Shown here: piece after piece, positions 1-64,000 of the stretch
How positions within the stretch are numbered: the stretch's first letter is position 1
Layout: every line of letters starts with the position of its first letter
Virus record (IMG/VR): IMGVR_UViG_3300032288_003288
DNA length: 64,000 nt
Direction: 5' to 3' (one strand)
Source: a virus
The notes under the pieces: model-generated
What the model saw: the letters and a program-made list of their open reading frames with translations, nothing else
Told to the model about the DNA's origin: nothing
Database searches by the model: none
Made by a program: the position numbers and the translations under genes

Positions 1-1068
1 ACGACCATTGAGAACGCCGGCGAACGTGTTGCCAGTGTCATCGATGTTCAGGTTGTTGCTGTTAAGAGCCGGAGCGTAGTCAAGAACACCAGCCATCTGA
101 AGAGCCGAAGCAACGTCCGACGAACAGATGATGATGTTACCCTTACCGCGACGGGTGTCTTTAGCGATCTTGTTGGCTTCGCGTTCGATCTGGAACAGGA
201 GACCCTTGAACTTTTCAACTGACCAACGGCCGTTTGAGTCGGTGTCAAGATCGAAGATACCCGAAGTTGTAGTACCTTCTGTCGCACCCTGCTGAGCAGT
301 GATGATGATCGAGCGAACAACTTCACGGTTGATTTCCGCAAGGATTTCAGCCGAAAGAATGTTTGACAGCTCGCTCTCGGCGTCAAGACCGTGAATTGCC
401 TTCAGGTCCTGTGCGAGTTCAAGCGAGTATTCAGCCTTCAGGGCGCGCGTCTTAGCAGACACTGTGACCTTCTCGATGCTGAACGCCATTTCCGGGAAGA
501 TGGCTGTCGAGTTTGAACCCAGAGCTTCGGCTGTTCCGAGGATCAGACCAGCTGTGGTGTTGTATGTGGTATTACCGGCGTTGTTCGAAGCATACAGAGC
601 TGTCGAGACAGTGTTACCACCGACGGCTGTTTCAGAAGCAGCGCCTGTAGCAGCATAGCCAGAGTTCGAGCCGAGGCGCGAAGCGTGACCTGTGTTGGCT
701 TCGTTGTAGAAGGCTTCGTCGCCACCCTGTGTGCCATAACGCGAGCGCATAGCGAAGATGAGGCCGGTAGGACCGGTCATCGGCTGAACGCCGCAGATGT
801 CATAGGCGATCAGGTTCGGCATCGAGCGACGCACGAGCGAGATCAGAACGGGGTCGAAGTTGTCTACAGACGAACCAGTTGAGTTGGTGGGAACAGCTTC
901 ACCCAGAAGCTGCTGTGAAGATCCCATGGCACCAGCTTCACGCAGAGCGTTCTCGGTGTTTTCAAGGATCTGTGCAGTGACGGCGCGCTTATGAGCAGAA
1001 CCGATCTCCGGGAGATCGTCATGCTCTAGAACAGCCTTCCACTTGTTTTGAATTTCCTCAGCTAACAT
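1..1068 (-). CDS. gp23: Major capsid protein (T4 gp23 family), 3' end beyond window edge
   Basis: Absent from the ORF track because no stop lies in the window. Manual translation from ATG at 1068 gives MLAEEIQNKWKAVLEH...FDPVLISLVRRSMPNLIAYDICGVQPMTGPTGLIFAMRSRY...EMAFSIEKVTV, the gp23 signature. AGGAG SD upstream; follows gp22. Confidence 0.97.
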   Translation of the reverse strand, partial: MLAEEIQNKWKAVLEHDDLPEIGSAHKRAVTAQILENTENALREAGAMGSSQQLLGEAVPTNSTGSSVDNFDPVLISLVRRSMPNLIAYDICGVQPMTGPTGLIFAMRSRYGTQGGDEAFYNEANTGHASRLGSNSGYAATGAASETAVGGNTVSTALYASNNAGNTTYNTTAGLILGTAEALGSNSTAIFPEMAFSIEKVTVSAKTRALKAEYSLELAQDLKAIHGLDAESELSNILSAEILAEINREVVRSIIITAQQGATEGTTTSGIFDLDTDSNGRWSVEKFKGLLFQIEREANKIAKDTRRGKGNIIICSSDVASALQMAGVLDYAPALNSNNLNIDDTGNTFAGVLNGR

Positions 1069-1099
1069 CTTACTATTCTCCTTTTTAGGACTGACTTAT

Positions 1100-1107
1100 T
1101 ATTTATT
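1100..1107 (-). promoter_or_regulatory. Late promoter variant AATAAATA upstream of gp23
   Basis: One mismatch to TATAAATA, about 30 nt before the start codon. Confidence 0.6.
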
Positions 1108-2098
1108 ATTTACTTGTTTTCGAAATAGCAGCCACGTACTTTGCCATGTGTCCGGGGACTGGCGCGGACTCTTCAAGACCTTCAACTGCTTCGTTGATTA
1201 GATTAGCAGTCGATGAGGGCTTTCCGTTGCCAAAGTACTTTTCTTTGATGATCTCGAGCTTCTTCTTGTATGTCTCTTCGTTATTAAACTCGATGCCTTC
1301 AACCATAGTACGCAGCTTCTCGGTCTGAGTAGCTACGAGACCTTCAGAAACTTGATCGAAGATGGCTTCCTTGTTGGCCTCGTTTACAAGAGCTTCAAGC
1401 TCCATCTTGGCCGTCAGTTCTTCGTCAAGCTTGCTACGAAGCGCTTCGTTCTCGGCAGCGAGCTCGCCGATAACGTCGACTTGATCGTCGGGTACTGTGA
1501 TGTAAGACTCAGCAAAGAGGTTACGCAGGCCTTCGATAAAGTCTTCTGCGATTCTTGTGCGAATCGAAGACTCAATAGCAATCTGATTCTCTTCGATCCA
1601 CTGCTCAACTACATAGTCGAGGTACTGATCGAGCTTATTGGTCAGGTCTTCACGGATAGAAGTAACTTCTTCCTCAAGACGCTGCTCAAACTCTTCTTCG
1701 AGCTTGGCTGCTTCGAGAACGACGCGCGCGTTGACCGCGGCTTCGAAGATCACTTCAGCCTTCTCTTTGAATTCTTCTGTTAGGTCTTCGCCTGAAAACA
1801 TCTCTTCGACGTCTTCTTTAACACCAAGCTTTGCCATCGGCATTTGTCCCAGAGCAGGACCACCACCAGGCGCAGTAGCGTTAGGAACGTTGCCTGTCTC
1901 TACCTTCTTCAGAGCGTCGTTCAGGAAGTGCGAAAGATCTTCCTTACCCAGCTGTGAAAGAAGCGAAGTGAAGGTCGAAAGCATTTCAGCGCGAGTGCCG
2001 CCTTGGCTACCGGGCTTTAGAGTATCTGCAGCTGCAGATTCTTCCAGCTCTGTACCTTCGGCCGCAACGATATCTTCGTTTTCTAAATTCGGATCCAT
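1106..2098 (-). CDS. gp22: Prohead core scaffold protein
   Basis: Acidic coiled coil with EEFKEKAEVIFEAAV, LDQYLDYVVEQWIEEN and C-terminal MAKYVAAI; lies between gp21 and gp23. Confidence 0.93.
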   Translation of the reverse strand: MDPNLENEDIVAAEGTELEESAAADTLKPGSQGGTRAEMLSTFTSLLSQLGKEDLSHFLNDALKKVETGNVPNATAPGGGPALGQMPMAKLGVKEDVEEMFSGEDLTEEFKEKAEVIFEAAVNARVVLEAAKLEEEFEQRLEEEVTSIREDLTNKLDQYLDYVVEQWIEENQIAIESSIRTRIAEDFIEGLRNLFAESYITVPDDQVDVIGELAAENEALRSKLDEELTAKMELEALVNEANKEAIFDQVSEGLVATQTEKLRTMVEGIEFNNEETYKKKLEIIKEKYFGNGKPSSTANLINEAVEGLEESAPVPGHMAKYVAAISKTSK

Positions 2099-2123
2099 GT
2101 TTAACTCCTCTGAGATTTTATTT

Positions 2124-2131
2124 TATTTATA
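2124..2131 (-). promoter_or_regulatory. T4-type late promoter TATAAATA upstream of gp22
   Basis: Exact consensus, about 25 nt before the start. Confidence 0.85.
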
Positions 2132-2786
2132 CTTGTTTTGACTTCGAAACTTTGTTCAGAAATCTTTCAAAAATCATTAGCTTCTGTTCTTCCAAGTTTC
2201 TGGATCTTACAGCGGCTTCGACGGCTTTTTTGGCTTGTTGAGCGATCAACTGATTGCCTTCCCAAATCCATTCGACTCCTTCCATGATACCATTTACAAA
2301 GGCACCAGGTGCAGAAGGATCGGCAACGATGTCAGCAGCGGTGGCAATGTGATAGTCGTCTTTGACATACATTGTGCCGTTCTTTTCTACTAGCGAACCC
2401 ATTCCGCGCGATGATACACCGAGCGTACCGCCAGATTCCATGATACCACGAGCGATATCTCCCATCGGAGTCTCTGTGATTTTCGCCTTGCCTACCCATA
2501 CATCTCCATCGCGCTTAAGCTCTGTGATGATGTGAGACACACGATCAAGATTGATTGAAGGACCATCAGGATGGCCTAGTTCACCATAAGCGCGATTCTT
2601 GCTAACGTAGTTTTCAATATAGGGATTGATAGCCTTTTCAAGGACGTTTGCAGAATAGATGCGCCCGTTACGATTCTTCTGTTCGCCTACCATGAACGGA
2701 CCAGTAATGTACAGGTTCTTCTTCCCGTCTTCACGAGTCTCTGTAATATACTTGACGTCTTCTACGAGTTCAGTGATAAGCTTCAT
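2127..2786 (-). CDS. gp21: Prohead core protease
   Basis: NRNGRIY, GELGHP, GVSSRGMGS and DIVADPSAPGAFV motifs. Confidence 0.96.
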   Translation of the reverse strand: MKLITELVEDVKYITETREDGKKNLYITGPFMVGEQKNRNGRIYSANVLEKAINPYIENYVSKNRAYGELGHPDGPSINLDRVSHIITELKRDGDVWVGKAKITETPMGDIARGIMESGGTLGVSSRGMGSLVEKNGTMYVKDDYHIATAADIVADPSAPGAFVNGIMEGVEWIWEGNQLIAQQAKKAVEAAVRSRNLEEQKLMIFERFLNKVSKSKQV

Positions 2787-2797
2787 TTGACTATCCC

Positions 2798-3208
2798 TTA
2801 AGTGTTTCTTTGATTGATATAGTCTGAGGTAAACGTTCCAACCTTCTGGAGTTCGAGATAGACATAAGCATTTGCTGTGCCCACAAACTCTACAGAGAGA
2901 TTGGCTGCTTGACCTACAGTCAAAGCCATACCACTACCAGCGTAGTCGACGAAGCCAGTGGAATCGTATACAGCCACGACACCAGATCCACGCTTAATAA
3001 CAGCATATCCATTTGGATCGATGCCAAAGAAAGCTTGAGTGATGTACACTCCGCCTAGACTCTCGTCGCCGATGGCGATACATGTGCTAGTGCCACCTAC
3101 GTTGGTTGTAGTGCTATTACCTGAGCAGACGATATTACCGCTGTTAGCAGAAGCTACGTGCAGATAGAGATTGGTGTTCTTCTTGTTAGAAGTAATAGTA
3201 ACAGCCAT
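2798..3208 (-). CDS. Hypothetical beta-rich virion protein
   Basis: 136-aa ORF in the head operon, abutting the upstream gene; no family recognised. Confidence 0.6.
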   Translation of the reverse strand: MAVTITSNKKNTNLYLHVASANSGNIVCSGNSTTTNVGGTSTCIAIGDESLGGVYITQAFFGIDPNGYAVIKRGSGVVAVYDSTGFVDYAGSGMALTVGQAANLSVEFVGTANAYVYLELQKVGTFTSDYINQRNT

Positions 3209-4287
3209 TATTCACCCCTCAGCTCTCTCGAAGCTTTGATAGAAAAGTCTAGAGCTTTATCCAGACCTTCTTCGCTCTCGCACATTGCAATAAACTTCTG
3301 TTGATTGTCGGCATTCAGCTCTTCAAAAACTGACATCAGAAGATTGGCATTCGCTTCTGTAGTGATGTCGTAGAAATATTCTTCGACTTCTTCCTTAGTC
3401 AGCCGATCTACTGCGCGACCGATGCCCGTCTGACGCTTATTCATCGAATCGATATTTGCTTTAGATTTCTCATTATTAGCGATCTTCAGGCCGGCTGTAA
3501 TGCCCTGTGTTCCAACACGCGTTACAGCTTTATTGACATATGAACGTAAGGTTGCTTTGCCTTGAGGAGTATTTCCGATTTCGTCCAATTGTTCTTCTTC
3601 TAGACGATTGACGCCTAGCTTCACGCGGACTGCCTTGGCCAATTTCGATGCATCTACACCGAAGTCATTAGCAGCTGAGCGAACGTGGCTCTTACGAACA
3701 TTGTCGCCGTAGCGCTTAATGAGATGCGCAGCTACCTTCGCTGATTCATCTAGATCTTCGACTTCTTCAGTCTTCAGACTTTCACCGCGCTTGCGTAGGA
3801 TTTTGCCAGACATTTGAGCGCCAGCGGATCTCTTACGAAGTGTCTTGGTATTGACCTGATCTTTCGACCAGTCTCCGCCGCCTACCTTCATATTATCGAT
3901 GATCTTGTTTCCTTGAGCGCGTGCCTTCTTGCGATAGCTTTGAAGAGTTGCGGTTTCGAGCTCTTCTAGCTCTTCAGCCTCTTCAGCGACTTTCTTCTTT
4001 TTACGAAGAAGATGGAAGTCATGAGCATCGACCTTGCCATTCTTGTTGGCATCGATCTTGTGCTGGTTGCCCTTCAGCTCTTCGTATACTTTATCATCCT
4101 CGCCGGGATTATAGCCCTTGCGATCTTTCTTACGATCTACTGTTTTGATATTGGTGGCTTGGAAGACGTCGTCTCCGTTGCCGTTACGATCCTTATTCTT
4201 GACAGTAACGTGCTTGTCGACGAAGCGCTGCTCGTCAGCTGACTTAGGTCTGTAAACCTCTAAGAATTGCTCAAGCGTCTTGGCCAT
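3208..4287 (-). CDS. Putative prohead core / internal head protein (gp68 position)
   Basis: Lies between the gp67-like gene and gp21. Repeated acidic L-x-E linkers separate basic modules; EF-hand-like DANKNGKVD. Confidence 0.6.
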   Translation of the reverse strand: MAKTLEQFLEVYRPKSADEQRFVDKHVTVKNKDRNGNGDDVFQATNIKTVDRKKDRKGYNPGEDDKVYEELKGNQHKIDANKNGKVDAHDFHLLRKKKKVAEEAEELEELETATLQSYRKKARAQGNKIIDNMKVGGGDWSKDQVNTKTLRKRSAGAQMSGKILRKRGESLKTEEVEDLDESAKVAAHLIKRYGDNVRKSHVRSAANDFGVDASKLAKAVRVKLGVNRLEEEQLDEIGNTPQGKATLRSYVNKAVTRVGTQGITAGLKIANNEKSKANIDSMNKRQTGIGRAVDRLTKEEVEEYFYDITTEANANLLMSVFEELNADNQQKFIAMCESEEGLDKALDFSIKASRELRGE

Positions 4288-4621
4288 CGTCTTCTAGTCC
4301 TTCTAAATCTACGTCTAGGTCTATGTCTTCGAGATCATCTAGTTCGATGTCGTCCCAATCTTCGTCTTCGATATCGAGATCATCGTCGTCTAGATCATCG
4401 TCATCAAGCTCTTCGTCTTCGTCGTCGAAGTCGATGTCATCTTCATCTTCCTGCTCTTCTTCCTCTGGATCACCATAGAGAGACTGAGCCAACTGGCTCT
4501 TCATCGACTCTAGAGCTTCTACACTCTTTTGACCGAGGATGTGATTCACAGCGTCCTGAACTTTCGTCGGGCTCTGCTGCGCAGTAAGGTCAATGATATC
4601 ATCTAAATTATATTCGGACAT
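4271..4621 (-). CDS. gp67: Acidic prohead core protein (gp67-like)
   Basis: Immediately after the portal gene with a long Asp/Glu tail. Start moved to ATG 4621 because a GGAG SD lies at 4628-4631. Confidence 0.65.
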   Translation of the reverse strand: MSEYNLDDIIDLTAQQSPTKVQDAVNHILGQKSVEALESMKSQLAQSLYGDPEEEEQEDEDDIDFDDEDEELDDDDLDDDDLDIEDEDWDDIELDDLEDIDLDVDLEGLEDDGQDA

Positions 4622-4643
4622 CTTTTTCTCCAAATCTACAATC

Positions 4644-4651
4644 TATTTATA
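4644..4651 (-). promoter_or_regulatory. Late promoter TATAAATA upstream of the gp67-like gene
   Basis: Exact consensus, intergenic. Confidence 0.85.
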
Positions 4652-4652
4652 A

Positions 4653-6215
4653 CTATTTATTCTCAGAAGGAGCCGGGCCGTCTGTAGGACCATCTGGACC
4701 ATCTACAGGAGCTACAGGTTCAGGAGGATTATACTGGGGATTATCCAGCTCCTCGCCGATCTGCTCGTCGATCTCTTCAATCTCTTCGTCTGTCTGATAC
4801 AACACGTGCTTTCTTACCCATTCATGTGAGTAGTACTTGCCGACGTAGTCGTCTACGTCTCTGAGCATGGCGATACGATCGCGCAGGATCTCGGTGTTGC
4901 GTAGCTCTGCAAAGTGATTGTCTTCGCTGTACTCGTACTTGAAGTATTCTTTAAAATCATCCCATTCTTCGAGTGTGCAGATACCCTTGAGGATACACTG
5001 CTTCTCTAGGATCTTTGTGAATACATCGGAGAAGCGAGCGCGCAAGCGCTGAATAAACTTGGCAAACTTGACTTCGTCGCGAGTGATCTCTGTCGCACGA
5101 CCAAAGTTGAATGCAACTTCAGGATCGAGGCGAGTGATAGGAACGTTCAGCGACTTGTATAGCTTGCGTTGGAAGTATACGATGTCGTCGATCTGACTGA
5201 GGTTCTGACCACCAGGCAGTGTGGTGATCTCTGTACCACGACCGCCTTCACGGCGAGGTAGCCAGAAATCTTCGAGCATGGTCATGAACTTGCGATCGTC
5301 TCTGATCTCACCTGTGGTGGCATCGTATACCACTTTATTCTTAAAACGAGTCATGATGTCACGTAGATATTGTTCAGCCTTCATCTTCGGCAAGTTACCC
5401 ACGTCGATGTAGAAGATACGACGTTCAGGTGCACGTGATAGGCGATAGATGACCAACGAGTCTTCGAGAGACTTCAGCTGGTTGAGAGGCTTGATAGCTT
5501 TGTGTAGATAAGATACGACCAAGTCACCCTTTGGATTTTGTAACCCTGAGGTTGTGTGAATGATCGAGTCTGCTGAAATCTTGATGCCTGCAACAGAACC
5601 GTCGCTGACGATGCCGGACGTTCCAGTCGACTTGGCAAAACCTTTGTCGTTGTAGACATAGTACTCAGAAGTGATCTGCTGAAGCGGAACTCCGTTTTTT
5701 GACTTCTTCTTACTAATTTGTTTGATCTTACGGATCTTACGAGGATCTACGTAACGTAGCTCTCTGATTCCTAGACCTGGATTCTTCTCGTCGATGATCA
5801 CGTGATAGTATAGACGAGCGTCCACATACCAGCGTCTAAAGATATCGTATGACAACCGATGAAACTCGAGAAGTTCTTTGACGTTCTTGAATTCTTCGCG
5901 AATCATCTCTTTGATGTTGTCTGGCTGTTCTAGGTCATCAAGATTTAGCTCGACGATTTCCTTCTGAGGATCGTTGACGATGGCTTCATTGATGATGTCT
6001 TCTAGAGCTAGCTCGACATCGGGGTGGCTAGCCATCTCCCGATATTTACTGACGAGCTCTGCGTCTGTACGGATTGAACCGTCAAGATCGACGTAAGTTC
6101 CATAGACGCCGCCGGCCGAGACCATGGTTGCACCCTCCTCGTTCGGAGGAGGGGCAAACGAAACTACCGGCTCAACCGGCTGACGTCGTTGTATCTGGAA
6201 ACCGAAGAGTTCCAT
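4653..6215 (-). CDS. gp20: Portal vertex protein
   Basis: YRLSRAPERRIFYIDVGNLPKMKAEQYLRDIM and EDFWLPRREGGRGTEITTLPGGQNL motifs. Confidence 0.98.
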   Translation of the reverse strand: MELFGFQIQRRQPVEPVVSFAPPPNEEGATMVSAGGVYGTYVDLDGSIRTDAELVSKYREMASHPDVELALEDIINEAIVNDPQKEIVELNLDDLEQPDNIKEMIREEFKNVKELLEFHRLSYDIFRRWYVDARLYYHVIIDEKNPGLGIRELRYVDPRKIRKIKQISKKKSKNGVPLQQITSEYYVYNDKGFAKSTGTSGIVSDGSVAGIKISADSIIHTTSGLQNPKGDLVVSYLHKAIKPLNQLKSLEDSLVIYRLSRAPERRIFYIDVGNLPKMKAEQYLRDIMTRFKNKVVYDATTGEIRDDRKFMTMLEDFWLPRREGGRGTEITTLPGGQNLSQIDDIVYFQRKLYKSLNVPITRLDPEVAFNFGRATEITRDEVKFAKFIQRLRARFSDVFTKILEKQCILKGICTLEEWDDFKEYFKYEYSEDNHFAELRNTEILRDRIAMLRDVDDYVGKYYSHEWVRKHVLYQTDEEIEEIDEQIGEELDNPQYNPPEPVAPVDGPDGPTDGPAPSENK

Positions 6216-6248
6216 GTCAATCCTTTCATATTAAAGTAATAACGACTA

Positions 6249-6797
6249 TTATACGCCTGGGCGGCCAGTGACACCACCGACAACTTCCCAGTTATCATAA
6301 GCAAAAGATACTGTAAACGTTTCAATGGTGTCTGTTCCACCCCAATCGAGTTCAATCGGGCTGATTTCCAGCGGAAATAGGCCGTTAAACTTGTATTGGC
6401 GTAGAGAAGAACCGGTGCGACTGTACTGAGTTACCAGAGCAGTCGACTTATACAACGAAGGCTGAGATCCGCCAAACGTGCGAAGGTTGGTCAGAAGTCC
6501 GTTGATGCGGTTTGACCATTCTTCCATTGCGTTGCGGATCAGGAAGTCTTCATCGTTGATGACTGTGACTGTCCACGTGTCAAACGTTCTGTCACCAGCC
6601 AACTTGATCTTCCTACCGAAGTACGAGACTTCGATAGGAGCCAGAGTCGATGCTGGGATCTGAGCCGTCTGAATCATGAACTCAGACTTATTATCAGCCG
6701 CGCTATTTGCTGGATTGAAGATCTTCACTGAGAACAGTGTAGGTCTTGCACCACCAAATACTAGATTCGACTTCATGTCATTGATACTGAAAGCCAT
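6249..6797 (-). CDS. gp19: Tail tube protein
   Basis: GGARPTLF and GRKIKLAGDRTFDTWTVTVINDEDF motifs; follows gp18. Confidence 0.96.
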   Translation of the reverse strand: MAFSINDMKSNLVFGGARPTLFSVKIFNPANSAADNKSEFMIQTAQIPASTLAPIEVSYFGRKIKLAGDRTFDTWTVTVINDEDFLIRNAMEEWSNRINGLLTNLRTFGGSQPSLYKSTALVTQYSRTGSSLRQYKFNGLFPLEISPIELDWGGTDTIETFTVSFAYDNWEVVGGVTGRPGV

Positions 6798-6816
6798 TTG
6801 AGTTTCTCCTTATCTC

Positions 6817-6824
6817 TATTTATT
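6817..6824 (-). promoter_or_regulatory. Late promoter variant AATAAATA upstream of gp19
   Basis: One mismatch, directly before the AAGGAG SD. Confidence 0.6.
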
Positions 6825-9150
6825 AGAATTGGCCAGCGATTTCGGAGAACTCAACGCCTGAGCGAACAGCGACGAAGTTGAGCTGAATGTAGTTGATCGC
6901 TTTCGCCGGTTTGATATAGATGTCACCGACGAATCTCTGCGAGTCTACTACTTCCGGCGTGTTGTTTGTTTCGTCACACACAACGCGGAAATCATAGATA
7001 CCGCGGCGGCCTTGAACGTCTCTGAGGAATGGCTCTACGAGGTTGACGAACGAAGCTCTCGTGAACTCGTCGTTGAACTCGAACAGTGAAGACTTGGCAG
7101 CGTTCGCGATTGCCTTTTCAAGAACAATGAATAGGCGACGAACGTTGATGCGATCGAACGCAGAAGGCTTAGACAGAAGCGTCTTATCACCGAAGAGTAC
7201 CGTACCCTGACCAGGGAAAGTAACTACCGGATTGATACGATTCTTATAGAGCTCATCGCGATCGGCCTTCGAAGGATTGTAGGCCAGCTTGATGATGTTC
7301 TTGATCTGACCACGATTGAATCCTGCAGGTGAGAACCAAGGATCATTTTCGTTGTCTGTGCGAACACATAGACCGGCAACGTCACCGTTTAGAGGGATCC
7401 AGCGATACACGTCGCTATACTTATCGTACTGATACTTGTATCCGCTGTCGAGAACACCAAATGATGTATTTCTAAGCTGGAATGCAAAGTCTTTGACGTT
7501 CTGTAGTGCTGATTGTGCCGCGATACCTACTACGTCGTTTTGCTGCGGAGAACCGAAGACGACGCAATCTTTTCTATTGCCAGCGATATTGTCTAGCAGA
7601 TAGTTGAACACCTGTTCACCTTGCGTACCGCCGCGTGACTTGCCTGTCAGAACAAGCGAGATGTCTACAGTGTCTTTATCAGCAAAGAGATCATACGCAG
7701 TCAACACATTCTGAAGCGCGATGTTGCTTTCGCTTTCGGCGTCTGTACCACCTGCCATCGAGTAGGCAGCCACTGTGTTGTTGGACACTGCACTAATGTT
7801 GGCTGCAGTGTTCGACTGTGCACTAGGAAGATCTGAAGCAGCCCAAATATACTGTGAGAAGTCGTTGATGACTGTCTTGTAGTAGTTGGCTGTGTAAGAT
7901 CCGGCTTTCTTCGCGTCAGTGGCACGTGAAAGACCTTGGAATACTTCAAGGACTGTGCCAGGATTGCCGCTGATTTCGCCGTCTTCGTCGATGACTACGA
8001 CGTGCATTTCGTCCTTGGCAGAGGTATTAGAGTTGTAAGTTGCAACCCAATCTGACTGGCCAGGAGCGGCATCGACCTGATTGAAAGCTTCCCAATATCT
8101 TGACAGAGAGTTTGTGCTATAGTCTGTTCCCAGCTTATAGTTGTCTGTAAAGGTCAAGTTGAAAGTTGCAGTGTTAGCGCGATTCGCACCCGTTGCAGTG
8201 ATCGTTGTCGTTCCGTTGGCAACCACGTATGCAGATGCAGTCGAGACAGTAAAGGCCGTCGAGTTGATCTGTGTAGCTATCGTCGCCGAAATGGCAGTAT
8301 TGACCGCATCGACGTTGGCTGAGTTCGACAGAGTGTCGCCGACCTTAAGATTTAGGCCGGTAAAGGTGTTACCACTAATAACCAGCGTGTTAGCGCCGAT
8401 ATCGGTGTTACCTACGACTGTGAAGTTGGCAACAGAGTTGGTCGGCGTAATAGCAGGAGCTGACTTAGTCTTAATCTTCAGATATTGCGTACCGATCGTA
8501 GAGTTGCCTACGAGGACGAAGTCTCCTACTGAAAGAGCATCGTAAACGCTATAAGCTGCAGTATTATCTGTAGCGTCTGCTGTTTGTGTATTGCCGAATG
8601 AAAGCGTGCCGGTAGTTCCACCGATCAGAACGCTGAAAGTACCAGGAATGGTGCTGTTGGCGAGAGCTACTGTGCTGTTATACTGGTTGGCGTTGGTGCA
8701 AGTCGTGATACGCAGCGAGTTGCCCAATGCGCCAGGATACTTGGCAACAAAGTGGACGTCTGTGTCGAAGGTCACGCCGTCATAAAGATCAGCGTTGTCA
8801 ACATCTTGCGAACCAGCAGTGTATGTGCCGCTGTTGGCGACGGCAGCAAACTGCGTAGCAGAATCTGCGCGCGAGACATACAGCTTGTTACCATATGAAA
8901 GGAAGTTAGCAGCAGTGAACCATGTTTCAGGGTTCAAGTCACCCTTAGGCTTGCCGTAACGAGCAACCAGAGCATTCTCTGAGTCGATCAGAATGTACTT
9001 GCCTACAGGACCCCAACGAAACACACCCGCGATAGCACCCTCTGTAGTCGAGGTTGCTGGAACGACTGTGGTTAGATCGATTTCAGAAATGTTGATGCCA
9101 GGACTTACTTGAAATCCGCCACCGCCAGTGCCTAAATTAGTAACGGCCAT
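6823..9150 (-). CDS. gp18: Tail sheath protein with enlarged Asn/Thr-rich outer domains
   Basis: SPGINISEIDLT, AKYPGALGN, PWFSPAGFNRG and FDRINVRRLF motifs. Confidence 0.97.
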   Translation of the reverse strand: MAVTNLGTGGGGFQVSPGINISEIDLTTVVPATSTTEGAIAGVFRWGPVGKYILIDSENALVARYGKPKGDLNPETWFTAANFLSYGNKLYVSRADSATQFAAVANSGTYTAGSQDVDNADLYDGVTFDTDVHFVAKYPGALGNSLRITTCTNANQYNSTVALANSTIPGTFSVLIGGTTGTLSFGNTQTADATDNTAAYSVYDALSVGDFVLVGNSTIGTQYLKIKTKSAPAITPTNSVANFTVVGNTDIGANTLVISGNTFTGLNLKVGDTLSNSANVDAVNTAISATIATQINSTAFTVSTASAYVVANGTTTITATGANRANTATFNLTFTDNYKLGTDYSTNSLSRYWEAFNQVDAAPGQSDWVATYNSNTSAKDEMHVVVIDEDGEISGNPGTVLEVFQGLSRATDAKKAGSYTANYYKTVINDFSQYIWAASDLPSAQSNTAANISAVSNNTVAAYSMAGGTDAESESNIALQNVLTAYDLFADKDTVDISLVLTGKSRGGTQGEQVFNYLLDNIAGNRKDCVVFGSPQQNDVVGIAAQSALQNVKDFAFQLRNTSFGVLDSGYKYQYDKYSDVYRWIPLNGDVAGLCVRTDNENDPWFSPAGFNRGQIKNIIKLAYNPSKADRDELYKNRINPVVTFPGQGTVLFGDKTLLSKPSAFDRINVRRLFIVLEKAIANAAKSSLFEFNDEFTRASFVNLVEPFLRDVQGRRGIYDFRVVCDETNNTPEVVDSQRFVGDIYIKPAKAINYIQLNFVAVRSGVEFSEIAGQF

Positions 9151-9188
9151 TTTAATCTCCTCTTTAAAGGCTTTTATCTACTCGTTTT

Positions 9189-9243
9189 TATTTATAAAAT
9201 GACAAAAGTGCTGTTGTCGTTTATATCCATCGTCTTATTTATA
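9189..9243 (-). promoter_or_regulatory. Tandem late promoters TATAAATA (9189-9196 and 9236-9243) upstream of gp18
   Basis: Two exact consensus copies. Confidence 0.8.
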
Positions 9244-10906
9244 AGTTGAACATTTCCCGCTTGTCCAAGTCAGAGTTCCAAAACTCATCCTTACGATCGT
9301 TGCTGACCTTGGATAAAGACTCGTTCAAGTCTGTATCGTGTTCATGATCTCCGCTGGAATACATGCCAAACGGCAGCATCTCTTCTTCGAACATCTTTTC
9401 ATTCTGTTCGAATATCTTCTTTCTGATATCAAGATCTGTGATTTCTTTGAGATACGGCTGAGTCGTCAGCCACCCAAAGAGAACGCAGCACATTGCCAAG
9501 TCATCGTGACCTTCTTCAGCCTCGTATGATTGTCCTTTGAGAGAGAATCTCGACAGCTCGTAAATAATGTCGTAGTCTTCGATGATAAACTTGTCTGACT
9601 CTACTAGCGTCTTGAGAGTAGCACAGCCAATTCTCTTGACCTGCTTGGTCGTTCTGACACCTCTGTGTGTCGTTGTGGCAAAACCCCCTGACAGCGATTG
9701 ACCAGCTCTGCCGCTATTGGCAGTTACAAAGACTCCGTCATACTCGATGTCATGATGGAGAATGTCTGCTACCTGTTGTCCTATATCGTTCGTCTCGACT
9801 AGAACTAGAGCTTCGTTGTATTTCTTGGCCACCTCATAGATGACATTGGGAAAGATAAGAGGACTAATGAGATTGTTTCTAAACGTGGCAACGATCTTAT
9901 ATGGGAAAGTATTGACGTTGACCACTATGAATGCGCTGTAGTCTCCTCCAGCGCCTCGAGCAGTATCTACTACCACTGCATATATGATCTTCTCTTCCGG
10001 CTCTTCATAGACCTTAAGACCGAGATCGTTTTGCTGAATAGGTGTACGAAACGTCATGGCAGCCAATTTTCTGGGATTGATCAGCGTATTAGATGATCCC
10101 AAAAACTCGCACTCGAATTCCTGTCTAAACTGATCTTCTGAAGTGTTGGAGATGGTCTCTTCTCTCCATACTTCGTCTCTACCCGGAATCTGTGACCAAT
10201 GAACGTCTACTCGCTCGTACTTATTTCTACCTTCTTCTGAGTCGACCCATATCTTATAGAACATGTTCATGCCGTTGGGAGTCGACGTGATAAGAACCTT
10301 CGTGGTCTGTCCGGACGAAATGGTCGGATATACGGAGGCGAAGAATTCTTCTTGAATATTGTTGGGAACGAATGCAAACTCGTCGAGGTAGACTAGGTTG
10401 AAAGATCCACCGCGAATGGCTGACGATGAGGTGGCAGCTGACAGAATCTCTGAGCCGTTCTCTAACTCGATGTTGCCCTTGTTCCATTGTCTGACGCCCA
10501 TCTGCAACCATTTAGGGAGATGTTCGTACATCAGCTGGATACGAGACAAGATCTCTCGAGCCTGTCTGTCTTTGTTGGCAAGGATAGCGATGCTGTATTG
10601 CTCTGTAAACAGGATCTTCCACAGCATGAAGCCCGCGACAGTGGTCGTCTTACCGACCTGACGAGGCATCTTACAGATGACGTAACGATTGTCTTCAAAC
10701 TTTCTAATCATTTCTTCCTGAAACGGCCACAGTTCGAAGTTGATCAATCCGCGATCGACGTTGACGATCTTACAGTAAGTTTTGATAAAGTAGATCTGAT
10801 CGTTCATGCACCTGAGATACTCCTCCAACTGCTCTGGAGTGTACTCGATTCTTGCATCGGCGCGTTTGAGTTTAGGATTACCTAAGTATGAATCAGCTCT
10901 CGACAT
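9239..10906 (-). CDS. gp17: Terminase large subunit
   Basis: Walker A PRQVGKTT, Walker B LVYLDEFAF, ITSTPNG, nuclease VVDTARG and HDDLAMC. Confidence 0.98.
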   Translation of the reverse strand: MSRADSYLGNPKLKRADARIEYTPEQLEEYLRCMNDQIYFIKTYCKIVNVDRGLINFELWPFQEEMIRKFEDNRYVICKMPRQVGKTTTVAGFMLWKILFTEQYSIAILANKDRQAREILSRIQLMYEHLPKWLQMGVRQWNKGNIELENGSEILSAATSSSAIRGGSFNLVYLDEFAFVPNNIQEEFFASVYPTISSGQTTKVLITSTPNGMNMFYKIWVDSEEGRNKYERVDVHWSQIPGRDEVWREETISNTSEDQFRQEFECEFLGSSNTLINPRKLAAMTFRTPIQQNDLGLKVYEEPEEKIIYAVVVDTARGAGGDYSAFIVVNVNTFPYKIVATFRNNLISPLIFPNVIYEVAKKYNEALVLVETNDIGQQVADILHHDIEYDGVFVTANSGRAGQSLSGGFATTTHRGVRTTKQVKRIGCATLKTLVESDKFIIEDYDIIYELSRFSLKGQSYEAEEGHDDLAMCCVLFGWLTTQPYLKEITDLDIRKKIFEQNEKMFEEEMLPFGMYSSGDHEHDTDLNESLSKVSNDRKDEFWNSDLDKREMFNL

Positions 10907-11291
10907 CTCTGTTCTTCAAATATTTTTGAAGCTCGGCCGTAGATCCAACGAATAGGTTATTCGTTACTTGCTGCGGAGAAGCGTCAGGTTCATTTTCAAG
11001 AAGTTTCTTCTTCTTGGCTTGCAGGTCGAGCAAGTCTTTGCTGGCACCGACCATGGTATTCATAAGTGTAGATAGAACCTCGTATGCTCTTGGGTGTTGG
11101 CTCTGTTTAGCCACATCCATGAGATCGAACAGGGCCGCTTGTCCTTTTGAAATAACGTCCATCAAGTTTTCACGAGCAAACTGAAAATCGTCTTGAACCT
11201 GAGCATCACCGGTAGAATCTTGTTTTTGAAAAGGAACAAGCTCTGTGCTCTTTGCTGGTTCTACGTTCAATACATCGTCTAAATGTTTCAT
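10893..11291 (-). CDS. gp16: Terminase small subunit
   Basis: DDFQFARENL, HPRAYEVL and NNLFVGSTAELQK motifs; overlaps the gp17 start. Confidence 0.93.
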   Translation of the reverse strand: MKHLDDVLNVEPAKSTELVPFQKQDSTGDAQVQDDFQFARENLMDVISKGQAALFDLMDVAKQSQHPRAYEVLSTLMNTMVGASKDLLDLQAKKKKLLENEPDASPQQVTNNLFVGSTAELQKYLKNRDVES

Positions 11292-11300
11292 AACTACCTC

Positions 11301-12152
11301 TTAGGGATCTGTAGTAAAGTCTATGATAAAGGCATAGTCGTCTGTAGGTTGCACTAAACTTCTGTCTATCGCCACAGCAGAATTTGTAGTAGGATCTCCG
11401 TTGGCATCTAATCCAGGAGTCACCTTGACAGTCAGGTCATATTCTATACCCGTGTCATTGTTTATGGCATAGTTGAAGGTTAGTTCGCGATCTACAGCAT
11501 TAAAGTTAGCTTCTACTTGTGTGATTAGCCCGCCTTCTCCCATACCGCTCTTCTGTGTTATGGTCGGACCGAACAGCGCGCCTTTCATAGTAAACTCAAG
11601 AGTCCAGATGATTGCTCTTCTCTGCATGAAGTCGCCTTCATAGCTATCTTCTGTACTAACGCTGTTCAAGATGACTGGGACGTCCAACTTGAAATCGATG
11701 TCTGGCATGATGTTGAGCGTGTTGGTCCACTCAGGCGTAAAGTACGGTAAAATCTGTTCGACTATCTTTGTGCCATCTTCAGCGTTCTTGACCATGATGC
11801 TCAGCTGAAACGTCATGTCATATGGGACTGGTCGGTATTGATATGCTACGCCGTTTGTAAGAAACTTAAAGTCTTTGTTAATAGTAGTTAATTTTCTTTC
11901 AGGAGCATAACGAATGCCTGTCATCTCAAAAGCCATGCGCGGAAGAGTCATGGCAATAGGATTTTGCAGATCGGGATTGCCTTCTAACCTGGCCAAGAAC
12001 TTTTCTTTCGGGCCATAGTTTAGCGGCACCTTAAGAGTCTGTATGTTCTCTCCGCTAGAATTCTTACGATTGATGTACAGGTTGTTGAACAGTGTGCCAA
12101 AATAAATGACATACTTTCTCAGTGTTCCGTGATGCCACGTCTTACCAAACAT
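11301..12152 (-). CDS. gp15: Tail sheath stabilizer / terminator
   Basis: FGTLFNN, VPLNYGPKEKFLARL, LPRMAFE and EQILPYFTP motifs. Confidence 0.95.
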   Translation of the reverse strand: MFGKTWHHGTLRKYVIYFGTLFNNLYINRKNSSGENIQTLKVPLNYGPKEKFLARLEGNPDLQNPIAMTLPRMAFEMTGIRYAPERKLTTINKDFKFLTNGVAYQYRPVPYDMTFQLSIMVKNAEDGTKIVEQILPYFTPEWTNTLNIMPDIDFKLDVPVILNSVSTEDSYEGDFMQRRAIIWTLEFTMKGALFGPTITQKSGMGEGGLITQVEANFNAVDRELTFNYAINNDTGIEYDLTVKVTPGLDANGDPTTNSAVAIDRSLVQPTDDYAFIIDFTTDP

Positions 12153-12886
12153 TAGATAATCCTCTCACTAAACGGGTCGATATCGGTCCAATCGATGATG
12201 TCTTTTGCCACTTGTTCGGTTTGAATCTCGTCGTTGTCTGCAAAAACGTCTTGTGCTTGTGTATCTAAGCTGTATTGTTCTTGAACTATATCGAAACCGT
12301 CTTCGTCTGTGATAACGTCGCCGTCTTCAGTCTTCAGACCAAAAGTCGACATATTGGTCGAGTACTTACGCTCGATGTCATCGATCTCTTTGATGCCTGT
12401 ATTGAGTTTCTCGCCACTGTACTCATAGAGCTCGCATGTCAGATCGTACATCTGCAGAGAACCGAGTTGATAGAAGATGGCCTTATTTTCTACATACTTG
12501 ATGATGAACAGTCGACGCATCATTGTAGAATAGATCAAGTCGCCCTCTTGTGGGCGATCGATAGCCTCTATAGATCCTATATCATTATCAAACGTTCTGA
12601 TTGCCAAAGTAAACGTGGTTTGATCTCTGATCTGCAAGTTAAACTTTGATAAGAAGTTTCCGTCGCCTTCAAACGACTGAAAGTTCTTGATGTACATCTC
12701 TACAAAGTATGCTGAGCGATACTCTGAGACAGGATCTTCGCCGTAGATGTCGTCTTTATTAATCAACGTGCGCGGACAATAGTATACGTCGTGGCCATAG
12801 ATCTTGATAGATTCTATGATCAAGTCTTCGATCAAGATTTGCTCTTGACTATTTCCAAAGTTGTTAAAGAATACTGAAGTCGACAC
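12152..12886 (-). CDS. gp14: Neck protein
   Basis: EDLIIESIKIYGHDVYYCPR and RPQEGDLIY motifs. Confidence 0.94.
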   Translation of the reverse strand: MSTSVFFNNFGNSQEQILIEDLIIESIKIYGHDVYYCPRTLINKDDIYGEDPVSEYRSAYFVEMYIKNFQSFEGDGNFLSKFNLQIRDQTTFTLAIRTFDNDIGSIEAIDRPQEGDLIYSTMMRRLFIIKYVENKAIFYQLGSLQMYDLTCELYEYSGEKLNTGIKEIDDIERKYSTNMSTFGLKTEDGDVITDEDGFDIVQEQYSLDTQAQDVFADNDEIQTEQVAKDIIDWTDIDPFSERII

Positions 12887-12900
12887 AGCGCAATCCTATG

Positions 12901-13644
12901 TTAGCCAATCATATCCATGACCGGGAGCGAGTGTGTATTGATCATCTCTTGCTCCATCTTATCCAATTCGGCTCGAGCATCGTCGAGTATCTTCTCGCCG
13001 TTGAACTGTACTCCGCCGGGCAGAGACAGACCAGAAAACTTGGTCAGATTGGATCCCCACTGGTACTTTATCTTGGCAGTGCAATAATTCTGTAACCAAC
13101 GATCACCCCATGCATCTGTCCAAACATCAGGATCAATGACCTCGTATGCCTGAACGAGGAGAAAGTCTCCAGTTCTCATAGTGGTCCAGTCCATGTCAAT
13201 GTGCAGACGGTCTTTGTGGCGTGAGTAGCGAATCGGTTGCTTGCCGACCAGAAGCTCTGTCAACAGACCGAGGTGTTCCATGACCATGTAGTATGGAATC
13301 AGGGAAATGTTGGTGAGTGTATATAAATCATTAAGGGCAATCTGATAGCGGATGTTAAACAGGTCATCTGTGCGAATGGAAGGATCGCCCATAGAGAACA
13401 CGCTCACTGCACCGATAATATTTTCAGGTAAAGTGATATATTTGTTCGCTTTATCTGTGTCAGTTATCGGATGCTTGTAGTATATTAGTTCAGAGCCATC
13501 GAAGTGATAGTCCCAGTAGTAGCGTAAAGACTCGTCGATGCGATCTTCGATCTGATCATCATCTACGTTGATTTCGATTACTGGCTTGCCGAGTTTTCTC
13601 AGGCAATACTCTTTGAATTCAGATCTACTTGCTGGAACGGCCAT
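12901..13644 (-). CDS. gp13: Neck protein
   Basis: YCLRKLGKPVIEINVDDDQIEDRIDE and KYQWGSNLTKF...LPGGV motifs. Confidence 0.95.
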   Translation of the reverse strand: MAVPASRSEFKEYCLRKLGKPVIEINVDDDQIEDRIDESLRYYWDYHFDGSELIYYKHPITDTDKANKYITLPENIIGAVSVFSMGDPSIRTDDLFNIRYQIALNDLYTLTNISLIPYYMVMEHLGLLTELLVGKQPIRYSRHKDRLHIDMDWTTMRTGDFLLVQAYEVIDPDVWTDAWGDRWLQNYCTAKIKYQWGSNLTKFSGLSLPGGVQFNGEKILDDARAELDKMEQEMINTHSLPVMDMIG

Positions 13645-13660
13645 TATGCACCTCTTTTAC

Positions 13661-13689
13661 TTGTATTTATAATGAGGCAGATATATAGT
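13661..13689 (+). promoter_or_regulatory. Putative sigma70-type promoter for the cupin-kdsA-kdsB operon
   Basis: TTGTAT (13661-13666), 17-nt spacer, TATAGT (13684-13689); 19 nt before the ATG. Confidence 0.5.
13664..13671 (-). promoter_or_regulatory. Late promoter TATAAATA upstream of gp13
   Basis: Exact consensus in the divergent intergenic region. Confidence 0.85.
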
Positions 13690-13708
13690 ATTATGATACG
13701 GAGATAGT

Positions 13709-14053
13709 ATGGGAACCAAATCCGCTAAAGTGTGGGGCACCACAGAGCTGGTGTTGTCAAACTCTCAGTTTGAATTTCACAGAATAGTTTTCAAAAAAGG
13801 TTATAAGTGCTCTGAGCACAAGCACAAGACGAAGTCAAACGGCTTCTTCATCGAATCTGGTTACATGTTGGTCAGAGTCTGGGACGGAGACGACGTCAAC
13901 GAGATTAAGTTAGGGCCAGGAGATTTTACTGCTGTGCCTCCTGGCGTATTTCATCAGTTCGAAGGATTAGCAGACGGCGTGGCCTTCGAGCTTTACTGGG
14001 CAGAGTTCGATCCCAACGACATTGAACGCAGAACGTTAGGATGTAAAGCATAA
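13709..14053 (+). CDS. Cupin-domain protein, sugar(-phosphate) isomerase-like
   Basis: KVWG...CSEHKH...VPPGVFHQF cupin motifs, GGAG SD, and TAATG coupling to kdsA. Confidence 0.7.
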   Translation: MGTKSAKVWGTTELVLSNSQFEFHRIVFKKGYKCSEHKHKTKSNGFFIESGYMLVRVWDGDDVNEIKLGPGDFTAVPPGVFHQFEGLADGVAFELYWAEFDPNDIERRTLGCKA

Positions 14054-14829
14054 TGAGAATCATTGCAGGACCATGCCAGCACGAATCTTTCGAACACTCT
14101 AACATGATCGCAGAGCACTGCTCTACTGTCTGTAAAAAGTATGGTATAGAATACTATTTCAAGGCCAGCTACGACAAGGCCAATCGCAGCAGAATTACTT
14201 CGAAGCGCGGTCAAGGTCTAAAGAACACCATGAAAGACTTTGATCTTTTGAAGGCTGAGATTCCTGGTCTGAAGATTCTCACAGACGTACATGACGTCGA
14301 GCAAGTGTATCTGATCGCAGACGAATACAGCAGATGTGTAGACGTCTTACAGATTCCAGCCTTTCTATGCAGACAGACGGATCTTATCATTGCAGCTTCT
14401 AGCACTAGAAAGATCGTCAACATCAAGAAAGGCCAGTTCGTCGCTCCGTGGGACGTCGAAGACATCCTCGATAAGGCAAAGGATGCCAGAGAAGTTTGGA
14501 TCACCGAGCGTGGCACATGTTTCGGGTACAATCGTTTGGTGGTAGATTTCACTGGCCTAGACTTTATGTTGACCAACTACCCAAATGTGGTGTTCGACGT
14601 TACTCACAGCGTGCAAGAACCCGGCGTAGGAGGCAATAGATCTTTTGTTCCTGGCCTAGCTCGAGCTGCATCAGCCATGGGCGTCAAGAACTTCTTCTTT
14701 GAAGTCCACGACAATCCACCAGAGGCTCCGTCTGACGGAGACAACATGATTTATTTAGAAGACTTCGAAGAGGTCGTAGATATGATAGTAGGGTGTCATT
14801 ATGTCAACAGCGATTATTATCCCAGCTAG
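14053..14829 (+). CDS. kdsA: KDO 8-phosphate synthase (metal-dependent type)
   Basis: IIAGPC, KASYDKANRS, LQIPAFLCRQTDL, NIKKGQF, TERG, FDVTHSVQ and EVHDNP..APSDG. The Cys/His/Glu/Asp metal ligands are present. Confidence 0.95.
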   Translation: MRIIAGPCQHESFEHSNMIAEHCSTVCKKYGIEYYFKASYDKANRSRITSKRGQGLKNTMKDFDLLKAEIPGLKILTDVHDVEQVYLIADEYSRCVDVLQIPAFLCRQTDLIIAASSTRKIVNIKKGQFVAPWDVEDILDKAKDAREVWITERGTCFGYNRLVVDFTGLDFMLTNYPNVVFDVTHSVQEPGVGGNRSFVPGLARAASAMGVKNFFFEVHDNPPEAPSDGDNMIYLEDFEEVVDMIVGCHYVNSDYYPS

Positions 14830-15436
14830 ACTCAAGTCTACACGATTCCCAAATAAGATGCTTGCCGACATGGGAAATGGCAAGACGCTTATTCGTCACG
14901 TAGTCGATAAGTGCTGGTCATTTGGCTACGACGTCTATGTGGCCACAGACAGCGATGAGATTGCCAGAGAAGTTGGCTACAACGTCATCAAGACCAGTAA
15001 GCTGCACGAAAACGGCACGAGTCGTTGCTCTGAGGCCGCAGAGAAGTTGAACTATGATTGCTTCGTCAATGTTCAAGGCGACATGCCGGATATCACTCAA
15101 GAAGTCGTAGATGCAGTTGTAGGAAAATTAGATATTGCCAATGTCTCCACCGCATGCGCCAAGAACAAGTCTTCTGTACATGTTACACATTCCAACGACA
15201 TGGCTCGCTGGTTTAGTCGTCATATTCCATACGGGGACGGGCACTTAGGTGTATACGGTTACACTAAAGAAGCATTAATTCGCTATCGCACTCTCAAAAA
15301 GTTTCCTGAAGAAGACTTAGAAAGCTTAGAGCAGTTACGCTGGCTACAAAATGGAATTGCTGTTGCAGTAGCAAACACTAACTTTAGCGGAATGGAGATC
15401 AATACTCCAGAAGATCTCGCAGCATGGCGAACTTAA
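14801..15436 (+). CDS. kdsB: CMP-KDO synthetase (3-deoxy-manno-octulosonate cytidylyltransferase)
   Basis: IIIPARLKSTRFPNKML, VATD, GTSR, VNVQGD, HLGVYGY, ESLEQLRWL and INTPED motifs. Confidence 0.93.
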   Translation: MSTAIIIPARLKSTRFPNKMLADMGNGKTLIRHVVDKCWSFGYDVYVATDSDEIAREVGYNVIKTSKLHENGTSRCSEAAEKLNYDCFVNVQGDMPDITQEVVDAVVGKLDIANVSTACAKNKSSVHVTHSNDMARWFSRHIPYGDGHLGVYGYTKEALIRYRTLKKFPEEDLESLEQLRWLQNGIAVAVANTNFSGMEINTPEDLAAWRT

Positions 15437-15999
15437 TATTCAGCGGAAAGATAACAGAAGATGAGTTAGCTCGAGTAAGACGTGACATAGATCTTATACG
15501 TCCGCTTATTAAACCTGCAGCGGTTTATGGCAAAAAGAAGACTTACACCGACAAAAGCTTTCGCGACTGTCTAATATATCACCTGAAACAAGAGCAGTCT
15601 CCATTTATCTTCAATTGCCTAAATTCGTATATTTTAGAGCTATATTCTTGGACAGACTTAGATTTGACAGAAATGCCAGAAGTCCAATTTTCTAGATATG
15701 AAAAGGGTGGAAAGTTTAATTGGCACAGAGATGATATCAGAACTGGTAAAGAGAAGATTCGAGGGTTCACCTTTGTCATGAATCTATCTGATCCAGATAG
15801 CTATCGAGGCGGAGAGTTACTGGTTCAAGTAGGAGATCAGCAGTTGGTATTAGACAAGAGTCCTGGATCGTTCATCATCTTTCCTTCCATATTAAGACAC
15901 ATGGCATGTGAGGTAAAGTCTGGAGTCAGAGAGTCTCTAGTGCTTTGGACACATTTTAACAAGCAAGATATTAAATGGATAGAGAAGAACGCAAGCTAA
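15424..15999 (+). CDS. 2OG-Fe(II) oxygenase (prolyl-4-hydroxylase/PKHD-like)
   Basis: Y..GGKFNWHRD, YRGGEL and FPS...H...V.SG.R.SLV.W give the HxD...H triad plus the 2OG-binding Arg. Confidence 0.88.
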   Translation: MANLIFSGKITEDELARVRRDIDLIRPLIKPAAVYGKKKTYTDKSFRDCLIYHLKQEQSPFIFNCLNSYILELYSWTDLDLTEMPEVQFSRYEKGGKFNWHRDDIRTGKEKIRGFTFVMNLSDPDSYRGGELLVQVGDQQLVLDKSPGSFIIFPSILRHMACEVKSGVRESLVLWTHFNKQDIKWIEKNAS

Positions 16000-16670
16000 C
16001 TCTCGGGACTACGTACTATAACAATCCCGAGCATCTAGTTAGGTTTGTAAAAAATCATTTGCCTTACGTCGACGAGCTTATCGTGGTCGACGACGCGTCT
16101 CCTGATCCTGCGATAGATCATCTACCTCAAGATCCAAAGATCAAGCTGTATCGTGTGACCAAGGACTATGGTTTCAATTCACACGGCTGTCGCAATCTTA
16201 TTATGAAAGAGAGTTCGAACGACTGGGTAATCTTGTTAGATGTAGACAGAAACTTTCCTCATGCAGACCATGACATTCCATATCTCAAGCGCCGGCCTCT
16301 GAAAGAAGACACGCTCTATAGATTCATGGCCAACACGATATGGAATCTAAACAAAGGGGCACATGAATCTGTCAATGACTTTATGATCCATCGATCACAC
16401 TTCTTCAGCGCAGGAGGATACGACGAAGAACTTATTGGCGTCAGAGACGGTGATAGACAGTATTTCGAACAGCTTAAGCACTTTGGTACTGAAGAGTTGT
16501 TGCCTCAGATTCATATGTACTTGATGCGGAAGCCGTCTCGCGGCAAAAAAGAACGCTCCCCAAAAGATAAGAAGGGGAGCGCTTACATATATGGAAAGAT
16601 CAGGAGAAGAATGAAGAGACCTGATCCGAACAAACCCATCTTGACCTTTGAATGGACTCAGCTCTTATAG
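15975..16670 (+). CDS. Glycosyltransferase, GT-A fold (GT2 with GT7-like C-terminus)
   Basis: TYYN, LIVVDDAS, RNL, LLDVD (DxD) and GGYDEE motifs. Confidence 0.85.
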   Translation: MDREERKLTLGTTYYNNPEHLVRFVKNHLPYVDELIVVDDASPDPAIDHLPQDPKIKLYRVTKDYGFNSHGCRNLIMKESSNDWVILLDVDRNFPHADHDIPYLKRRPLKEDTLYRFMANTIWNLNKGAHESVNDFMIHRSHFFSAGGYDEELIGVRDGDRQYFEQLKHFGTEELLPQIHMYLMRKPSRGKKERSPKDKKGSAYIYGKIRRRMKRPDPNKPILTFEWTQLL

Positions 16671-17233
16671 ACTACGATTACGTATAGATCTATGATGGTG
16701 GTCTCTTTATCCTTCCTGACATTGTGCCAGATCCAGTTTGTATTGACTCTTACATTCTTGGTCTTACTAGGATATACTTCTATACGATAGTCGCCGACGT
16801 TCTTTATTCTGTCTACGATGATGTCTAGACATTCTTTTCCCATGACATCTTCGATGACGTAGGCATGTTCAAACACGTCACATAGATTTTCGAACGTCTG
16901 AATGATGTGCTTATAGAAGTGTGAACCGTCGTCTATAATGACGTCGTAGTTTCCTAAAATATCTTTGATTGCTGGATCAGTAGAATCGTGTAACACGATC
17001 TTCGCGCCAGATGCTTCTATCGAGGCATCAAACTTTGCATCAGTAATATCCACGCCAGTCAAATCACAGTAAGGGAAAAGAGTGGCCCAAGCGAGCAGCG
17101 AGTGTCCCTTTAGAACGCCCACTTCCAAGATGGATTTAGGCGGATCTACAAAAACCTTCTCATATACTTCGTGATAGTTGTGTGAGCCAGCTTTGTCTGT
17201 CAGACAGGTTTCAAAGACTTCCTTAATCTTCAT
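16658..17233 (-). CDS. Class I SAM-dependent methyltransferase (sugar O-methyltransferase-like)
   Basis: TDK...HNY, ILEVGVLKGHSL, YDVIIDDGSH and YVIEDV motifs. Confidence 0.85.
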   Translation of the reverse strand: MKIKEVFETCLTDKAGSHNYHEVYEKVFVDPPKSILEVGVLKGHSLLAWATLFPYCDLTGVDITDAKFDASIEASGAKIVLHDSTDPAIKDILGNYDVIIDDGSHFYKHIIQTFENLCDVFEHAYVIEDVMGKECLDIIVDRIKNVGDYRIEVYPSKTKNVRVNTNWIWHNVRKDKETTIIDLYVIVVYKS

Positions 17234-18206
17234 GCTTGAAATCGCCTAGATCGAACTTGGTGCCCTTCATCTTATTGATGGCGACCATGTCGTTGTTCTT
17301 CCAGACCAACACTTCGTTGTCCTCATAGAGAAAGTCGCAGTCCTTACAGAATGATACCTCGTCGAATCTCTTCTCGGCATGCATCTGACGAAGCCACTGG
17401 TAGCGTTCACCGTTCCATACTTCCTCAAGTGACTTGCCTTCGAGTGTACCGAGGTCTGCTTCTGCGTCTCGTCCAAGTGTCTGACAACATGGAGCTACAG
17501 TCAACTTGCCGCCGTTGACTCCGCCTGCCCGAACTGTCAGGTCAGGACTAAACGGTCGGCCACAAGTCTTACGCTCGCCTCTGCGCTTATAGTCCACATC
17601 ATAGACGCCAGACCAGTTGTGCATCTTCCAGATCTCAGCTTTCGTGCCGACTCTGTCGATAAAGTTTTTCTGATACTGTTCTACTTCCCAATCTACTTTA
17701 TCGTTGTCCAAGATCAAGTGATACGAGGCCACAGTACAGTCAGCCTCTTTAAGAGCTATATAATTTATCATGTTTTGCGCATTGGAAATTACGTGCTCGA
17801 AAGCGTCACGATCCATCCACTGCTTATACGTCTCGCGATCGTAACCGATGACTGAGAATCTCGCGAGTGCTAGACCGGCATCGACACATTCGCGCATTAA
17901 GTCTCCACGTAGGTTGAATCCATTCGTGTAGATGAAAGGCTTTGCGCCATACTTACGAACGATGGCGATGTATTCGGGCAGATTACGATTCAGTGTAGGT
18001 TCGCCAGATCCTTCAAGATTAACGACGTTTAATCCTGCTGCAGCTGCCTCTGCTACGATACGTTCGAAGTCTTCAAGAGACATTTTCTTGAGCCAGTCTT
18101 TGCCACGACCAGGATTTGTCTGCGGGCACATCTGACAAGAGTAGTTACATCCTCCGTTGATCTCGATGACTGCTCTGTCAATAGACAAAGGTATTGAATA
18201 GCTCAT
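17223..18206 (-). CDS. Radical SAM enzyme with SPASM/twitch auxiliary cluster domain
   Basis: CNYSCQMC (CX3CX2C), GSGEPTL, YTNG and C-terminal CGRPF...PCC...CKDC. Confidence 0.92.
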   Translation of the reverse strand: MSYSIPLSIDRAVIEINGGCNYSCQMCPQTNPGRGKDWLKKMSLEDFERIVAEAAAAGLNVVNLEGSGEPTLNRNLPEYIAIVRKYGAKPFIYTNGFNLRGDLMRECVDAGLALARFSVIGYDRETYKQWMDRDAFEHVISNAQNMINYIALKEADCTVASYHLILDNDKVDWEVEQYQKNFIDRVGTKAEIWKMHNWSGVYDVDYKRRGERKTCGRPFSPDLTVRAGGVNGGKLTVAPCCQTLGRDAEADLGTLEGKSLEEVWNGERYQWLRQMHAEKRFDEVSFCKDCDFLYEDNEVLVWKNNDMVAINKMKGTKFDLGDFKHED

Positions 18207-18954
18207 GATCTTCTGCCTTCTTATAATCTGTTAAGTACTTCTCGTACATTCTTCGCACTTCGTTCACTCTCACTTTGGCTTTACGCGCATACACCCGCGG
18301 ATCTGCATCTAAGTATCTCTGTGGATCTTTCTCGAGTACAGCTTGCGGTATCAATACGCTGTTGAGTTTTCTACGCCTGCACAACACCACTAGAGGCTTC
18401 CACATAAACTTGAACAGCTGATGTGCCAAGCCATCGTACCCGATGCCCCACTCACACGTTCGAATCAGCTCCACGACTTCGGCCACGGGTGTACGATATG
18501 TGACCTCTCGCACGTCGTATCCCATATCAGCAAGCTTGTCTCGAATGGCAGGCCAGTGTTTGATAGCCGGATCTTTTCCCATTCCTGGAAAACTGACGTT
18601 GTGTTCGCTCGTCCACATGACAACTCTCTGAGGAACTATCTCGTTCTGCAACGTAGAGTACCACAACCCATGCAAAGGATTCCACTCGTCTAACTGATTG
18701 TAGAACCTAAACTTCGGCGTACTGTTGAACTCATGAGACACTGTGACATCGCCGTCTCTCATGATACTCTTTATGTATTCGCATCTGTCGTGTAGAGTTT
18801 CTACGTCTGTCTCATGAAACAGATGATCTCGCGACTCCGACCAATGAAACTTTATTTCGACCGAACGCTGATACTTTAGACTGGCGGTATAGGCGTATCC
18901 TAGACCGGTGACAAAGTCACCGTACCCGACTCCAGTCCTCCACTCTACCTTCAT
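18178..18954 (-). CDS. Putative GT-B glycosyltransferase (GT9-like)
   Basis: N-terminal GVGYGD and C-terminal ELIRTCEWGIGYDGLAHQL resemble GT9 motifs; island context. Confidence 0.6.
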   Translation of the reverse strand: MKVEWRTGVGYGDFVTGLGYAYTASLKYQRSVEIKFHWSESRDHLFHETDVETLHDRCEYIKSIMRDGDVTVSHEFNSTPKFRFYNQLDEWNPLHGLWYSTLQNEIVPQRVVMWTSEHNVSFPGMGKDPAIKHWPAIRDKLADMGYDVREVTYRTPVAEVVELIRTCEWGIGYDGLAHQLFKFMWKPLVVLCRRRKLNSVLIPQAVLEKDPQRYLDADPRVYARKAKVRVNEVRRMYEKYLTDYKKAEDHELFNTFVY

Positions 18955-19610
18955 AGAATCTCTACGTCAAACTCACCGCCCGAGATGTCAGTGATCATGT
19001 CTTTCCACATCTCTTTGTGATCGATGACAAATGCGATAGTAACTCGCTGCTTCTTGGTCTCGGCCATGTGCCAAAACTCTTTGCCCTTTTCAGTCTTTTC
19101 ATTTGGATAGTATCCTACACGTACGTTCCAACCAGGCTGATCTTGAAGCTTGACTATATCTTTCTTGTCATGATCCCAAAATGAGAAGTTGCCGTCTCCG
19201 TCCTGAGAATACGTGAATAGAATGTTGTAACCAGGAGCGTTACCGTTGTGGTGCCATCCGATATATCCGTCGTCTGGATAGCCCATGATCAGAGCATTTC
19301 TCTGAACACCGAGACGACGAATGACTAGGCTGATCTTATCCCTCAGGCGCTCTACTGGCTCTGGATCTCTGTGATGCACCTGAGTCATACCGAATCCCCA
19401 GACTCCTTGCGGATATCCATAGTGGCGCCAATCATGTTTCATCGCCTCGTTAAGATATTCGCGGCTAGTCGGATGCAGATCAGGGATTCTTTTGTCTACG
19501 ATAGGTTTGCTCGACTTGATGATCTTGTCTACTTCACCAGTATAGAAATCTTCAATTATATTCGATAATAGAGTCAGCAGCCGATCGTTTTTTAACGGTA
19601 CGTTTTTCAT
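18951..19610 (-). CDS. Putative cupin-fold/2OG-Fe(II)-like oxygenase
   Basis: YPDDGYIGWHHN...FWH....KQRVTIAF pattern (H-x-N...H...R) resembles a double-stranded beta-helix oxygenase. Confidence 0.55.
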   Translation of the reverse strand: MKNVPLKNDRLLTLLSNIIEDFYTGEVDKIIKSSKPIVDKRIPDLHPTSREYLNEAMKHDWRHYGYPQGVWGFGMTQVHHRDPEPVERLRDKISLVIRRLGVQRNALIMGYPDDGYIGWHHNGNAPGYNILFTYSQDGDGNFSFWDHDKKDIVKLQDQPGWNVRVGYYPNEKTEKGKEFWHMAETKKQRVTIAFVIDHKEMWKDMITDISGGEFDVEIL

Positions 19611-20409
19611 TAATCTTGTCCTGTATATTTTGCCACGTGGCTGGCATCTTACTCCAAGTCGACTTATCGACCTGAGTAATCACTGGTGGACCGTCAAGAT
19701 CTTCTGGAAGGTCTTGTCCTGTGGAATTCCACCTACGTGACAAGATCTTGATGTCCAAAGGATTGAATTTACTGTACTGAGGAAACATGCCGATTCTACT
19801 TCCAACCGTCATGGTCCATAGAGTAAACATATCAAACTGCTGCCACTCACGATATGCAAACTTTTCATGTGGCCACTTCGTTCGTCGCTGTTTGACATAC
19901 TCATCAAACCAAGTCTGCATAAAGTCTAGGTTCAAGTCAGTGGTATGATATCCCCACATAGATCCATGATAGATCGGCTCATATTTCCTAGCTTTATCTA
20001 TATGCGCCCACTTTGGATTTCCTACAGTATAGAGCAAATTACTTCCACAGAACAGATCACACTCGTCTAGAAAATCATGCATCTTCTTGATGTCTCTGTG
20101 TCGAATCATAGAATCTGCGTCGATGTAGATCGTCCGTTTTGTGTAAGGAGTGCGGGCCATGCACCACATCTTTGTCCTATAGTGAATAGGAATGTCTGTA
20201 ATAATAGTGTCAAATAACTCTTCTGCTCTGCCTTCCTCGTCGACGAAGTTCTCATGAGTAAACAACGTGACGTGAGCATCAGGATAGTAGTCTCTGAGAG
20301 TTTGACAAGATATTAGAGCTAGCTCATAATATAGAACGTCGCGAGAAGCTACGTAGATGAATCCTACGTCTTTCTCTCTGCCGTTATCATACCGGATCTT
20401 GAGGCTCAT
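19552..20409 (-). CDS. Glycosyltransferase, GT-A fold (GT8-like)
   Basis: GFIYVA, K...M..TPY..TIYIDADS (DxD), DMFTLW and RWN. The likely start is ATG 20409 (MSLKIR) rather than 20451. Confidence 0.75.
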   Translation of the reverse strand: MSLKIRYDNGREKDVGFIYVASRDVLYYELALISCQTLRDYYPDAHVTLFTHENFVDEEGRAEELFDTIITDIPIHYRTKMWCMARTPYTKRTIYIDADSMIRHRDIKKMHDFLDECDLFCGSNLLYTVGNPKWAHIDKARKYEPIYHGSMWGYHTTDLNLDFMQTWFDEYVKQRRTKWPHEKFAYREWQQFDMFTLWTMTVGSRIGMFPQYSKFNPLDIKILSRRWNSTGQDLPEDLDGPPVITQVDKSTWSKMPATWQNIQDKINEKRTVKKRSAADSIIEYN

Positions 20410-20908
20410 TCTTCTTCTTTTCTTTTTCGAACTGCATGTCTTCGATCTCATCGAAGATGTCGATGAAGGACTTTCCAGTTTCCTTCATATATTCTGTGCA
20501 TAATACAGATAGGACTAAGTTTAGCAAATGAATGCTTGGTGCTCTGCGCACTGCAGCCTTATTTTGAGGAGCTGCGTTTTGAACAAAAGGTAACTCGAAT
20601 GCTCGTGTCTTGGCATCAAACAGTTGCTTTAGAATGTCGTTCTGAACAGCAGCCTTGCGCTTCTTATCATGAAACTCTGCGTCTCTACGGCGCTTGGTTT
20701 CTAGATCATTACGCGCCTTACGCATAGCCTCTACGTCGTGTTCGTCCATGATTCGATCCCAAAGATCGCTCACTCCACGAACTCGATTCTTAGGAACTTC
20801 GATCTCAGCATTGGTCTCGACGCCGTTCTCGGCGACCAAGATCATGCGCACTCGACTCTTTTCAAGATCGATGAATTCAGGTCTCTTAATTATCGGATAT
20901 TTGGTCAT
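20387..20908 (-). CDS. Hypothetical protein
   Basis: 173-aa ORF overlapping both neighbours in the operon; no motif recognised. Confidence 0.6.
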   Translation of the reverse strand: MTKYPIIKRPEFIDLEKSRVRMILVAENGVETNAEIEVPKNRVRGVSDLWDRIMDEHDVEAMRKARNDLETKRRRDAEFHDKKRKAAVQNDILKQLFDAKTRAFELPFVQNAAPQNKAAVRRAPSIHLLNLVLSVLCTEYMKETGKSFIDIFDEIEDMQFEKEKKKNEPQDPV

Positions 20909-21650
20909 GCTCTTTCTTTCTTAATACGACGATATACTCGGTGGTGTTATCATATTTTCCTTTGGTGACCATCTTGGCACCTAGATTGTCGTGTGAATAC
21001 ACGTTTATCTCGTGACCTTCTTTTTCAAGCTCTACCAATTTATTATTCAAAGCCAACAGCTCTAGTTCGCCGTAGCGATGGCTGACGTCTTCAATAAAAT
21101 ATAGACCTCCTGGCTTTAGATATTCCCAGCCATTTGTCAACGTAGGGAGCTGTTCGTTAGAAGGATGGTGTCCGCCATCGTCTATAATGACGTCAAATTC
21201 TTTACCCCACAGTTCATACCAATCTGTCTCCTGCCTTGTATCAAAGTAACACTTTTTGATAGTATTGTACACAGGAAATCTGCGAGAAATCTCTTGCATC
21301 TCTGCAGTTCTCGATGGATCGATGACGTTGTCGATGCCGGTGAGCTTGGCATTCTTGAAGTATCTCTGCCAAGCCAAAAGACTCCATCCGAAGAAGATAC
21401 CTATCTCTAATATGTCTAAAGCTTCATCTCGCTTAGAAGAGAGATACTTGCTATAGACTCTGTCGTATCCTCTCCATCCGGCTCGATCAGTCTCATCTGC
21501 CTTACGACCGACTTTGATCAGCGCTGGGTTAGAAGCCACCTGTTTGGCAGTGTATCGATTGTGGTGTGGATTATAGTTTAAATACTCTCTGAGAGTTGGA
21601 TCACTCTCAGGCAAGTACGTATATGGTATAGCATGATCAAATATCATCAT
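20886..21650 (-). CDS. Class I SAM-dependent methyltransferase, related to 16658-17233
   Basis: ILEIGIFFGWSL, GID, FDVIIDDGGH and LKPGGLYFIEDV motifs. Confidence 0.88.
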   Translation of the reverse strand: MMIFDHAIPYTYLPESDPTLREYLNYNPHHNRYTAKQVASNPALIKVGRKADETDRAGWRGYDRVYSKYLSSKRDEALDILEIGIFFGWSLLAWQRYFKNAKLTGIDNVIDPSRTAEMQEISRRFPVYNTIKKCYFDTRQETDWYELWGKEFDVIIDDGGHHPSNEQLPTLTNGWEYLKPGGLYFIEDVSHRYGELELLALNNKLVELEKEGHEINVYSHDNLGAKMVTKGKYDNTTEYIVVLRKKEHDQISDN

Positions 21651-22297
21651 ATCTTTTTAAACTCATGAAACTTCTCCGGAGGCCAATGCTCTGGATGCTT
21701 ATTGCAAAAATGATCTACAGTATTACCGACTTCATCGTTCATTACCTGGTTACTACATGCAACGTACTTCTTATGACGCTCACTGACCACCGTATTTTTC
21801 CAGTCAGAGTATGCAGCGATGTGTCCGTAAGGTCCGCAACCTATAATACTATCTATACACCTTGTCACGAGCTCTTTTGCAAACTGTGGTTGAATAACGT
21901 AGCTACCCATTGCAGCTTTGTCGTAGAAGATCATTCCATATGAAGGATCATACCAAAGCTTTTCCGGATGTTCGAGGTATGTATCGTGTTCTAACACCAT
22001 GATGGGTTCGTTTAAAAATACGGATTCTTGCCACAGTTGAAAATGACTGTACCAACAGGCACGTTCTGTGGGAGTGATGTCTGCCTTAAGGCCATGCATC
22101 AGATACTTCTTGTCTGTCCGATACTTGACAAACTTCAGCTCTTTTAGTCTGTGCAGATCGTCAGGAGTTACTGCGTCGAAGCGTTCTACTTTAATGCCGA
22201 CCGCTTCCCACGACGGTGTACAGTAGTCGGCGTAGTACTCTGAAGCTTTGTTTCCTTTGACCACGATCATGTAGCATTTCAAATCAGATAGTTTCAT
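21647..22297 (-). CDS. Glycosyltransferase family 25-like
   Basis: ERFDAVTP, E.AC..SH..LW and IMVLEHD motifs typical of GT25/Lex2B-type enzymes. Confidence 0.8.
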   Translation of the reverse strand: MKLSDLKCYMIVVKGNKASEYYADYCTPSWEAVGIKVERFDAVTPDDLHRLKELKFVKYRTDKKYLMHGLKADITPTERACWYSHFQLWQESVFLNEPIMVLEHDTYLEHPEKLWYDPSYGMIFYDKAAMGSYVIQPQFAKELVTRCIDSIIGCGPYGHIAAYSDWKNTVVSERHKKYVACSNQVMNDEVGNTVDHFCNKHPEHWPPEKFHEFKKI

Positions 22298-22308
22298 ATC
22301 ATTCCTAA

Positions 22309-24378
22309 TTATGGGAGGTCAGCCGTGTATGTCTTGTCGTACACATTATCGTATGCTTCTCCATAAGATAGATCATACTGCGCATCATATGACTCATCGA
22401 ACGTATTGTCATAGTCTGTTGCATATGGAGATTCATATAGAGAAGTGTATGTAACTTCGAAGTTTCCTGTATAGTCTGTATCATACAGAGACGTTTCGAA
22501 CGTGCCCACATAAGTCACGACATTGGTGTCCGAAAGATATGTCGTGTCGTATACTTCTGTTTCGAAAGAAACATCGTATGAAGATTCGAATGACACGTCA
22601 TACTCTGTCACCAACTCATAGTTTGTTGCAGCCGAATATACACCGCCGTAGACGTTTTCATACGTAAGATCATAAGTCGTCGTGTAGTCTGTCAGATAGT
22701 CTATCGCATAGAGTGTTGTGAACGTGGCGGTGTAACCTAGAGTATAGTCTGTAGTATAGTCAGAGGCATACGCTGGACCGACGTATGTATCAGAGAAAGC
22801 TGCCGTTGTAGTAAAGTCTGCTTCATAGTTTGCAGCACTCTGATATTGAATTGAACCAAAGTCTCCGGTGTAGGTAGCGCCTCCACCAAAAGATGCTGCA
22901 TCATAATCTTCAGGACCGAGAAAGAAATCAATATTTTTGACACCGTTGAAGAATACTACGCCCTGGAATTCTCCTGTCCCGGTATAGCTCAGCGTATATT
23001 GTAAAGAGGCAAAGTCTGATTGATATGCGCCGGTGTAGCCTATGAACCCAGCATAAGTTCCAACATAAGTGGTGCTGCCAGTGTAGTCAGTGGTGTATGA
23101 CCCCGCAAAATCTCCGGTATACGTAGCGGAAAAGTTTACGTTGAAGTCGGTATTAAAGCCTACATCAGAATAGTCTGTGGTATAGCTGTTCTGATAATTC
23201 GTATCGAATCCCAGATTATATTCTGCAGCATAAGATAGCGCAGAAGTAAAGTCTATGAAGCCAGAGTAATCTGCGCTGACCGTGTATAGTGTCGCTGGTC
23301 CCACATAAACAATGTCGTACAACGTAGCATAGTCTGCAGAGTATGTTGGACCGACAAAGTTTCTAATATAGACGCCGCCGTATTCGTCGGTATAGTCATC
23401 GATAAAGCTAGCGTCATAGTCTTCAGCGGCATAAGGTGGGCTGACGAATGGACCAATGTAGTTCTGATTAAACCCGGCAGCTACATAGTTAGTTCCATCA
23501 TAAGTTCCAAGATATGGACCTGTATAAGTTATAGATTCATACGATGTTGTAGTGAAGCTTGCTCCGTCATAGTTTTGGGCAGCTGGCCCGCTATATGTTG
23601 CAAGATATGATACTGTTGGTCCTACGTATGTTAATACGTACGGAGCGCCTTCGAAGTCGCCTTCATATGTCCGGAGATATGAGGGGTTGTAGGTATTAGT
23701 ATAAGTGGCAGTTGATCCATATAAACCAGAAAAGTCTGTGCCAGCATATGACAGGACGTAAGACAGCTGATAGCCGCCGCTGGGCCCAGCGTATATCGCA
23801 ACAAGAGTATCATACTCTAGAGCTGGTGTTACTTCTGTTGAATATATAGCGTTGAAGTCTGCTAAATAATCACTGCCTCCGTAGCTGTTGCCGGCGCCGG
23901 CATTGGCATACAACAAATCGTCATAGTCTGTGTTACCTCCAGAATAACTTAGAGCATAGCCCGTCTCAAGAGTTATATAGTCTCCTACGAAGTCTAATAG
24001 GTAGTCTGACTGATATTCTGTAAGATATTCATCTAACACATAACTCAAAGCGTAGTGCGCAGTATACGTCCCAGCATATGCTGTGTCGTATGTAGCAAGA
24101 TATAAAGCGGTAAAGTCGCCTTGATATACTATATCGTAGTTAGATTCGAAAGTGGCAAGATAAGAGTCTTGGAATGAACCTTCATACACACCCACAAATT
24201 GGTTGTCGAAAGTTCCAGTGTAAGTGTCTGAGAAGGCAGAATCATACGCGCCAAGATATGTCGTGTCATAAGTTCCAAGATAAGGCACACCATAAGAACC
24301 GACGTAAGAGCTCTCATAGCTCGGGCCCGAGTCTGCTATAATTGGGCTTAATCTTACAGTCTTGAACCTTACGACCAT
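22309..24378 (-). CDS. Tyr/Thr/Asp-rich protein with aromatic residue every fourth position
   Basis: 689-aa ORF made almost entirely of (Y/F)xxx units, e.g. YESSYVGSYGVPYLGTYDTTYLGAYDSAF; in the fibre operon. Confidence 0.8.
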   Translation of the reverse strand: MVVRFKTVRLSPIIADSGPSYESSYVGSYGVPYLGTYDTTYLGAYDSAFSDTYTGTFDNQFVGVYEGSFQDSYLATFESNYDIVYQGDFTALYLATYDTAYAGTYTAHYALSYVLDEYLTEYQSDYLLDFVGDYITLETGYALSYSGGNTDYDDLLYANAGAGNSYGGSDYLADFNAIYSTEVTPALEYDTLVAIYAGPSGGYQLSYVLSYAGTDFSGLYGSTATYTNTYNPSYLRTYEGDFEGAPYVLTYVGPTVSYLATYSGPAAQNYDGASFTTTSYESITYTGPYLGTYDGTNYVAAGFNQNYIGPFVSPPYAAEDYDASFIDDYTDEYGGVYIRNFVGPTYSADYATLYDIVYVGPATLYTVSADYSGFIDFTSALSYAAEYNLGFDTNYQNSYTTDYSDVGFNTDFNVNFSATYTGDFAGSYTTDYTGSTTYVGTYAGFIGYTGAYQSDFASLQYTLSYTGTGEFQGVVFFNGVKNIDFFLGPEDYDAASFGGGATYTGDFGSIQYQSAANYEADFTTTAAFSDTYVGPAYASDYTTDYTLGYTATFTTLYAIDYLTDYTTTYDLTYENVYGGVYSAATNYELVTEYDVSFESSYDVSFETEVYDTTYLSDTNVVTYVGTFETSLYDTDYTGNFEVTYTSLYESPYATDYDNTFDESYDAQYDLSYGEAYDNVYDKTYTADLP

Positions 24379-24384
24379 GTTACG

Positions 24385-25836
24385 TCACTTTACAAGCATA
24401 GATTCTAGATACTCTATCCGTTGTTTGAGCGACCTGATCTCATTCAACATAGGCACTATTAATTTATTATAGCTAACACCGCGGAGTTGTGGTTGACCGT
24501 CCACCACGTCGTAGAATACCAGACTGGGATTGACCAGCTCTGTCTCTTCTGCGATCAGACCATACTCTATAGGAGATTCTGCCTCTTCAGTATAGTTGCC
24601 TACTACATCCTTCTTTCGATAGTTGAAAGAGACTGGTCGTAGATCGTGTAACCACGCCGTATTGGTCATGGTTTCGATGTTAGTCTTGGCAGCTTGAATA
24701 GAAGACACGTAGCCCATCAAGCCAGTGTCATCGATGAACAGGTCACGATTTGTGACGCCTACTGTCGTGTTGTAGATCGTTTGAGCAGTTATGGTTGTCG
24801 CACCGTATAGTGTGATTCCGTTGTTGGAGATCACCACGTTGGCCGTGGTGTTGCCGATGTCGAGCATTGCCATGTTGGCTAGCAGCTCTCCAGAAACATA
24901 GACGTTTCCGCTGACACTCAACTTATCTGCAGGAATAGAGTTGCCAAAACCGATGTTGCCGTTTGTTACGAAGTATGCAGATGTGCCGACTGTGAATGCA
25001 TTGACAGAATACGTCAGTGCGCCGGAACCTGTTCTACCTAGTTTAGAAGTAGTGTCAGCGTTACCAAACACTATGTAGCCGTTATTGGCGCTTTGTTGTC
25101 CTCTAATACCGATCGTATCTGCAGTATTGATGTCGCCTATCCAGGCATCGTCGCCGACTTTGTAGTTTTGACCATTGCCATTATTGGTCGACAATACTTG
25201 ATCTGCAGTTATGGATGTAGAATTGATAGTGGTGTTTACAGAAGAGTTGCCGACATAGATGTTAGTGCCAGTAAACGCCACGTTGGCTTGAAAAGTGTGT
25301 GTATTAGTCCAGGTATACTGCGCAGCTGTATTGATCGACGCCGCGCCTGGACTTGACCAATATACACTAGACCCATCAGAAGTAAGTAATTGTCCACTAC
25401 CACCTAAGCTATTGTTGGCGTATATGCCGAAGATGGACATATCGATAGGTGTATTAAACCTAAAAGCTCCCGATTGAGAAGAACTTAACGTATTTGCATA
25501 GATGTTAAATACAGCGCGTTGACCGCCGGCAGTGTTTGTGGTATAAAACACAAAGTTATCATCGCTCTGTTGTCTCATTCCGACAGAATTGCCGCTTAAA
25601 GCTTTAAAGCTTAAGCCAACTTCGTTATTAAGAGTAATGGATGAAGTGATTGATAAGTTTGTAAGATTTGAGCCCACCTCAAACGACGCAGAGCCGTTAG
25701 ATGAGAAGAGCTTCTTGTCAGCTAGGTTGACCGCGAATTCGCCTGCATCGATGTACGCTCCGTTGGAGCTGTTCGTGGTATTAGGCGTTCTGCCTGACAC
25801 AGACGTACGCTTGATCTGAATCTTAGTATTGGCCAT
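24385..25836 (-). CDS. Tail fibre protein with C-terminal intramolecular chaperone (peptidase S74)
   Basis: N-terminal IQIKR...GEFAVN..DKKLF fibre anchor. C-terminal SS...K.NI...LRPVSFNY...YGLIAEE...V.Y..L followed by a coiled coil. Confidence 0.85.
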   Translation of the reverse strand: MANTKIQIKRTSVSGRTPNTTNSSNGAYIDAGEFAVNLADKKLFSSNGSASFEVGSNLTNLSITSSITLNNEVGLSFKALSGNSVGMRQQSDDNFVFYTTNTAGGQRAVFNIYANTLSSSQSGAFRFNTPIDMSIFGIYANNSLGGSGQLLTSDGSSVYWSSPGAASINTAAQYTWTNTHTFQANVAFTGTNIYVGNSSVNTTINSTSITADQVLSTNNGNGQNYKVGDDAWIGDINTADTIGIRGQQSANNGYIVFGNADTTSKLGRTGSGALTYSVNAFTVGTSAYFVTNGNIGFGNSIPADKLSVSGNVYVSGELLANMAMLDIGNTTANVVISNNGITLYGATTITAQTIYNTTVGVTNRDLFIDDTGLMGYVSSIQAAKTNIETMTNTAWLHDLRPVSFNYRKKDVVGNYTEEAESPIEYGLIAEETELVNPSLVFYDVVDGQPQLRGVSYNKLIVPMLNEIRSLKQRIEYLESMLVK

Positions 25837-25875
25837 ATTATCCTCTATATAGAGTACTCAGAAGACTATGTAGTC

Positions 25876-26070
25876 TTAGAATTCGCCGTCTGCAAGCTTA
25901 GCTTTCTTGTCTGCTTTATTCTGAAGCTTCTTCAGCTCAGCTTGAAGATCGGCGTTCTGTTTTTCAAGAAGAGCAATCTTGCTCTCGGCCATGATCTCTC
26001 TTAATGTAACATCGACTAACTTATTCTTCATGGTCTCGATGTAAATATTTACGAATTCTACGTCATTCAC
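25876..26070 (-). CDS. Small coiled-coil protein, fibre region
   Basis: 64 aa with heptad pattern, ending LADGEF; fills the gap between two fibre genes. Confidence 0.65.
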   Translation of the reverse strand: MNDVEFVNIYIETMKNKLVDVTLREIMAESKIALLEKQNADLQAELKKLQNKADKKAKLADGEF

Positions 26071-26071
26071 T

Positions 26072-26100
26072 GTTTACATTCCCGTACAATTGTGTATAAT
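26072..26100 (+). promoter_or_regulatory. Putative early-type promoter, antisense to fibre genes
   Basis: GTTTAC (26072-26077), 17-nt spacer, TATAAT (26095-26100), within a 48-nt intergenic gap. Confidence 0.55.
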
Positions 26101-26118
26101 GGGATTATCCCCTAATAA

Positions 26119-28128
26119 TTAGAACGTTCCGCCATCCAGAGAATTCCAAACAGGAATTCCTGAAGCCATCTGAAGGACCGTGCCCTCAGTATTGGCTGCC
26201 AACTTGGCCAGCGTATTTGTAGCTGAAGCATAGATCAAGTCGCCAGTGGCGTACGTATTCAAGCCTGTACCGCCAGAAGTCGGCGCCAAAGCTGTTGCCA
26301 ATGTAAGCGAGTTGGCAGTGATAGACACTGCTACCGTTGAGTTGGCTGTTATCGAGACGTTTGTGGCATTAGCGACAAAAGCACCAGTGGTTAGATATGC
26401 TTCAAGTGTGGCTAGAGTGTAACCTGTAGCAGCAGTATTGACTGTAGTCGAGGGTTCTTCGGCCGAACCTGTGAAGAGTTTATAGACACCGTCGGTGGCA
26501 TCTCTGAAAAGACCGGTAAACTTGGCTCCAGTGGCTCCATACTGTCCGTATAGACCGATGTCAAGGATGTCTGTGGACGAGTTGCCGTTGGCAAGTTCGA
26601 TCAGAGAATCTTTTACTGTCAGGTTTGTGGTGTCGACCGTCGTCAGAGTACCTAGAACGTTTAGGTTTCCTGACAATGATAAGTCAGTGATCGACAGAGC
26701 CGAGTTGACGTGCACACCGGTGCTGTTCAGAGTCAGTGTAGAACCAGTGGTCAGAGTGACAGCGTCGGCAAGTACACTGATACCGTTAGCCGCACCCACA
26801 TGTACGCCCGTGGCATTAGATACTAGGCCGTCGCCACCTACTACATTGATGCCAGATGCATCGACTGAGATGCCGTTGGCACCGTCCGCAAATACGCCTG
26901 TCGAGTTGGCAATGATACCGTTGTTGGCTACGACTGCGATCGTAGGTGTTCCGCCTTCTGTAGTAGAAGATCCAGAAATACCTACACCGGCAGAGATTGT
27001 AGCTACATAGTTGCCAGACGTCTGTGTGCCTAGAGCGACGTCGCCTGACAATTGTGAGGTGGCGATAGAGAGCGTCGCATCGTTGACGTATAGGCCAGTG
27101 GCATTGGCGATCAGTGTGGAGTCGCCAGATACGTTGATGAAGACGCCTGTAGAATTCGCTACAAGACCAGAGTTGGCAAGGACGTTAACTCCGTCAGCCG
27201 TTACGCTGATACCGTTTGCTCCATCTACCGAGACAGTGTCTGTAGCTACCGTGATACCGTTTCCAGCACCGACGTCGAGAGTCACGTCTCCTGAACTGCC
27301 ACCACCCGTCAGACCGTTGCCGGCCGTTACACCAGTGACGTCGCCTGTAGTAGGCGTAGTCCAGTAAACTGTAGATCCGTTGGATGTCAGAACTTGACCA
27401 GCTGTACCAAGGCCACCGTTGGCTGAGATGCCAGTAGTAGTTCCGATAGTAAGTTGAGTGCTGTTGGCGATTATCGAGCTGCCTACACTAATTATGGCAG
27501 CGTTGACAGTCGATGTAGCAAAGACGTTAGCTGTAGTAAGGGTTGTGCCGGTCAAAGACGAATATACAGAGTCATTGCCAGCAGCAAGATCTGTAGTATT
27601 GATACGACCAGAAACACCGACTCCACCCGCGACTGTGAGAGCGCCTGTTGTGGTATTGGAACTGGTCGTAGTGCCAGTGATAGCAGCATTTCCTACAGAG
27701 ACTTTGTCGGTCGTCTTATTATAGGTAAATCCAGCGTCACCCGCCAGAGAACCGCCATCGTTAAACTGAACTTGTGTGTCAGAACCTGCAACGCCAGATG
27801 TGGGAGTAGCCCAATATACACCGCCAGTAGAGTTTGATGATAGAACCTGTCCACCTGTACCAGAAGCTCCGTTGGCATAGATATAGGATGGTTGAAGGTT
27901 GGCAACGATGATCTTATCGATACCAGAGGTCGAGTTGGCGACTAGGGCCTGATTGGCCGTAAGTACACCAGGATTTCTCAGACCGCCGATAGCGACCGAT
28001 GTTCCGTTTCCGTTAGGCGCACCAATAAAGAGTACTTCACTCGCCGAGGTATAAGCTAGCTCGCCGTTGGCAAGTCCTGTGACTGTACCGTTGGCGGTAG
28101 ACCTTTTGATTTGAATCTTATTGGCCAC
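26119..28128 (-). CDS. Tail fibre protein (Gly/Thr/Asn-rich, internal repeats)
   Basis: IQIKRS...LANGELAY anchor, repeated ANGISV / ANSTGV units, ends LDGGTF. Confidence 0.8.
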   Translation of the reverse strand: MANKIQIKRSTANGTVTGLANGELAYTSASEVLFIGAPNGNGTSVAIGGLRNPGVLTANQALVANSTSGIDKIIVANLQPSYIYANGASGTGGQVLSSNSTGGVYWATPTSGVAGSDTQVQFNDGGSLAGDAGFTYNKTTDKVSVGNAAITGTTTSSNTTTGALTVAGGVGVSGRINTTDLAAGNDSVYSSLTGTTLTTANVFATSTVNAAIISVGSSIIANSTQLTIGTTTGISANGGLGTAGQVLTSNGSTVYWTTPTTGDVTGVTAGNGLTGGGSSGDVTLDVGAGNGITVATDTVSVDGANGISVTADGVNVLANSGLVANSTGVFINVSGDSTLIANATGLYVNDATLSIATSQLSGDVALGTQTSGNYVATISAGVGISGSSTTEGGTPTIAVVANNGIIANSTGVFADGANGISVDASGINVVGGDGLVSNATGVHVGAANGISVLADAVTLTTGSTLTLNSTGVHVNSALSITDLSLSGNLNVLGTLTTVDTTNLTVKDSLIELANGNSSTDILDIGLYGQYGATGAKFTGLFRDATDGVYKLFTGSAEEPSTTVNTAATGYTLATLEAYLTTGAFVANATNVSITANSTVAVSITANSLTLATALAPTSGGTGLNTYATGDLIYASATNTLAKLAANTEGTVLQMASGIPVWNSLDGGTF

Positions 28129-28129
28129 T

Positions 28130-28396
28130 TTAGAATTCTCCGCCGTCTAGTTGTAGGTTTTCGGTGGTTAAGTCACCGACATCTAATTTTCTTACCTCAT
28201 ATTTATCTCTGGAAGTATTATACACCAGAGTTGCACCATTGGAGACGTCGATCTCGTCAACGTCTGTAATATCTTCTATGCTTCTGATCTCTGTGACTTG
28301 ATTCTTGAGTGTGATAGGCGCAGAAGGAGTCATGGCAGCGCCAGTACCAACGACTTTAACCTTCTGCGTCGTAGTTCTGGCTATCTGGGCTTTCAT
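28130..28396 (-). CDS. Hypothetical virion protein
   Basis: 88 aa with I.DI.DVD...NGATLVYN fibre-type motif; ends LDGGEF. Confidence 0.65.
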   Translation of the reverse strand: MKAQIARTTTQKVKVVGTGAAMTPSAPITLKNQVTEIRSIEDITDVDEIDVSNGATLVYNTSRDKYEVRKLDVGDLTTENLQLDGGEF

Positions 28397-28399
28397 GGC

Positions 28400-28726
28400 T
28401 TACCTCGTAACTTGTGGAGTTACAGTGACCAAACCTTCGATGATTCTCGTGACGACTGAACCGTTCGTGATCTCACAGTCGTATACGTATCTGCCAGCAG
28501 CGATATTGGCTGTAGTGTTGGCTGTCATAGAGAGCGTGACTTCGCCGGCTGCCCCATTGACCGCGACAGTAAAGGCGGTAGATGTCAGAGAAGTGTAGTG
28601 TTTGCGTAGCTGAGCTGCACCTGTATACCCAGCAAGGTTTACAGGCTCATCGTCGTCGTCTGTTACGTTGATGGTAGTCTCGAAGCTCGCGCCTTGATCT
28701 ATTACCAGATTGCCTTTAATTGCCAT
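28400..28726 (-). CDS. Virion structural / fibre adaptor protein
   Basis: NL.IDQGA.F, NL.GYT..AQLRK, GRYVYD and RI.EG..TVTP.VT pattern common in T4-like phages; has its own late promoter. Confidence 0.7.
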   Translation of the reverse strand: MAIKGNLVIDQGASFETTINVTDDDDEPVNLAGYTGAAQLRKHYTSLTSTAFTVAVNGAAGEVTLSMTANTTANIAAGRYVYDCEITNGSVVTRIIEGLVTVTPQVTR

Positions 28727-28748
28727 GATGCCTCTCGCTAGTTCTTCT

Positions 28749-28756
28749 TATTTATA
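28749..28756 (-). promoter_or_regulatory. Late promoter TATAAATA heading the fibre-to-glycosyltransferase transcript
   Basis: Exact consensus, 22 nt before the ATG at 28726. Confidence 0.85.
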
Positions 28757-30917
28757 AAAGAACCTTGCTCTTTGAGGAGATTGATTTCAACTCAGAAGTT
28801 TCAAGGTCGCCCAATTCGATGGCTTCCCAAGTAGTTCCGTTTGTAGAAGCCAAAATAGGATAAAGAATGTCGTCTGTAATGATATAGAAACGATTGAGGG
28901 TTGTAGAGAATGTGATGTCCACGATGTTTGTAGAAGGATCTAGAGCTTGAATTGCTCCGGATGATTCTCCAGTATTTGACCACGTAGCTCCGCCGTCTGT
29001 GCTGGTTACTAGACCGCGCGATTCTCCTACTGCCACCAAAATACTTGCAGTGGGGCTATACTCTACTGCATTAAAGTTAAACGAGTCTAGAGCAGTGCCT
29101 GTATATGCACCCTCATAAGACGTGCTATACGTTCCAGTATATCCACCGGTATATGTAACTTCATACGAAGTAGTGTAAACTGTATCATATGTAGAAGTAT
29201 AGTCTCCTTCATATGTATTGACATACGTACCAGCGTAACTTGTTTCATATAGGCCGCTCGTAGTGGGGCTAACAAAAGTTCCGATATAAGTTAGATCGTA
29301 CGCTGTTTCATATGGTATCGGATCGGCAAAGCTATTTGTGTAGAGTGTGGCATATAACGCTGGAGTTATGAATGCTGGGCCAAGATAGTCTGTGCTACTG
29401 TCATATCCGACTCCAGCCCCCTGCGTATAAGTGGCCGTAAAGTTCGCAGGACCCTGAAACTCTCCTACATCTTTAGTACCATTAAAGAACACTACTCCTT
29501 GGAAAAAATCAAATCCTGTTCCAGAATAAGTCATTATATATGAAATACTACTTCCTGAGTCGTAAATGATTCCGCTATTATAGACGGGTTCATAAGCACC
29601 TGCATACAAATCGTCAGTGTAGTCAGTACCATAATCATGCGAGTATGTTGCTATATAAGTCGTCGTAAATGTTGCTCCAATGTACTCGTTCTCATACGTA
29701 ATACCACCGAAAGTAGGTCCAGCATACTGTTGAGTAAATGGAGTTGATCCATCAAAATTAGCATTGAAAGATCCGAGATACGTGAGATCAAAGGCTGCAT
29801 CATAGTTGGTGTCAAATGTAGTAGATTGATACTCGTTGATGTCAGCAAAAATGGTGCCGTCATAAGAGGTAGCAAATTCTTGACCGTACTGCGCTAGACC
29901 ATATCCTGTAAAGGCCGTTCCTCCATATACAAGATCCTGATAGCCTCCAGTGACATATGCGTCGTACGAAGTTCCACCAAAATTATCTAGATCTGCGACT
30001 GCTCCAGGTCCAACGTAAGTAGTTGCTGGACCATCATAGAATGTAGAGTAGTCTATGTTATAGATTGTTTCTGCTATTTCATACTCACTTGCACTATACG
30101 AATCATACGATATATTAGGCCCGGCGTAGCTTAAAGCACCAAGGTAGGACGGCACGCCAGCTACATACGCGGTATCATTTGAATAATTTGCTTCGTATAC
30201 AATATCATATACTGTGTTATCATAGTTAGTGACAGAGGGGATATATCCCAAATCCCACATACTCAATGGATTTCTAGCATAGAGAAGTCCACCCCCGCTG
30301 CATGCAGCCACAAACGTGTTACTGGATGAGTCGAAAGTGATATCTTTGATGTCGACGTTTGTGGGCATGTCGACTTTGGTCCATGACCCGGGGATGCCTG
30401 TACTAGAGACAAACATAGTACCAGCATCGCCTGCCGCGAGATAGAGATCACGAGTGGTAGAGTAGTATGCTGCGTTTAGTTTATCTCCCGGAGTAAGATT
30501 GGTATCGTTCCAACTACTTACACCAGTCTCTGAGTCGACTACAAAAGCATCTAAATACTTGCCGCCTACAACGATCCACTTGGCTTTAGTGGTACCGTCG
30601 GCATTCTCGTTGACGACGATATCATTGAGATCGTAGTTATAACTACCTGCAGCGTCGAGCCACAACTCTCCACTAGTTCTACTATAATAGATATTTCTGT
30701 TGGGCGTCTCTGTAGTAGTCGCGACGAGCAAGTCTGATACAGCAAAGATCTTATTAAAATCTACTGCAACGTTTGTGATTCTTTCGTTCCACGTGACGCC
30801 GTCGTTACTTCTATAGATGGCAGCTTTTCCATCCGTAGTCTTTCCTGCAACGACTAACTCGAAAGCAATGGTGGTTTGAGATGATGATGCCAGCATTGCC
30901 AGCATAGCGCCGCTCAT
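28752..30917 (-). CDS. BNR/Asp-box beta-propeller protein interrupted by a Tyr-periodic tract
   Basis: Asp-box repeats SNDGVTW, STDGGATW and STNGTTW at both ends; about 380 aa of (Y/F)xxx repeats in the middle. Confidence 0.75.
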   Translation of the reverse strand: MSGAMLAMLASSSQTTIAFELVVAGKTTDGKAAIYRSNDGVTWNERITNVAVDFNKIFAVSDLLVATTTETPNRNIYYSRTSGELWLDAAGSYNYDLNDIVVNENADGTTKAKWIVVGGKYLDAFVVDSETGVSSWNDTNLTPGDKLNAAYYSTTRDLYLAAGDAGTMFVSSTGIPGSWTKVDMPTNVDIKDITFDSSSNTFVAACSGGGLLYARNPLSMWDLGYIPSVTNYDNTVYDIVYEANYSNDTAYVAGVPSYLGALSYAGPNISYDSYSASEYEIAETIYNIDYSTFYDGPATTYVGPGAVADLDNFGGTSYDAYVTGGYQDLVYGGTAFTGYGLAQYGQEFATSYDGTIFADINEYQSTTFDTNYDAAFDLTYLGSFNANFDGSTPFTQQYAGPTFGGITYENEYIGATFTTTYIATYSHDYGTDYTDDLYAGAYEPVYNSGIIYDSGSSISYIMTYSGTGFDFFQGVVFFNGTKDVGEFQGPANFTATYTQGAGVGYDSSTDYLGPAFITPALYATLYTNSFADPIPYETAYDLTYIGTFVSPTTSGLYETSYAGTYVNTYEGDYTSTYDTVYTTSYEVTYTGGYTGTYSTSYEGAYTGTALDSFNFNAVEYSPTASILVAVGESRGLVTSTDGGATWSNTGESSGAIQALDPSTNIVDITFSTTLNRFYIITDDILYPILASTNGTTWEAIELGDLETSELKSISSKSKVLL

Positions 30918-30918
30918 A

Positions 30919-31671
30919 TTACAGTACTCCGGCGCCTGAGATATACCAAATATTAGTCTCTGTCTGAATGAGTGTCACTATAGCATTGTTAGAGATAGTG
31001 CGAGTAGAACCTGTAGTTGTAGATTGACCGCCCAATCTAAACTCGACGCCAGCTGCATTAGCGAGATACATCGTGTTGCCAGCGTTGATAATCATGATAG
31101 CTTCATGGAGCGGAATGTTTACTGTGGCATTATTTGCGACAGTCAACGTCCAAGTTCCTGAGGTATTTGTTCCGTATACGTGATGAGCTACGTCGTTTGC
31201 CGCCAGAGTATAGTCTGTGTTCTTGACTCGCTGCGGAATATTTCTGTAGCCGATCTTGACATTGTTGACAGTGCTGTTAGCTCCTGACAGAGCTAAGTTG
31301 CCTGTAACATCTACTAACGAAGTATTAACCGCTACTAGACCTACCAAATTAGCAGTGGTAGATACGTTGAAAGCAGCGGTATTGATCTGAACGTTGGCGT
31401 TTAGAGTCGCCACGTTGACTGTATTACTGACACCTACACGAGAAGTAATGTTCAATGTGTTGGAGGTGGTATTGTTACCTCCACGCAGCGCATCTTCGGC
31501 CACCAAAGTATTGGCGAAAAATATACCAAATACTCTGGCATTACCAGTAGTCGTCGCTAAAGTAGAGTTGGCCGTGACGATGTTATTGGAAACATAAGTC
31601 GCGACTTCATTTACTTTATCGAAGTAGTCTTTAAATGTCGCTGTCGCGATGTCTACATTAGCTACGGCCAT
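30919..31671 (-). CDS. Short fibre-like virion protein
   Basis: N-terminal TF.D...K.NE anchor, Asn/Thr-rich shaft and C-terminal IGYRNIPQ...WYISGAG domain. Confidence 0.7.
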   Translation of the reverse strand: MAVANVDIATATFKDYFDKVNEVATYVSNNIVTANSTLATTTGNARVFGIFFANTLVAEDALRGGNNTTSNTLNITSRVGVSNTVNVATLNANVQINTAAFNVSTTANLVGLVAVNTSLVDVTGNLALSGANSTVNNVKIGYRNIPQRVKNTDYTLAANDVAHHVYGTNTSGTWTLTVANNATVNIPLHEAIMIINAGNTMYLANAAGVEFRLGGQSTTTGSTRTISNNAIVTLIQTETNIWYISGAGVL

Positions 31672-31876
31672 TGTTTCTTCCGTTTAAAAATTCCATCAAA
31701 AGATTCTTGATGTCTTTAATCTCTGATTCCAGATCTTCAACCTTTTGTTCGAAGCTCTGTTTCTCTTTGGCGAGTCTTCTTTCATTCAGAATTCTCTGAT
31801 AGTCAGCATCATTAGTATTTATGACTGCACCTTCAGGCGTTTTAAAATAGCCAGGGATGTCGGTCTTTACTAACAT
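31658..31876 (-). CDS. Small hypothetical protein
   Basis: GAVINT..Y and LESEIKDIKNLL pattern typical of the small ORF after VrlC-type genes; coupled to its neighbours. Confidence 0.7.
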   Translation of the reverse strand: MLVKTDIPGYFKTPEGAVINTNDADYQRILNERRLAKEKQSFEQKVEDLESEIKDIKNLLMEFLNGRNNGRS

Positions 31877-34404
31877 TATGCAGAGACTCCTACGACTTGA
31901 ACTGTGTCTACCTTGGGAACGACTTGCACAGAAGGAGACAGCAGCACGATCTTAAGCTGTACAGAGTCGTACGTATCATACTCTTGTCTAGAGGCAGAGT
32001 AGTAACGAACGATGCCGTCGTTCTGAACGTTTGTGAAAGCGATTTCAGGATAGAGGACACGATCGATTTTAAATCCAGAACCAGCCATGCTATTGTTGCT
32101 GATAGGTTGAGACAACACGATGGCTGTAGAGTTAACTGATGCGGCAACAGCGACTTGATAGTTATCAGGAAACAGATCGCTGTAGATACGAATCACGTCG
32201 TTGTTGACTAGATACGTTGTTGGATTTACGTCTACTGCAGCCACGACACTATTAGAAACCTGTGTTACGAAGGATCCAGCGAGAGTGTTTGCTGTCTCGG
32301 AATACTTAGGCAGCGAGTAAGTATATTCGGTGTATGACTCTACTTCTGGGTTGCCGTAGATGTTGGCGTTCTCAGTAATTACAAGAGGAGTCCAAGCTTT
32401 GTCATCAAAGGTTTCAGGATCTTGACTATTGTAGAGCTTGGCATACACACGAATATCAGTAGCTCTGGCGCTAGGGACTACCTCTAATTCTGGATCCCAA
32501 CAAATAGCTTCATTGACCTTTGGTCTATATCCTGTAACATATACCTTGAGATCTTCTGCAAACCGATTGTTGGCAAAAGTCAGTTTCTTGGCAATGTGCT
32601 TGCTCTTTGCAATACCTTTATTTCCGACTTCAGTATCGACAGAAAGGTTGTTATTGCGCTGAGTAGCGTCATTGACAGTTAGTTTGTACGTATTGTCAAT
32701 GATGTATTGGTTAATGACGATATTGGGATCAGGGATTCCTGCATCGTCTCCTCCATCTACTGGGCTTGGGCACCGAGTGTCTGGAAAAACGAAGGTGTTA
32801 GAAGTAACAGTAGTGTTAACTCCAGGAATATTTCTCTTCTTAAATCTAATGATCTTTCTGACTGATCTGCTCTTCTCGGCACCTTCTCCGAGAAAATCGT
32901 GCTGACACTCAACAGATCTAGAAAGGACGCGAGCTCTGTACTTTCTCATCGCGTTGCGCTCTTTATTTCTAAGCGCAGCCTTATGACCTTCTACGTTAGA
33001 CGTATCTAAGTTGTATGCACCGTTAGATTGTCTGTTGACAAACAGGTGTTCGGTTACGACGTCGACGTCTCCGTGTCCAGGACGAATGTTAAACATAGGA
33101 ATATGCTCAGACACGGGAAGCTCTTCAAAGTTGTCGATATAGACGCTGGCTCCTGTCATCACACCTATGATTTGAGAGTTGACAGAAAATCTAAACGTCG
33201 AGTTGGCAGCGTTACTGTTGCTTAGAACAAGCCTACGACGAGCTTTATTGAAATCCTCTACAGTGCCAACGACGGTGTCTAAGATCTTGGCATTTGCTGA
33301 AGTAAATGAAGGAGGCTCAACTAGGACCATGGCAGTAGAGTTGATGACATAGTCTATAGTCAGCGCATCGAACTCTGCGTTTGCTCCAGCTCTAGGGCCT
33401 GTATCGTCTCTAAAAATTAGAACGTCAGACTTTAAGTTATCAAAAGAAGTCCCTACGCCGAGGATAGTCGTATTTCCTTTCGTAAAGGATACGTTGCCAG
33501 CAATGGGATCGGTCTGTTGATAGACGTATTCTCCTCCCAGAAATTCGCGACCGTTTGTAGTGATGCTTTTGTATGCAAAGGTGGGAAGACTGGAATTTTG
33601 AGAAGACTTGACTTTCAAGAATTCGTACGGTTTGTTGACGAAAACTTGTTCTCTGACGTCAGAGTTGGCAGACAACTTTAATGCATTGACACGAAACTTG
33701 AGGTCACGATCTATGATAGGCTTTATTCCACCCGCTTCGTCGTTTGTCCTTCTGTAATACTTACCTCCATGACGATGTTTATAGAGGCCAGAAGATTTAA
33801 TTCCTGGAAGATCGAAAGTCACGTCTGTCGTAGCACCGACGCCCACCTCAGGAACACCGATCTGATTCTTACAAGTCACATAGCCTGGATCTTCGTGCTT
33901 GATAATGATAGCATAGTGCTTATTGACTTTAAGTCTTATCTTACCTAAGAGAACCTTGGTATAGATGTCTTTGCCGCTGCCGACGTTGATGTCATGATAA
34001 CGTAGGCGTCTAATCGTGTGTGGAATAATCCTATCTACTCGTGGCTTTTCGTCTTCGACTTCAGCTAGAGCAACGACTACTCCTGGCTCTTCAATACCAG
34101 AAGCGTTCTTGACAGGATCTGGCTTCATATCAAAGAATATGTCTATAGAACTGATAGTAGTCTCTTGAATGCCGAAGACTTTATCGTCTGTTATGATAAA
34201 TGTCTGAGCTTCATCAAAGTCTGCGAAGTCTTCGTGAGTAGACGCTGATTTGGTTTCAGGAGTATCACCGACAAGAAGAACGTTGGAGGCAATAAATGTG
34301 TTAGTGCCAGCAGCAGAGGTCGGATTCGGAGCAGTACTGCCTCCGCCCAAATACTCTAGAAGACCTTCTTGTTTGTTGTAACTTGTAAAATCTATCAGCT
34401 TCAT
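31876..34404 (-). CDS. Baseplate/virion structural protein (VrlC C-terminal-like)
   Basis: AQTF...ISSIDIFF..KP, DLKF, SKHIAKK...AEDLKVY and DIRVYAK motifs, which match the C-terminal half of DUF4815/VrlC proteins. Confidence 0.7.
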   Translation of the reverse strand: MKLIDFTSYNKQEGLLEYLGGGSTAPNPTSAAGTNTFIASNVLLVGDTPETKSASTHEDFADFDEAQTFIITDDKVFGIQETTISSIDIFFDMKPDPVKNASGIEEPGVVVALAEVEDEKPRVDRIIPHTIRRLRYHDINVGSGKDIYTKVLLGKIRLKVNKHYAIIIKHEDPGYVTCKNQIGVPEVGVGATTDVTFDLPGIKSSGLYKHRHGGKYYRRTNDEAGGIKPIIDRDLKFRVNALKLSANSDVREQVFVNKPYEFLKVKSSQNSSLPTFAYKSITTNGREFLGGEYVYQQTDPIAGNVSFTKGNTTILGVGTSFDNLKSDVLIFRDDTGPRAGANAEFDALTIDYVINSTAMVLVEPPSFTSANAKILDTVVGTVEDFNKARRRLVLSNSNAANSTFRFSVNSQIIGVMTGASVYIDNFEELPVSEHIPMFNIRPGHGDVDVVTEHLFVNRQSNGAYNLDTSNVEGHKAALRNKERNAMRKYRARVLSRSVECQHDFLGEGAEKSRSVRKIIRFKKRNIPGVNTTVTSNTFVFPDTRCPSPVDGGDDAGIPDPNIVINQYIIDNTYKLTVNDATQRNNNLSVDTEVGNKGIAKSKHIAKKLTFANNRFAEDLKVYVTGYRPKVNEAICWDPELEVVPSARATDIRVYAKLYNSQDPETFDDKAWTPLVITENANIYGNPEVESYTEYTYSLPKYSETANTLAGSFVTQVSNSVVAAVDVNPTTYLVNNDVIRIYSDLFPDNYQVAVAASVNSTAIVLSQPISNNSMAGSGFKIDRVLYPEIAFTNVQNDGIVRYYSASRQEYDTYDSVQLKIVLLSPSVQVVPKVDTVQVVGVSA

Positions 34405-34429
34405 GTTTAAAATGCCTATTTGTTTTGAC

Positions 34430-34437
34430 TATTTATA
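34430..34437 (-). promoter_or_regulatory. Late promoter TATAAATA
   Basis: Exact consensus, intergenic, upstream of 34404. Confidence 0.85.
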
Positions 34438-34451
34438 GAGACGTCCATAAA

Positions 34452-37400
34452 TTAAACTTTATCAACTTGTTCAGTTTCTGTGCCCTTAGTAGCAAACATA
34501 AGCCTAGTACCAATATCTGCACCAGACGCCGATGATCCATCTAAGTTGTCTGTAGACGTTGAATCTGCAGTAGCAACACTAGTGACTGGTACAACAGATG
34601 GCGTCGTAGTAGGCTGAACAACCGCCTCTGACTCATTCGTGCTATTCACATAGTCTGTAGTAAACGAGGGTTGAGAAATGGTTGTTACTGCGCTAGAAGT
34701 TTGATCTTCTGATACAACCACTAACATTCTATCGCCTCTATTAGTGGATCTCTGATCTCTCAGAGTTTCACTCAACTGAGTCTGACTAGTCGTTTTTAAT
34801 TCGTTTAGATATACGGTAGCCACAATCTTTCCGTACTTGTCTGCGACTAAGTCTTCAGTTATATCTTTCCCTACCTGACGAACGAACTGTGATATCTTAT
34901 AGCCGTCGAGGATAAACTCATGTTTGGTATTTGGTTTCAGACCGCACAGCTCAATGCGAATAGCTTGGTCTGCTTCTACCCACGGCTTCGTAGGAATCCT
35001 GCTAATTCTTCTTGTATCTCTGAAAGGTCTCAAGATACGAATTGGCGATTTTCTGTTCACTGCGCCGCGATGAATGATCTTATCGATAACGATCGTTCTT
35101 TCTAACTTCTTGGAGAAGTAATCTTCAGGATAAAGAACGACAATCTTTCCTTCGTCTACGAAAGTTAATGCTTCTGGAACAAACCTCTCGGCGCGACCTG
35201 CTGGTAAAGGTCTATCTTCTACGCGATAGACCACTATCTTGTAGAACCTACCGCCAGATGGGTTATGATTCCATGTGATCACTGATGAGCCTCTGACAAC
35301 GTTGACGCCAGAAACTGTGGTAGAAGAGAATGTTTGATACTTGACCAATCGAAGAGATCTTTGTCTCTTTTCTTGATTGGTCAATGCGACTGCAGACTCT
35401 GAAGTTATCAACGGAGTCAGCACGTCTACACCAGGAACAAATGTTCTTGAGGTACCTTGATAAACTTCTACACGATAAGATGCATATGGCACGTCGACAT
35501 ATACTTTTGCTTGACCGGCAGAAGAGCTAAACTCTATAGGACCCTGTGTTCTAAACTTCGAAAGGTCTGTAGCCACTGTGCCGTAGTCTGTCGTAGCGTA
35601 TCCGACAAAGATCTGCGTTCTTTGTAAGATCAGCGTAGTATCTGTCGGAATAGCATTTGCTTCCGTGCAGGGTTCTGGCTCGATCACAGGCTCTTCAGTG
35701 CCGCCATCCTCAGGATCTTTTGGCTGGACAGGAATTATGAGCTGTTCGACTTTAGGCACAAGCTTGTTGTCGTAGATGCTGCAGCTGTACTCTGGATTAT
35801 CCAGATCTGATAGCTTGTCATCATTAAAATTATCTACGTAGAAGCCAAACTTGTAGCGATTCAACGCCGCGCTCGATGAGCTGGCGATGTAACGCGAGTT
35901 GACAGCAGTCTCAGCTAGAGTGAACGATACGTAGTATTCGAGGTCACGAATACGGCGTTCGAGTTGACCGATGTCGGTCATCTTGTAGGCTCTCGGCTGA
36001 AGTGCCTGTCTTTGATCTACTGTAACATTCTGTGTTACCTGATACTTCTTCAACCTCTGAGCTAGCAACTTCTCGTTGCCCATGTTCGTATCGATGTACT
36101 TGATGGTGTCTTCAGACAGAGCATAAGGATACGAAGGATAAGGAGGAATGTTTAGCAAGTTCAGCGTCATGCTATGGGCCGGCTGTGGAGGTACGCTCGG
36201 TCCGTTAGGAGAAGTGTCTCCGCTAAGCACTCTAATCTTGTTATCTGAGTCGACTACCACGCGATCTATGCGAGGCAGGTAATATTCTATCGTCGCGCTG
36301 ATAGCAGAACCGGGGACTGGGAAGTTCTTATTTGAAGTATTATACTTCGAAGTTCCTGTAGGCTCTGTCGGATTGATAGGCGCATATCTGAAGTTTCCGT
36401 TTGCAGACGCAGTGTTGTTTGCAAACGGTCTAAAGTCTAGGCTGTCGCGAAGATCATAGTATTCTCCCTTACGATTGCCATAGAGTTCAGGAATTTCGGC
36501 AGTATTGATGTATGTATTTGTGGCGTTCGCAAACGATACTGCGTCATTGACTTGATATGACTTAATAGTCTTAAGTCCTTCGCCAGTTCTGGTGAATACG
36601 TCGATCTTAATCAGAAGAACATCATTGTTGGAATAAGTATTCGAAGTAATGTTTGCATTTCTGTATAGATACGAAGTATTGTATGAGTCTTCAGTCTGAT
36701 TGCTGTCGACGTAGAATTGATCTGTGACGTCGTAGACACCATATGTATCAGGACCAAAATACAGAGGAGCTCCGACGAATTGGTGTTCTTGACTACTCGA
36801 TATCGCTGCTACAGAGATGACTCCCCCGGACGAGTTAGCAATCTTAAACGTCGTGCTAGTAGTATTGGCTATATAGTATGTGTTGCCGCCTGTAAGGCCG
36901 GTAATAGGAGTGCCAGCGACAGTGTTAGAGACTGTGACAGTTGCGGTGGCATTCGTCAGGCCGATTGCCGTGTTGGTCGTAAAGTGTGTGGAATTGACCG
37001 TGGCGACTTTGGCAGAAATGTTTGTGTTGACCACTTGAGTGTTGGAAGAACCGACTACGAGGTCATTGACATTGATGCCAGTATTGCTGCCTATAACGAA
37101 GACTGTAGGTGCAGCGCTGTTTGCTGTTACAGATATGCTCGTATTGGTAACAACGCTTGGAACAGTATAGACTACTGAATCGCCGTTGGCGAATGGAAGA
37201 GACTCTACTGTAAATACGTTTGCCGACACGTCGCTGTTTGAATTGAAGGTAATAGTCGTGTTCGCAGCGCCGTTGGCTGCATAGACTCCTCTGAGTCTGA
37301 AGACGTCAGAGAAACCTAATGCCCACGGTCCACGACCATAGTCATATTCACCACCAAATCCCAGGCTGGCGATGGCGCTCTGAGCAGCCTCGTTGTTTGC

Positions 37401-40391
37401 TAGTTTAAGTCTTACATAGATGCTACGTAGAGAGTTCTTTGTTACGGGAGCATCTGCGTTTGTGATCACATAGTTGTACGAAGCCACAGCGTTTCCAGAG
37501 GCGGCGAGCGAAGTACCGAGGCCTAGGACAAGATTCGTATTTGAAGTGGCATTTGCAATTCTATCTGTTCTCAATAGATCTACTGGAACGTTCTTGGGGA
37601 AGTGCAAGTATACGTTGCCGCTGGTCACTACAGACGAAGGAGTCGTGGCAAGTTGAATAGCTGTGGCATTGATGACGTTAGTGATTCTGCCGTATACTGT
37701 ATTTGCACCACCGACGATCTTGATATTGTCTCCAGCATAGAACGTGGTATGAAATACTGTATCGGAACCAGTAACCACATTCGAAGTGGTGGTGGTCGTA
37801 GTATTTCCTGTGGAGATCACGTTCGAAGTCAAGTTGGCTACAGGGATCAGATCGATCAGACGAGCGTTGATAGAAGAATACGTGTTGTTACCAGTCAGCG
37901 TGATGGTGGTGTTGCCGTTGACGTCTAGCGTAACTTCTGAAGTTTGTCTAGAAGTATAAGAAGTGGCATTGACTGACTTAAGAGCGGGCTTATCGATAGA
38001 GAATATCAGAGTTGAATTCTCACTGTCATATAGAGAAGCAGTAGTGATGTAAGTATTAACGAACGAAACTGTGGCCGTGCCGTTACCTGTCGCGACAGCT
38101 GTGTTTACTGTAAATGCTGTGGCGTTGATGATCGACGTGACTTCGCATACGATGTCAGTGTTGACCTTGGCAAGATCGCCGCTTCGTGTCAGCTTGTCGC
38201 CGATTCTAATTCTACGCTTCCGACCCCATCTAGGACGTTGTATGCCAGAACGATACTTAAAGTTTTGGTCGACGTCAAAGTCGTTGTCTCTATCTTCGTA
38301 CTGTTCCTTAAACAGCGGCATGAAAAATGGTGTGCCGATGCCGCGAGAAGGCTCAGTCGTGTCAGTGACCGGATCAGTAGTATTACCTGACACTAGGACG
38401 ATGGTAGTGTTTGCGCCTGTATTGGCTAAGATCTGAATGGGAGTTTCTACGACGATAGTATCTACCACTACGTCAGCGATGCCGTCGTAGTCGTTGTCTT
38501 GATAGATAGAGCGAATATCGGCAAAGTTTTCGCCGGCATTCATCACAATGTCAAAGAGGTAAACGCGATAGACTGCTTCAGGTGTACCAGCAACACCGCG
38601 CTCATGCAAGACAGAACGCACTCTGGCTGTACCGACCTCAGAACCAGCCGCCGTGATGTTTCCTCCGCCGTTTGTGAGGAACTGCGCAAACTCGCTTCTC
38701 AACGAGATCACGTCACCCGTGGTGAAGTTAAACTTGCCGCCTAGTTCCTTGACACGAATGAAGTTTCCGTAATTGATCTGCTTAGAAACGGTCGTAGTGG
38801 CAGTGTTGATTGCCTTATCAGTCTTGACGCTGTAGTTGTAGTATGTCTGTACTCGCTTGCCTTCGATATATGCGAGACCGGGATCCACGACAACGCTGAA
38901 AGAGTTTGCTTCTTCAGCGAACGTTGTGCGTGACTTTGTGGTCGTCAAGAACTGGTCGAGGACGTAGTTTCCAGACTCTTCATAGGTTCTACGAGCAAAC
39001 TCTTCGGCGATGCCGTTGTATTGAGTCTGTGTGAAGCGCTTTGCTGGATAGCCTTCTGAAAACTCGATAATCGGAAGGAAGCGAGTATTGGCTTCGGCCT
39101 CTTCCTTTGTCAGAGTCACCAGTGTCGGAGACAACTTGAGACGATTGGCGCCAGGAGCAGTAGCGTTTGGAGTTCCGAGAGAGTTGTCGAGCAGCGACGT
39201 GTCTTGATTGCTGTTGATGATCTCTTCTTTGGTGTCGAAACCTACGACTACTTGGTCTGGAAGAGCGCTGTAGCGATCAACGATAACTGTCTGTGGAAGA
39301 ACCTTTGTGAAGTAGCCCTTCTGATAGACGATGCCTTCGCCTACTGACACCGCATAGCCAGAGCCGACTGGGTTATCAAGAGCTCCTAGAACTGTCAACC
39401 GAGCCTTATAAGTCTGCGGCTCTAGTTGCAACGTATCGATCTCTGCAACGCCGCCAGTAGAAGTTTGAACTGTAACGTGCGGAGCGATGTTGTAGTCTAG
39501 ACCTTTCTCAGAGATGTTGATCGAGGTAATAGTACCTCCACCAGCACCAGCAGTCGTAGCCAGAGTGGCTTCTGCATTAGAACCAAAGACTGTTACGATA
39601 GTGCCGTTGACTTGGTTATTTGCAGCTGAGACGAAGGTGTCGTTAGAAGCCACGGTCCACTTGATAGCCGTAAGTTCGGTGTTGGCAAGGTCAGCCGACA
39701 CCGGCTTGACTTTAAGAATAACTACTTCTGAGTTGGTCGTAGTGTCGATGTCTGTAATGATCAGATTCGCCGAAGCAGTATAGATCTGATCGTCCACAGA
39801 GAATACGTTGGCGAAAGTGTTTCCGCCTGTTGTGTTCTGTACGGCGATAGCAGGAACAAACACGACAGTGTCATTGTTCGAGAAGCCCGCGCTGCCGTTG
39901 AGGATACGAATACTTTCGATGGGAGTATTGACGTCGTATACTGTCAGGACCTGATTAGCAGAGAAGGCAGAAGTGTTTCCACTAGTTCCTGAATTCTGAT
40001 AACGAACGTACAGAGTCTTCTTGTCTTCGCGCGACTCGAATCCTGGAGCCGTCTGAATGATGACAGCCTGCAGGTTGCTAGACTCATGACGAATGCGATA
40101 GCCTTGCAGGTCAGAAACGTTGATAGACGAGATGCCGTCAGACTGAATGTCACGAATCTTGACATATGGGAAGTATGAGTGATACGTAATGTTGCATCCG
40201 TCGATGATCGTGCCTTGCTTGAAGACGTGATCGCCGAAGCGCTCGATCTGATTTTGAAGAATCGTTTGGAGCTGATTTAGCTCACGCGCCTGAATAGCGA
40301 CGCCAGGACGGAAAAGAATCTTGTAGTAGTTCTTATTCTCATCATAGTCGTCGTAGTAGGGAGCGCCAGAAAGATCTGTTTGAATAGCCAT
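34452..40391 (-). CDS. DUF4815/VrlC-like large baseplate protein
   Basis: PYYDDYDENKNYYKILFRPG.AIQARELNQLQTILQNQIERFG, APGANRLK, ARRTYEESGNY, DFRP and M.DIG.LE.RI..LEYY motifs. Confidence 0.88.
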   Translation of the reverse strand: MAIQTDLSGAPYYDDYDENKNYYKILFRPGVAIQARELNQLQTILQNQIERFGDHVFKQGTIIDGCNITYHSYFPYVKIRDIQSDGISSINVSDLQGYRIRHESSNLQAVIIQTAPGFESREDKKTLYVRYQNSGTSGNTSAFSANQVLTVYDVNTPIESIRILNGSAGFSNNDTVVFVPAIAVQNTTGGNTFANVFSVDDQIYTASANLIITDIDTTTNSEVVILKVKPVSADLANTELTAIKWTVASNDTFVSAANNQVNGTIVTVFGSNAEATLATTAGAGGGTITSINISEKGLDYNIAPHVTVQTSTGGVAEIDTLQLEPQTYKARLTVLGALDNPVGSGYAVSVGEGIVYQKGYFTKVLPQTVIVDRYSALPDQVVVGFDTKEEIINSNQDTSLLDNSLGTPNATAPGANRLKLSPTLVTLTKEEAEANTRFLPIIEFSEGYPAKRFTQTQYNGIAEEFARRTYEESGNYVLDQFLTTTKSRTTFAEEANSFSVVVDPGLAYIEGKRVQTYYNYSVKTDKAINTATTTVSKQINYGNFIRVKELGGKFNFTTGDVISLRSEFAQFLTNGGGNITAAGSEVGTARVRSVLHERGVAGTPEAVYRVYLFDIVMNAGENFADIRSIYQDNDYDGIADVVVDTIVVETPIQILANTGANTTIVLVSGNTTDPVTDTTEPSRGIGTPFFMPLFKEQYEDRDNDFDVDQNFKYRSGIQRPRWGRKRRIRIGDKLTRSGDLAKVNTDIVCEVTSIINATAFTVNTAVATGNGTATVSFVNTYITTASLYDSENSTLIFSIDKPALKSVNATSYTSRQTSEVTLDVNGNTTITLTGNNTYSSINARLIDLIPVANLTSNVISTGNTTTTTTSNVVTGSDTVFHTTFYAGDNIKIVGGANTVYGRITNVINATAIQLATTPSSVVTSGNVYLHFPKNVPVDLLRTDRIANATSNTNLVLGLGTSLAASGNAVASYNYVITNADAPVTKNSLRSIYVRLKLANNEAAQSAIASLGFGGEYDYGRGPWALGFSDVFRLRGVYAANGAANTTITFNSNSDVSANVFTVESLPFANGDSVVYTVPSVVTNTSISVTANSAAPTVFVIGSNTGINVNDLVVGSSNTQVVNTNISAKVATVNSTHFTTNTAIGLTNATATVTVSNTVAGTPITGLTGGNTYYIANTTSTTFKIANSSGGVISVAAISSSQEHQFVGAPLYFGPDTYGVYDVTDQFYVDSNQTEDSYNTSYLYRNANITSNTYSNNDVLLIKIDVFTRTGEGLKTIKSYQVNDAVSFANATNTYINTAEIPELYGNRKGEYYDLRDSLDFRPFANNTASANGNFRYAPINPTEPTGTSKYNTSNKNFPVPGSAISATIEYYLPRIDRVVVDSDNKIRVLSGDTSPNGPSVPPQPAHSMTLNLLNIPPYPSYPYALSEDTIKYIDTNMGNEKLLAQRLKKYQVTQNVTVDQRQALQPRAYKMTDIGQLERRIRDLEYYVSFTLAETAVNSRYIASSSSAALNRYKFGFYVDNFNDDKLSDLDNPEYSCSIYDNKLVPKVEQLIIPVQPKDPEDGGTEEPVIEPEPCTEANAIPTDTTLILQRTQIFVGYATTDYGTVATDLSKFRTQGPIEFSSSAGQAKVYVDVPYASYRVEVYQGTSRTFVPGVDVLTPLITSESAVALTNQEKRQRSLRLVKYQTFSSTTVSGVNVVRGSSVITWNHNPSGGRFYKIVVYRVEDRPLPAGRAERFVPEALTFVDEGKIVVLYPEDYFSKKLERTIVIDKIIHRGAVNRKSPIRILRPFRDTRRISRIPTKPWVEADQAIRIELCGLKPNTKHEFILDGYKISQFVRQVGKDITEDLVADKYGKIVATVYLNELKTTSQTQLSETLRDQRSTNRGDRMLVVVSEDQTSSAVTTISQPSFTTDYVNSTNESEAVVQPTTTPSVVPVTSVATADSTSTDNLDGSSASGADIGTRLMFATKGTETEQVDKV

Positions 40392-40396
40392 TTAAA

Positions 40397-42409
40397 TCAA
40401 AACTCCAGAATTAGTTTTATTTTTTCGTTAGTAGTAGAATCTCGTGTAACTGCGTCGATGTTCTCTAAGTATAGGATCTCGCCGCTGTCTTTAACCAAAT
40501 CTCCTGGGTATTTATTATTGACAGTGAAGACCGCATTGCCAGAAACCACGTTTCCTGTATTGGCTAAGTTGTGCTTCTCGTTCGTTACCCAGAGTGTGGA
40601 TGAATTTTGAAAGAATACGTTTGCTTCTGGTCTATCTTCTGCATCTCCAGTCCATCCACTTTGATAGACAAGAGAGTCTTCTGAGAAGACACCTACACTG
40701 TTAGCTCCCTCAAGCTTAACTAGCTGCATAAACGTATTGAAATCGTTAGTCGATCTGCCGTTGTTATTGACGGTGTTGATAGTAATCTTTGTAAAAGATT
40801 CCGTGCCGATTAAAGCTTCTCCAGAAGCAAACTTGCCGTCTGCGTCCGTGACCCAAAGATCTCCACTTCCATAGTCGGTAACAGTAGCAGACGCTGTCGT
40901 TCTAATGATAGAAACGTTCATCGAGGAGACGTTTGAAGTAATCTGCGTGCTCAGCGTCAGTTGAGTAGAGTTGGCTATGCTGTTGACGGTGTTGTAGTAG
41001 TACACAGTAGAGTTCGAGAGTAGAATCTTATCCCCTACTTGAAGAGCGTCAGAAAATAGTGTACCTGTTCCTTTGAGAATGGTATTACTAGACGCAGTGT
41101 TGACTGCTGCAGTGCCTACTACCTGAATAGGTCTATACTGATATACTGTCTCGCCTATGTCAAAGATTTCTGCACCGCCGCTATATGTGATATACACGTT
41201 CGCGAACTTAGGATTCTTTAGAATTCCGATCGATCTAAAGTCGTTCGACGAGATAACGTTGTTCGACTCTGTATTAGATACTCTGACGCTGATGCAGATC
41301 TTATTTGCGCCAAGTTCTTGAACAGGATCGTAAGAATGTCCTATGGCGGGAGAGATGATAGAGCGAACATTTGCTTCGACGTCTACGCTGACAACGTTGG
41401 AAGCAAGAACCTTTGTGACTGCGCTTCTATAGCCTTCGCCTTCTTTTCCAGGAAGAACCTCGATCTTATAGATCGAGTTAGAAGATGTAGTATTGACTAG
41501 TCCCCAAGCCTGAGCTTCTACTGTCTCACTTCCGTCACCGTAGATCTTTACTTGTGGAAAGACTTTATACGTGGTAGTGGTCGTAGGAGTATTGGTAAAC
41601 GGCGTATCTATGGAAGCTCTCTTGGTAGCTCCGACGTAGCTAACTACTGTACGATACTCAGTGTTTGCACCAGTCGTAATTTCAATGATACAGTCTTTGT
41701 AGTAGTCGTTGAAAGCAGAAGCTGTGCTGCCGAAGACGTAGTCTGTAGAAACGCCTCCCGGTTGAATGTCTGCAGCAGTGAATGTGCCAGTTGTGTGATT
41801 GTCGTATCCTGCTCCTCCGTCGTTGATCAGAATGATCTCGACCGAGCCTCCTACTGCGCTAGCACGGGCATTGGCATCTACCAGTGCTGGCATGTGTGCC
41901 GTCGTAGTAAACTTTGCCCACGTAGAAGAGTCAATAGTGTACAGATACTTCCATGCATAGCCGTCTGACGTAAAGACTACAGAGTTCGAGGTGCCAGTGG
42001 GTTCTGTCCCGTTGGAGCCAGTGTTAGCTCCATCGTTATTATATAAGCACTTGTACACTCTATAGTTGGTACCGTTGGCAACAGCTGTATAAAATTCCTT
42101 ATTAAAAAGATCTACGTCTTGATCGTCATACATTGCATACGGAGTGTTGTAGCTGTAGATGATCTTGCCTACCATGTGCTGAACGTCGCTGTTGGCAACT
42201 TTCTTGCCGAGGATCATGTTGTCGTATGTCTTGACCACCTTCTCATATTGGCTGTCAAAGGCTGGCTCTACGATCGGCTCGTTGACGAATTCCGTATGCT
42301 TTCCAAGGAACAGATAGTACTGATCATTTTGAGGCTCACTGAGAGACTCAACGAATTGAATAGCGTTGTGTACGTTAAACGTCTTTGAAACTAGTTTTTC
42401 TGTTGCCAT
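40397..42409 (-). CDS. gp8: Baseplate wedge subunit
   Basis: YRVYKCLYN, DGYAWKYLYTI, DFRSIGILKNP and SGEILYLEN...R...EKIKLILEF motifs. Confidence 0.9.
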   Translation of the reverse strand: MATEKLVSKTFNVHNAIQFVESLSEPQNDQYYLFLGKHTEFVNEPIVEPAFDSQYEKVVKTYDNMILGKKVANSDVQHMVGKIIYSYNTPYAMYDDQDVDLFNKEFYTAVANGTNYRVYKCLYNNDGANTGSNGTEPTGTSNSVVFTSDGYAWKYLYTIDSSTWAKFTTTAHMPALVDANARASAVGGSVEIILINDGGAGYDNHTTGTFTAADIQPGGVSTDYVFGSTASAFNDYYKDCIIEITTGANTEYRTVVSYVGATKRASIDTPFTNTPTTTTTYKVFPQVKIYGDGSETVEAQAWGLVNTTSSNSIYKIEVLPGKEGEGYRSAVTKVLASNVVSVDVEANVRSIISPAIGHSYDPVQELGANKICISVRVSNTESNNVISSNDFRSIGILKNPKFANVYITYSGGAEIFDIGETVYQYRPIQVVGTAAVNTASSNTILKGTGTLFSDALQVGDKILLSNSTVYYYNTVNSIANSTQLTLSTQITSNVSSMNVSIIRTTASATVTDYGSGDLWVTDADGKFASGEALIGTESFTKITINTVNNNGRSTNDFNTFMQLVKLEGANSVGVFSEDSLVYQSGWTGDAEDRPEANVFFQNSSTLWVTNEKHNLANTGNVVSGNAVFTVNNKYPGDLVKDSGEILYLENIDAVTRDSTTNEKIKLILEF

Positions 42410-45400
42410 TATTCTTGCTCTACAACACTCTCAGCTATGGTGACAGGGACACTAAACTTATCTTCGATCTGTACTGAACCGAACATCTTAGTGCCTGCAA
42501 CGTGCATTACTTTCATGAACATCTCTTTATACTTATCGATAGAGAGTCGGCTCATGACGTCGTATGAATATTCTTGATAGTAATCACCGTCATAGATATA
42601 TTTATCTGCACTCAAGAAACCTTTATTGTTTTTATAAAACCCGCTAGCTTGACCTGTTCCTTCTACGAAGGCTGTGGCCGTACCGCTATTTTCTCCGTCT
42701 AGACTAGTAAATGTGATCAAAGCTCCGTTACTATAACCTAGACCAGAATCTAAGACTTCTAAACCAGTAACTAGACCCGCAGAGATCAACGCAGTGCTGT
42801 TGACCACTGCATCGAGGCCGATTGACGCAGTGGTCAGATTTGCTTGAGATATCGTCAGGTTGCCCGTAGCGCCTGAAGATGTGCCTACGACGTTGCTGCC
42901 GACTATAAAGTTTTTGACACTCAGCCTTTCGACTTGCATGAATATGTCATTAGATCCAGATAGCCCGACCGAAATTACTTTGCCGCGAGCAACGTTTTCT
43001 TGCTGTCCAGAAGTGACACTTACGATAGCCTGATTCGCTGTGGTGTTTGAGAAGCTGACTGCGTTGTTTCCAGCAGTAAAACCGGCGCTATTTGAAACTC
43101 CAACGAGCACCAGAGTGTTACTGGTGACATATGACAGGATGCCGTTAGACAGGTTATTTGCTGCGCTATAGATCAAATCTCCGACAGTAAAGCCGTTAGT
43201 GTTACTCACTACTACATTTAGTGTATTGACATTTGCAAATCTTTGCAGAATGGTTTCGCCGCTAACGAACGTCTTGTCGATGCCTTCTACTTTCAGATAG
43301 TAGTCTTTAAGTCCAGATCCAGCAACCCTCGGTTCATAGAGCAGTGCAACAGGATCAGCGGTATAGTCTTCGCCAGGATTTGTAGTGGTAATGAGACCTA
43401 TGCTGCCTATCGTTCTAGCTTGAATGTCTAGCGCAGATAAGACGTAACTATTGGCATTTGCGCTGGGGAATTTTGGAAAGCCATAAGTCGCGGCAGCCAG
43501 CGCGGTGTTAAGATAGCTAGTATTTCCAGGAAACACTAGATCTGTATTGAACCATGCAACCTCTGTATCATCAATGTCAATAACATTATACTCGCCGTCT
43601 TTACCAAGGCTACTAGAATCTATATAAAAAGAAGTATTCGTCAGCGTGGTTTGGGCCACTGATGTATTAGAAACCGAAAGAGTTACAGAGCCATTTGCCA
43701 GAGTAAGAGCAGAGTTAGAAGTAAATGCTGTAGAGTTGACGATCGATGCAACTTTACTAGAAATTGAAGTGTTGACTATCTGCGTGTTAGACGACCCGCT
43801 GATGACATCATTTGTGGAGATATCACTCGTATTTCCTGTCGTCAAGACAAACAGAGTCGTGTTTGACGTGTTAGAAGAAACTGTTAGGTTGGCGGTAGCA
43901 AGAGTAGCTCCGAATCGTGGCTCGGTGTTAGTAACGACGATGTTTGCAGACCCGTTTGCCACGATCAGCGAGTTGTTGACGATAAAGGCAGTAGAGTTGA
44001 CGATGCTAGAAATCTTCGCTGCGTTGTACGTATTGACTACAGCCAGATTGCTAGAGTCTCTTATCAGATCTCCAACGTGTAAGTTTGCTGTGTTGCCAGT
44101 CGAAAGAATAAACTGAAGAGGAGCTCCAGAATTTGCAGTAACGGCCAAAGATTGACTGTTGCCTACCACATTGGCCACAGAAATATCAGTAGTGAGTGTT
44201 ACGAAAGTGGCAGAAGTGTTTGATGCTCTGAAGAGTAGATCTACAGAATTTGTAAATACCCCACTATAATTTTGTAATGTAATGAAACCTGTACCAGCAG
44301 TTAGCGATACTTGTGCTACTGTGCCGTTTGCAGTGATTTCGTTGTTTGCATTGACCTGATAACACTCTTCTCCGACAGTGACGAGGCTCGACGCGTCGGT
44401 AACAGAGAGAGCAACGTTGCTACTGATTCCTACGATTCTTCCTTTGGTATTTGCTTGAGAAACTACATCGAGTAGGTGGAAGTATTCTGTTGTCGTTGTA
44501 GCTACGTTTGATACTCTCAGAGTCTGCAGAGACAGAAGCTCTTGGGCATCTATCGTATATCCATAGCCGGTCTTAAAAAGCGAAAAGTCGACGAAACCAG
44601 AAATGTCAGTGATGGAAGTAACACGTGCTTGCCCACCGCTGCCCTGTAGAGCGCTGAGATTGACGAGATCTCCTACTACAAAGTTAGATCCTCCGTTAGT
44701 TACGTTTAACTCTTTAAGAGAGCCGAACACCACTGGAGAGTCTGAATAGATCTTCTCAGCGCCGACGACTTCGTCTTTGACAAACTCACCGACCATGTTG
44801 CTGATATAGAGTAGGTTGACCCAGATGCCGCGCGATCTGATTCGAATAAACTTTTCGACAAAGGCCTCTGCACCGGAAGTTTGACCTCTGATTACCTTAC
44901 CTACTAGATCTACGCTACGATCTGTTGCAGACACGCTGAGATATATCGGCTTGAACCATTGACCGTCAGATGGCTTAAGAACGTGTTCACCTGGAACATA
45001 GATCTCTGCCTTCGTCCCATAGATAAGTTTGAAGAATAGATCGATGCCGCGTTCTGTGCCTTTTGATCTATACAGATTCAGTGAATTCTTTACGACCAGC
45101 GGCCTGTTTGTAGCTACGTCAAACTGAATGTTCTTGAGATACTTCTCTTTGAAGTGCACGACAAATCTATCGATAGTATTGTCGATGTCCCTATACTTCA
45201 TGACCTTACGAGAATGAAATAGGGGATTCGTCGAACCCGACTCTTCAATGTACGTACTGCCTCCGCCTGAGCTAACAAACGGAGACAGCACGTTGCATCT
45301 TAGTTTACAGCGGAAGGGTGCAGTCGTGGTGGTGTAAACTAAGACGCTAGACTCTACGTCATCGACGTATACTATAGTACCGGAGGCGTCTTCTCCGACC

Positions 45401-45588
45401 AATTCTTGTGTGACAGTATCACCTACAGAAAATCCTGTCAGATCTTCGAGGATCAAAAACTGATAGTGAGATTCCAAAAACTCGTAGTAGGCCTTTACAA
45501 AGGCCACGAAGTTCTGTCCCTCATCCCGATAAAAGTCAGGAAAAAGATTATCGATTAATGGAGAGATAAACTGTTCTACGGTCTTCAT
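42409..45588 (-). CDS. gp7: Baseplate wedge initiator (gp7-like)
   Basis: FVAFVKAYYEFLE, YRSKGTERG..LFFKLIYG and D..YYQEYSY...H.AGTK.FG motifs; between gp6 and gp8. Confidence 0.82.
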   Translation of the reverse strand: MKTVEQFISPLIDNLFPDFYRDEGQNFVAFVKAYYEFLESHYQFLILEDLTGFSVGDTVTQELVGEDASGTIVYVDDVESSVLVYTTTTAPFRCKLRCNVLSPFVSSGGGSTYIEESGSTNPLFHSRKVMKYRDIDNTIDRFVVHFKEKYLKNIQFDVATNRPLVVKNSLNLYRSKGTERGIDLFFKLIYGTKAEIYVPGEHVLKPSDGQWFKPIYLSVSATDRSVDLVGKVIRGQTSGAEAFVEKFIRIRSRGIWVNLLYISNMVGEFVKDEVVGAEKIYSDSPVVFGSLKELNVTNGGSNFVVGDLVNLSALQGSGGQARVTSITDISGFVDFSLFKTGYGYTIDAQELLSLQTLRVSNVATTTTEYFHLLDVVSQANTKGRIVGISSNVALSVTDASSLVTVGEECYQVNANNEITANGTVAQVSLTAGTGFITLQNYSGVFTNSVDLLFRASNTSATFVTLTTDISVANVVGNSQSLAVTANSGAPLQFILSTGNTANLHVGDLIRDSSNLAVVNTYNAAKISSIVNSTAFIVNNSLIVANGSANIVVTNTEPRFGATLATANLTVSSNTSNTTLFVLTTGNTSDISTNDVISGSSNTQIVNTSISSKVASIVNSTAFTSNSALTLANGSVTLSVSNTSVAQTTLTNTSFYIDSSSLGKDGEYNVIDIDDTEVAWFNTDLVFPGNTSYLNTALAAATYGFPKFPSANANSYVLSALDIQARTIGSIGLITTTNPGEDYTADPVALLYEPRVAGSGLKDYYLKVEGIDKTFVSGETILQRFANVNTLNVVVSNTNGFTVGDLIYSAANNLSNGILSYVTSNTLVLVGVSNSAGFTAGNNAVSFSNTTANQAIVSVTSGQQENVARGKVISVGLSGSNDIFMQVERLSVKNFIVGSNVVGTSSGATGNLTISQANLTTASIGLDAVVNSTALISAGLVTGLEVLDSGLGYSNGALITFTSLDGENSGTATAFVEGTGQASGFYKNNKGFLSADKYIYDGDYYQEYSYDVMSRLSIDKYKEMFMKVMHVAGTKMFGSVQIEDKFSVPVTIAESVVEQE

Positions 45589-45591
45589 TCA

Positions 45592-47406
45592 TTATTCTCT
45601 TATTGGAATAATATCGATAACGACATCTTGGGCTGAGATATTAAGAATGATATCTTTTGATGAAAAGATGTCTTTGACTCGTGGTTTGGCATAGATCTTG
45701 ATGTCTGTGCCGTCGTATCCTTCAGTCTTGAAGTTTGCCAAGAATATTTTTCCAGTCTCATAATCCACTGTGCCAGCGAAGCCTAGACTCGTATGTTGCT
45801 GATTAGATTCGCTCACCGAGATGTATTCTAAGTTGCCCATCCCATCGTCTTCCAAGTACACTCTCTGTCCGTTCAAAGTTTTGAACGGAGTAGACTCGAT
45901 GATGTGTTCTTCAACAATAGGATGGAAGTTGCCTGTAGTAACTACAGTAGTCTTCAGAGGAATACCAAAATTGAGCTCATAGTTCTTAGTTCTATTGAGT
46001 TGCGGCCTAAAGTACTTGACTGCTAGAACATCTGTCTCGTTGGACACTATTCCCGTTGCAGCAGAGTCGATCGACTGAACGAGCTTTGAGTATCTCATAG
46101 TACGATTGAAGTCGTTGAGATTGTCATTTGCATAGCGCTGAATGGCTGCCATGACCAGCAACTTAAGATCTCCCGTACTAAGAGCAGAGACGTTGACGTT
46201 GTATCTGACCAACGATCTTACTGAGATATACACGTAGTCGGGATTTGTAAAGATGGGTTCGATCGAGACCATTGTGCGTGGCTTAAGGAAGTTGTAGTAT
46301 TCTTCGATCTTACCAGAAGGGAGAATGTCGGTCTCTTTAAGATCTACTGCCACAAAGACTCTTCCATATTGCGGAGGATCTACAGTCTCACCACCAAATG
46401 CTGAGACTGCATTGATTTCGGGGAAGTTGAGTTTGAGTAGGTTCTCAAAGTCTTCTGTGGTAACAGCGCGTTCTTGAGTAGTAAAGGCTCGAGGAGCATT
46501 AAACTTGATAGACTCCATCGTCTCGTTGACCGAGCCAGCTTCTGCCTTCTTATTTGTAGTAATGAGAATGTCGCTAGATCCGCCGATAGAAGCGTCTGGC
46601 CTAAATTGATTACATCCGTTAGGAAGCTCGCCTTGACTGATGCGATATTCGATGACCACCACGGAGTTGTCTTTTGGTTTACGGCCGATGACGTCGTCTC
46701 CAAAAACTATCTCATATGTGTTATTCTCTGCACCCTGTAAGAAAAATACTTTAGACGTCTCATCATATCCAAACAACGAAGTCGCTCGTTTGTACGTCTG
46801 AGTCGTGGCACCCAGATCTTCTAGCACCGTGACGTTGATGCTCGAGATGTCTACTTGGCGATTAGATATCAAGAATCTCTGCACCGTTCCAGGCACGGTA
46901 GTGTATGTGTCTGTGACGTATGTGCCTTCATAGATATCAACGTTTTGTTCTAGAAAGGTCGAGATGTTACCGGTAACACCCGTCTTATTTGTACAGACGA
47001 TATTCTCTGAAGTAGTAAAAGTAAAGACTCTGTCATTAAATCGTGAAGTAAACGAAGTGCCCTTAGGAATACTGATAGCGCGCGTTTCTGGATTGGTAAC
47101 GCTGATTCGAATATTGACGTTGGCTACAGCAGAAGTAAAAGATGCAGGCGTGTAGTTAAGCTCTTTGGCATGAGAGACGACAGTATCTCTTAGCTGCGCG
47201 GTGTCCAAGAACATCTCGTTGCCCACCATGTTCAGATAGAACGAGTTCATGTATGTGTTGTATGCCAATAGATCTAGCAAGACTGAGATGTTTGATCCCT
47301 CAAAGTCATAGTCTTTGAAACGATCTTGCGACCGCAGATACTGTTTGAAAGTATTCTTTAGTCTTTCGAAGTCTAGATTGCTTAGGATTACACTGGTATT
47401 TGCCAT
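45592..47406 (-). CDS. gp6: Baseplate wedge subunit
   Basis: LDFE.LK...FKDYDFEGSN.SVLLDLLAYNT, QERAVT.ED and PPQYGRVF motifs. Confidence 0.95.
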   Translation of the reverse strand: MANTSVILSNLDFERLKNTFKQYLRSQDRFKDYDFEGSNISVLLDLLAYNTYMNSFYLNMVGNEMFLDTAQLRDTVVSHAKELNYTPASFTSAVANVNIRISVTNPETRAISIPKGTSFTSRFNDRVFTFTTSENIVCTNKTGVTGNISTFLEQNVDIYEGTYVTDTYTTVPGTVQRFLISNRQVDISSINVTVLEDLGATTQTYKRATSLFGYDETSKVFFLQGAENNTYEIVFGDDVIGRKPKDNSVVVIEYRISQGELPNGCNQFRPDASIGGSSDILITTNKKAEAGSVNETMESIKFNAPRAFTTQERAVTTEDFENLLKLNFPEINAVSAFGGETVDPPQYGRVFVAVDLKETDILPSGKIEEYYNFLKPRTMVSIEPIFTNPDYVYISVRSLVRYNVNVSALSTGDLKLLVMAAIQRYANDNLNDFNRTMRYSKLVQSIDSAATGIVSNETDVLAVKYFRPQLNRTKNYELNFGIPLKTTVVTTGNFHPIVEEHIIESTPFKTLNGQRVYLEDDGMGNLEYISVSESNQQHTSLGFAGTVDYETGKIFLANFKTEGYDGTDIKIYAKPRVKDIFSSKDIILNISAQDVVIDIIPIRE

Positions 47407-47825
47407 TATCGGACTCTTTTAAGAACTACTGAAACGGCCGTCGGTTCCAGCACATTGACTACGTAAAAGTATATGTTAACTCTGTAGCTCTGATCTACTT
47501 CGATCGGAGTAACTTCGACGTTGATGATCTTGGCTCTCTTCTCATAGTTGCCTAATACCTCACGAATATTTGATTCTATCATGAGTGCAGTTTCTGGAGA
47601 AATGGGATCGAACAACATCTTTCTGATGTCTCCGCCCAGATTAGGAGCGAAAAGCCTTTCGGTCCTGTTGGTCAGCACCAAGTTACGAATAGAGCGACGA
47701 ACTGCAAACTCATTAGACAGAAGAAAGGCATCCCCAGAATTTGGATGAGGAGTCAAGTCTGTGCTAAAGTCGCTGTACAGCTCTAAAGTCTTATTGCGAC
47801 CAGTTTGAAAAGACGCTCTAGACAT
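47406..47825 (-). CDS. gp25: Baseplate wedge subunit
   Basis: AVRRSIRNLVLT...ER.F.P..G and YE.R motifs. Confidence 0.92.
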   Translation of the reverse strand: MSRASFQTGRNKTLELYSDFSTDLTPHPNSGDAFLLSNEFAVRRSIRNLVLTNRTERLFAPNLGGDIRKMLFDPISPETALMIESNIREVLGNYEKRAKIINVEVTPIEVDQSYRVNIYFYVVNVLEPTAVSVVLKRVR

Positions 47826-47843
47826 GTATCTGTGTTGTTCCTA

Positions 47844-48410
47844 TCATATCATTGTATTTATAGTGATTTGGTTGCTGGTATTCGAGCTAAAAACTATTGT
47901 TACGCCCTTTTCATCTTCCAAAAATGCTTTGAATATCGGTGTTCCAGCTGGAGCAGATACATTTTTTTCTTCTATGGTCTGATTTGATACGGCCATCCTA
48001 TCGACCGCATCAAAGCTATCGAAAGATTTCATCTCACTAGTGATCTGCGCAGTTTTTATTGAAGCTCTAAAGGGAACGAAACGAGTCTCTTTAGTCTTTC
48101 CGGTCTTTTTGTCGTATTCTCTAAACCTAACAATCTCGGTATTGTCGCCTATCTTACGATACTGAAAGTAGTAATTTACTACGTCTTTGTCTTGTGAGTA
48201 TACGACTCGCTCTTTGCTGTCTTTGATAAATGTGTATGAAGAGCTTGGAATTACAGATTTTCCTATGAACTTTGTGATTTCTGCGATGGGATCCATTGAA
48301 ATCCCAGCAGTCCCGTAAAGCTTTTCTGCTGCTTCAGTTCTCTCATCTTGTTCTGTAGGATCGTCTGGATTTGTCTTTATAATTCCAGATAATTCATATA
48401 TCTTTGTCAT
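47844..48410 (-). CDS. Hypothetical protein
   Basis: 188-aa ORF with ATGA-type overlap with the upstream gene; no family recognised. Confidence 0.6.
   Translation of the reverse strand: MTKIYELSGIIKTNPDDPTEQDERTEAAEKLYGTAGISMDPIAEITKFIGKSVIPSSSYTFIKDSKERVVYSQDKDVVNYYFQYRKIGDNTEIVRFREYDKKTGKTKETRFVPFRASIKTAQITSEMKSFDSFDAVDRMAVSNQTIEEKNVSAPAGTPIFKAFLEDEKGVTIVFSSNTSNQITINTMI
47855..47862 (-). promoter_or_regulatory. Late promoter TATAAATA upstream of gp25
   Basis: Exact consensus, about 30 nt before the start. Confidence 0.8.
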
Positions 48411-51247
48411 GGCAACTCCACTTTCGGAAGTCTTGAAACCCCTGCAGGAACTAGGTCGGTCTTGATATTTGCCTTATCTATGATGTCACCCATAGACATG
48501 TTTGTTTTGCGTATAGGTATCCCTTCATACCCATATTTGGTATACTCCACTCTAATATTGTCTGGTAGTATACTATACACTAGCTTCATTAGATTGAAGG
48601 CTTGGGGGAATATTAATTTCATGGCTGTGCCGACAGGGAATCTGCCTGTGCATATGTCTATGACCATTTCTATGGCTTTGAGAATAGTTCCTAGAATAGG
48701 GAACATCTTCAGAATCATGGAAGGTAGGCTGAGGATGAGATCATAAAACTTCTTAAGGAACGCACCAGAAAAAAACCTACGAATCTTGTCCATCAGATCG
48801 GCCCAAGCTTCTTTGACTCTTACCAGAACATTCTCTTTTATGTGGACTTTAAACTTCTTGACTTCTTCTTTCCAGTTTATGCCCATCACTTTGCCTACAG
48901 TCCCGAATAACGGGATCGGGATGTTTAAAATTTGATCGATCAAGCCATCTAGAAGCTTATCTGCCATATCTTTTAACTTGACGATAAGCTTCTTGTCGCT
49001 GTCTTTTACTGATCCACCCTTGCCGTCTTTCTTTTTAAAGCTCTTGTAGATGTCTTCTATCTGTTTCTTGATGGCTTTATACTTGGCAACAGCTGCGTCC
49101 CAGATCGCATCGAAGATCTTATTGAGAGAGATTGAAGGATCGATCAGTATGCCTAGAGCCTTGATAATAGAGCCGATTATCGGGATCTTGGTCAGAAAGC
49201 TCCAGATAGCGTTGACGATGTCGATGACTGTCACATTCAAGATATTTTTAATCCATTGCACGATACGATTATAGATCTCTTCGATCTTATACTCGATAGC
49301 TTCGATGCCGCGCTCTGCATAGATCTCGATCATCTTTGGATCTATAGCACCTATGGCTTTCTCTACTTGCTTATATTTCTCTTTCAATACTTTCTTGAAG
49401 TTTTCTTTGTCTATAAAGTAGTCCAAGATCCTTAGACCTAGACCAGGAATCGGGAAGTTAAAGATGCTCAAGAATGTAGATACAAACGGGATCTTAGTAA
49501 GAGCTCTGATCATGCGTTGGACTAACCAGAGCTCGATGTTCTTCATAAACTCTCTGACTTTATATTCCATTTCGTGTTCCCAGTTCTTTAGCCGGTCAAA
49601 CACCTTGGGAAAGATTCCTGTAATAGTCTCGATAGTCTTTTCAATATTTTTGATGGCGTCCGCAAAGGCACGCTGAGCTTCTTGATCAAAAGCAGATATT
49701 CGTGATCTATACTCAAACAGTTGCAGTTTAAGCTGCGCAGGTATGGTTCCGATAGTCTTGAAATACTCGATCAAATTCTTGTAATTAAAGTTCCCGTTAT
49801 TGGTTATTTCAAGCTCGAACGGTCGTGGCATGTACACTGTAAATAACTTTTCTGGAAGTGCAGCGAGACCTGCGACAGACGGCTTCGCTCTAAGTCCAGC
49901 TAATGGAGACTCAAAGAGTTCTGTCTTAACACCAGTATAGTCTTTAGCGTATGAAGAAACAAAATCACCTTCATACAATACATCAAATTCACCAGAATAG
50001 TTTGTAGAATAATCTACGTCATAGATCAGTTCATAAGGAGTCTCTACACTGCCCGTATACTCTGTAGTATACTCGTCATCTTCATAGCTAGACTCATACG
50101 TGCCGATATATTCTACGGCATAACTTCCACTATACGAACCGATGAATGGTGCTTCAAAGGCTTTTTGATATACAGAAGTAAAAGTTTCTTGATATTGCCC
50201 TGAAGTTTCATAAGTCTGTTCATACGGCAGTATGAAGTCTGTCGTATAAGTGTCTGCGTTATAAGCTTGACCGAACTGTAAGATATAATCTTGAGTATAG
50301 GTCGTTTCATACGTAATATCATATACAGAACCATACTCTGCAGAGTAGTCGCTGAATACTGTAGGATTATATTCAGCTGCAGTAAACTCTTTGATATACG
50401 TTCCGGTGTAGTCTCTCAGATATTGCGAAACATATAGACCAGAATATGTTGCTGTATAAGAACCTGCAGCTCCGAACCCAAATCCGGGTTCATCATATAA
50501 AAGTTCATAGGTTAATATATACGGACCAGCGTCATATACTACAGAATCATAGTCTCTTTGATATGTGTGACTATAGTTTTGTTCGTATAGCGGTGTGCCG
50601 TAAGTTCTTTCATAATCCGTAGACGTATAGCTGGCTAAATAGTTTCCAATGTATTTGGTAGTACCATCATATGTCGGTCCAGCATAACTAATATCAAAGT
50701 TTTCAGTGTTATAAAGAACGTTAAAGTTTGCTGAATAGTCACTTGAAAGATAAGAGACGGTAAAATCGCCACCATACGACACGTTATATCCGACAGTAGG
50801 ACCAGCATAGCTCTTCTCATAACTTAGAAGAACATAGTCAATCAAGTAGTCTGTCTGATATTCTAGATCATAGCTACCGTCGAACGTGCCGTAAGTGCGT
50901 TGATATGTTACAAGATAGTCAGAAGTATATGTGAGCTCATAGTCTATTTCGTAGGACTCTTGATATATTAGGCCTTCGAAGTCTGACTCGTATGTCGTTA
51001 TAGCGTATTCTGAGATAAAAGTGCCAGAATATTTAGTAATAATATCGTACGCTTCTTCATATGCGTTAGTGAAATCTGTCTCATAAGAGGCCAAATAGAG
51101 AGAAGCGTAGTTTACAAATACTGTGCCTGTGTACGTGGCAAGTTCATACGCCAGCGTATATAAGGTTTCATAAGTCCCCTCATATGTGCCAGCGTATAGC
51201 GTACTATACGTCGTATCATAATCACTCGTGTATAGTGCACTTGTCAT
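48407..51247 (-). CDS. Two-part protein: N-terminal Tyr-periodic tract plus C-terminal Ile/Lys-rich amphipathic helical domain
   Basis: About 440 aa of (Y/F)xxx repeats, then about 500 aa of basic and hydrophobic helices; coupled to gp5. Confidence 0.75.
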   Translation of the reverse strand: MTSALYTSDYDTTYSTLYAGTYEGTYETLYTLAYELATYTGTVFVNYASLYLASYETDFTNAYEEAYDIITKYSGTFISEYAITTYESDFEGLIYQESYEIDYELTYTSDYLVTYQRTYGTFDGSYDLEYQTDYLIDYVLLSYEKSYAGPTVGYNVSYGGDFTVSYLSSDYSANFNVLYNTENFDISYAGPTYDGTTKYIGNYLASYTSTDYERTYGTPLYEQNYSHTYQRDYDSVVYDAGPYILTYELLYDEPGFGFGAAGSYTATYSGLYVSQYLRDYTGTYIKEFTAAEYNPTVFSDYSAEYGSVYDITYETTYTQDYILQFGQAYNADTYTTDFILPYEQTYETSGQYQETFTSVYQKAFEAPFIGSYSGSYAVEYIGTYESSYEDDEYTTEYTGSVETPYELIYDVDYSTNYSGEFDVLYEGDFVSSYAKDYTGVKTELFESPLAGLRAKPSVAGLAALPEKLFTVYMPRPFELEITNNGNFNYKNLIEYFKTIGTIPAQLKLQLFEYRSRISAFDQEAQRAFADAIKNIEKTIETITGIFPKVFDRLKNWEHEMEYKVREFMKNIELWLVQRMIRALTKIPFVSTFLSIFNFPIPGLGLRILDYFIDKENFKKVLKEKYKQVEKAIGAIDPKMIEIYAERGIEAIEYKIEEIYNRIVQWIKNILNVTVIDIVNAIWSFLTKIPIIGSIIKALGILIDPSISLNKIFDAIWDAAVAKYKAIKKQIEDIYKSFKKKDGKGGSVKDSDKKLIVKLKDMADKLLDGLIDQILNIPIPLFGTVGKVMGINWKEEVKKFKVHIKENVLVRVKEAWADLMDKIRRFFSGAFLKKFYDLILSLPSMILKMFPILGTILKAIEMVIDICTGRFPVGTAMKLIFPQAFNLMKLVYSILPDNIRVEYTKYGYEGIPIRKTNMSMGDIIDKANIKTDLVPAGVSRLPKVELP

Positions 51248-51972
51248 GGATTGATGTTAACCTTAGGCGCCAAGAGGTTTATCTCGGATCTAGAAACTAT
51301 ATTGACGTCCTGAGCTCCGTCGATGGTGATAGAGCCTTTATTAGCTACTATCTTGATGTCTCCTCCATGAACATAGATCGTCTTGTCTTTGATCACCACG
51401 TTCATGTCCTCGTCCACCACCTTGGTGACCATTCTGCCCTTCTCATTGATCTCTACATATGACCCGCTCTTGTGATAGACGTGTAGTCTTTCATGAGCAG
51501 ACGTGTCATCGATCTCGACGATATGACCGGAACGAGATTCGAATACTTGATTGAACGGATATTGGGCCGCATAGGCAGTAGTTGGTTCAGGACCAACCAC
51601 GGTCTTACGAATCTTATTCTCCCCACGAGCCAACTTATTGACGTCGTGTTGAGTAGGATCATTGCGCGGGATCTTGTGAAAGGTGCCCATGACAACAGGA
51701 AACTGCCCGCCTTGCCCGTCCAAGAAGAAGCCGATGACAGTAGAACCTTGTACTAGACCGGTAGGAGAGTTGCCCTTCTGATCTACGCTGGCAGATGAGC
51801 ATGGCATCATGACCACTGCCCATGGAATGTCTTCAGATGTCAGCTCAGCGTCGTGTAGATTTACGACTCTGACCTTTACTCTGCCTAATTTTTGGGGATC
51901 GTCTAGGTTCTCGACTACGCCAGTAAACCAGCGAAAGCCTTCTTCACCCATGTTTTGAATAGTACCTGACAT
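51244..51972 (-). CDS. gp5: Baseplate hub spike, short form (OB fold plus short beta-helix, no lysozyme)
   Basis: WFTGVVE...DPQKLGRVKVR, IPWA, VIGFFLDG, YPFN...ESRSGH..EIDDT...ERLH..H.SG motifs. Confidence 0.92.
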   Translation of the reverse strand: MSGTIQNMGEEGFRWFTGVVENLDDPQKLGRVKVRVVNLHDAELTSEDIPWAVVMMPCSSASVDQKGNSPTGLVQGSTVIGFFLDGQGGQFPVVMGTFHKIPRNDPTQHDVNKLARGENKIRKTVVGPEPTTAYAAQYPFNQVFESRSGHIVEIDDTSAHERLHVYHKSGSYVEINEKGRMVTKVVDEDMNVVIKDKTIYVHGGDIKIVANKGSITIDGAQDVNIVSRSEINLLAPKVNINP

Positions 51973-51979
51973 ATTATCC

Positions 51980-53233
51980 TCATTGACTCAACAGGTTGCC
52001 CTTGATGCATTCCACATACATGCTATGATTAGGGCGATCGCCGAGTTTTATTACGTGTCTTATTGTAGAGACCATATACTTGCCGCTGATAGACTTATCT
52101 TCTTTTGGAAGCTGTGTCTTGGCGGTAGTCTCAGGAAACTTACATTCTATGATGTCTGAAATATCCATAGCACTGTCGCCGTATAGATGCAGTCTTACAG
52201 TATTACTTATGATCTTGACCATGTAAGATTGTAGGATGGCTCGCTTCTCGGCAATAAGAATATCTGAAGGCTTCTCTGTGGTGATAGGCATCAGCATCGT
52301 CTTGGAAGTAGTGCCGCCATATTTCTTAGAGAACGTAGCAGAGTTATAAGTTCCGCCCTTGTCTGCTGTCACCAACTTATCGGCAACTTTGCCGTCGTCA
52401 TGTCTAATTTGTTTGATCTCACCCGTCAATAGATCTTGAGCGTAGACGATGTTGCTCTGTTCGCCTTCTTGAATGGCAGAACCCGCGTCTCTAAATCCCA
52501 CACGATTGTAGGCTATGATGTTTCTGATCGTCACAGCGGTGGCATCGATGTTGTTAGTCTTGTCAAAGAAGAACACTCTGTCTCCAGCGCCAAACTTTTG
52601 ACCAGACTCGAACAGACTCTCGAGAGTCGTGAAGAAAAAGCCACGTTGGTTTTCGAAGAACACGAACGAGGATGAGAGATGGCGAGTGGAGATGGCATTC
52701 CTTCTGGCCTGATCGATGGCTTGTAGAGGCGTCTTACGGGCTACAAGCATCTCATCGATGCCCTTCGTAGGTTCTATCTGTAGTTTCTTTTTTGAATATG
52801 GCGCGATGTGTGTATCATAAACATCTCGCACGGCGCTACTCAACTCGACCTTATACTTCTTGTTGACCAGTTTATTTGCATTAATAAACCACTCTTCGCT
52901 GACACACTTAAGTATGTAGCGCTGACTCTGTTGGGCTTCTTCGATCCTTTGGTTCAAGACAGACTGCAGATACAAGCGATACTTGGCCGTATTAGGTACT
53001 CCTGGAGTTCTATATTCAAGTTCTACGTATTCACCTTGGCAGAGAATAGGAAACCCGCCATACAAGTTGATGGCATCCATGATATCAAACTCAGCAAAGA
53101 TCACAGGCTGATGTAAGCCCAAGAATATGTCTATTCTCATGACCTGTCTACGAATGTCTACTTCGCGACACCCGTCATTACTCTTCAGCTTAAGAGTCTT
53201 GATCTCTATGTCGCCTGCTACTGCGTTTTGCAT
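51980..53233 (-). CDS. Baseplate hub/tail protein (gp27-like)
   Basis: FVFFENQRGFFFTTLESL and SGKYMV..IRH motifs; between gp53 and gp5. Confidence 0.65.
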   Translation of the reverse strand: MQNAVAGDIEIKTLKLKSNDGCREVDIRRQVMRIDIFLGLHQPVIFAEFDIMDAINLYGGFPILCQGEYVELEYRTPGVPNTAKYRLYLQSVLNQRIEEAQQSQRYILKCVSEEWFINANKLVNKKYKVELSSAVRDVYDTHIAPYSKKKLQIEPTKGIDEMLVARKTPLQAIDQARRNAISTRHLSSSFVFFENQRGFFFTTLESLFESGQKFGAGDRVFFFDKTNNIDATAVTIRNIIAYNRVGFRDAGSAIQEGEQSNIVYAQDLLTGEIKQIRHDDGKVADKLVTADKGGTYNSATFSKKYGGTTSKTMLMPITTEKPSDILIAEKRAILQSYMVKIISNTVRLHLYGDSAMDISDIIECKFPETTAKTQLPKEDKSISGKYMVSTIRHVIKLGDRPNHSMYVECIKGNLLSQ

Positions 53234-54111
53234 TATGTCCTAAACATATTTCTTAGTTGATCTTCGAGTTTCGAAGCGTATCTGACATCGAGAATATTGA
53301 TATTTTTCTTTTCGCGATCTAACTCTAATTCATAATCGTAGTAGTTGACCGCCGACCAATACTTGGCTTCTACGTTTGCAGAGATGTTATTTGCTACCCA
53401 GTGAACAGCAGACTCGCTCTCTTTAATGTCCGCTGTCGAGCCCGACTCGTCTCCCGTCAATGTGTATGTGATAGAAGGTGTGCTATAGTTAAAAGTTCCG
53501 GTCAGGTGCTGCAGTGTCACCACGCTCGTATTCGAGAAAGTACAGAATCCATAGTTGTTTGCATTCACGGCGACCTTTTCACCAGTAGTGAAAGTGCCGT
53601 TGGCGTTCTCTAGTTCTATCTGAACTACTCGATTTGTAGACATGATCAAGTCTTCTTTACGACGATTGTACCCTACGATCTCTCCGAACATGTTTACCTT
53701 ATGAATAAAATACTTCTTCTCTTCTCCAGCTAGAGCTTCGTAGGCGTTTGGATCGATGGTGTTCTCTTCGAACGTATCCCAGTTGGTTCTATAGAAGATG
53801 ATCTTCTTTTGTGCGTTCTCGATAGACCCATACTTTTTTATAATGAAAGGATCGAAGTCTAACTCAGATATTCCTAAATCGAAGTAAGGATCTACGACGT
53901 CGTTGGCAAAGTATAACAGCCACACGTATCCTGAGTCTTCATAGTATCGATGGGCTATGATGTCTGCTCGACCGTCGTTTTCTCTAATGGTATACGGATA
54001 GAACGAGAAGATAGAATTTTTTGTATTCTGATCCAACTTGGCACGTGCCAAGATGTTCTTGACTTGTTGTCCGCCGTAATAGATTGTTGGAAGAGCGTTG
54101 AAGAAGTTCAT
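53233..54111 (-). CDS. gp53: Baseplate wedge subunit
   Basis: FF..LP.I.Y, RADIIAHRYY.D..YVWL...N..VDP and Y.YE...D..K..I.IL motifs. Confidence 0.9.
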   Translation of the reverse strand: MNFFNALPTIYYGGQQVKNILARAKLDQNTKNSIFSFYPYTIRENDGRADIIAHRYYEDSGYVWLLYFANDVVDPYFDLGISELDFDPFIIKKYGSIENAQKKIIFYRTNWDTFEENTIDPNAYEALAGEEKKYFIHKVNMFGEIVGYNRRKEDLIMSTNRVVQIELENANGTFTTGEKVAVNANNYGFCTFSNTSVVTLQHLTGTFNYSTPSITYTLTGDESGSTADIKESESAVHWVANNISANVEAKYWSAVNYYDYELELDREKKNINILDVRYASKLEDQLRNMFRT

Positions 54112-54122
54112 TTTCTATCCTA

Positions 54123-55496
54123 TTATGGCGCTGGAGCCGGGGCTGGAGCCGGGGCTGGAGCTGGCGCAGGATTATCTCCTGGAGCTGGCTCTGCACCGGG
54201 TTCTGCTTCGGTCGGTTTATTTAGAGCTTCTTGACCATATGCCTGAATTGCTGCTGTATCGCGATCTTCTTTATATCCTGAACCAAACCAAGTTTCTGCT
54301 GTCTGGAATTCGATTTCTTTCAAAGTCAAACTAACTTGAATATAGACAGGAGAGCTTGCATTGTCACCGAAGAACGCAGGAATTCCGTCAGGAGCATAGT
54401 TGACGTTGACGTTTGATAAGAAGCATCTCTTAATTCTTAAAGGCGTCTTAGATCCCCATCCATATATAGAATGTTTTTCAGAGTCTCCGTCCCATGGAAA
54501 GAAATTAACCATTACCTGAGGAGGATAGTTTAAAAGACCGCTGTCTCCAGAAAAAGTCATAGATGGAAGTGAATAGCCTTTCAGCTTATTCATCATCTTT
54601 CTGATTCTATTTGACTCATCTTCATTTCTGGCATGGAACATAAAGCTAAAGGTAAACTCTCTCATGAGAGGACCTTTGAAAAGAACCGCCGGATTTGGGT
54701 TGGGTGCAACACCCAAAGATTGTTCGAACGCGCTATTCAATGTTTCTTCATCGACACCCAACTCTTCCATACTTTTAGAAGCGGCTTGACCTAAAAATCC
54801 AGAGTTTCCTAATTTAGATGTAAGTGCACCCAAACCTGTCCCAGCTGTAGCTTTAGCAATGCGCATTCCAGCCGCCGCTGCAGAGCCAGCACCCTTACCT
54901 GGATTAGAAACGATGTCGCCGACAGTCTTCATGTCTTTTGTTTCGTAGCTAGCTCCAGTGCTTTCCATTATCTCCGGAGGGAGAGGCAACTTGACATTCC
55001 ATAAATTGGTCGTCTTGGTTTTTTCAAATAGATTTTTTGTGTCGTAAATGTTAAATCTTAGTAACATGTAGTATTTGCTGTCAAAAGGAATAGCACTCTG
55101 AATAGTAGATGCGAGATTGACGTCTAGTCGGGCTCTCTCTATCTTGCCTTGCGGAGTAATTTTTTCGTAGTACATCTGTGAATCTTGCGGAGCGATCTGT
55201 CTATTTGCAGAGACGTCTGCCGCAGACGCGCGCTCAGGACACTTACCAGAGAATCCTGTAAACTCTTCGAAGGCGCTACTGATGACGCTGTCCAGCTTTT
55301 GGCCAGCTATAGAGTCTGTGATACTGAAGCTTAAACCAGACTTGAGAAGAAGCTCTCCTAACCCGCCGAACACCGAGTCGATCTCGTTAATGAATGAGCC
55401 TATGCCTGTGCTGTTGACTAGATCCCCGACAAGACTGTCGACGGCATCTAGAGCAGTATCTTTGACAAAATCTACTGCCTTGTCTAGTAATCCCAT
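54123..55496 (-). CDS. gp48: Baseplate tail tube cap
   Basis: LPLP, NP....LFKGP..R.F.FSF.F.ARN..ES, C.L..V.VNY.PDG and L...EIE motifs. Confidence 0.85.
   Translation of the reverse strand: MGLLDKAVDFVKDTALDAVDSLVGDLVNSTGIGSFINEIDSVFGGLGELLLKSGLSFSITDSIAGQKLDSVISSAFEEFTGFSGKCPERASAADVSANRQIAPQDSQMYYEKITPQGKIERARLDVNLASTIQSAIPFDSKYYMLLRFNIYDTKNLFEKTKTTNLWNVKLPLPPEIMESTGASYETKDMKTVGDIVSNPGKGAGSAAAAGMRIAKATAGTGLGALTSKLGNSGFLGQAASKSMEELGVDEETLNSAFEQSLGVAPNPNPAVLFKGPLMREFTFSFMFHARNEDESNRIRKMMNKLKGYSLPSMTFSGDSGLLNYPPQVMVNFFPWDGDSEKHSIYGWGSKTPLRIKRCFLSNVNVNYAPDGIPAFFGDNASSPVYIQVSLTLKEIEFQTAETWFGSGYKEDRDTAAIQAYGQEALNKPTEAEPGAEPAPGDNPAPAPAPAPAPAPAP
54126..54168 (-). repeat. Short tandem repeat encoding a (PA)n C-terminal tail of gp48
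   Basis: GCTGGAGCCGGG units on the + strand; the protein ends PAPAPAPAPAPAPAP. Confidence 0.85.
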
Positions 55497-55506
55497 TAAA
55501 TCTACC

Positions 55507-55535
55507 TATAAATAGAGCGAGCTAATCTATTTATA
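55507..55535. promoter_or_regulatory. Pair of face-to-face late promoters for gp4 (+, 55507-55514) and gp48 (-, 55528-55535)
   Basis: TATAAATAGA-gcgagctaa-TCTATTTATA, a 10-bp inverted repeat. Confidence 0.85.
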
Positions 55536-55544
55536 TCGAAAACT

Positions 55545-55988
55545 ATGGCATATCAGGGAATGTTTAAACCCAGGAACCCCAGCAAATACAAGGGGGATCC
55601 GACGAACATCGTATATCGCTCGTCCTGGGAACTCAGGTTCATGATGTATCTCGATGCGCATGACAACATCTTAGAGTGGGCCAGCGAAGAGTTTTGTGTC
55701 CCATACAGATCTCCTATCGACGGAAAAGTTCATCGATACTTTCCAGACTTCTATGTCAAAAAGAAGAATAAGGAAGGTAAAGTGGACGTCGCTGTCGTTG
55801 AGATCAAACCCGCAGCCCAGTCTAAACCTCCTGAACCTGTGTCTGGCAAGCCTACGAAGAAATATCTGCGAGAAGTCTATACGTGGGGAGTCAACTCGGC
55901 AAAGTGGGAAAGTGCAGATAAATACTGTAAGGATAGGGGATGGAATTTTGTGGTCCTCACAGAGAACGAATTAAGGATTAACTTTTAG
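55545..55988 (+). CDS. gp4: Head completion nuclease
   Basis: KY.GDP.NIVYRSSWE, W.SEE, HRYFPDF, EIKP and N.AKW motifs. Confidence 0.95.
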   Translation: MAYQGMFKPRNPSKYKGDPTNIVYRSSWELRFMMYLDAHDNILEWASEEFCVPYRSPIDGKVHRYFPDFYVKKKNKEGKVDVAVVEIKPAAQSKPPEPVSGKPTKKYLREVYTWGVNSAKWESADKYCKDRGWNFVVLTENELRINF

Positions 55989-56584
55989 TGGCACTGATAT
56001 TCGATACGATCATTACGCAAGGCGTCAGAGCTGGGCAGATCCCCGCTCGGACACAATCTGCGCGTAACTGGTATCGTCAGACGGCCAAAAAGATTACCAC
56101 AATCAATGAGCGTCAGCTTATTAAAGGTGACAAAGAAAGGCTAAGAACATCCAATCCAATTCCTGGTGGGATGTACATGTTTTTCTACGATCCAAAACAC
56201 AAAGATACGCTGCCTTACTACGATAGGTTTCCGTTGGTTTTCCCATATGCATCTGCACCGGGTGGATTTATGGGACTCAACCTTCACTATCTGCCAAGAC
56301 CGATGAGAGCACGACTGATGGACGCTCTCTATGACTTCGCCAACAACACTCGCTACGACGAGTCTACCAAGATCAAGCTGAGCTACGATCTTTTGAAAAG
56401 CACTGCCAAGTTAAAGTACTTTGCTCCGTGTGTCAAGCATTACTTGTCAGGTCACGTGAAGTCTAAGTTCATGTACATCTATCCATCAGAATGGGACATC
56501 GCCCTCTTCTTGCCGACTGAACGTTTCGTAAAGAGTCAGTCAGGCACAGTGTGGCAAGACAGCATGGCTGCGATAAGAGGATAA
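55988..56584 (+). CDS. gp2: DNA end protector protein
   Basis: YDPKHKDTLPYYDRFPL, GLNLHYL and PCVKHYL..HV.S motifs. Confidence 0.95.
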   Translation: MALIFDTIITQGVRAGQIPARTQSARNWYRQTAKKITTINERQLIKGDKERLRTSNPIPGGMYMFFYDPKHKDTLPYYDRFPLVFPYASAPGGFMGLNLHYLPRPMRARLMDALYDFANNTRYDESTKIKLSYDLLKSTAKLKYFAPCVKHYLSGHVKSKFMYIYPSEWDIALFLPTERFVKSQSGTVWQDSMAAIRG

Positions 56585-56585
56585 A

Positions 56586-57512
56586 ATGGCAAACACCACT
56601 CCAACTATTAATACACCAAATCTATTGACGGCGATAGAGAATCCAGGACAGAGCAATACGACGGTAGCTCCTGCTACTCCTGGATTCGACATCGATGCTT
56701 TTACCACAGACATTAGAACTCGCGGAGTAGTAAGAACTCACAGCTTCTTGGCAATCATCTATCCGCCAGCTATCTTACGCGGTGAGTATAACGACCAATC
56801 TATCAGACGTATGATTATTCGCTGCGACGCTTCTAGCTTACCTTCAGTCAGCTTCATGACTCGTGAATTCTATCGCGCAGGATACGGATCTTCTGAATCC
56901 ATCGCTTATAATACCAACTTCGAGCCTGTCAACTTCTCGTTTCTTGTAGATTCTCAAGCAGAAGTTTACACGTTCTTCTATCGCTGGATGAATTGCATAG
57001 TCAACTTTAACGTCTCTGAGGGGTTTGATTCTGTATCAAACATCGGAGGAAAGAGTCTTAAGGCTTATGAAGTGGGATACAAAGACAACTTTGTGACCAA
57101 GATGGTCATCCTACTATACAACGAAGTGAGAGACAACATCGTAGAAGTGACTTTACACGATGCGTTTCCTATGTCACTGTCAGAAGTCGCTCTGTCATGG
57201 GGACAAACAGACGATCTAATGAAGATAAATGTTCCTATAAAATATAAAGACTTTTCTGTCAAGACTGTGGATCCTGTAGCGCTGGTGCAGAGTCCAGAAA
57301 ACAGCGTGCTGGAACCCGATCCGACAGTTCCTACAGCTCAGCAGTTTAAACCTATTGTGGCTGATGATCTAAGGAATCAAGGTCGAACACGCGTGGCAGC
57401 TCGTACTCCAGTAGAACACTATCTCGCGAGAAACATGATTCGACTGAAACCTGAAGCTTCGCCCGCTCCTCAACCTTCAATCGCGCAAGTATCATTCAAT
57501 CCTAATGCCTAA
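56586..57512 (+). CDS. gp54: Baseplate tail tube initiator (gp54/gp19-like)
   Basis: C....LP, FF..WMN.I, Y.D, L.DAFP...S...LSW tube-fold motifs; next to gp26. Confidence 0.72.
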   Translation: MANTTPTINTPNLLTAIENPGQSNTTVAPATPGFDIDAFTTDIRTRGVVRTHSFLAIIYPPAILRGEYNDQSIRRMIIRCDASSLPSVSFMTREFYRAGYGSSESIAYNTNFEPVNFSFLVDSQAEVYTFFYRWMNCIVNFNVSEGFDSVSNIGGKSLKAYEVGYKDNFVTKMVILLYNEVRDNIVEVTLHDAFPMSLSEVALSWGQTDDLMKINVPIKYKDFSVKTVDPVALVQSPENSVLEPDPTVPTAQQFKPIVADDLRNQGRTRVAARTPVEHYLARNMIRLKPEASPAPQPSIAQVSFNPNA

Positions 57513-57529
57513 TATAATGGAGATATAAT

Positions 57530-58240
57530 ATGTCACTACCTAAAATTGACAAACCGATCTTTACCATGATGTATCCTTCTCAAAAGAGAGAAATCAAGTT
57601 TAGACCGTTTCTGGTCAAAGAAGAAAAGATTCTGCTGATCGCTCAACAGGGCGGTGTAGATAAAGACATTGTACAAGCCATCAAGCAGATTCTCAAGAAC
57701 TGTGTGCTTGATGAGAAATTCAATGTCGATGATCTGACGACGTTCGACTTAGAATACATGTTCCTTAAACTGCGCTCTAAGTCAGTCAGCAACGTAGTGT
57801 CTCTGTCTTACCAGGATGTAGACGACGAGAAGATCTACGACTTCGACGTCAATCTCGATGAGATCGAACTGACATTCACCGAAGATCATAACAACAAGAT
57901 CGCTATTAACGATGAAGTCGGCATCATCATGAAGTGGCCGTCAGTGAACGTGGTCAACGATACACCTGAAGAAGCTACAGAGATCGACATCACCGATCAT
58001 CTTATTCGCAACTGTATCGATAAGATCTACGATGCAGAGACCGTATACGACGTCAAAGAATACTCTGAAGACGAAATCGTGGACTTCATCGATAACCTCG
58101 ACGTCAATACTTACGAGAAGATAGGCAAGTTTTTCGAGAGTCTGCCGAAGCTGAAGCATACGTTGAAGTATACTAATAGCAACGGCACTGAGAGAGTCAT
58201 CGAGCTACAAGGAATTCGTGATTTTTTTACGTGGGGCTGA
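57530..58240 (+). CDS. gp26: Baseplate hub assembly protein
   Basis: LPKI..P, FRPFLVKEEKILL, FDLEYMFLKLRSKSV, KFFE.LPKL.H and G..DFF motifs. Confidence 0.93.
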   Translation: MSLPKIDKPIFTMMYPSQKREIKFRPFLVKEEKILLIAQQGGVDKDIVQAIKQILKNCVLDEKFNVDDLTTFDLEYMFLKLRSKSVSNVVSLSYQDVDDEKIYDFDVNLDEIELTFTEDHNNKIAINDEVGIIMKWPSVNVVNDTPEEATEIDITDHLIRNCIDKIYDAETVYDVKEYSEDEIVDFIDNLDVNTYEKIGKFFESLPKLKHTLKYTNSNGTERVIELQGIRDFFTWG

Positions 58241-58404
58241 ATCATACCTCACTGAATCATTACTTCTCCCTGATGTTCTCTTTGATTCAGCACCATAAAT
58301 ACTCTATTAGTGATATTGAAAATCTGATGCCTTTTGAAAGAGACATCTACGTTGACATGCTGCTTGATTATCTAGAAGAACAAAAGGCAGAGTTTAACAG
58401 ATAA
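58231..58404 (+). CDS. gp51: Baseplate hub assembly catalyst, possibly expressed as a -1 frameshift extension of gp26
   Basis: Below the ORF-track size cut-off. Manual translation: VGLNHTSLNHYFSLMFSLIQHHKYSISDIENLMPFERDIYVDMLLDYLEEQKAEFNR*. The stop overlaps the next ATG (TAATG). Confidence 0.85.
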   Translation: MGLNHTSLNHYFSLMFSLIQHHKYSISDIENLMPFERDIYVDMLLDYLEEQKAEFNR

Positions 58405-61358
58405 TGGCAAGAGGCCCAAAAGTAAGAGCACCTGGCTCCGGCGGCGGAGGATCACGTGGCGGTCGTCGCGGTGGAGCTGGAGGAAAGAGAAGAGCGAGTG
58501 GTGGCGGCGGAAAGAGTTTGGCCGCGGCAGCAGCTCTGTCTGCACTCTTCGGCGGAGGCGGACTTGCTTCTGGTGTAAAGGGCAAGAAAGGTGGTCCAGG
58601 CGGAGCAGGTGGTCGCGGAGGCGGCGGCGAGGCAGAATACAAGCCTTTACCTTCTTTTAATAAGCCTACGGCTCAAGTCAAACGTTACTCTAATCCTACG
58701 CTGAGCAACATATCCGACCAGATCGGTATGATGGTTCGTGGCCTCGTTATTCAAGAAAAGCTATTAGAGAGACAGAGCCAAGATCTACAATTTGGTTACA
58801 AGGAAATGGCTCGAGCTACGCGTGAAAAGAACGCAGAGTCCGGAGCCATGGCCATCGGAGGATCTGGCGCTTTGCCGATGGATGCCATCAAGAGCATGGC
58901 TGAATCATTCTCGGCCTTTGATCTTGCTTTGAAAGAAGCGACGGCTCTACTCAATGACATCAATGAAAACGGGGGCGGCGCCGGAGGACCTGGAATGCCG
59001 CTTGGTGTTCCAGACAAAGCTCCTAAGACTGCTAGAAAGCCTCCTCATAAATCATATCAATTTGTTCCTAAAGCTCAGGCGCTAGATGCTGACGGAGCAG
59101 TTAAAAAGGGTTTCGAAGCCGTAACAGACAAGAACGGCAGAGTAGTAGGTTATAGAAAGAAGCCTGGATTCATCGAGCGACAGCGTAGACAGATTACACG
59201 TGACGTCAAAGCCTTAAGACAGGCTGGAGTAAAAGCTTTTCGCCAAAAAATTCGTAACCCATTCATGAAGTTTTATCGCACACAAAAGAGGCGATTGACT
59301 AAAGCATTCACTCGTGTAAAAGATGCTGCTATGGCCAAGCTTGGAGAATGGGGACAAGCCGCCAAGAATGCCATGGGAAAAGTCGGCGGGCGGGCTGGAC
59401 AAGTACTAGAGAAGATCCTCAAAGATCCAAGAGTCAGTAAAGTATTAGAAGCTATCAAGAAAGCCGGTGGCAGAGTAAATGCCATGACTCTTGGTCGTGT
59501 CGCGCTCTACGTCTGGGCTTTATGGGAGCCTATCTCGGGAATCTTTAATACTTTTAAAAATAAAGACAAGCTTTCTGACAATGAGTTTAAGCAGCAGATG
59601 TCGCAACACGTCGCAGATCTTATCTCTGAGGCGGGTGTTCTTGTAGCCACCGAAATCGTATCTGCGTTTGTTCTAGCAACAATAGGTTCAGTCGTTCCGG
59701 GTATCGGTACAGTCATTGGTTTCATCTTAGGTCTGATCGTAGGTGGTTTCGCCTACGCTATCATCAGCTTTATCTATGGAAAGACAGCAGAAGAAGCTGT
59801 CGAAGGCGTCATACAAAAACTAGTCGGTCTTATCATCGAAGCTGCCTATAAGATTAGAGGAAACAAACGAGAGTCTGCCAGCAGAACTACTCCGGCTCAG
59901 ACTAGACCGCAGACTAGAGGTGGAGCTGCACAAAATACGCAAAAAATAAGCGGCAGCGGTACAGTTCCTCGCGGAGGTGGAGCTAAATCCAATCTCGGAG
60001 TTATCAAGAACCTAACAGTAGCAGACATCATCAACGACGCTGCGCAAAAGGCAGGGATCGATCCTGTAGCTCTGATGGCAATTGCTAGTGAAAATGCCGG
60101 GTTTGATCCTCGCAAGAAGATGGAAAACGTCACAGGCAAAGAGTTGTTTCCGCTGACTCAAGAACAATGGAAACAAATTACAGGAAAATACGGCTCGGCA
60201 TTTCCTCAGCTTAAAGCTGGTATCAATGATCCTCGTGCGGCATCTATAGCATCAGCGCTTCTTCTCAAAGACGCTCAAGATTTCTTGGCTACAAATAAAT
60301 TGCCTACGACTGCGCCTGCGCTCTATGCATCATGGCTGTTCGGTCAAGACGGTGCTTATAAGTTACTTACATCAAAACCTGACGACGTGGCATCGAAGCT
60401 TCTTCCTGAAGCCGCAGGAAGAAGGCCAGAACTATTTAAAAACTCTGCTGGTCAAGACGTAACATCTCAAGAATTAGTCAAAGCTTTGTATGACACCACC
60501 GTCAGAACAAAGAAAGAAGCAGGCGGCAAAAAGAGTAAGCGAGCTCCCGGTGAAACTAACGGAGGTTCATCTTCAAGCCCAAGCGGCGGAGGAAATACTT
60601 CGCCCGAGGGGGCAACACCTGCTGCTTCTCCTGCCGCTGCCACTCCGGCACCGGCAGCTAGTTCATCTTCTCCAGGCGCAAGCTCCACTGGCGGAGAAAC
60701 TGCTTCTCCAGCCGCTGCAGCTGCTCCTGCTGCGAGTACTGGCGGAAATGCTTCCGCAACTCCTACAGCCTCTTCTCCCTCTGCAGTTCCGGCAGCTGGA
60801 ACTCCTCCAACACCAGGCGCTACAACTACACCTGGAGGAATGGCTAAAGTAGAATTGCCGGGCGATAAAGCTCCAACGCCCGGTGCTCCAAGTGCAACTT
60901 CTCCAGGAGCAGTTCCTGCAGGAGGATCTTCTCCGACTCCTGGTTCAGAAATAAACAAGGCGGCAAAAGCTGAGACAGAAGGTGCTCCAGCAGCTCCAGT
61001 CGATCCTAAAAAAATCAAGGAAATAGAAGAAAAGGGCCAGAAAGAAGCAGCTCTTAACGGTGCTCCGGCCGCGGCAATTCCTACACCTGGAGTTCCTCCT
61101 GCAAAAGATATGGCGGCTAAAGTCTCTGCTGCGTCTAAAGAAATTGAAAAAGAATTAAACACTCCGACGTCTCAGGTCAACAGTGAGCCTAACACAGAAG
61201 CTAGCTCGCGTAAGCCGGCGATACTTCCATCAGGCTCTGCAGGTAGAGCCGGCACTGGTCTCGTTCTTTCTCCATACTATAATCCTGGCGATATCTCCAA
61301 GTCCATATACTTTTCACCCATTACATATCCAGCTGACGCTGCTGGTTCGAGGTCATAA
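58404..61358 (+). CDS. Tape-measure-like protein with hydrophobic helices and degenerate SLT-like domain
   Basis: Follows gp26/51. Gly/Arg-rich N-terminus, hydrophobic VPGIGTVIGFILGLIVGG segment, I..AA...GIDP..L.AIA...GFDP SLT-like region and Pro/Ala/Ser linker. Confidence 0.65.
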   Translation: MARGPKVRAPGSGGGGSRGGRRGGAGGKRRASGGGGKSLAAAAALSALFGGGGLASGVKGKKGGPGGAGGRGGGGEAEYKPLPSFNKPTAQVKRYSNPTLSNISDQIGMMVRGLVIQEKLLERQSQDLQFGYKEMARATREKNAESGAMAIGGSGALPMDAIKSMAESFSAFDLALKEATALLNDINENGGGAGGPGMPLGVPDKAPKTARKPPHKSYQFVPKAQALDADGAVKKGFEAVTDKNGRVVGYRKKPGFIERQRRQITRDVKALRQAGVKAFRQKIRNPFMKFYRTQKRRLTKAFTRVKDAAMAKLGEWGQAAKNAMGKVGGRAGQVLEKILKDPRVSKVLEAIKKAGGRVNAMTLGRVALYVWALWEPISGIFNTFKNKDKLSDNEFKQQMSQHVADLISEAGVLVATEIVSAFVLATIGSVVPGIGTVIGFILGLIVGGFAYAIISFIYGKTAEEAVEGVIQKLVGLIIEAAYKIRGNKRESASRTTPAQTRPQTRGGAAQNTQKISGSGTVPRGGGAKSNLGVIKNLTVADIINDAAQKAGIDPVALMAIASENAGFDPRKKMENVTGKELFPLTQEQWKQITGKYGSAFPQLKAGINDPRAASIASALLLKDAQDFLATNKLPTTAPALYASWLFGQDGAYKLLTSKPDDVASKLLPEAAGRRPELFKNSAGQDVTSQELVKALYDTTVRTKKEAGGKKSKRAPGETNGGSSSSPSGGGNTSPEGATPAASPAAATPAPAASSSSPGASSTGGETASPAAAAAPAASTGGNASATPTASSPSAVPAAGTPPTPGATTTPGGMAKVELPGDKAPTPGAPSATSPGAVPAGGSSPTPGSEINKAAKAETEGAPAAPVDPKKIKEIEEKGQKEAALNGAPAAAIPTPGVPPAKDMAAKVSAASKEIEKELNTPTSQVNSEPNTEASSRKPAILPSGSAGRAGTGLVLSPYYNPGDISKSIYFSPITYPADAAGSRS

Positions 61359-64000
61359 TGGCAAAAGAACCAGTTACGATAGGCAATCAGAAGTTTATAT
61401 ACGACGAGAAGCGTGGAGGATGGATAGACTCCAAGTCTAAACAACCTGCAGATAAAGGTTTGCTGGCTATCTTAAACTCTGTTTCGAAAGAAACAAATGT
61501 CAAACCGAAAAGACTGAACATAGATCCTGCTGTAGCTCCTGTGTCAATGGGAACTACTAAGTTTGTCTATGATAAAAACTTGGGTTGGATAGACGAGAAG
61601 TCCAAAGTCCCAGCAGATCCTAAGTTCGCTTCTATGTTAGACGCGGCTGTCGGTGTGAAGAAGAAAGCCGTAACCGAAATCAAAAAAGACGTAGCCGAAA
61701 AAGCTATCAGCGGCGTAGGCTCTATAGTAAAGCCAAAAGATAGCGCAGCTTATAAAAAGATCTCTGATAGATTAGGAGATGGGCTGGCTTCTATTCAACG
61801 CATAAACGGTCACACCGAAAACTTAATATCGGCTAATCGATTTAAATACAAAGAAGAATCCAGAATCTCTAGAGAAAAGGCTCGAGAAGGCGGAAGTTCT
61901 GGAGCCACACAGACAGATGGTACGGCCGCGCAGTCTATGTCAGTCATGGCTGTCCTCGTCTCTTCTGTTACAGACAGCATGAATGAGTTTGTCGCTGTGC
62001 TCAAAGACACCAAACAAAGGGGTGGTTTCGGCGGAGGTGGTCTAGGAGGCGTAGTCAATGACGTCGTCGAAGGCGGATCTTCTATGTTTACTAACATAGT
62101 CGGTGGAGCCATAGCTGCTGTAGGCGTCGTCGGTACTGGATTAGCAATAGGCAAAAAAGCCACTGAGGATGACGAACGTCCTGGTGTAGCGCCTATCGAA
62201 TCTCCTGCGGCAACGCGAGTAGATAATCAACAAGCTCAGACTCCTGAAGAAGGTCAAGGAGAAGAGGAAGAGCCTGCTTCGACGACTTCTAGCGGAGGCG
62301 CTGCGGTTCCTGTTGCTGCAGCTTCTAAAGCTGCAGCCGGAATACCTACTAGAGAAGAGAGTGAATCTGGAGGAGATCGTGGTGGAGGCTCCAAGAACAT
62401 TAAGGTTCAGGTGCAAACTCCTGAAGAGCGCGGTAAACTAGAAGAGCCTCAACGCAAATCTAAGACGTCGTTTAAAGTAGCTCCCAAAAAAGAAGAGAAG
62501 AAAGAGGCTACTTCGAAGCCCCCATCTGGACAATCAGCTCGAAGAGTATCTACTGGGACTCCTCCAGGTGGAGCGAAGGGACCTGCGCAAGCTACATCGT
62601 CTAGAAAAGAGCCTGCAGCTCCTAAAGTTTCTTGGGCAAAAGCATTCGCCGACATCGGTAAAGCTTTAACGGATATCAAAAAATCTATAGCAAGTGCTAT
62701 TAGAAGCGGAGCTGGTGCTATTCAAAGGGCTGGTTCTGCAGTATCAGAAGCAGTGTCTGGTGCTGTGACTGCAGTCACTGAGACTGCTGCAGGTATGGGT
62801 GAAACTGTCAATGCTCCGACTTCTGGTAACGCCGCTCTTATATTTCAGACTGCCAAGCGTAAGGGATATGACGACAGAATGGCCGTGGCGTTTGTTTCCG
62901 TGGCACAAAAAGAGTCTGGTCTAAATCCCGCTCGAGGCGAAGTCATGAACTATACGTCTCAGCAGAGACTGGTTCAGGTTTTCGGTAATCGCGTTCAACC
63001 AAACCCATCGGCATATCTCAGAAATCCTCAAGCTCTTGCAAACAAGGTATATGGACCTGGAGACAGAGTCGGCAGGAGCTTAGGAAATACCGGTCCAAAC
63101 GATGGATGGACGTATAGAGGTCGTGGATTCAACCAGCTAACTGGTAAAGCTAACTACGCCGACATCACTTCTAAGCTCGCACGAACCGGATCTAATATCA
63201 ATCTGGTCAGAAATCCAGATGCATTGGCAGATCCAAGAACAGCTGTGGAAGCCTTCTTTGCTTTTTATGAAACAAATCGTGTTCTCAGAGGTAGAAAGAC
63301 CGCAAGAAGTCAATCAGAAGCGAACAGATTAGTCACTGATGCCACCGGCGGGCGTGAAGGATTTAGTAACACGAGATTCGGTCAAGAAAACTTAGCAAAA
63401 GTTGAAGGCTTTTCACGAAACTATACGAGCGCTGGCACTCTATCACAATTAGCTACAGGAGCGACAGAAGGAGCTGCAGCTGTAGGCAGCGCAGTAGTTT
63501 CTACAGGTCAACGTATAGGTGGAGCTATTACTGCAGCTGGTAGAGGCGTTAGAGGTATGGCATACGAGGCCTCTAGAGCTGCCATCTCTGCCATGGGCAT
63601 TCGAGGAACGAACGGTAACCTCGAGACTAGTCAGTTGGCTCCTATCGGCGTAGGATCTCTCAAAGCTGCACCTCCAGCTGCTCAGGCCATAAGAGCTCTA
63701 CGTACGGCAGCTGAGCGAGATGGCGTTAGGATCGGTGTAACAGATGCCTATAGAAACTATGCTACTCAGGTAGATCTAAAGAGACGTAAAGGTAGAATGG
63801 CAGCCACACCAGGCAGATCTAATCACGGTTGGGGTTTGGCATTTGACCTTAGTGACAATGGAAGTGGTCTTCGCGAAGGCAGTAGAGCTGCCAATTGGCT
63901 GCGTCAGAATGCTCCGCGCTTCGGCATCTTTGGTCCACTCGCAAGTCCATATGAATTGTGGCACTGGGAATATCGAGGAGGAGGAACTGGCAATTCCAAT
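61358..64000 (+). CDS. Virion-associated peptidoglycan hydrolase / tape-measure-like protein with GH19 and peptidase M15 domains (3' truncated)
   Basis: Absent from the ORF track because no stop lies in the window; the frame read by hand from ATG 61358 is open. KESGL...ANKVYG...GNTGPNDGWTYRGRGFNQLTGKANY (GH19, about 62880-63400) and YR.Y..Q...AATPGRSNHGWGLAFD...WL..NAPRFG...ELWHWEY (M15/VanY-like, about 63650-63975). Confidence 0.88.
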   Translation, partial: MAKEPVTIGNQKFIYDEKRGGWIDSKSKQPADKGLLAILNSVSKETNVKPKRLNIDPAVAPVSMGTTKFVYDKNLGWIDEKSKVPADPKFASMLDAAVGVKKKAVTEIKKDVAEKAISGVGSIVKPKDSAAYKKISDRLGDGLASIQRINGHTENLISANRFKYKEESRISREKAREGGSSGATQTDGTAAQSMSVMAVLVSSVTDSMNEFVAVLKDTKQRGGFGGGGLGGVVNDVVEGGSSMFTNIVGGAIAAVGVVGTGLAIGKKATEDDERPGVAPIESPAATRVDNQQAQTPEEGQGEEEEPASTTSSGGAAVPVAAASKAAAGIPTREESESGGDRGGGSKNIKVQVQTPEERGKLEEPQRKSKTSFKVAPKKEEKKEATSKPPSGQSARRVSTGTPPGGAKGPAQATSSRKEPAAPKVSWAKAFADIGKALTDIKKSIASAIRSGAGAIQRAGSAVSEAVSGAVTAVTETAAGMGETVNAPTSGNAALIFQTAKRKGYDDRMAVAFVSVAQKESGLNPARGEVMNYTSQQRLVQVFGNRVQPNPSAYLRNPQALANKVYGPGDRVGRSLGNTGPNDGWTYRGRGFNQLTGKANYADITSKLARTGSNINLVRNPDALADPRTAVEAFFAFYETNRVLRGRKTARSQSEANRLVTDATGGREGFSNTRFGQENLAKVEGFSRNYTSAGTLSQLATGATEGAAAVGSAVVSTGQRIGGAITAAGRGVRGMAYEASRAAISAMGIRGTNGNLETSQLAPIGVGSLKAAPPAAQAIRALRTAAERDGVRIGVTDAYRNYATQVDLKRRKGRMAATPGRSNHGWGLAFDLSDNGSGLREGSRAANWLRQNAPRFGIFGPLASPYELWHWEYRGGGTGNSN

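Follow-up and report, generated by a model that had tools for sequence, protein, structure and literature searches.

The gene at positions 22309..24378 encodes P0001, a 689-residue protein built on a tract of Tyr/Phe tetrads (Y-x-x-x), which, judged by tract similarity and gene position, belongs to an unannotated tail-module class of uncultured marine T4-like phages. The best explanation of our findings, which we hold as a whole with moderate confidence, is that P0001 would be a late virion tail fibre of this Tyr-tetrad class that takes the place of the fibre gene in a conserved gene cassette and is likely a client of that cassette. What is new here is the tract-only form of the protein and the cassette. 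Host range is decided by tail fibres, and the class is present in many uncultured marine T4-like phages yet in just one of 50,697 GenBank phage records, where it is labelled hypothetical. The cassette is a cloneable four-gene unit (fibre, h173, the GT8-like h299 and h219) that makes fibre glycosylation in marine myoviruses testable and lets the fold of the Y-x-x-x repeat be asked. As a bare tract without other domains, P0001 lends itself well to such tests.

22309..24378, minus strand: P0001, 689-aa Tyr/Phe tetrad protein without an anchor domain (open reading frame, composition, periodicity)

Composition and Periodicity of P0001

The first-pass annotation gave the correct coordinates for this gene, which lies on the minus strand, and described a (Y/F)-x-x-x rhythm in nearly all of the 689 residues. 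P0001 contains 149 aromatic residues (109 Tyr and 40 Phe), and the gap between neighboring aromatics is exactly 4 in 98 of 148 cases and 5 in a further 21. The autocorrelation that had been suggested as a check bears the rhythm out, with 98 aromatic pairs at lag 4 against 31.9 expected (z = 15). The signal is also positive at lags 8, 12, 16, 20, and 24, while aromatics at lags 1–3 are nearly absent (2, 0, and 4, respectively). Strict tetrad runs occupy residues 21–137 (24+5 tetrads) and 537–689 (12+4+14) and are the densest and most regular in the genome. The centre (residues 140–535) is looser, so the claim for nearly the whole protein was somewhat overstated. Nine [YF]-x-G-P motifs punctuate this centre, which also holds a non-repeat island at residues 470–482 around FQGVVFFNGVK. 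Within the tetrads, position i+2 is usually small (G/A/S/T in 61 of 98 units), and positions +1 and +3 are mainly D/T/E/S and less often aliphatic.

The remaining composition is equally skewed. Thr (93), Gly (65), Asp (64), Ala (61), and Ser (60) are abundant, and Ser, Thr, and Tyr together make up 262 of the 689 residues (38%). Asp and Glu amount to 92, giving a computed pI of 4.05 and a net charge of about −85. Basic residues are scarce (three Lys and four Arg, K+R = 7, with one His), Cys and Trp are absent, and the sole Met is the start; the near-lack of Lys/Arg and the lack of Cys and Trp had been recognized earlier. A weak period-8 alternation shows in the first run, the Gly signal at lag 8 is weak (z = 2.2), and there is no Gly signal at lag 3 in P0001 (z = −0.1), so that a collagen-like G-X-Y triplet is not seen.

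As had been claimed, the rhythm is encoded at the protein level, without tandem repetition of the DNA. TRF reports just two marginal 12-bp arrays across the gene. The 12-nt tetrad units are distinct in 97 of 98 cases and encode 84 different tetrapeptides, and their nine non-aromatic bases share 31% pairwise identity.

Genome and Transcription Context

The window, which is the whole 64,000-nucleotide stretch of DNA analysed here, is part of an IMG/VR record of 133 kb, whose completeness is 79%. The genome is that of a T4-like myovirus, in which gp48, a gp53-like protein, gp5, gp25, gp6, gp7, gp8, and a VrlC-like giant protein were recognised. Its gp6 is at most 40% identical to that of any GenBank phage, with the best matches in Stenotrophomonas phage DLP_6, Caulobacter phage Cr30, and Sinorhizobium phage phiM12. 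P0001 is packed tightly in its operon; the gene for a 483-aa tail-fibre-like protein ends 6 nt upstream, and a GT25 gene begins 11 nt downstream, which confirms the earlier statement that P0001 directly precedes GT25. The minus-strand run after P0001 comprises GT25, a methyltransferase, h173, h299, h219, h258, a radical SAM/SPASM enzyme, and a second methyltransferase, and the opposite strand carries genes for a cupin, KdsA, KdsB, a 2OG oxygenase, and a GT2.

28749..28756, minus strand: T4-type late promoter motif TATAAATA, the nearest upstream of P0001 (motif scan)
24385..25836, minus strand: tail-fibre-like protein of 483 aa, with an intramolecular chaperone of the Peptidase_S74 type at its C terminus (PF13884, E 4.7e-5), directly upstream of P0001
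21647..22297, minus strand: GT25-family glycosyltransferase (PF01755, 1.6e-12), variable member of the run
20886..21650, minus strand: methyltransferase (Methyltransf_24, domain match), variable member of the run
20387..20908, minus strand: h173, small charged protein, first gene of a conserved trio (synteny; no Pfam match)
19552..20451, minus strand: h299, second gene of the trio, candidate nucleotide-sugar transferase of GT-A/GT8-like type whose DxD is invariant (model likeness, synteny)
18951..19610, minus strand: h219, third gene of the trio, conserved and with W-H-x-N ... H invariant (synteny, alignment)
18178..18954, minus strand: h258, which accompanies the radical SAM gene in 65 of 80 loci (synteny)
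17223..18206, minus strand: radical SAM/SPASM enzyme, not tied to tetrad fibres (synteny)
16658..17233, minus strand: second methyltransferase, last gene of the run (annotation)

Late promoter motifs of the T4 type are more frequent than expected (10 sites against 2.0). P0001 is probably transcribed late together with the upstream S74 fibre gene and the downstream run, because the nearest such motif upstream lies at 28749 and the interval from P0001 to the enzyme run contains neither another motif nor a convincing terminator. Scans for promoter and terminator consensus sequences between fibre and enzymes gave results at chance level.

Relatives and the N-Domain/Tyr-Tract Class

P0001 has no family match in Pfam, PHROG, NCBIfam, or the PDB sequences, and no description of a Tyr-tetrad repeat was found in the literature. 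With an exhaustive phmmer search, 29 matches at E < 1e-3 (best 5.6e-18) were found among 1.84 billion representatives, all of them through tetrad tracts in varied architectures. In one group a Gp38-like adhesin forms the end of the protein, in support of tetrad tracts serving in fibres. The single GenBank phage with a tetrad protein is Phage C48C1 (Kyanoviridae, OQ984149.1), whose member WJE88074.1, 3347 aa long and labelled “hypothetical protein,” is encoded in the tail-fibre module. When IMG/VR was scanned for a generic DNA pattern of seven Tyr tetrads, only four real fibres emerged amid the AT-rich repeats of giant-virus bins. An orthologue of P0001 was not found by homology search with the whole protein or the motif region, by related-locus search, or by tblastn against GenBank phages. 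The genome search with P0001 against its relatives is insensitive, giving no matches even where BLAST shows tract similarity.

Canonical members of the class have an N-terminal domain of ~270 aa (the N-domain), which presumably anchors them, followed by a Tyr tract and, at the C terminus, the motif ..LYVRxA (variants ..[LY][WY][VR]R[IVT]A and ..LW/YVRxA). An HMM of the N-domain, built from 24 members and run with hmmsearch, matched proteins of G005, G007, G011, G012 (twice), C48C1, L008, L009, L068, and L112 (our identifiers for related loci and genomes). It matched no ORF of the phage's own 133-kb record (best tblastn E 0.058), and an N-domain gene could lie in the missing ~21% of the genome. 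The C-terminal motif is likewise absent from P0001, which ends in ..YTADLP, and a regex scan of the genome returned no genuine case.

P0001 resembles class members such as WJE88074.1 in its period-4 Tyr/Phe tract, its [YF]-x-G-P punctuation, and its gene slot upstream of h173, h299, and h219, but differs from them in having neither N-domain nor C-terminal motif. The description of P0001 as stand-alone was thus correct, and this is unusual among the slot relatives, which carry both. Compared with its nearest relatives, P0001 is also far more acidic (K+R 1%) and its strictly regular runs are longer. Over its residues 236–443, P0001 can be aligned to the slot protein of L134 in the GP-punctuated tract, and the alignment beats all 300 segment-shuffled controls (z = 5.0). 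P0001 is most simply read as an orthologue of the slot protein that has lost both ends, because the order of the enzyme genes matches that of G011 and L134 and its tract aligns with that of L134.

A Conserved Fibre/h173/h299/h219 Cassette

Both G011 and L134 have the gene order seen here (slot protein, GT25, methyltransferase, h173, h299, h219, h258, radical SAM), with run enzymes 46–80% identical per gene to ours and an N-domain/Tyr-tract protein as the preceding gene. An alignment search of IMG/VR with h299 returned 37 loci, 34 of them with upstream flank. An N-domain fibre lies upstream of h299 in 33 of these 34, which are related contigs rather than independent samples, and h219 follows h299. 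The fibre ends 410–720 nt upstream of h299 with one small h173-like gene between, or 1.9–2.4 kb upstream where GT25 and a methyltransferase are inserted. Clustering of the fibres of these loci gives 22 groups at 90% identity, which fall to 14 at 50%.

This linkage of fibre and trio survives rearrangement, of which there are at least three different ones. The cassette order is the same in C48C1, L027, and L068, where an LtfC-like gene follows, and is also present in G005 and G007, in which the radical SAM and GT25 genes are distant and the trio is still beside the fibre. Additionally, a block of fibre genes, h108-h669-fib483, is found upstream of the slot in this phage and downstream of the run in G011 and G012.

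The cassette member with a recognisable likeness is h299, which is probably a GT-A glycosyltransferase. Its Atlas feature score is 0.96, its own model (pLDDT 0.75) reaches a TM of 0.63–0.67 to PF03407/PF01501 (Nucleotid_trans/GT8) clusters, and the DxD is invariant in the alignment. Searches of Pfam up to E 5 gave nothing credible for h173, h299, h219, or h258, and profiles of h258, h299, and h219 had no match among PDB sequences. No recognisable fold or family was found for h173 and h219, which could be assembly chaperones rather than modifying enzymes, and h258 is without a family or structural match.

The GT25, methyltransferase, and radical SAM genes behave differently from the trio and are not tied to Tyr-tetrad fibres. 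There are 343 relatives of the radical SAM enzyme in IMG/VR. In the closest group (65–80% identity), a Tyr-rich protein stands directly before the run in 10 of 11 flank-bearing loci and carries the ~270-aa N-domain and the ..LW/YVRxA motif. We compared 80 loci whose enzymes are 54–80% identical to the one here. In 65 of them (54–60% identity), GT25 and h258 are nearby and no N-domain/tetrad protein lies within 10 kb; L147, with a radical SAM enzyme 60% identical, has such a protein downstream. The constant partner of the radical SAM enzyme is h258, not the fibre. The giant tetrad fibre of C48C1 occurs without GT25, and in C48C1, G005, G007, L027, and L068 no radical SAM gene lies beside the fibre.

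The co-occurrence with GT25, methyltransferase, and radical SAM genes that the first-pass annotation had put forward as a check consequently fails, and homologues of the tract do occur independently of these genes, although not of the GT8-like trio. Its suggestion that P0001 is a substrate of its neighbors is in keeping with the synteny of h173, h299, and h219, but not with the variable presence of the other enzymes.

Paralogous Tracts in the Same Genome

Outside P0001, dense tetrads are found in two proteins of the genome.

48407..51247, minus strand: P0002, tetrad tract (residues 1–445) joined to a helical half that weakly resembles a tape-measure protein; its tract is collinear with P0001 residues 21–437
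28752..30917, minus strand: P0003, tetrad tract (~residues 220–612, ~390 residues) inside a BNR/Asp-box-like protein; shares FQGVVFFNG with P0001

Residues 21–437 of P0001 are collinear with residues 10–442 of P0002 (z = 5.2) against a control in which the inter-aromatic segments were shuffled, so that periodicity and composition are accounted for. Residues 391–589 of P0001 align with residues 368–587 of P0003 through the shared motif, which was found nowhere else in IMG/VR (back-translated scan) or in a collection of 5.8 billion proteins. Collinearity between the tracts of P0002 and P0003 is not significant (z = 1.3). Since its two parts match these two proteins, P0001 looks like a mosaic of the P0002 and P0003 tracts with ~100 extra C-terminal residues. 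In a relative whose gp5 is 51% identical, gp5 adjoins gp25 directly; P0002 and the 188-aa gene that follows it are therefore insertions in the present phage. The C-terminal half of gp5 in the closest relative does not resemble P0002.

Fold of P0001

Monomer structure prediction, another of the checks proposed at first, gave no confident fold with AlphaFold2 on the whole protein (16-row alignment, pLDDT 33.7), with AlphaFold2 on residues 15–147 (27 rows, pLDDT 43.8), or with ESMFold/ESM Atlas (pLDDT 0.30). Because both methods fail, P0001 may be disordered. The sequence itself shows a strand-like alternation in which Tyr shares one face with a small residue, a pattern that favours an aromatic ladder in some beta assembly. 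We also considered an out-and-back hairpin with two mirrored arms, which was rejected, since neither an alignment of P0001 to its own reverse (z = 0.2) nor a palindrome in the spacing irregularities (z = 0.3) showed mirror symmetry.

Proposed Role and Alternative Explanations

We propose that P0001 would be a fibrous part of the virion's tail apparatus, expressed late, and we regard its presence in a virion fibre as very probable. It would fill the orthologous slot in the order Tyr-tract fibre gene, h173, GT8-like h299, h219, and would have kept the tract alone, having lost the N-domain and the ..LYVRxA motif while its end tetrad runs expanded. The tetrads would form beta-strands with Tyr and small residues alternating on one face, which would stack as an aromatic ladder within a fibre of several chains. 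Most likely this fibre would be acted on by the cassette proteins, and we consider the chances that P0001 is their client to be evenly balanced. The likeliest action would be glycosylation of its many Ser, Thr, and Tyr residues by the GT-A enzyme, and the products of the variable GT25, methyltransferase, and Kdo genes might elaborate the glycan further; that P0001 actually is glycosylated is a more tentative proposition, with somewhat less than an even chance. Synteny alone is no proof of an enzyme-substrate link, because conserved order is common in T4-like structural modules and the contigs are related. The most far-reaching combination would join a new aromatic-ladder fold, obligate maturation by the GT8-like cassette, the first glycosylation of a T4-like virion protein, and co-assembly of the anchor-less P0001 in register with the paralogous tracts on a hub-side protein and a propeller, and we consider it somewhat unlikely that all of this holds together.

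P0001 could also be a structural fibre to which the downstream run is unrelated, the run remodelling host envelope glycans or making a sugar for another purpose and the adjacency reflecting late-operon order. GT25, GT8, and the Kdo enzymes are LPS-core-type families, and similar sets in the cyanomyovirus S-SCSM2R (13 GTs with KdsA/KdsB) have been interpreted as serving host cell-wall modification (PMC12801897). The 65 loci in which radical SAM, h258, and GT25 do without a nearby tetrad fibre point the same way. However, the trio stays beside the fibre in nearly every flank-bearing locus and through all of the rearrangements described, even where the glycan island lies elsewhere, and it is embedded among late structural genes; we find this account quite unlikely. 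Alternatively, P0001 may be a co-assembly partner or connector of P0002 and P0003, its N-terminal 440 residues in register with the tract of P0002, which has the same length, its centre and C-terminal part with P0003, and either of them supplying the anchor. The collinearity with P0002, the motif shared uniquely with P0003, and the failure of the N-domain HMM to match in this genome would fit such an arrangement, but duplication and recombination, i.e., plain paralogy, account for the same data, and no significant collinearity links the P0002 tract to that of P0003. We consider a connector role improbable.

The loss of both conserved family ends and the rearranged gene order around the slot could indicate a decaying, non-functional remnant of an N-domain fibre gene whose anchor was lost in a rearrangement. 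Against this, the ORF is intact over 689 codons and tightly packed in the operon, and the densest tetrads of the genome, the avoidance of aromatics at lags 1–3, and the almost complete lack of K, R, C, W, M, and H would be hard to keep without selection, which leaves decay very improbable. The aromatics might also be cross-linked, in a cyclophane-type or similar manner, by the radical SAM/SPASM enzyme at 17223-18206. This gene is in the same run, and periodic aromatics such as those of P0001 resemble the repeat targets of some SPASM maturases (triceptide and CXXX-repeat systems). Set against it are the many radical SAM loci that lack an N-domain/tetrad protein within 10 kb, the constancy of h258 as partner, the five cassette loci in which no radical SAM gene adjoins the fibre, and NCBIfam matches that are all far below their cut-offs; cross-linking by this enzyme has, in our judgement, the slightest of chances. 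Overall, we favour the reading of P0001 as a Tyr-tetrad tail fibre in the cassette slot.

Comparison With Known Systems

The C-terminal triple-stranded beta-helix of T4 gp5 is built on a VxGxxxxx octad. The P0001 repeat is like it in being of short period with Gly two residues past the key residue, and unlike it in that the key residue is aromatic with a period of 4, whereas in gp5 it is Val with a period of 8. A gp5-type triple beta-helix is not supported for P0001, as there is no Pfam Gp5_C match and the period is 4 rather than that of an octad. The tetrad protein P0009 does touch PHROG 430 (gp5) at E 5.5e-7. A gp5-tetrad fusion was nonetheless discarded as a beta-helix clue, with tetrads in none of 81 longer gp5 relatives.

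The targets of CXXX-repeat and triceptide systems are short precursors that obligatorily co-occur with their maturase, whereas P0001 has 689 residues and no such co-occurrence was found. Mycobacteriophages glycosylate their virions with glycosyltransferases of their own (Freeman et al., 2023, PMC10527164, as cited in PMC12801897). These are other phages with other GT families and other acceptor proteins, but the two cases are alike in having GT genes beside structural genes and a hydroxyl-rich structural protein as the presumed acceptor.

The radical SAM/SPASM pair and h219

Two features of the window are relevant here:
17223-18954, radical SAM/SPASM gene and its neighbour h258
18951-19610, h219, a member of the conserved trio that follows the fibre slot

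h258 is a conserved partner of the radical SAM/SPASM gene: the two occur together in 65 of the 80 loci compared (L132-L211). The radical SAM enzyme has 343 relatives in IMG/VR, and GT25 lies close to the pair in 55 of the 80 loci. The pair occurs independently of tetrad fibres. A cluster of seven radical SAM genes within 13 kb (at ~14-27 kb) was seen in G001, the 128-kb phage contig behind locus L033, which holds a tetrad fibre of >1178 aa as well.

No match to h219 was found in Pfam or PDB. Across 14 homologues (alignment A5), W119-H120-x-N122, H181, and R189 are invariant, and these residues may form a metal site. Three places in the genome of Phage C48C1 (OQ984149.1) match h219, the top match (40130-40711) being distant from the fibre cassette.

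Fibre proteins

Upstream of the tetrad protein P0001 lie two further genes:
24385-25836, fibre-like protein
26119-28128, fibre-like protein

Both share the N-terminal motif M-A-N-x-K-I-Q-I-K-R, and a single 820-aa ORF in locus L134 matches both. In the canonical Tyr-tract fibre family, the N-terminal domain (~270 aa) apparently consists, as judged by eye, of a ~90-aa module repeated two or three times, with the pattern ..EMTD.E....G.G.Y.L....P..GTW...G...DT....LW.K.. (seen, for example, in the family proteins P0011 and P0012 and at L134:3936-5369). Searches of Pfam and PHROG with this domain returned nothing. Among loci with the GT8-like gene h299, L282 is the only one that has 8 kb of upstream flank but lacks an N-domain fibre, small non-Tyr ORFs being found in its place.

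The gp5-gp25 region and late promoters

A second tetrad protein, P0002, lies beside gp5:
48407-51972, gp5/P0002 region

Across the whole window there are 10 sites with the T4 late promoter motif TATAAATA vs. 2.0 expected, and the majority of those checked sit immediately upstream of structural genes. The gp5 of the window phage has 242 aa, compared with 477 aa in the L131 relative (51% identical). As gp25 directly follows gp5 in that relative, P0002 (946 aa) and a 188-aa gene (47844-48410) are insertions between gp5 and gp25 in the window phage.
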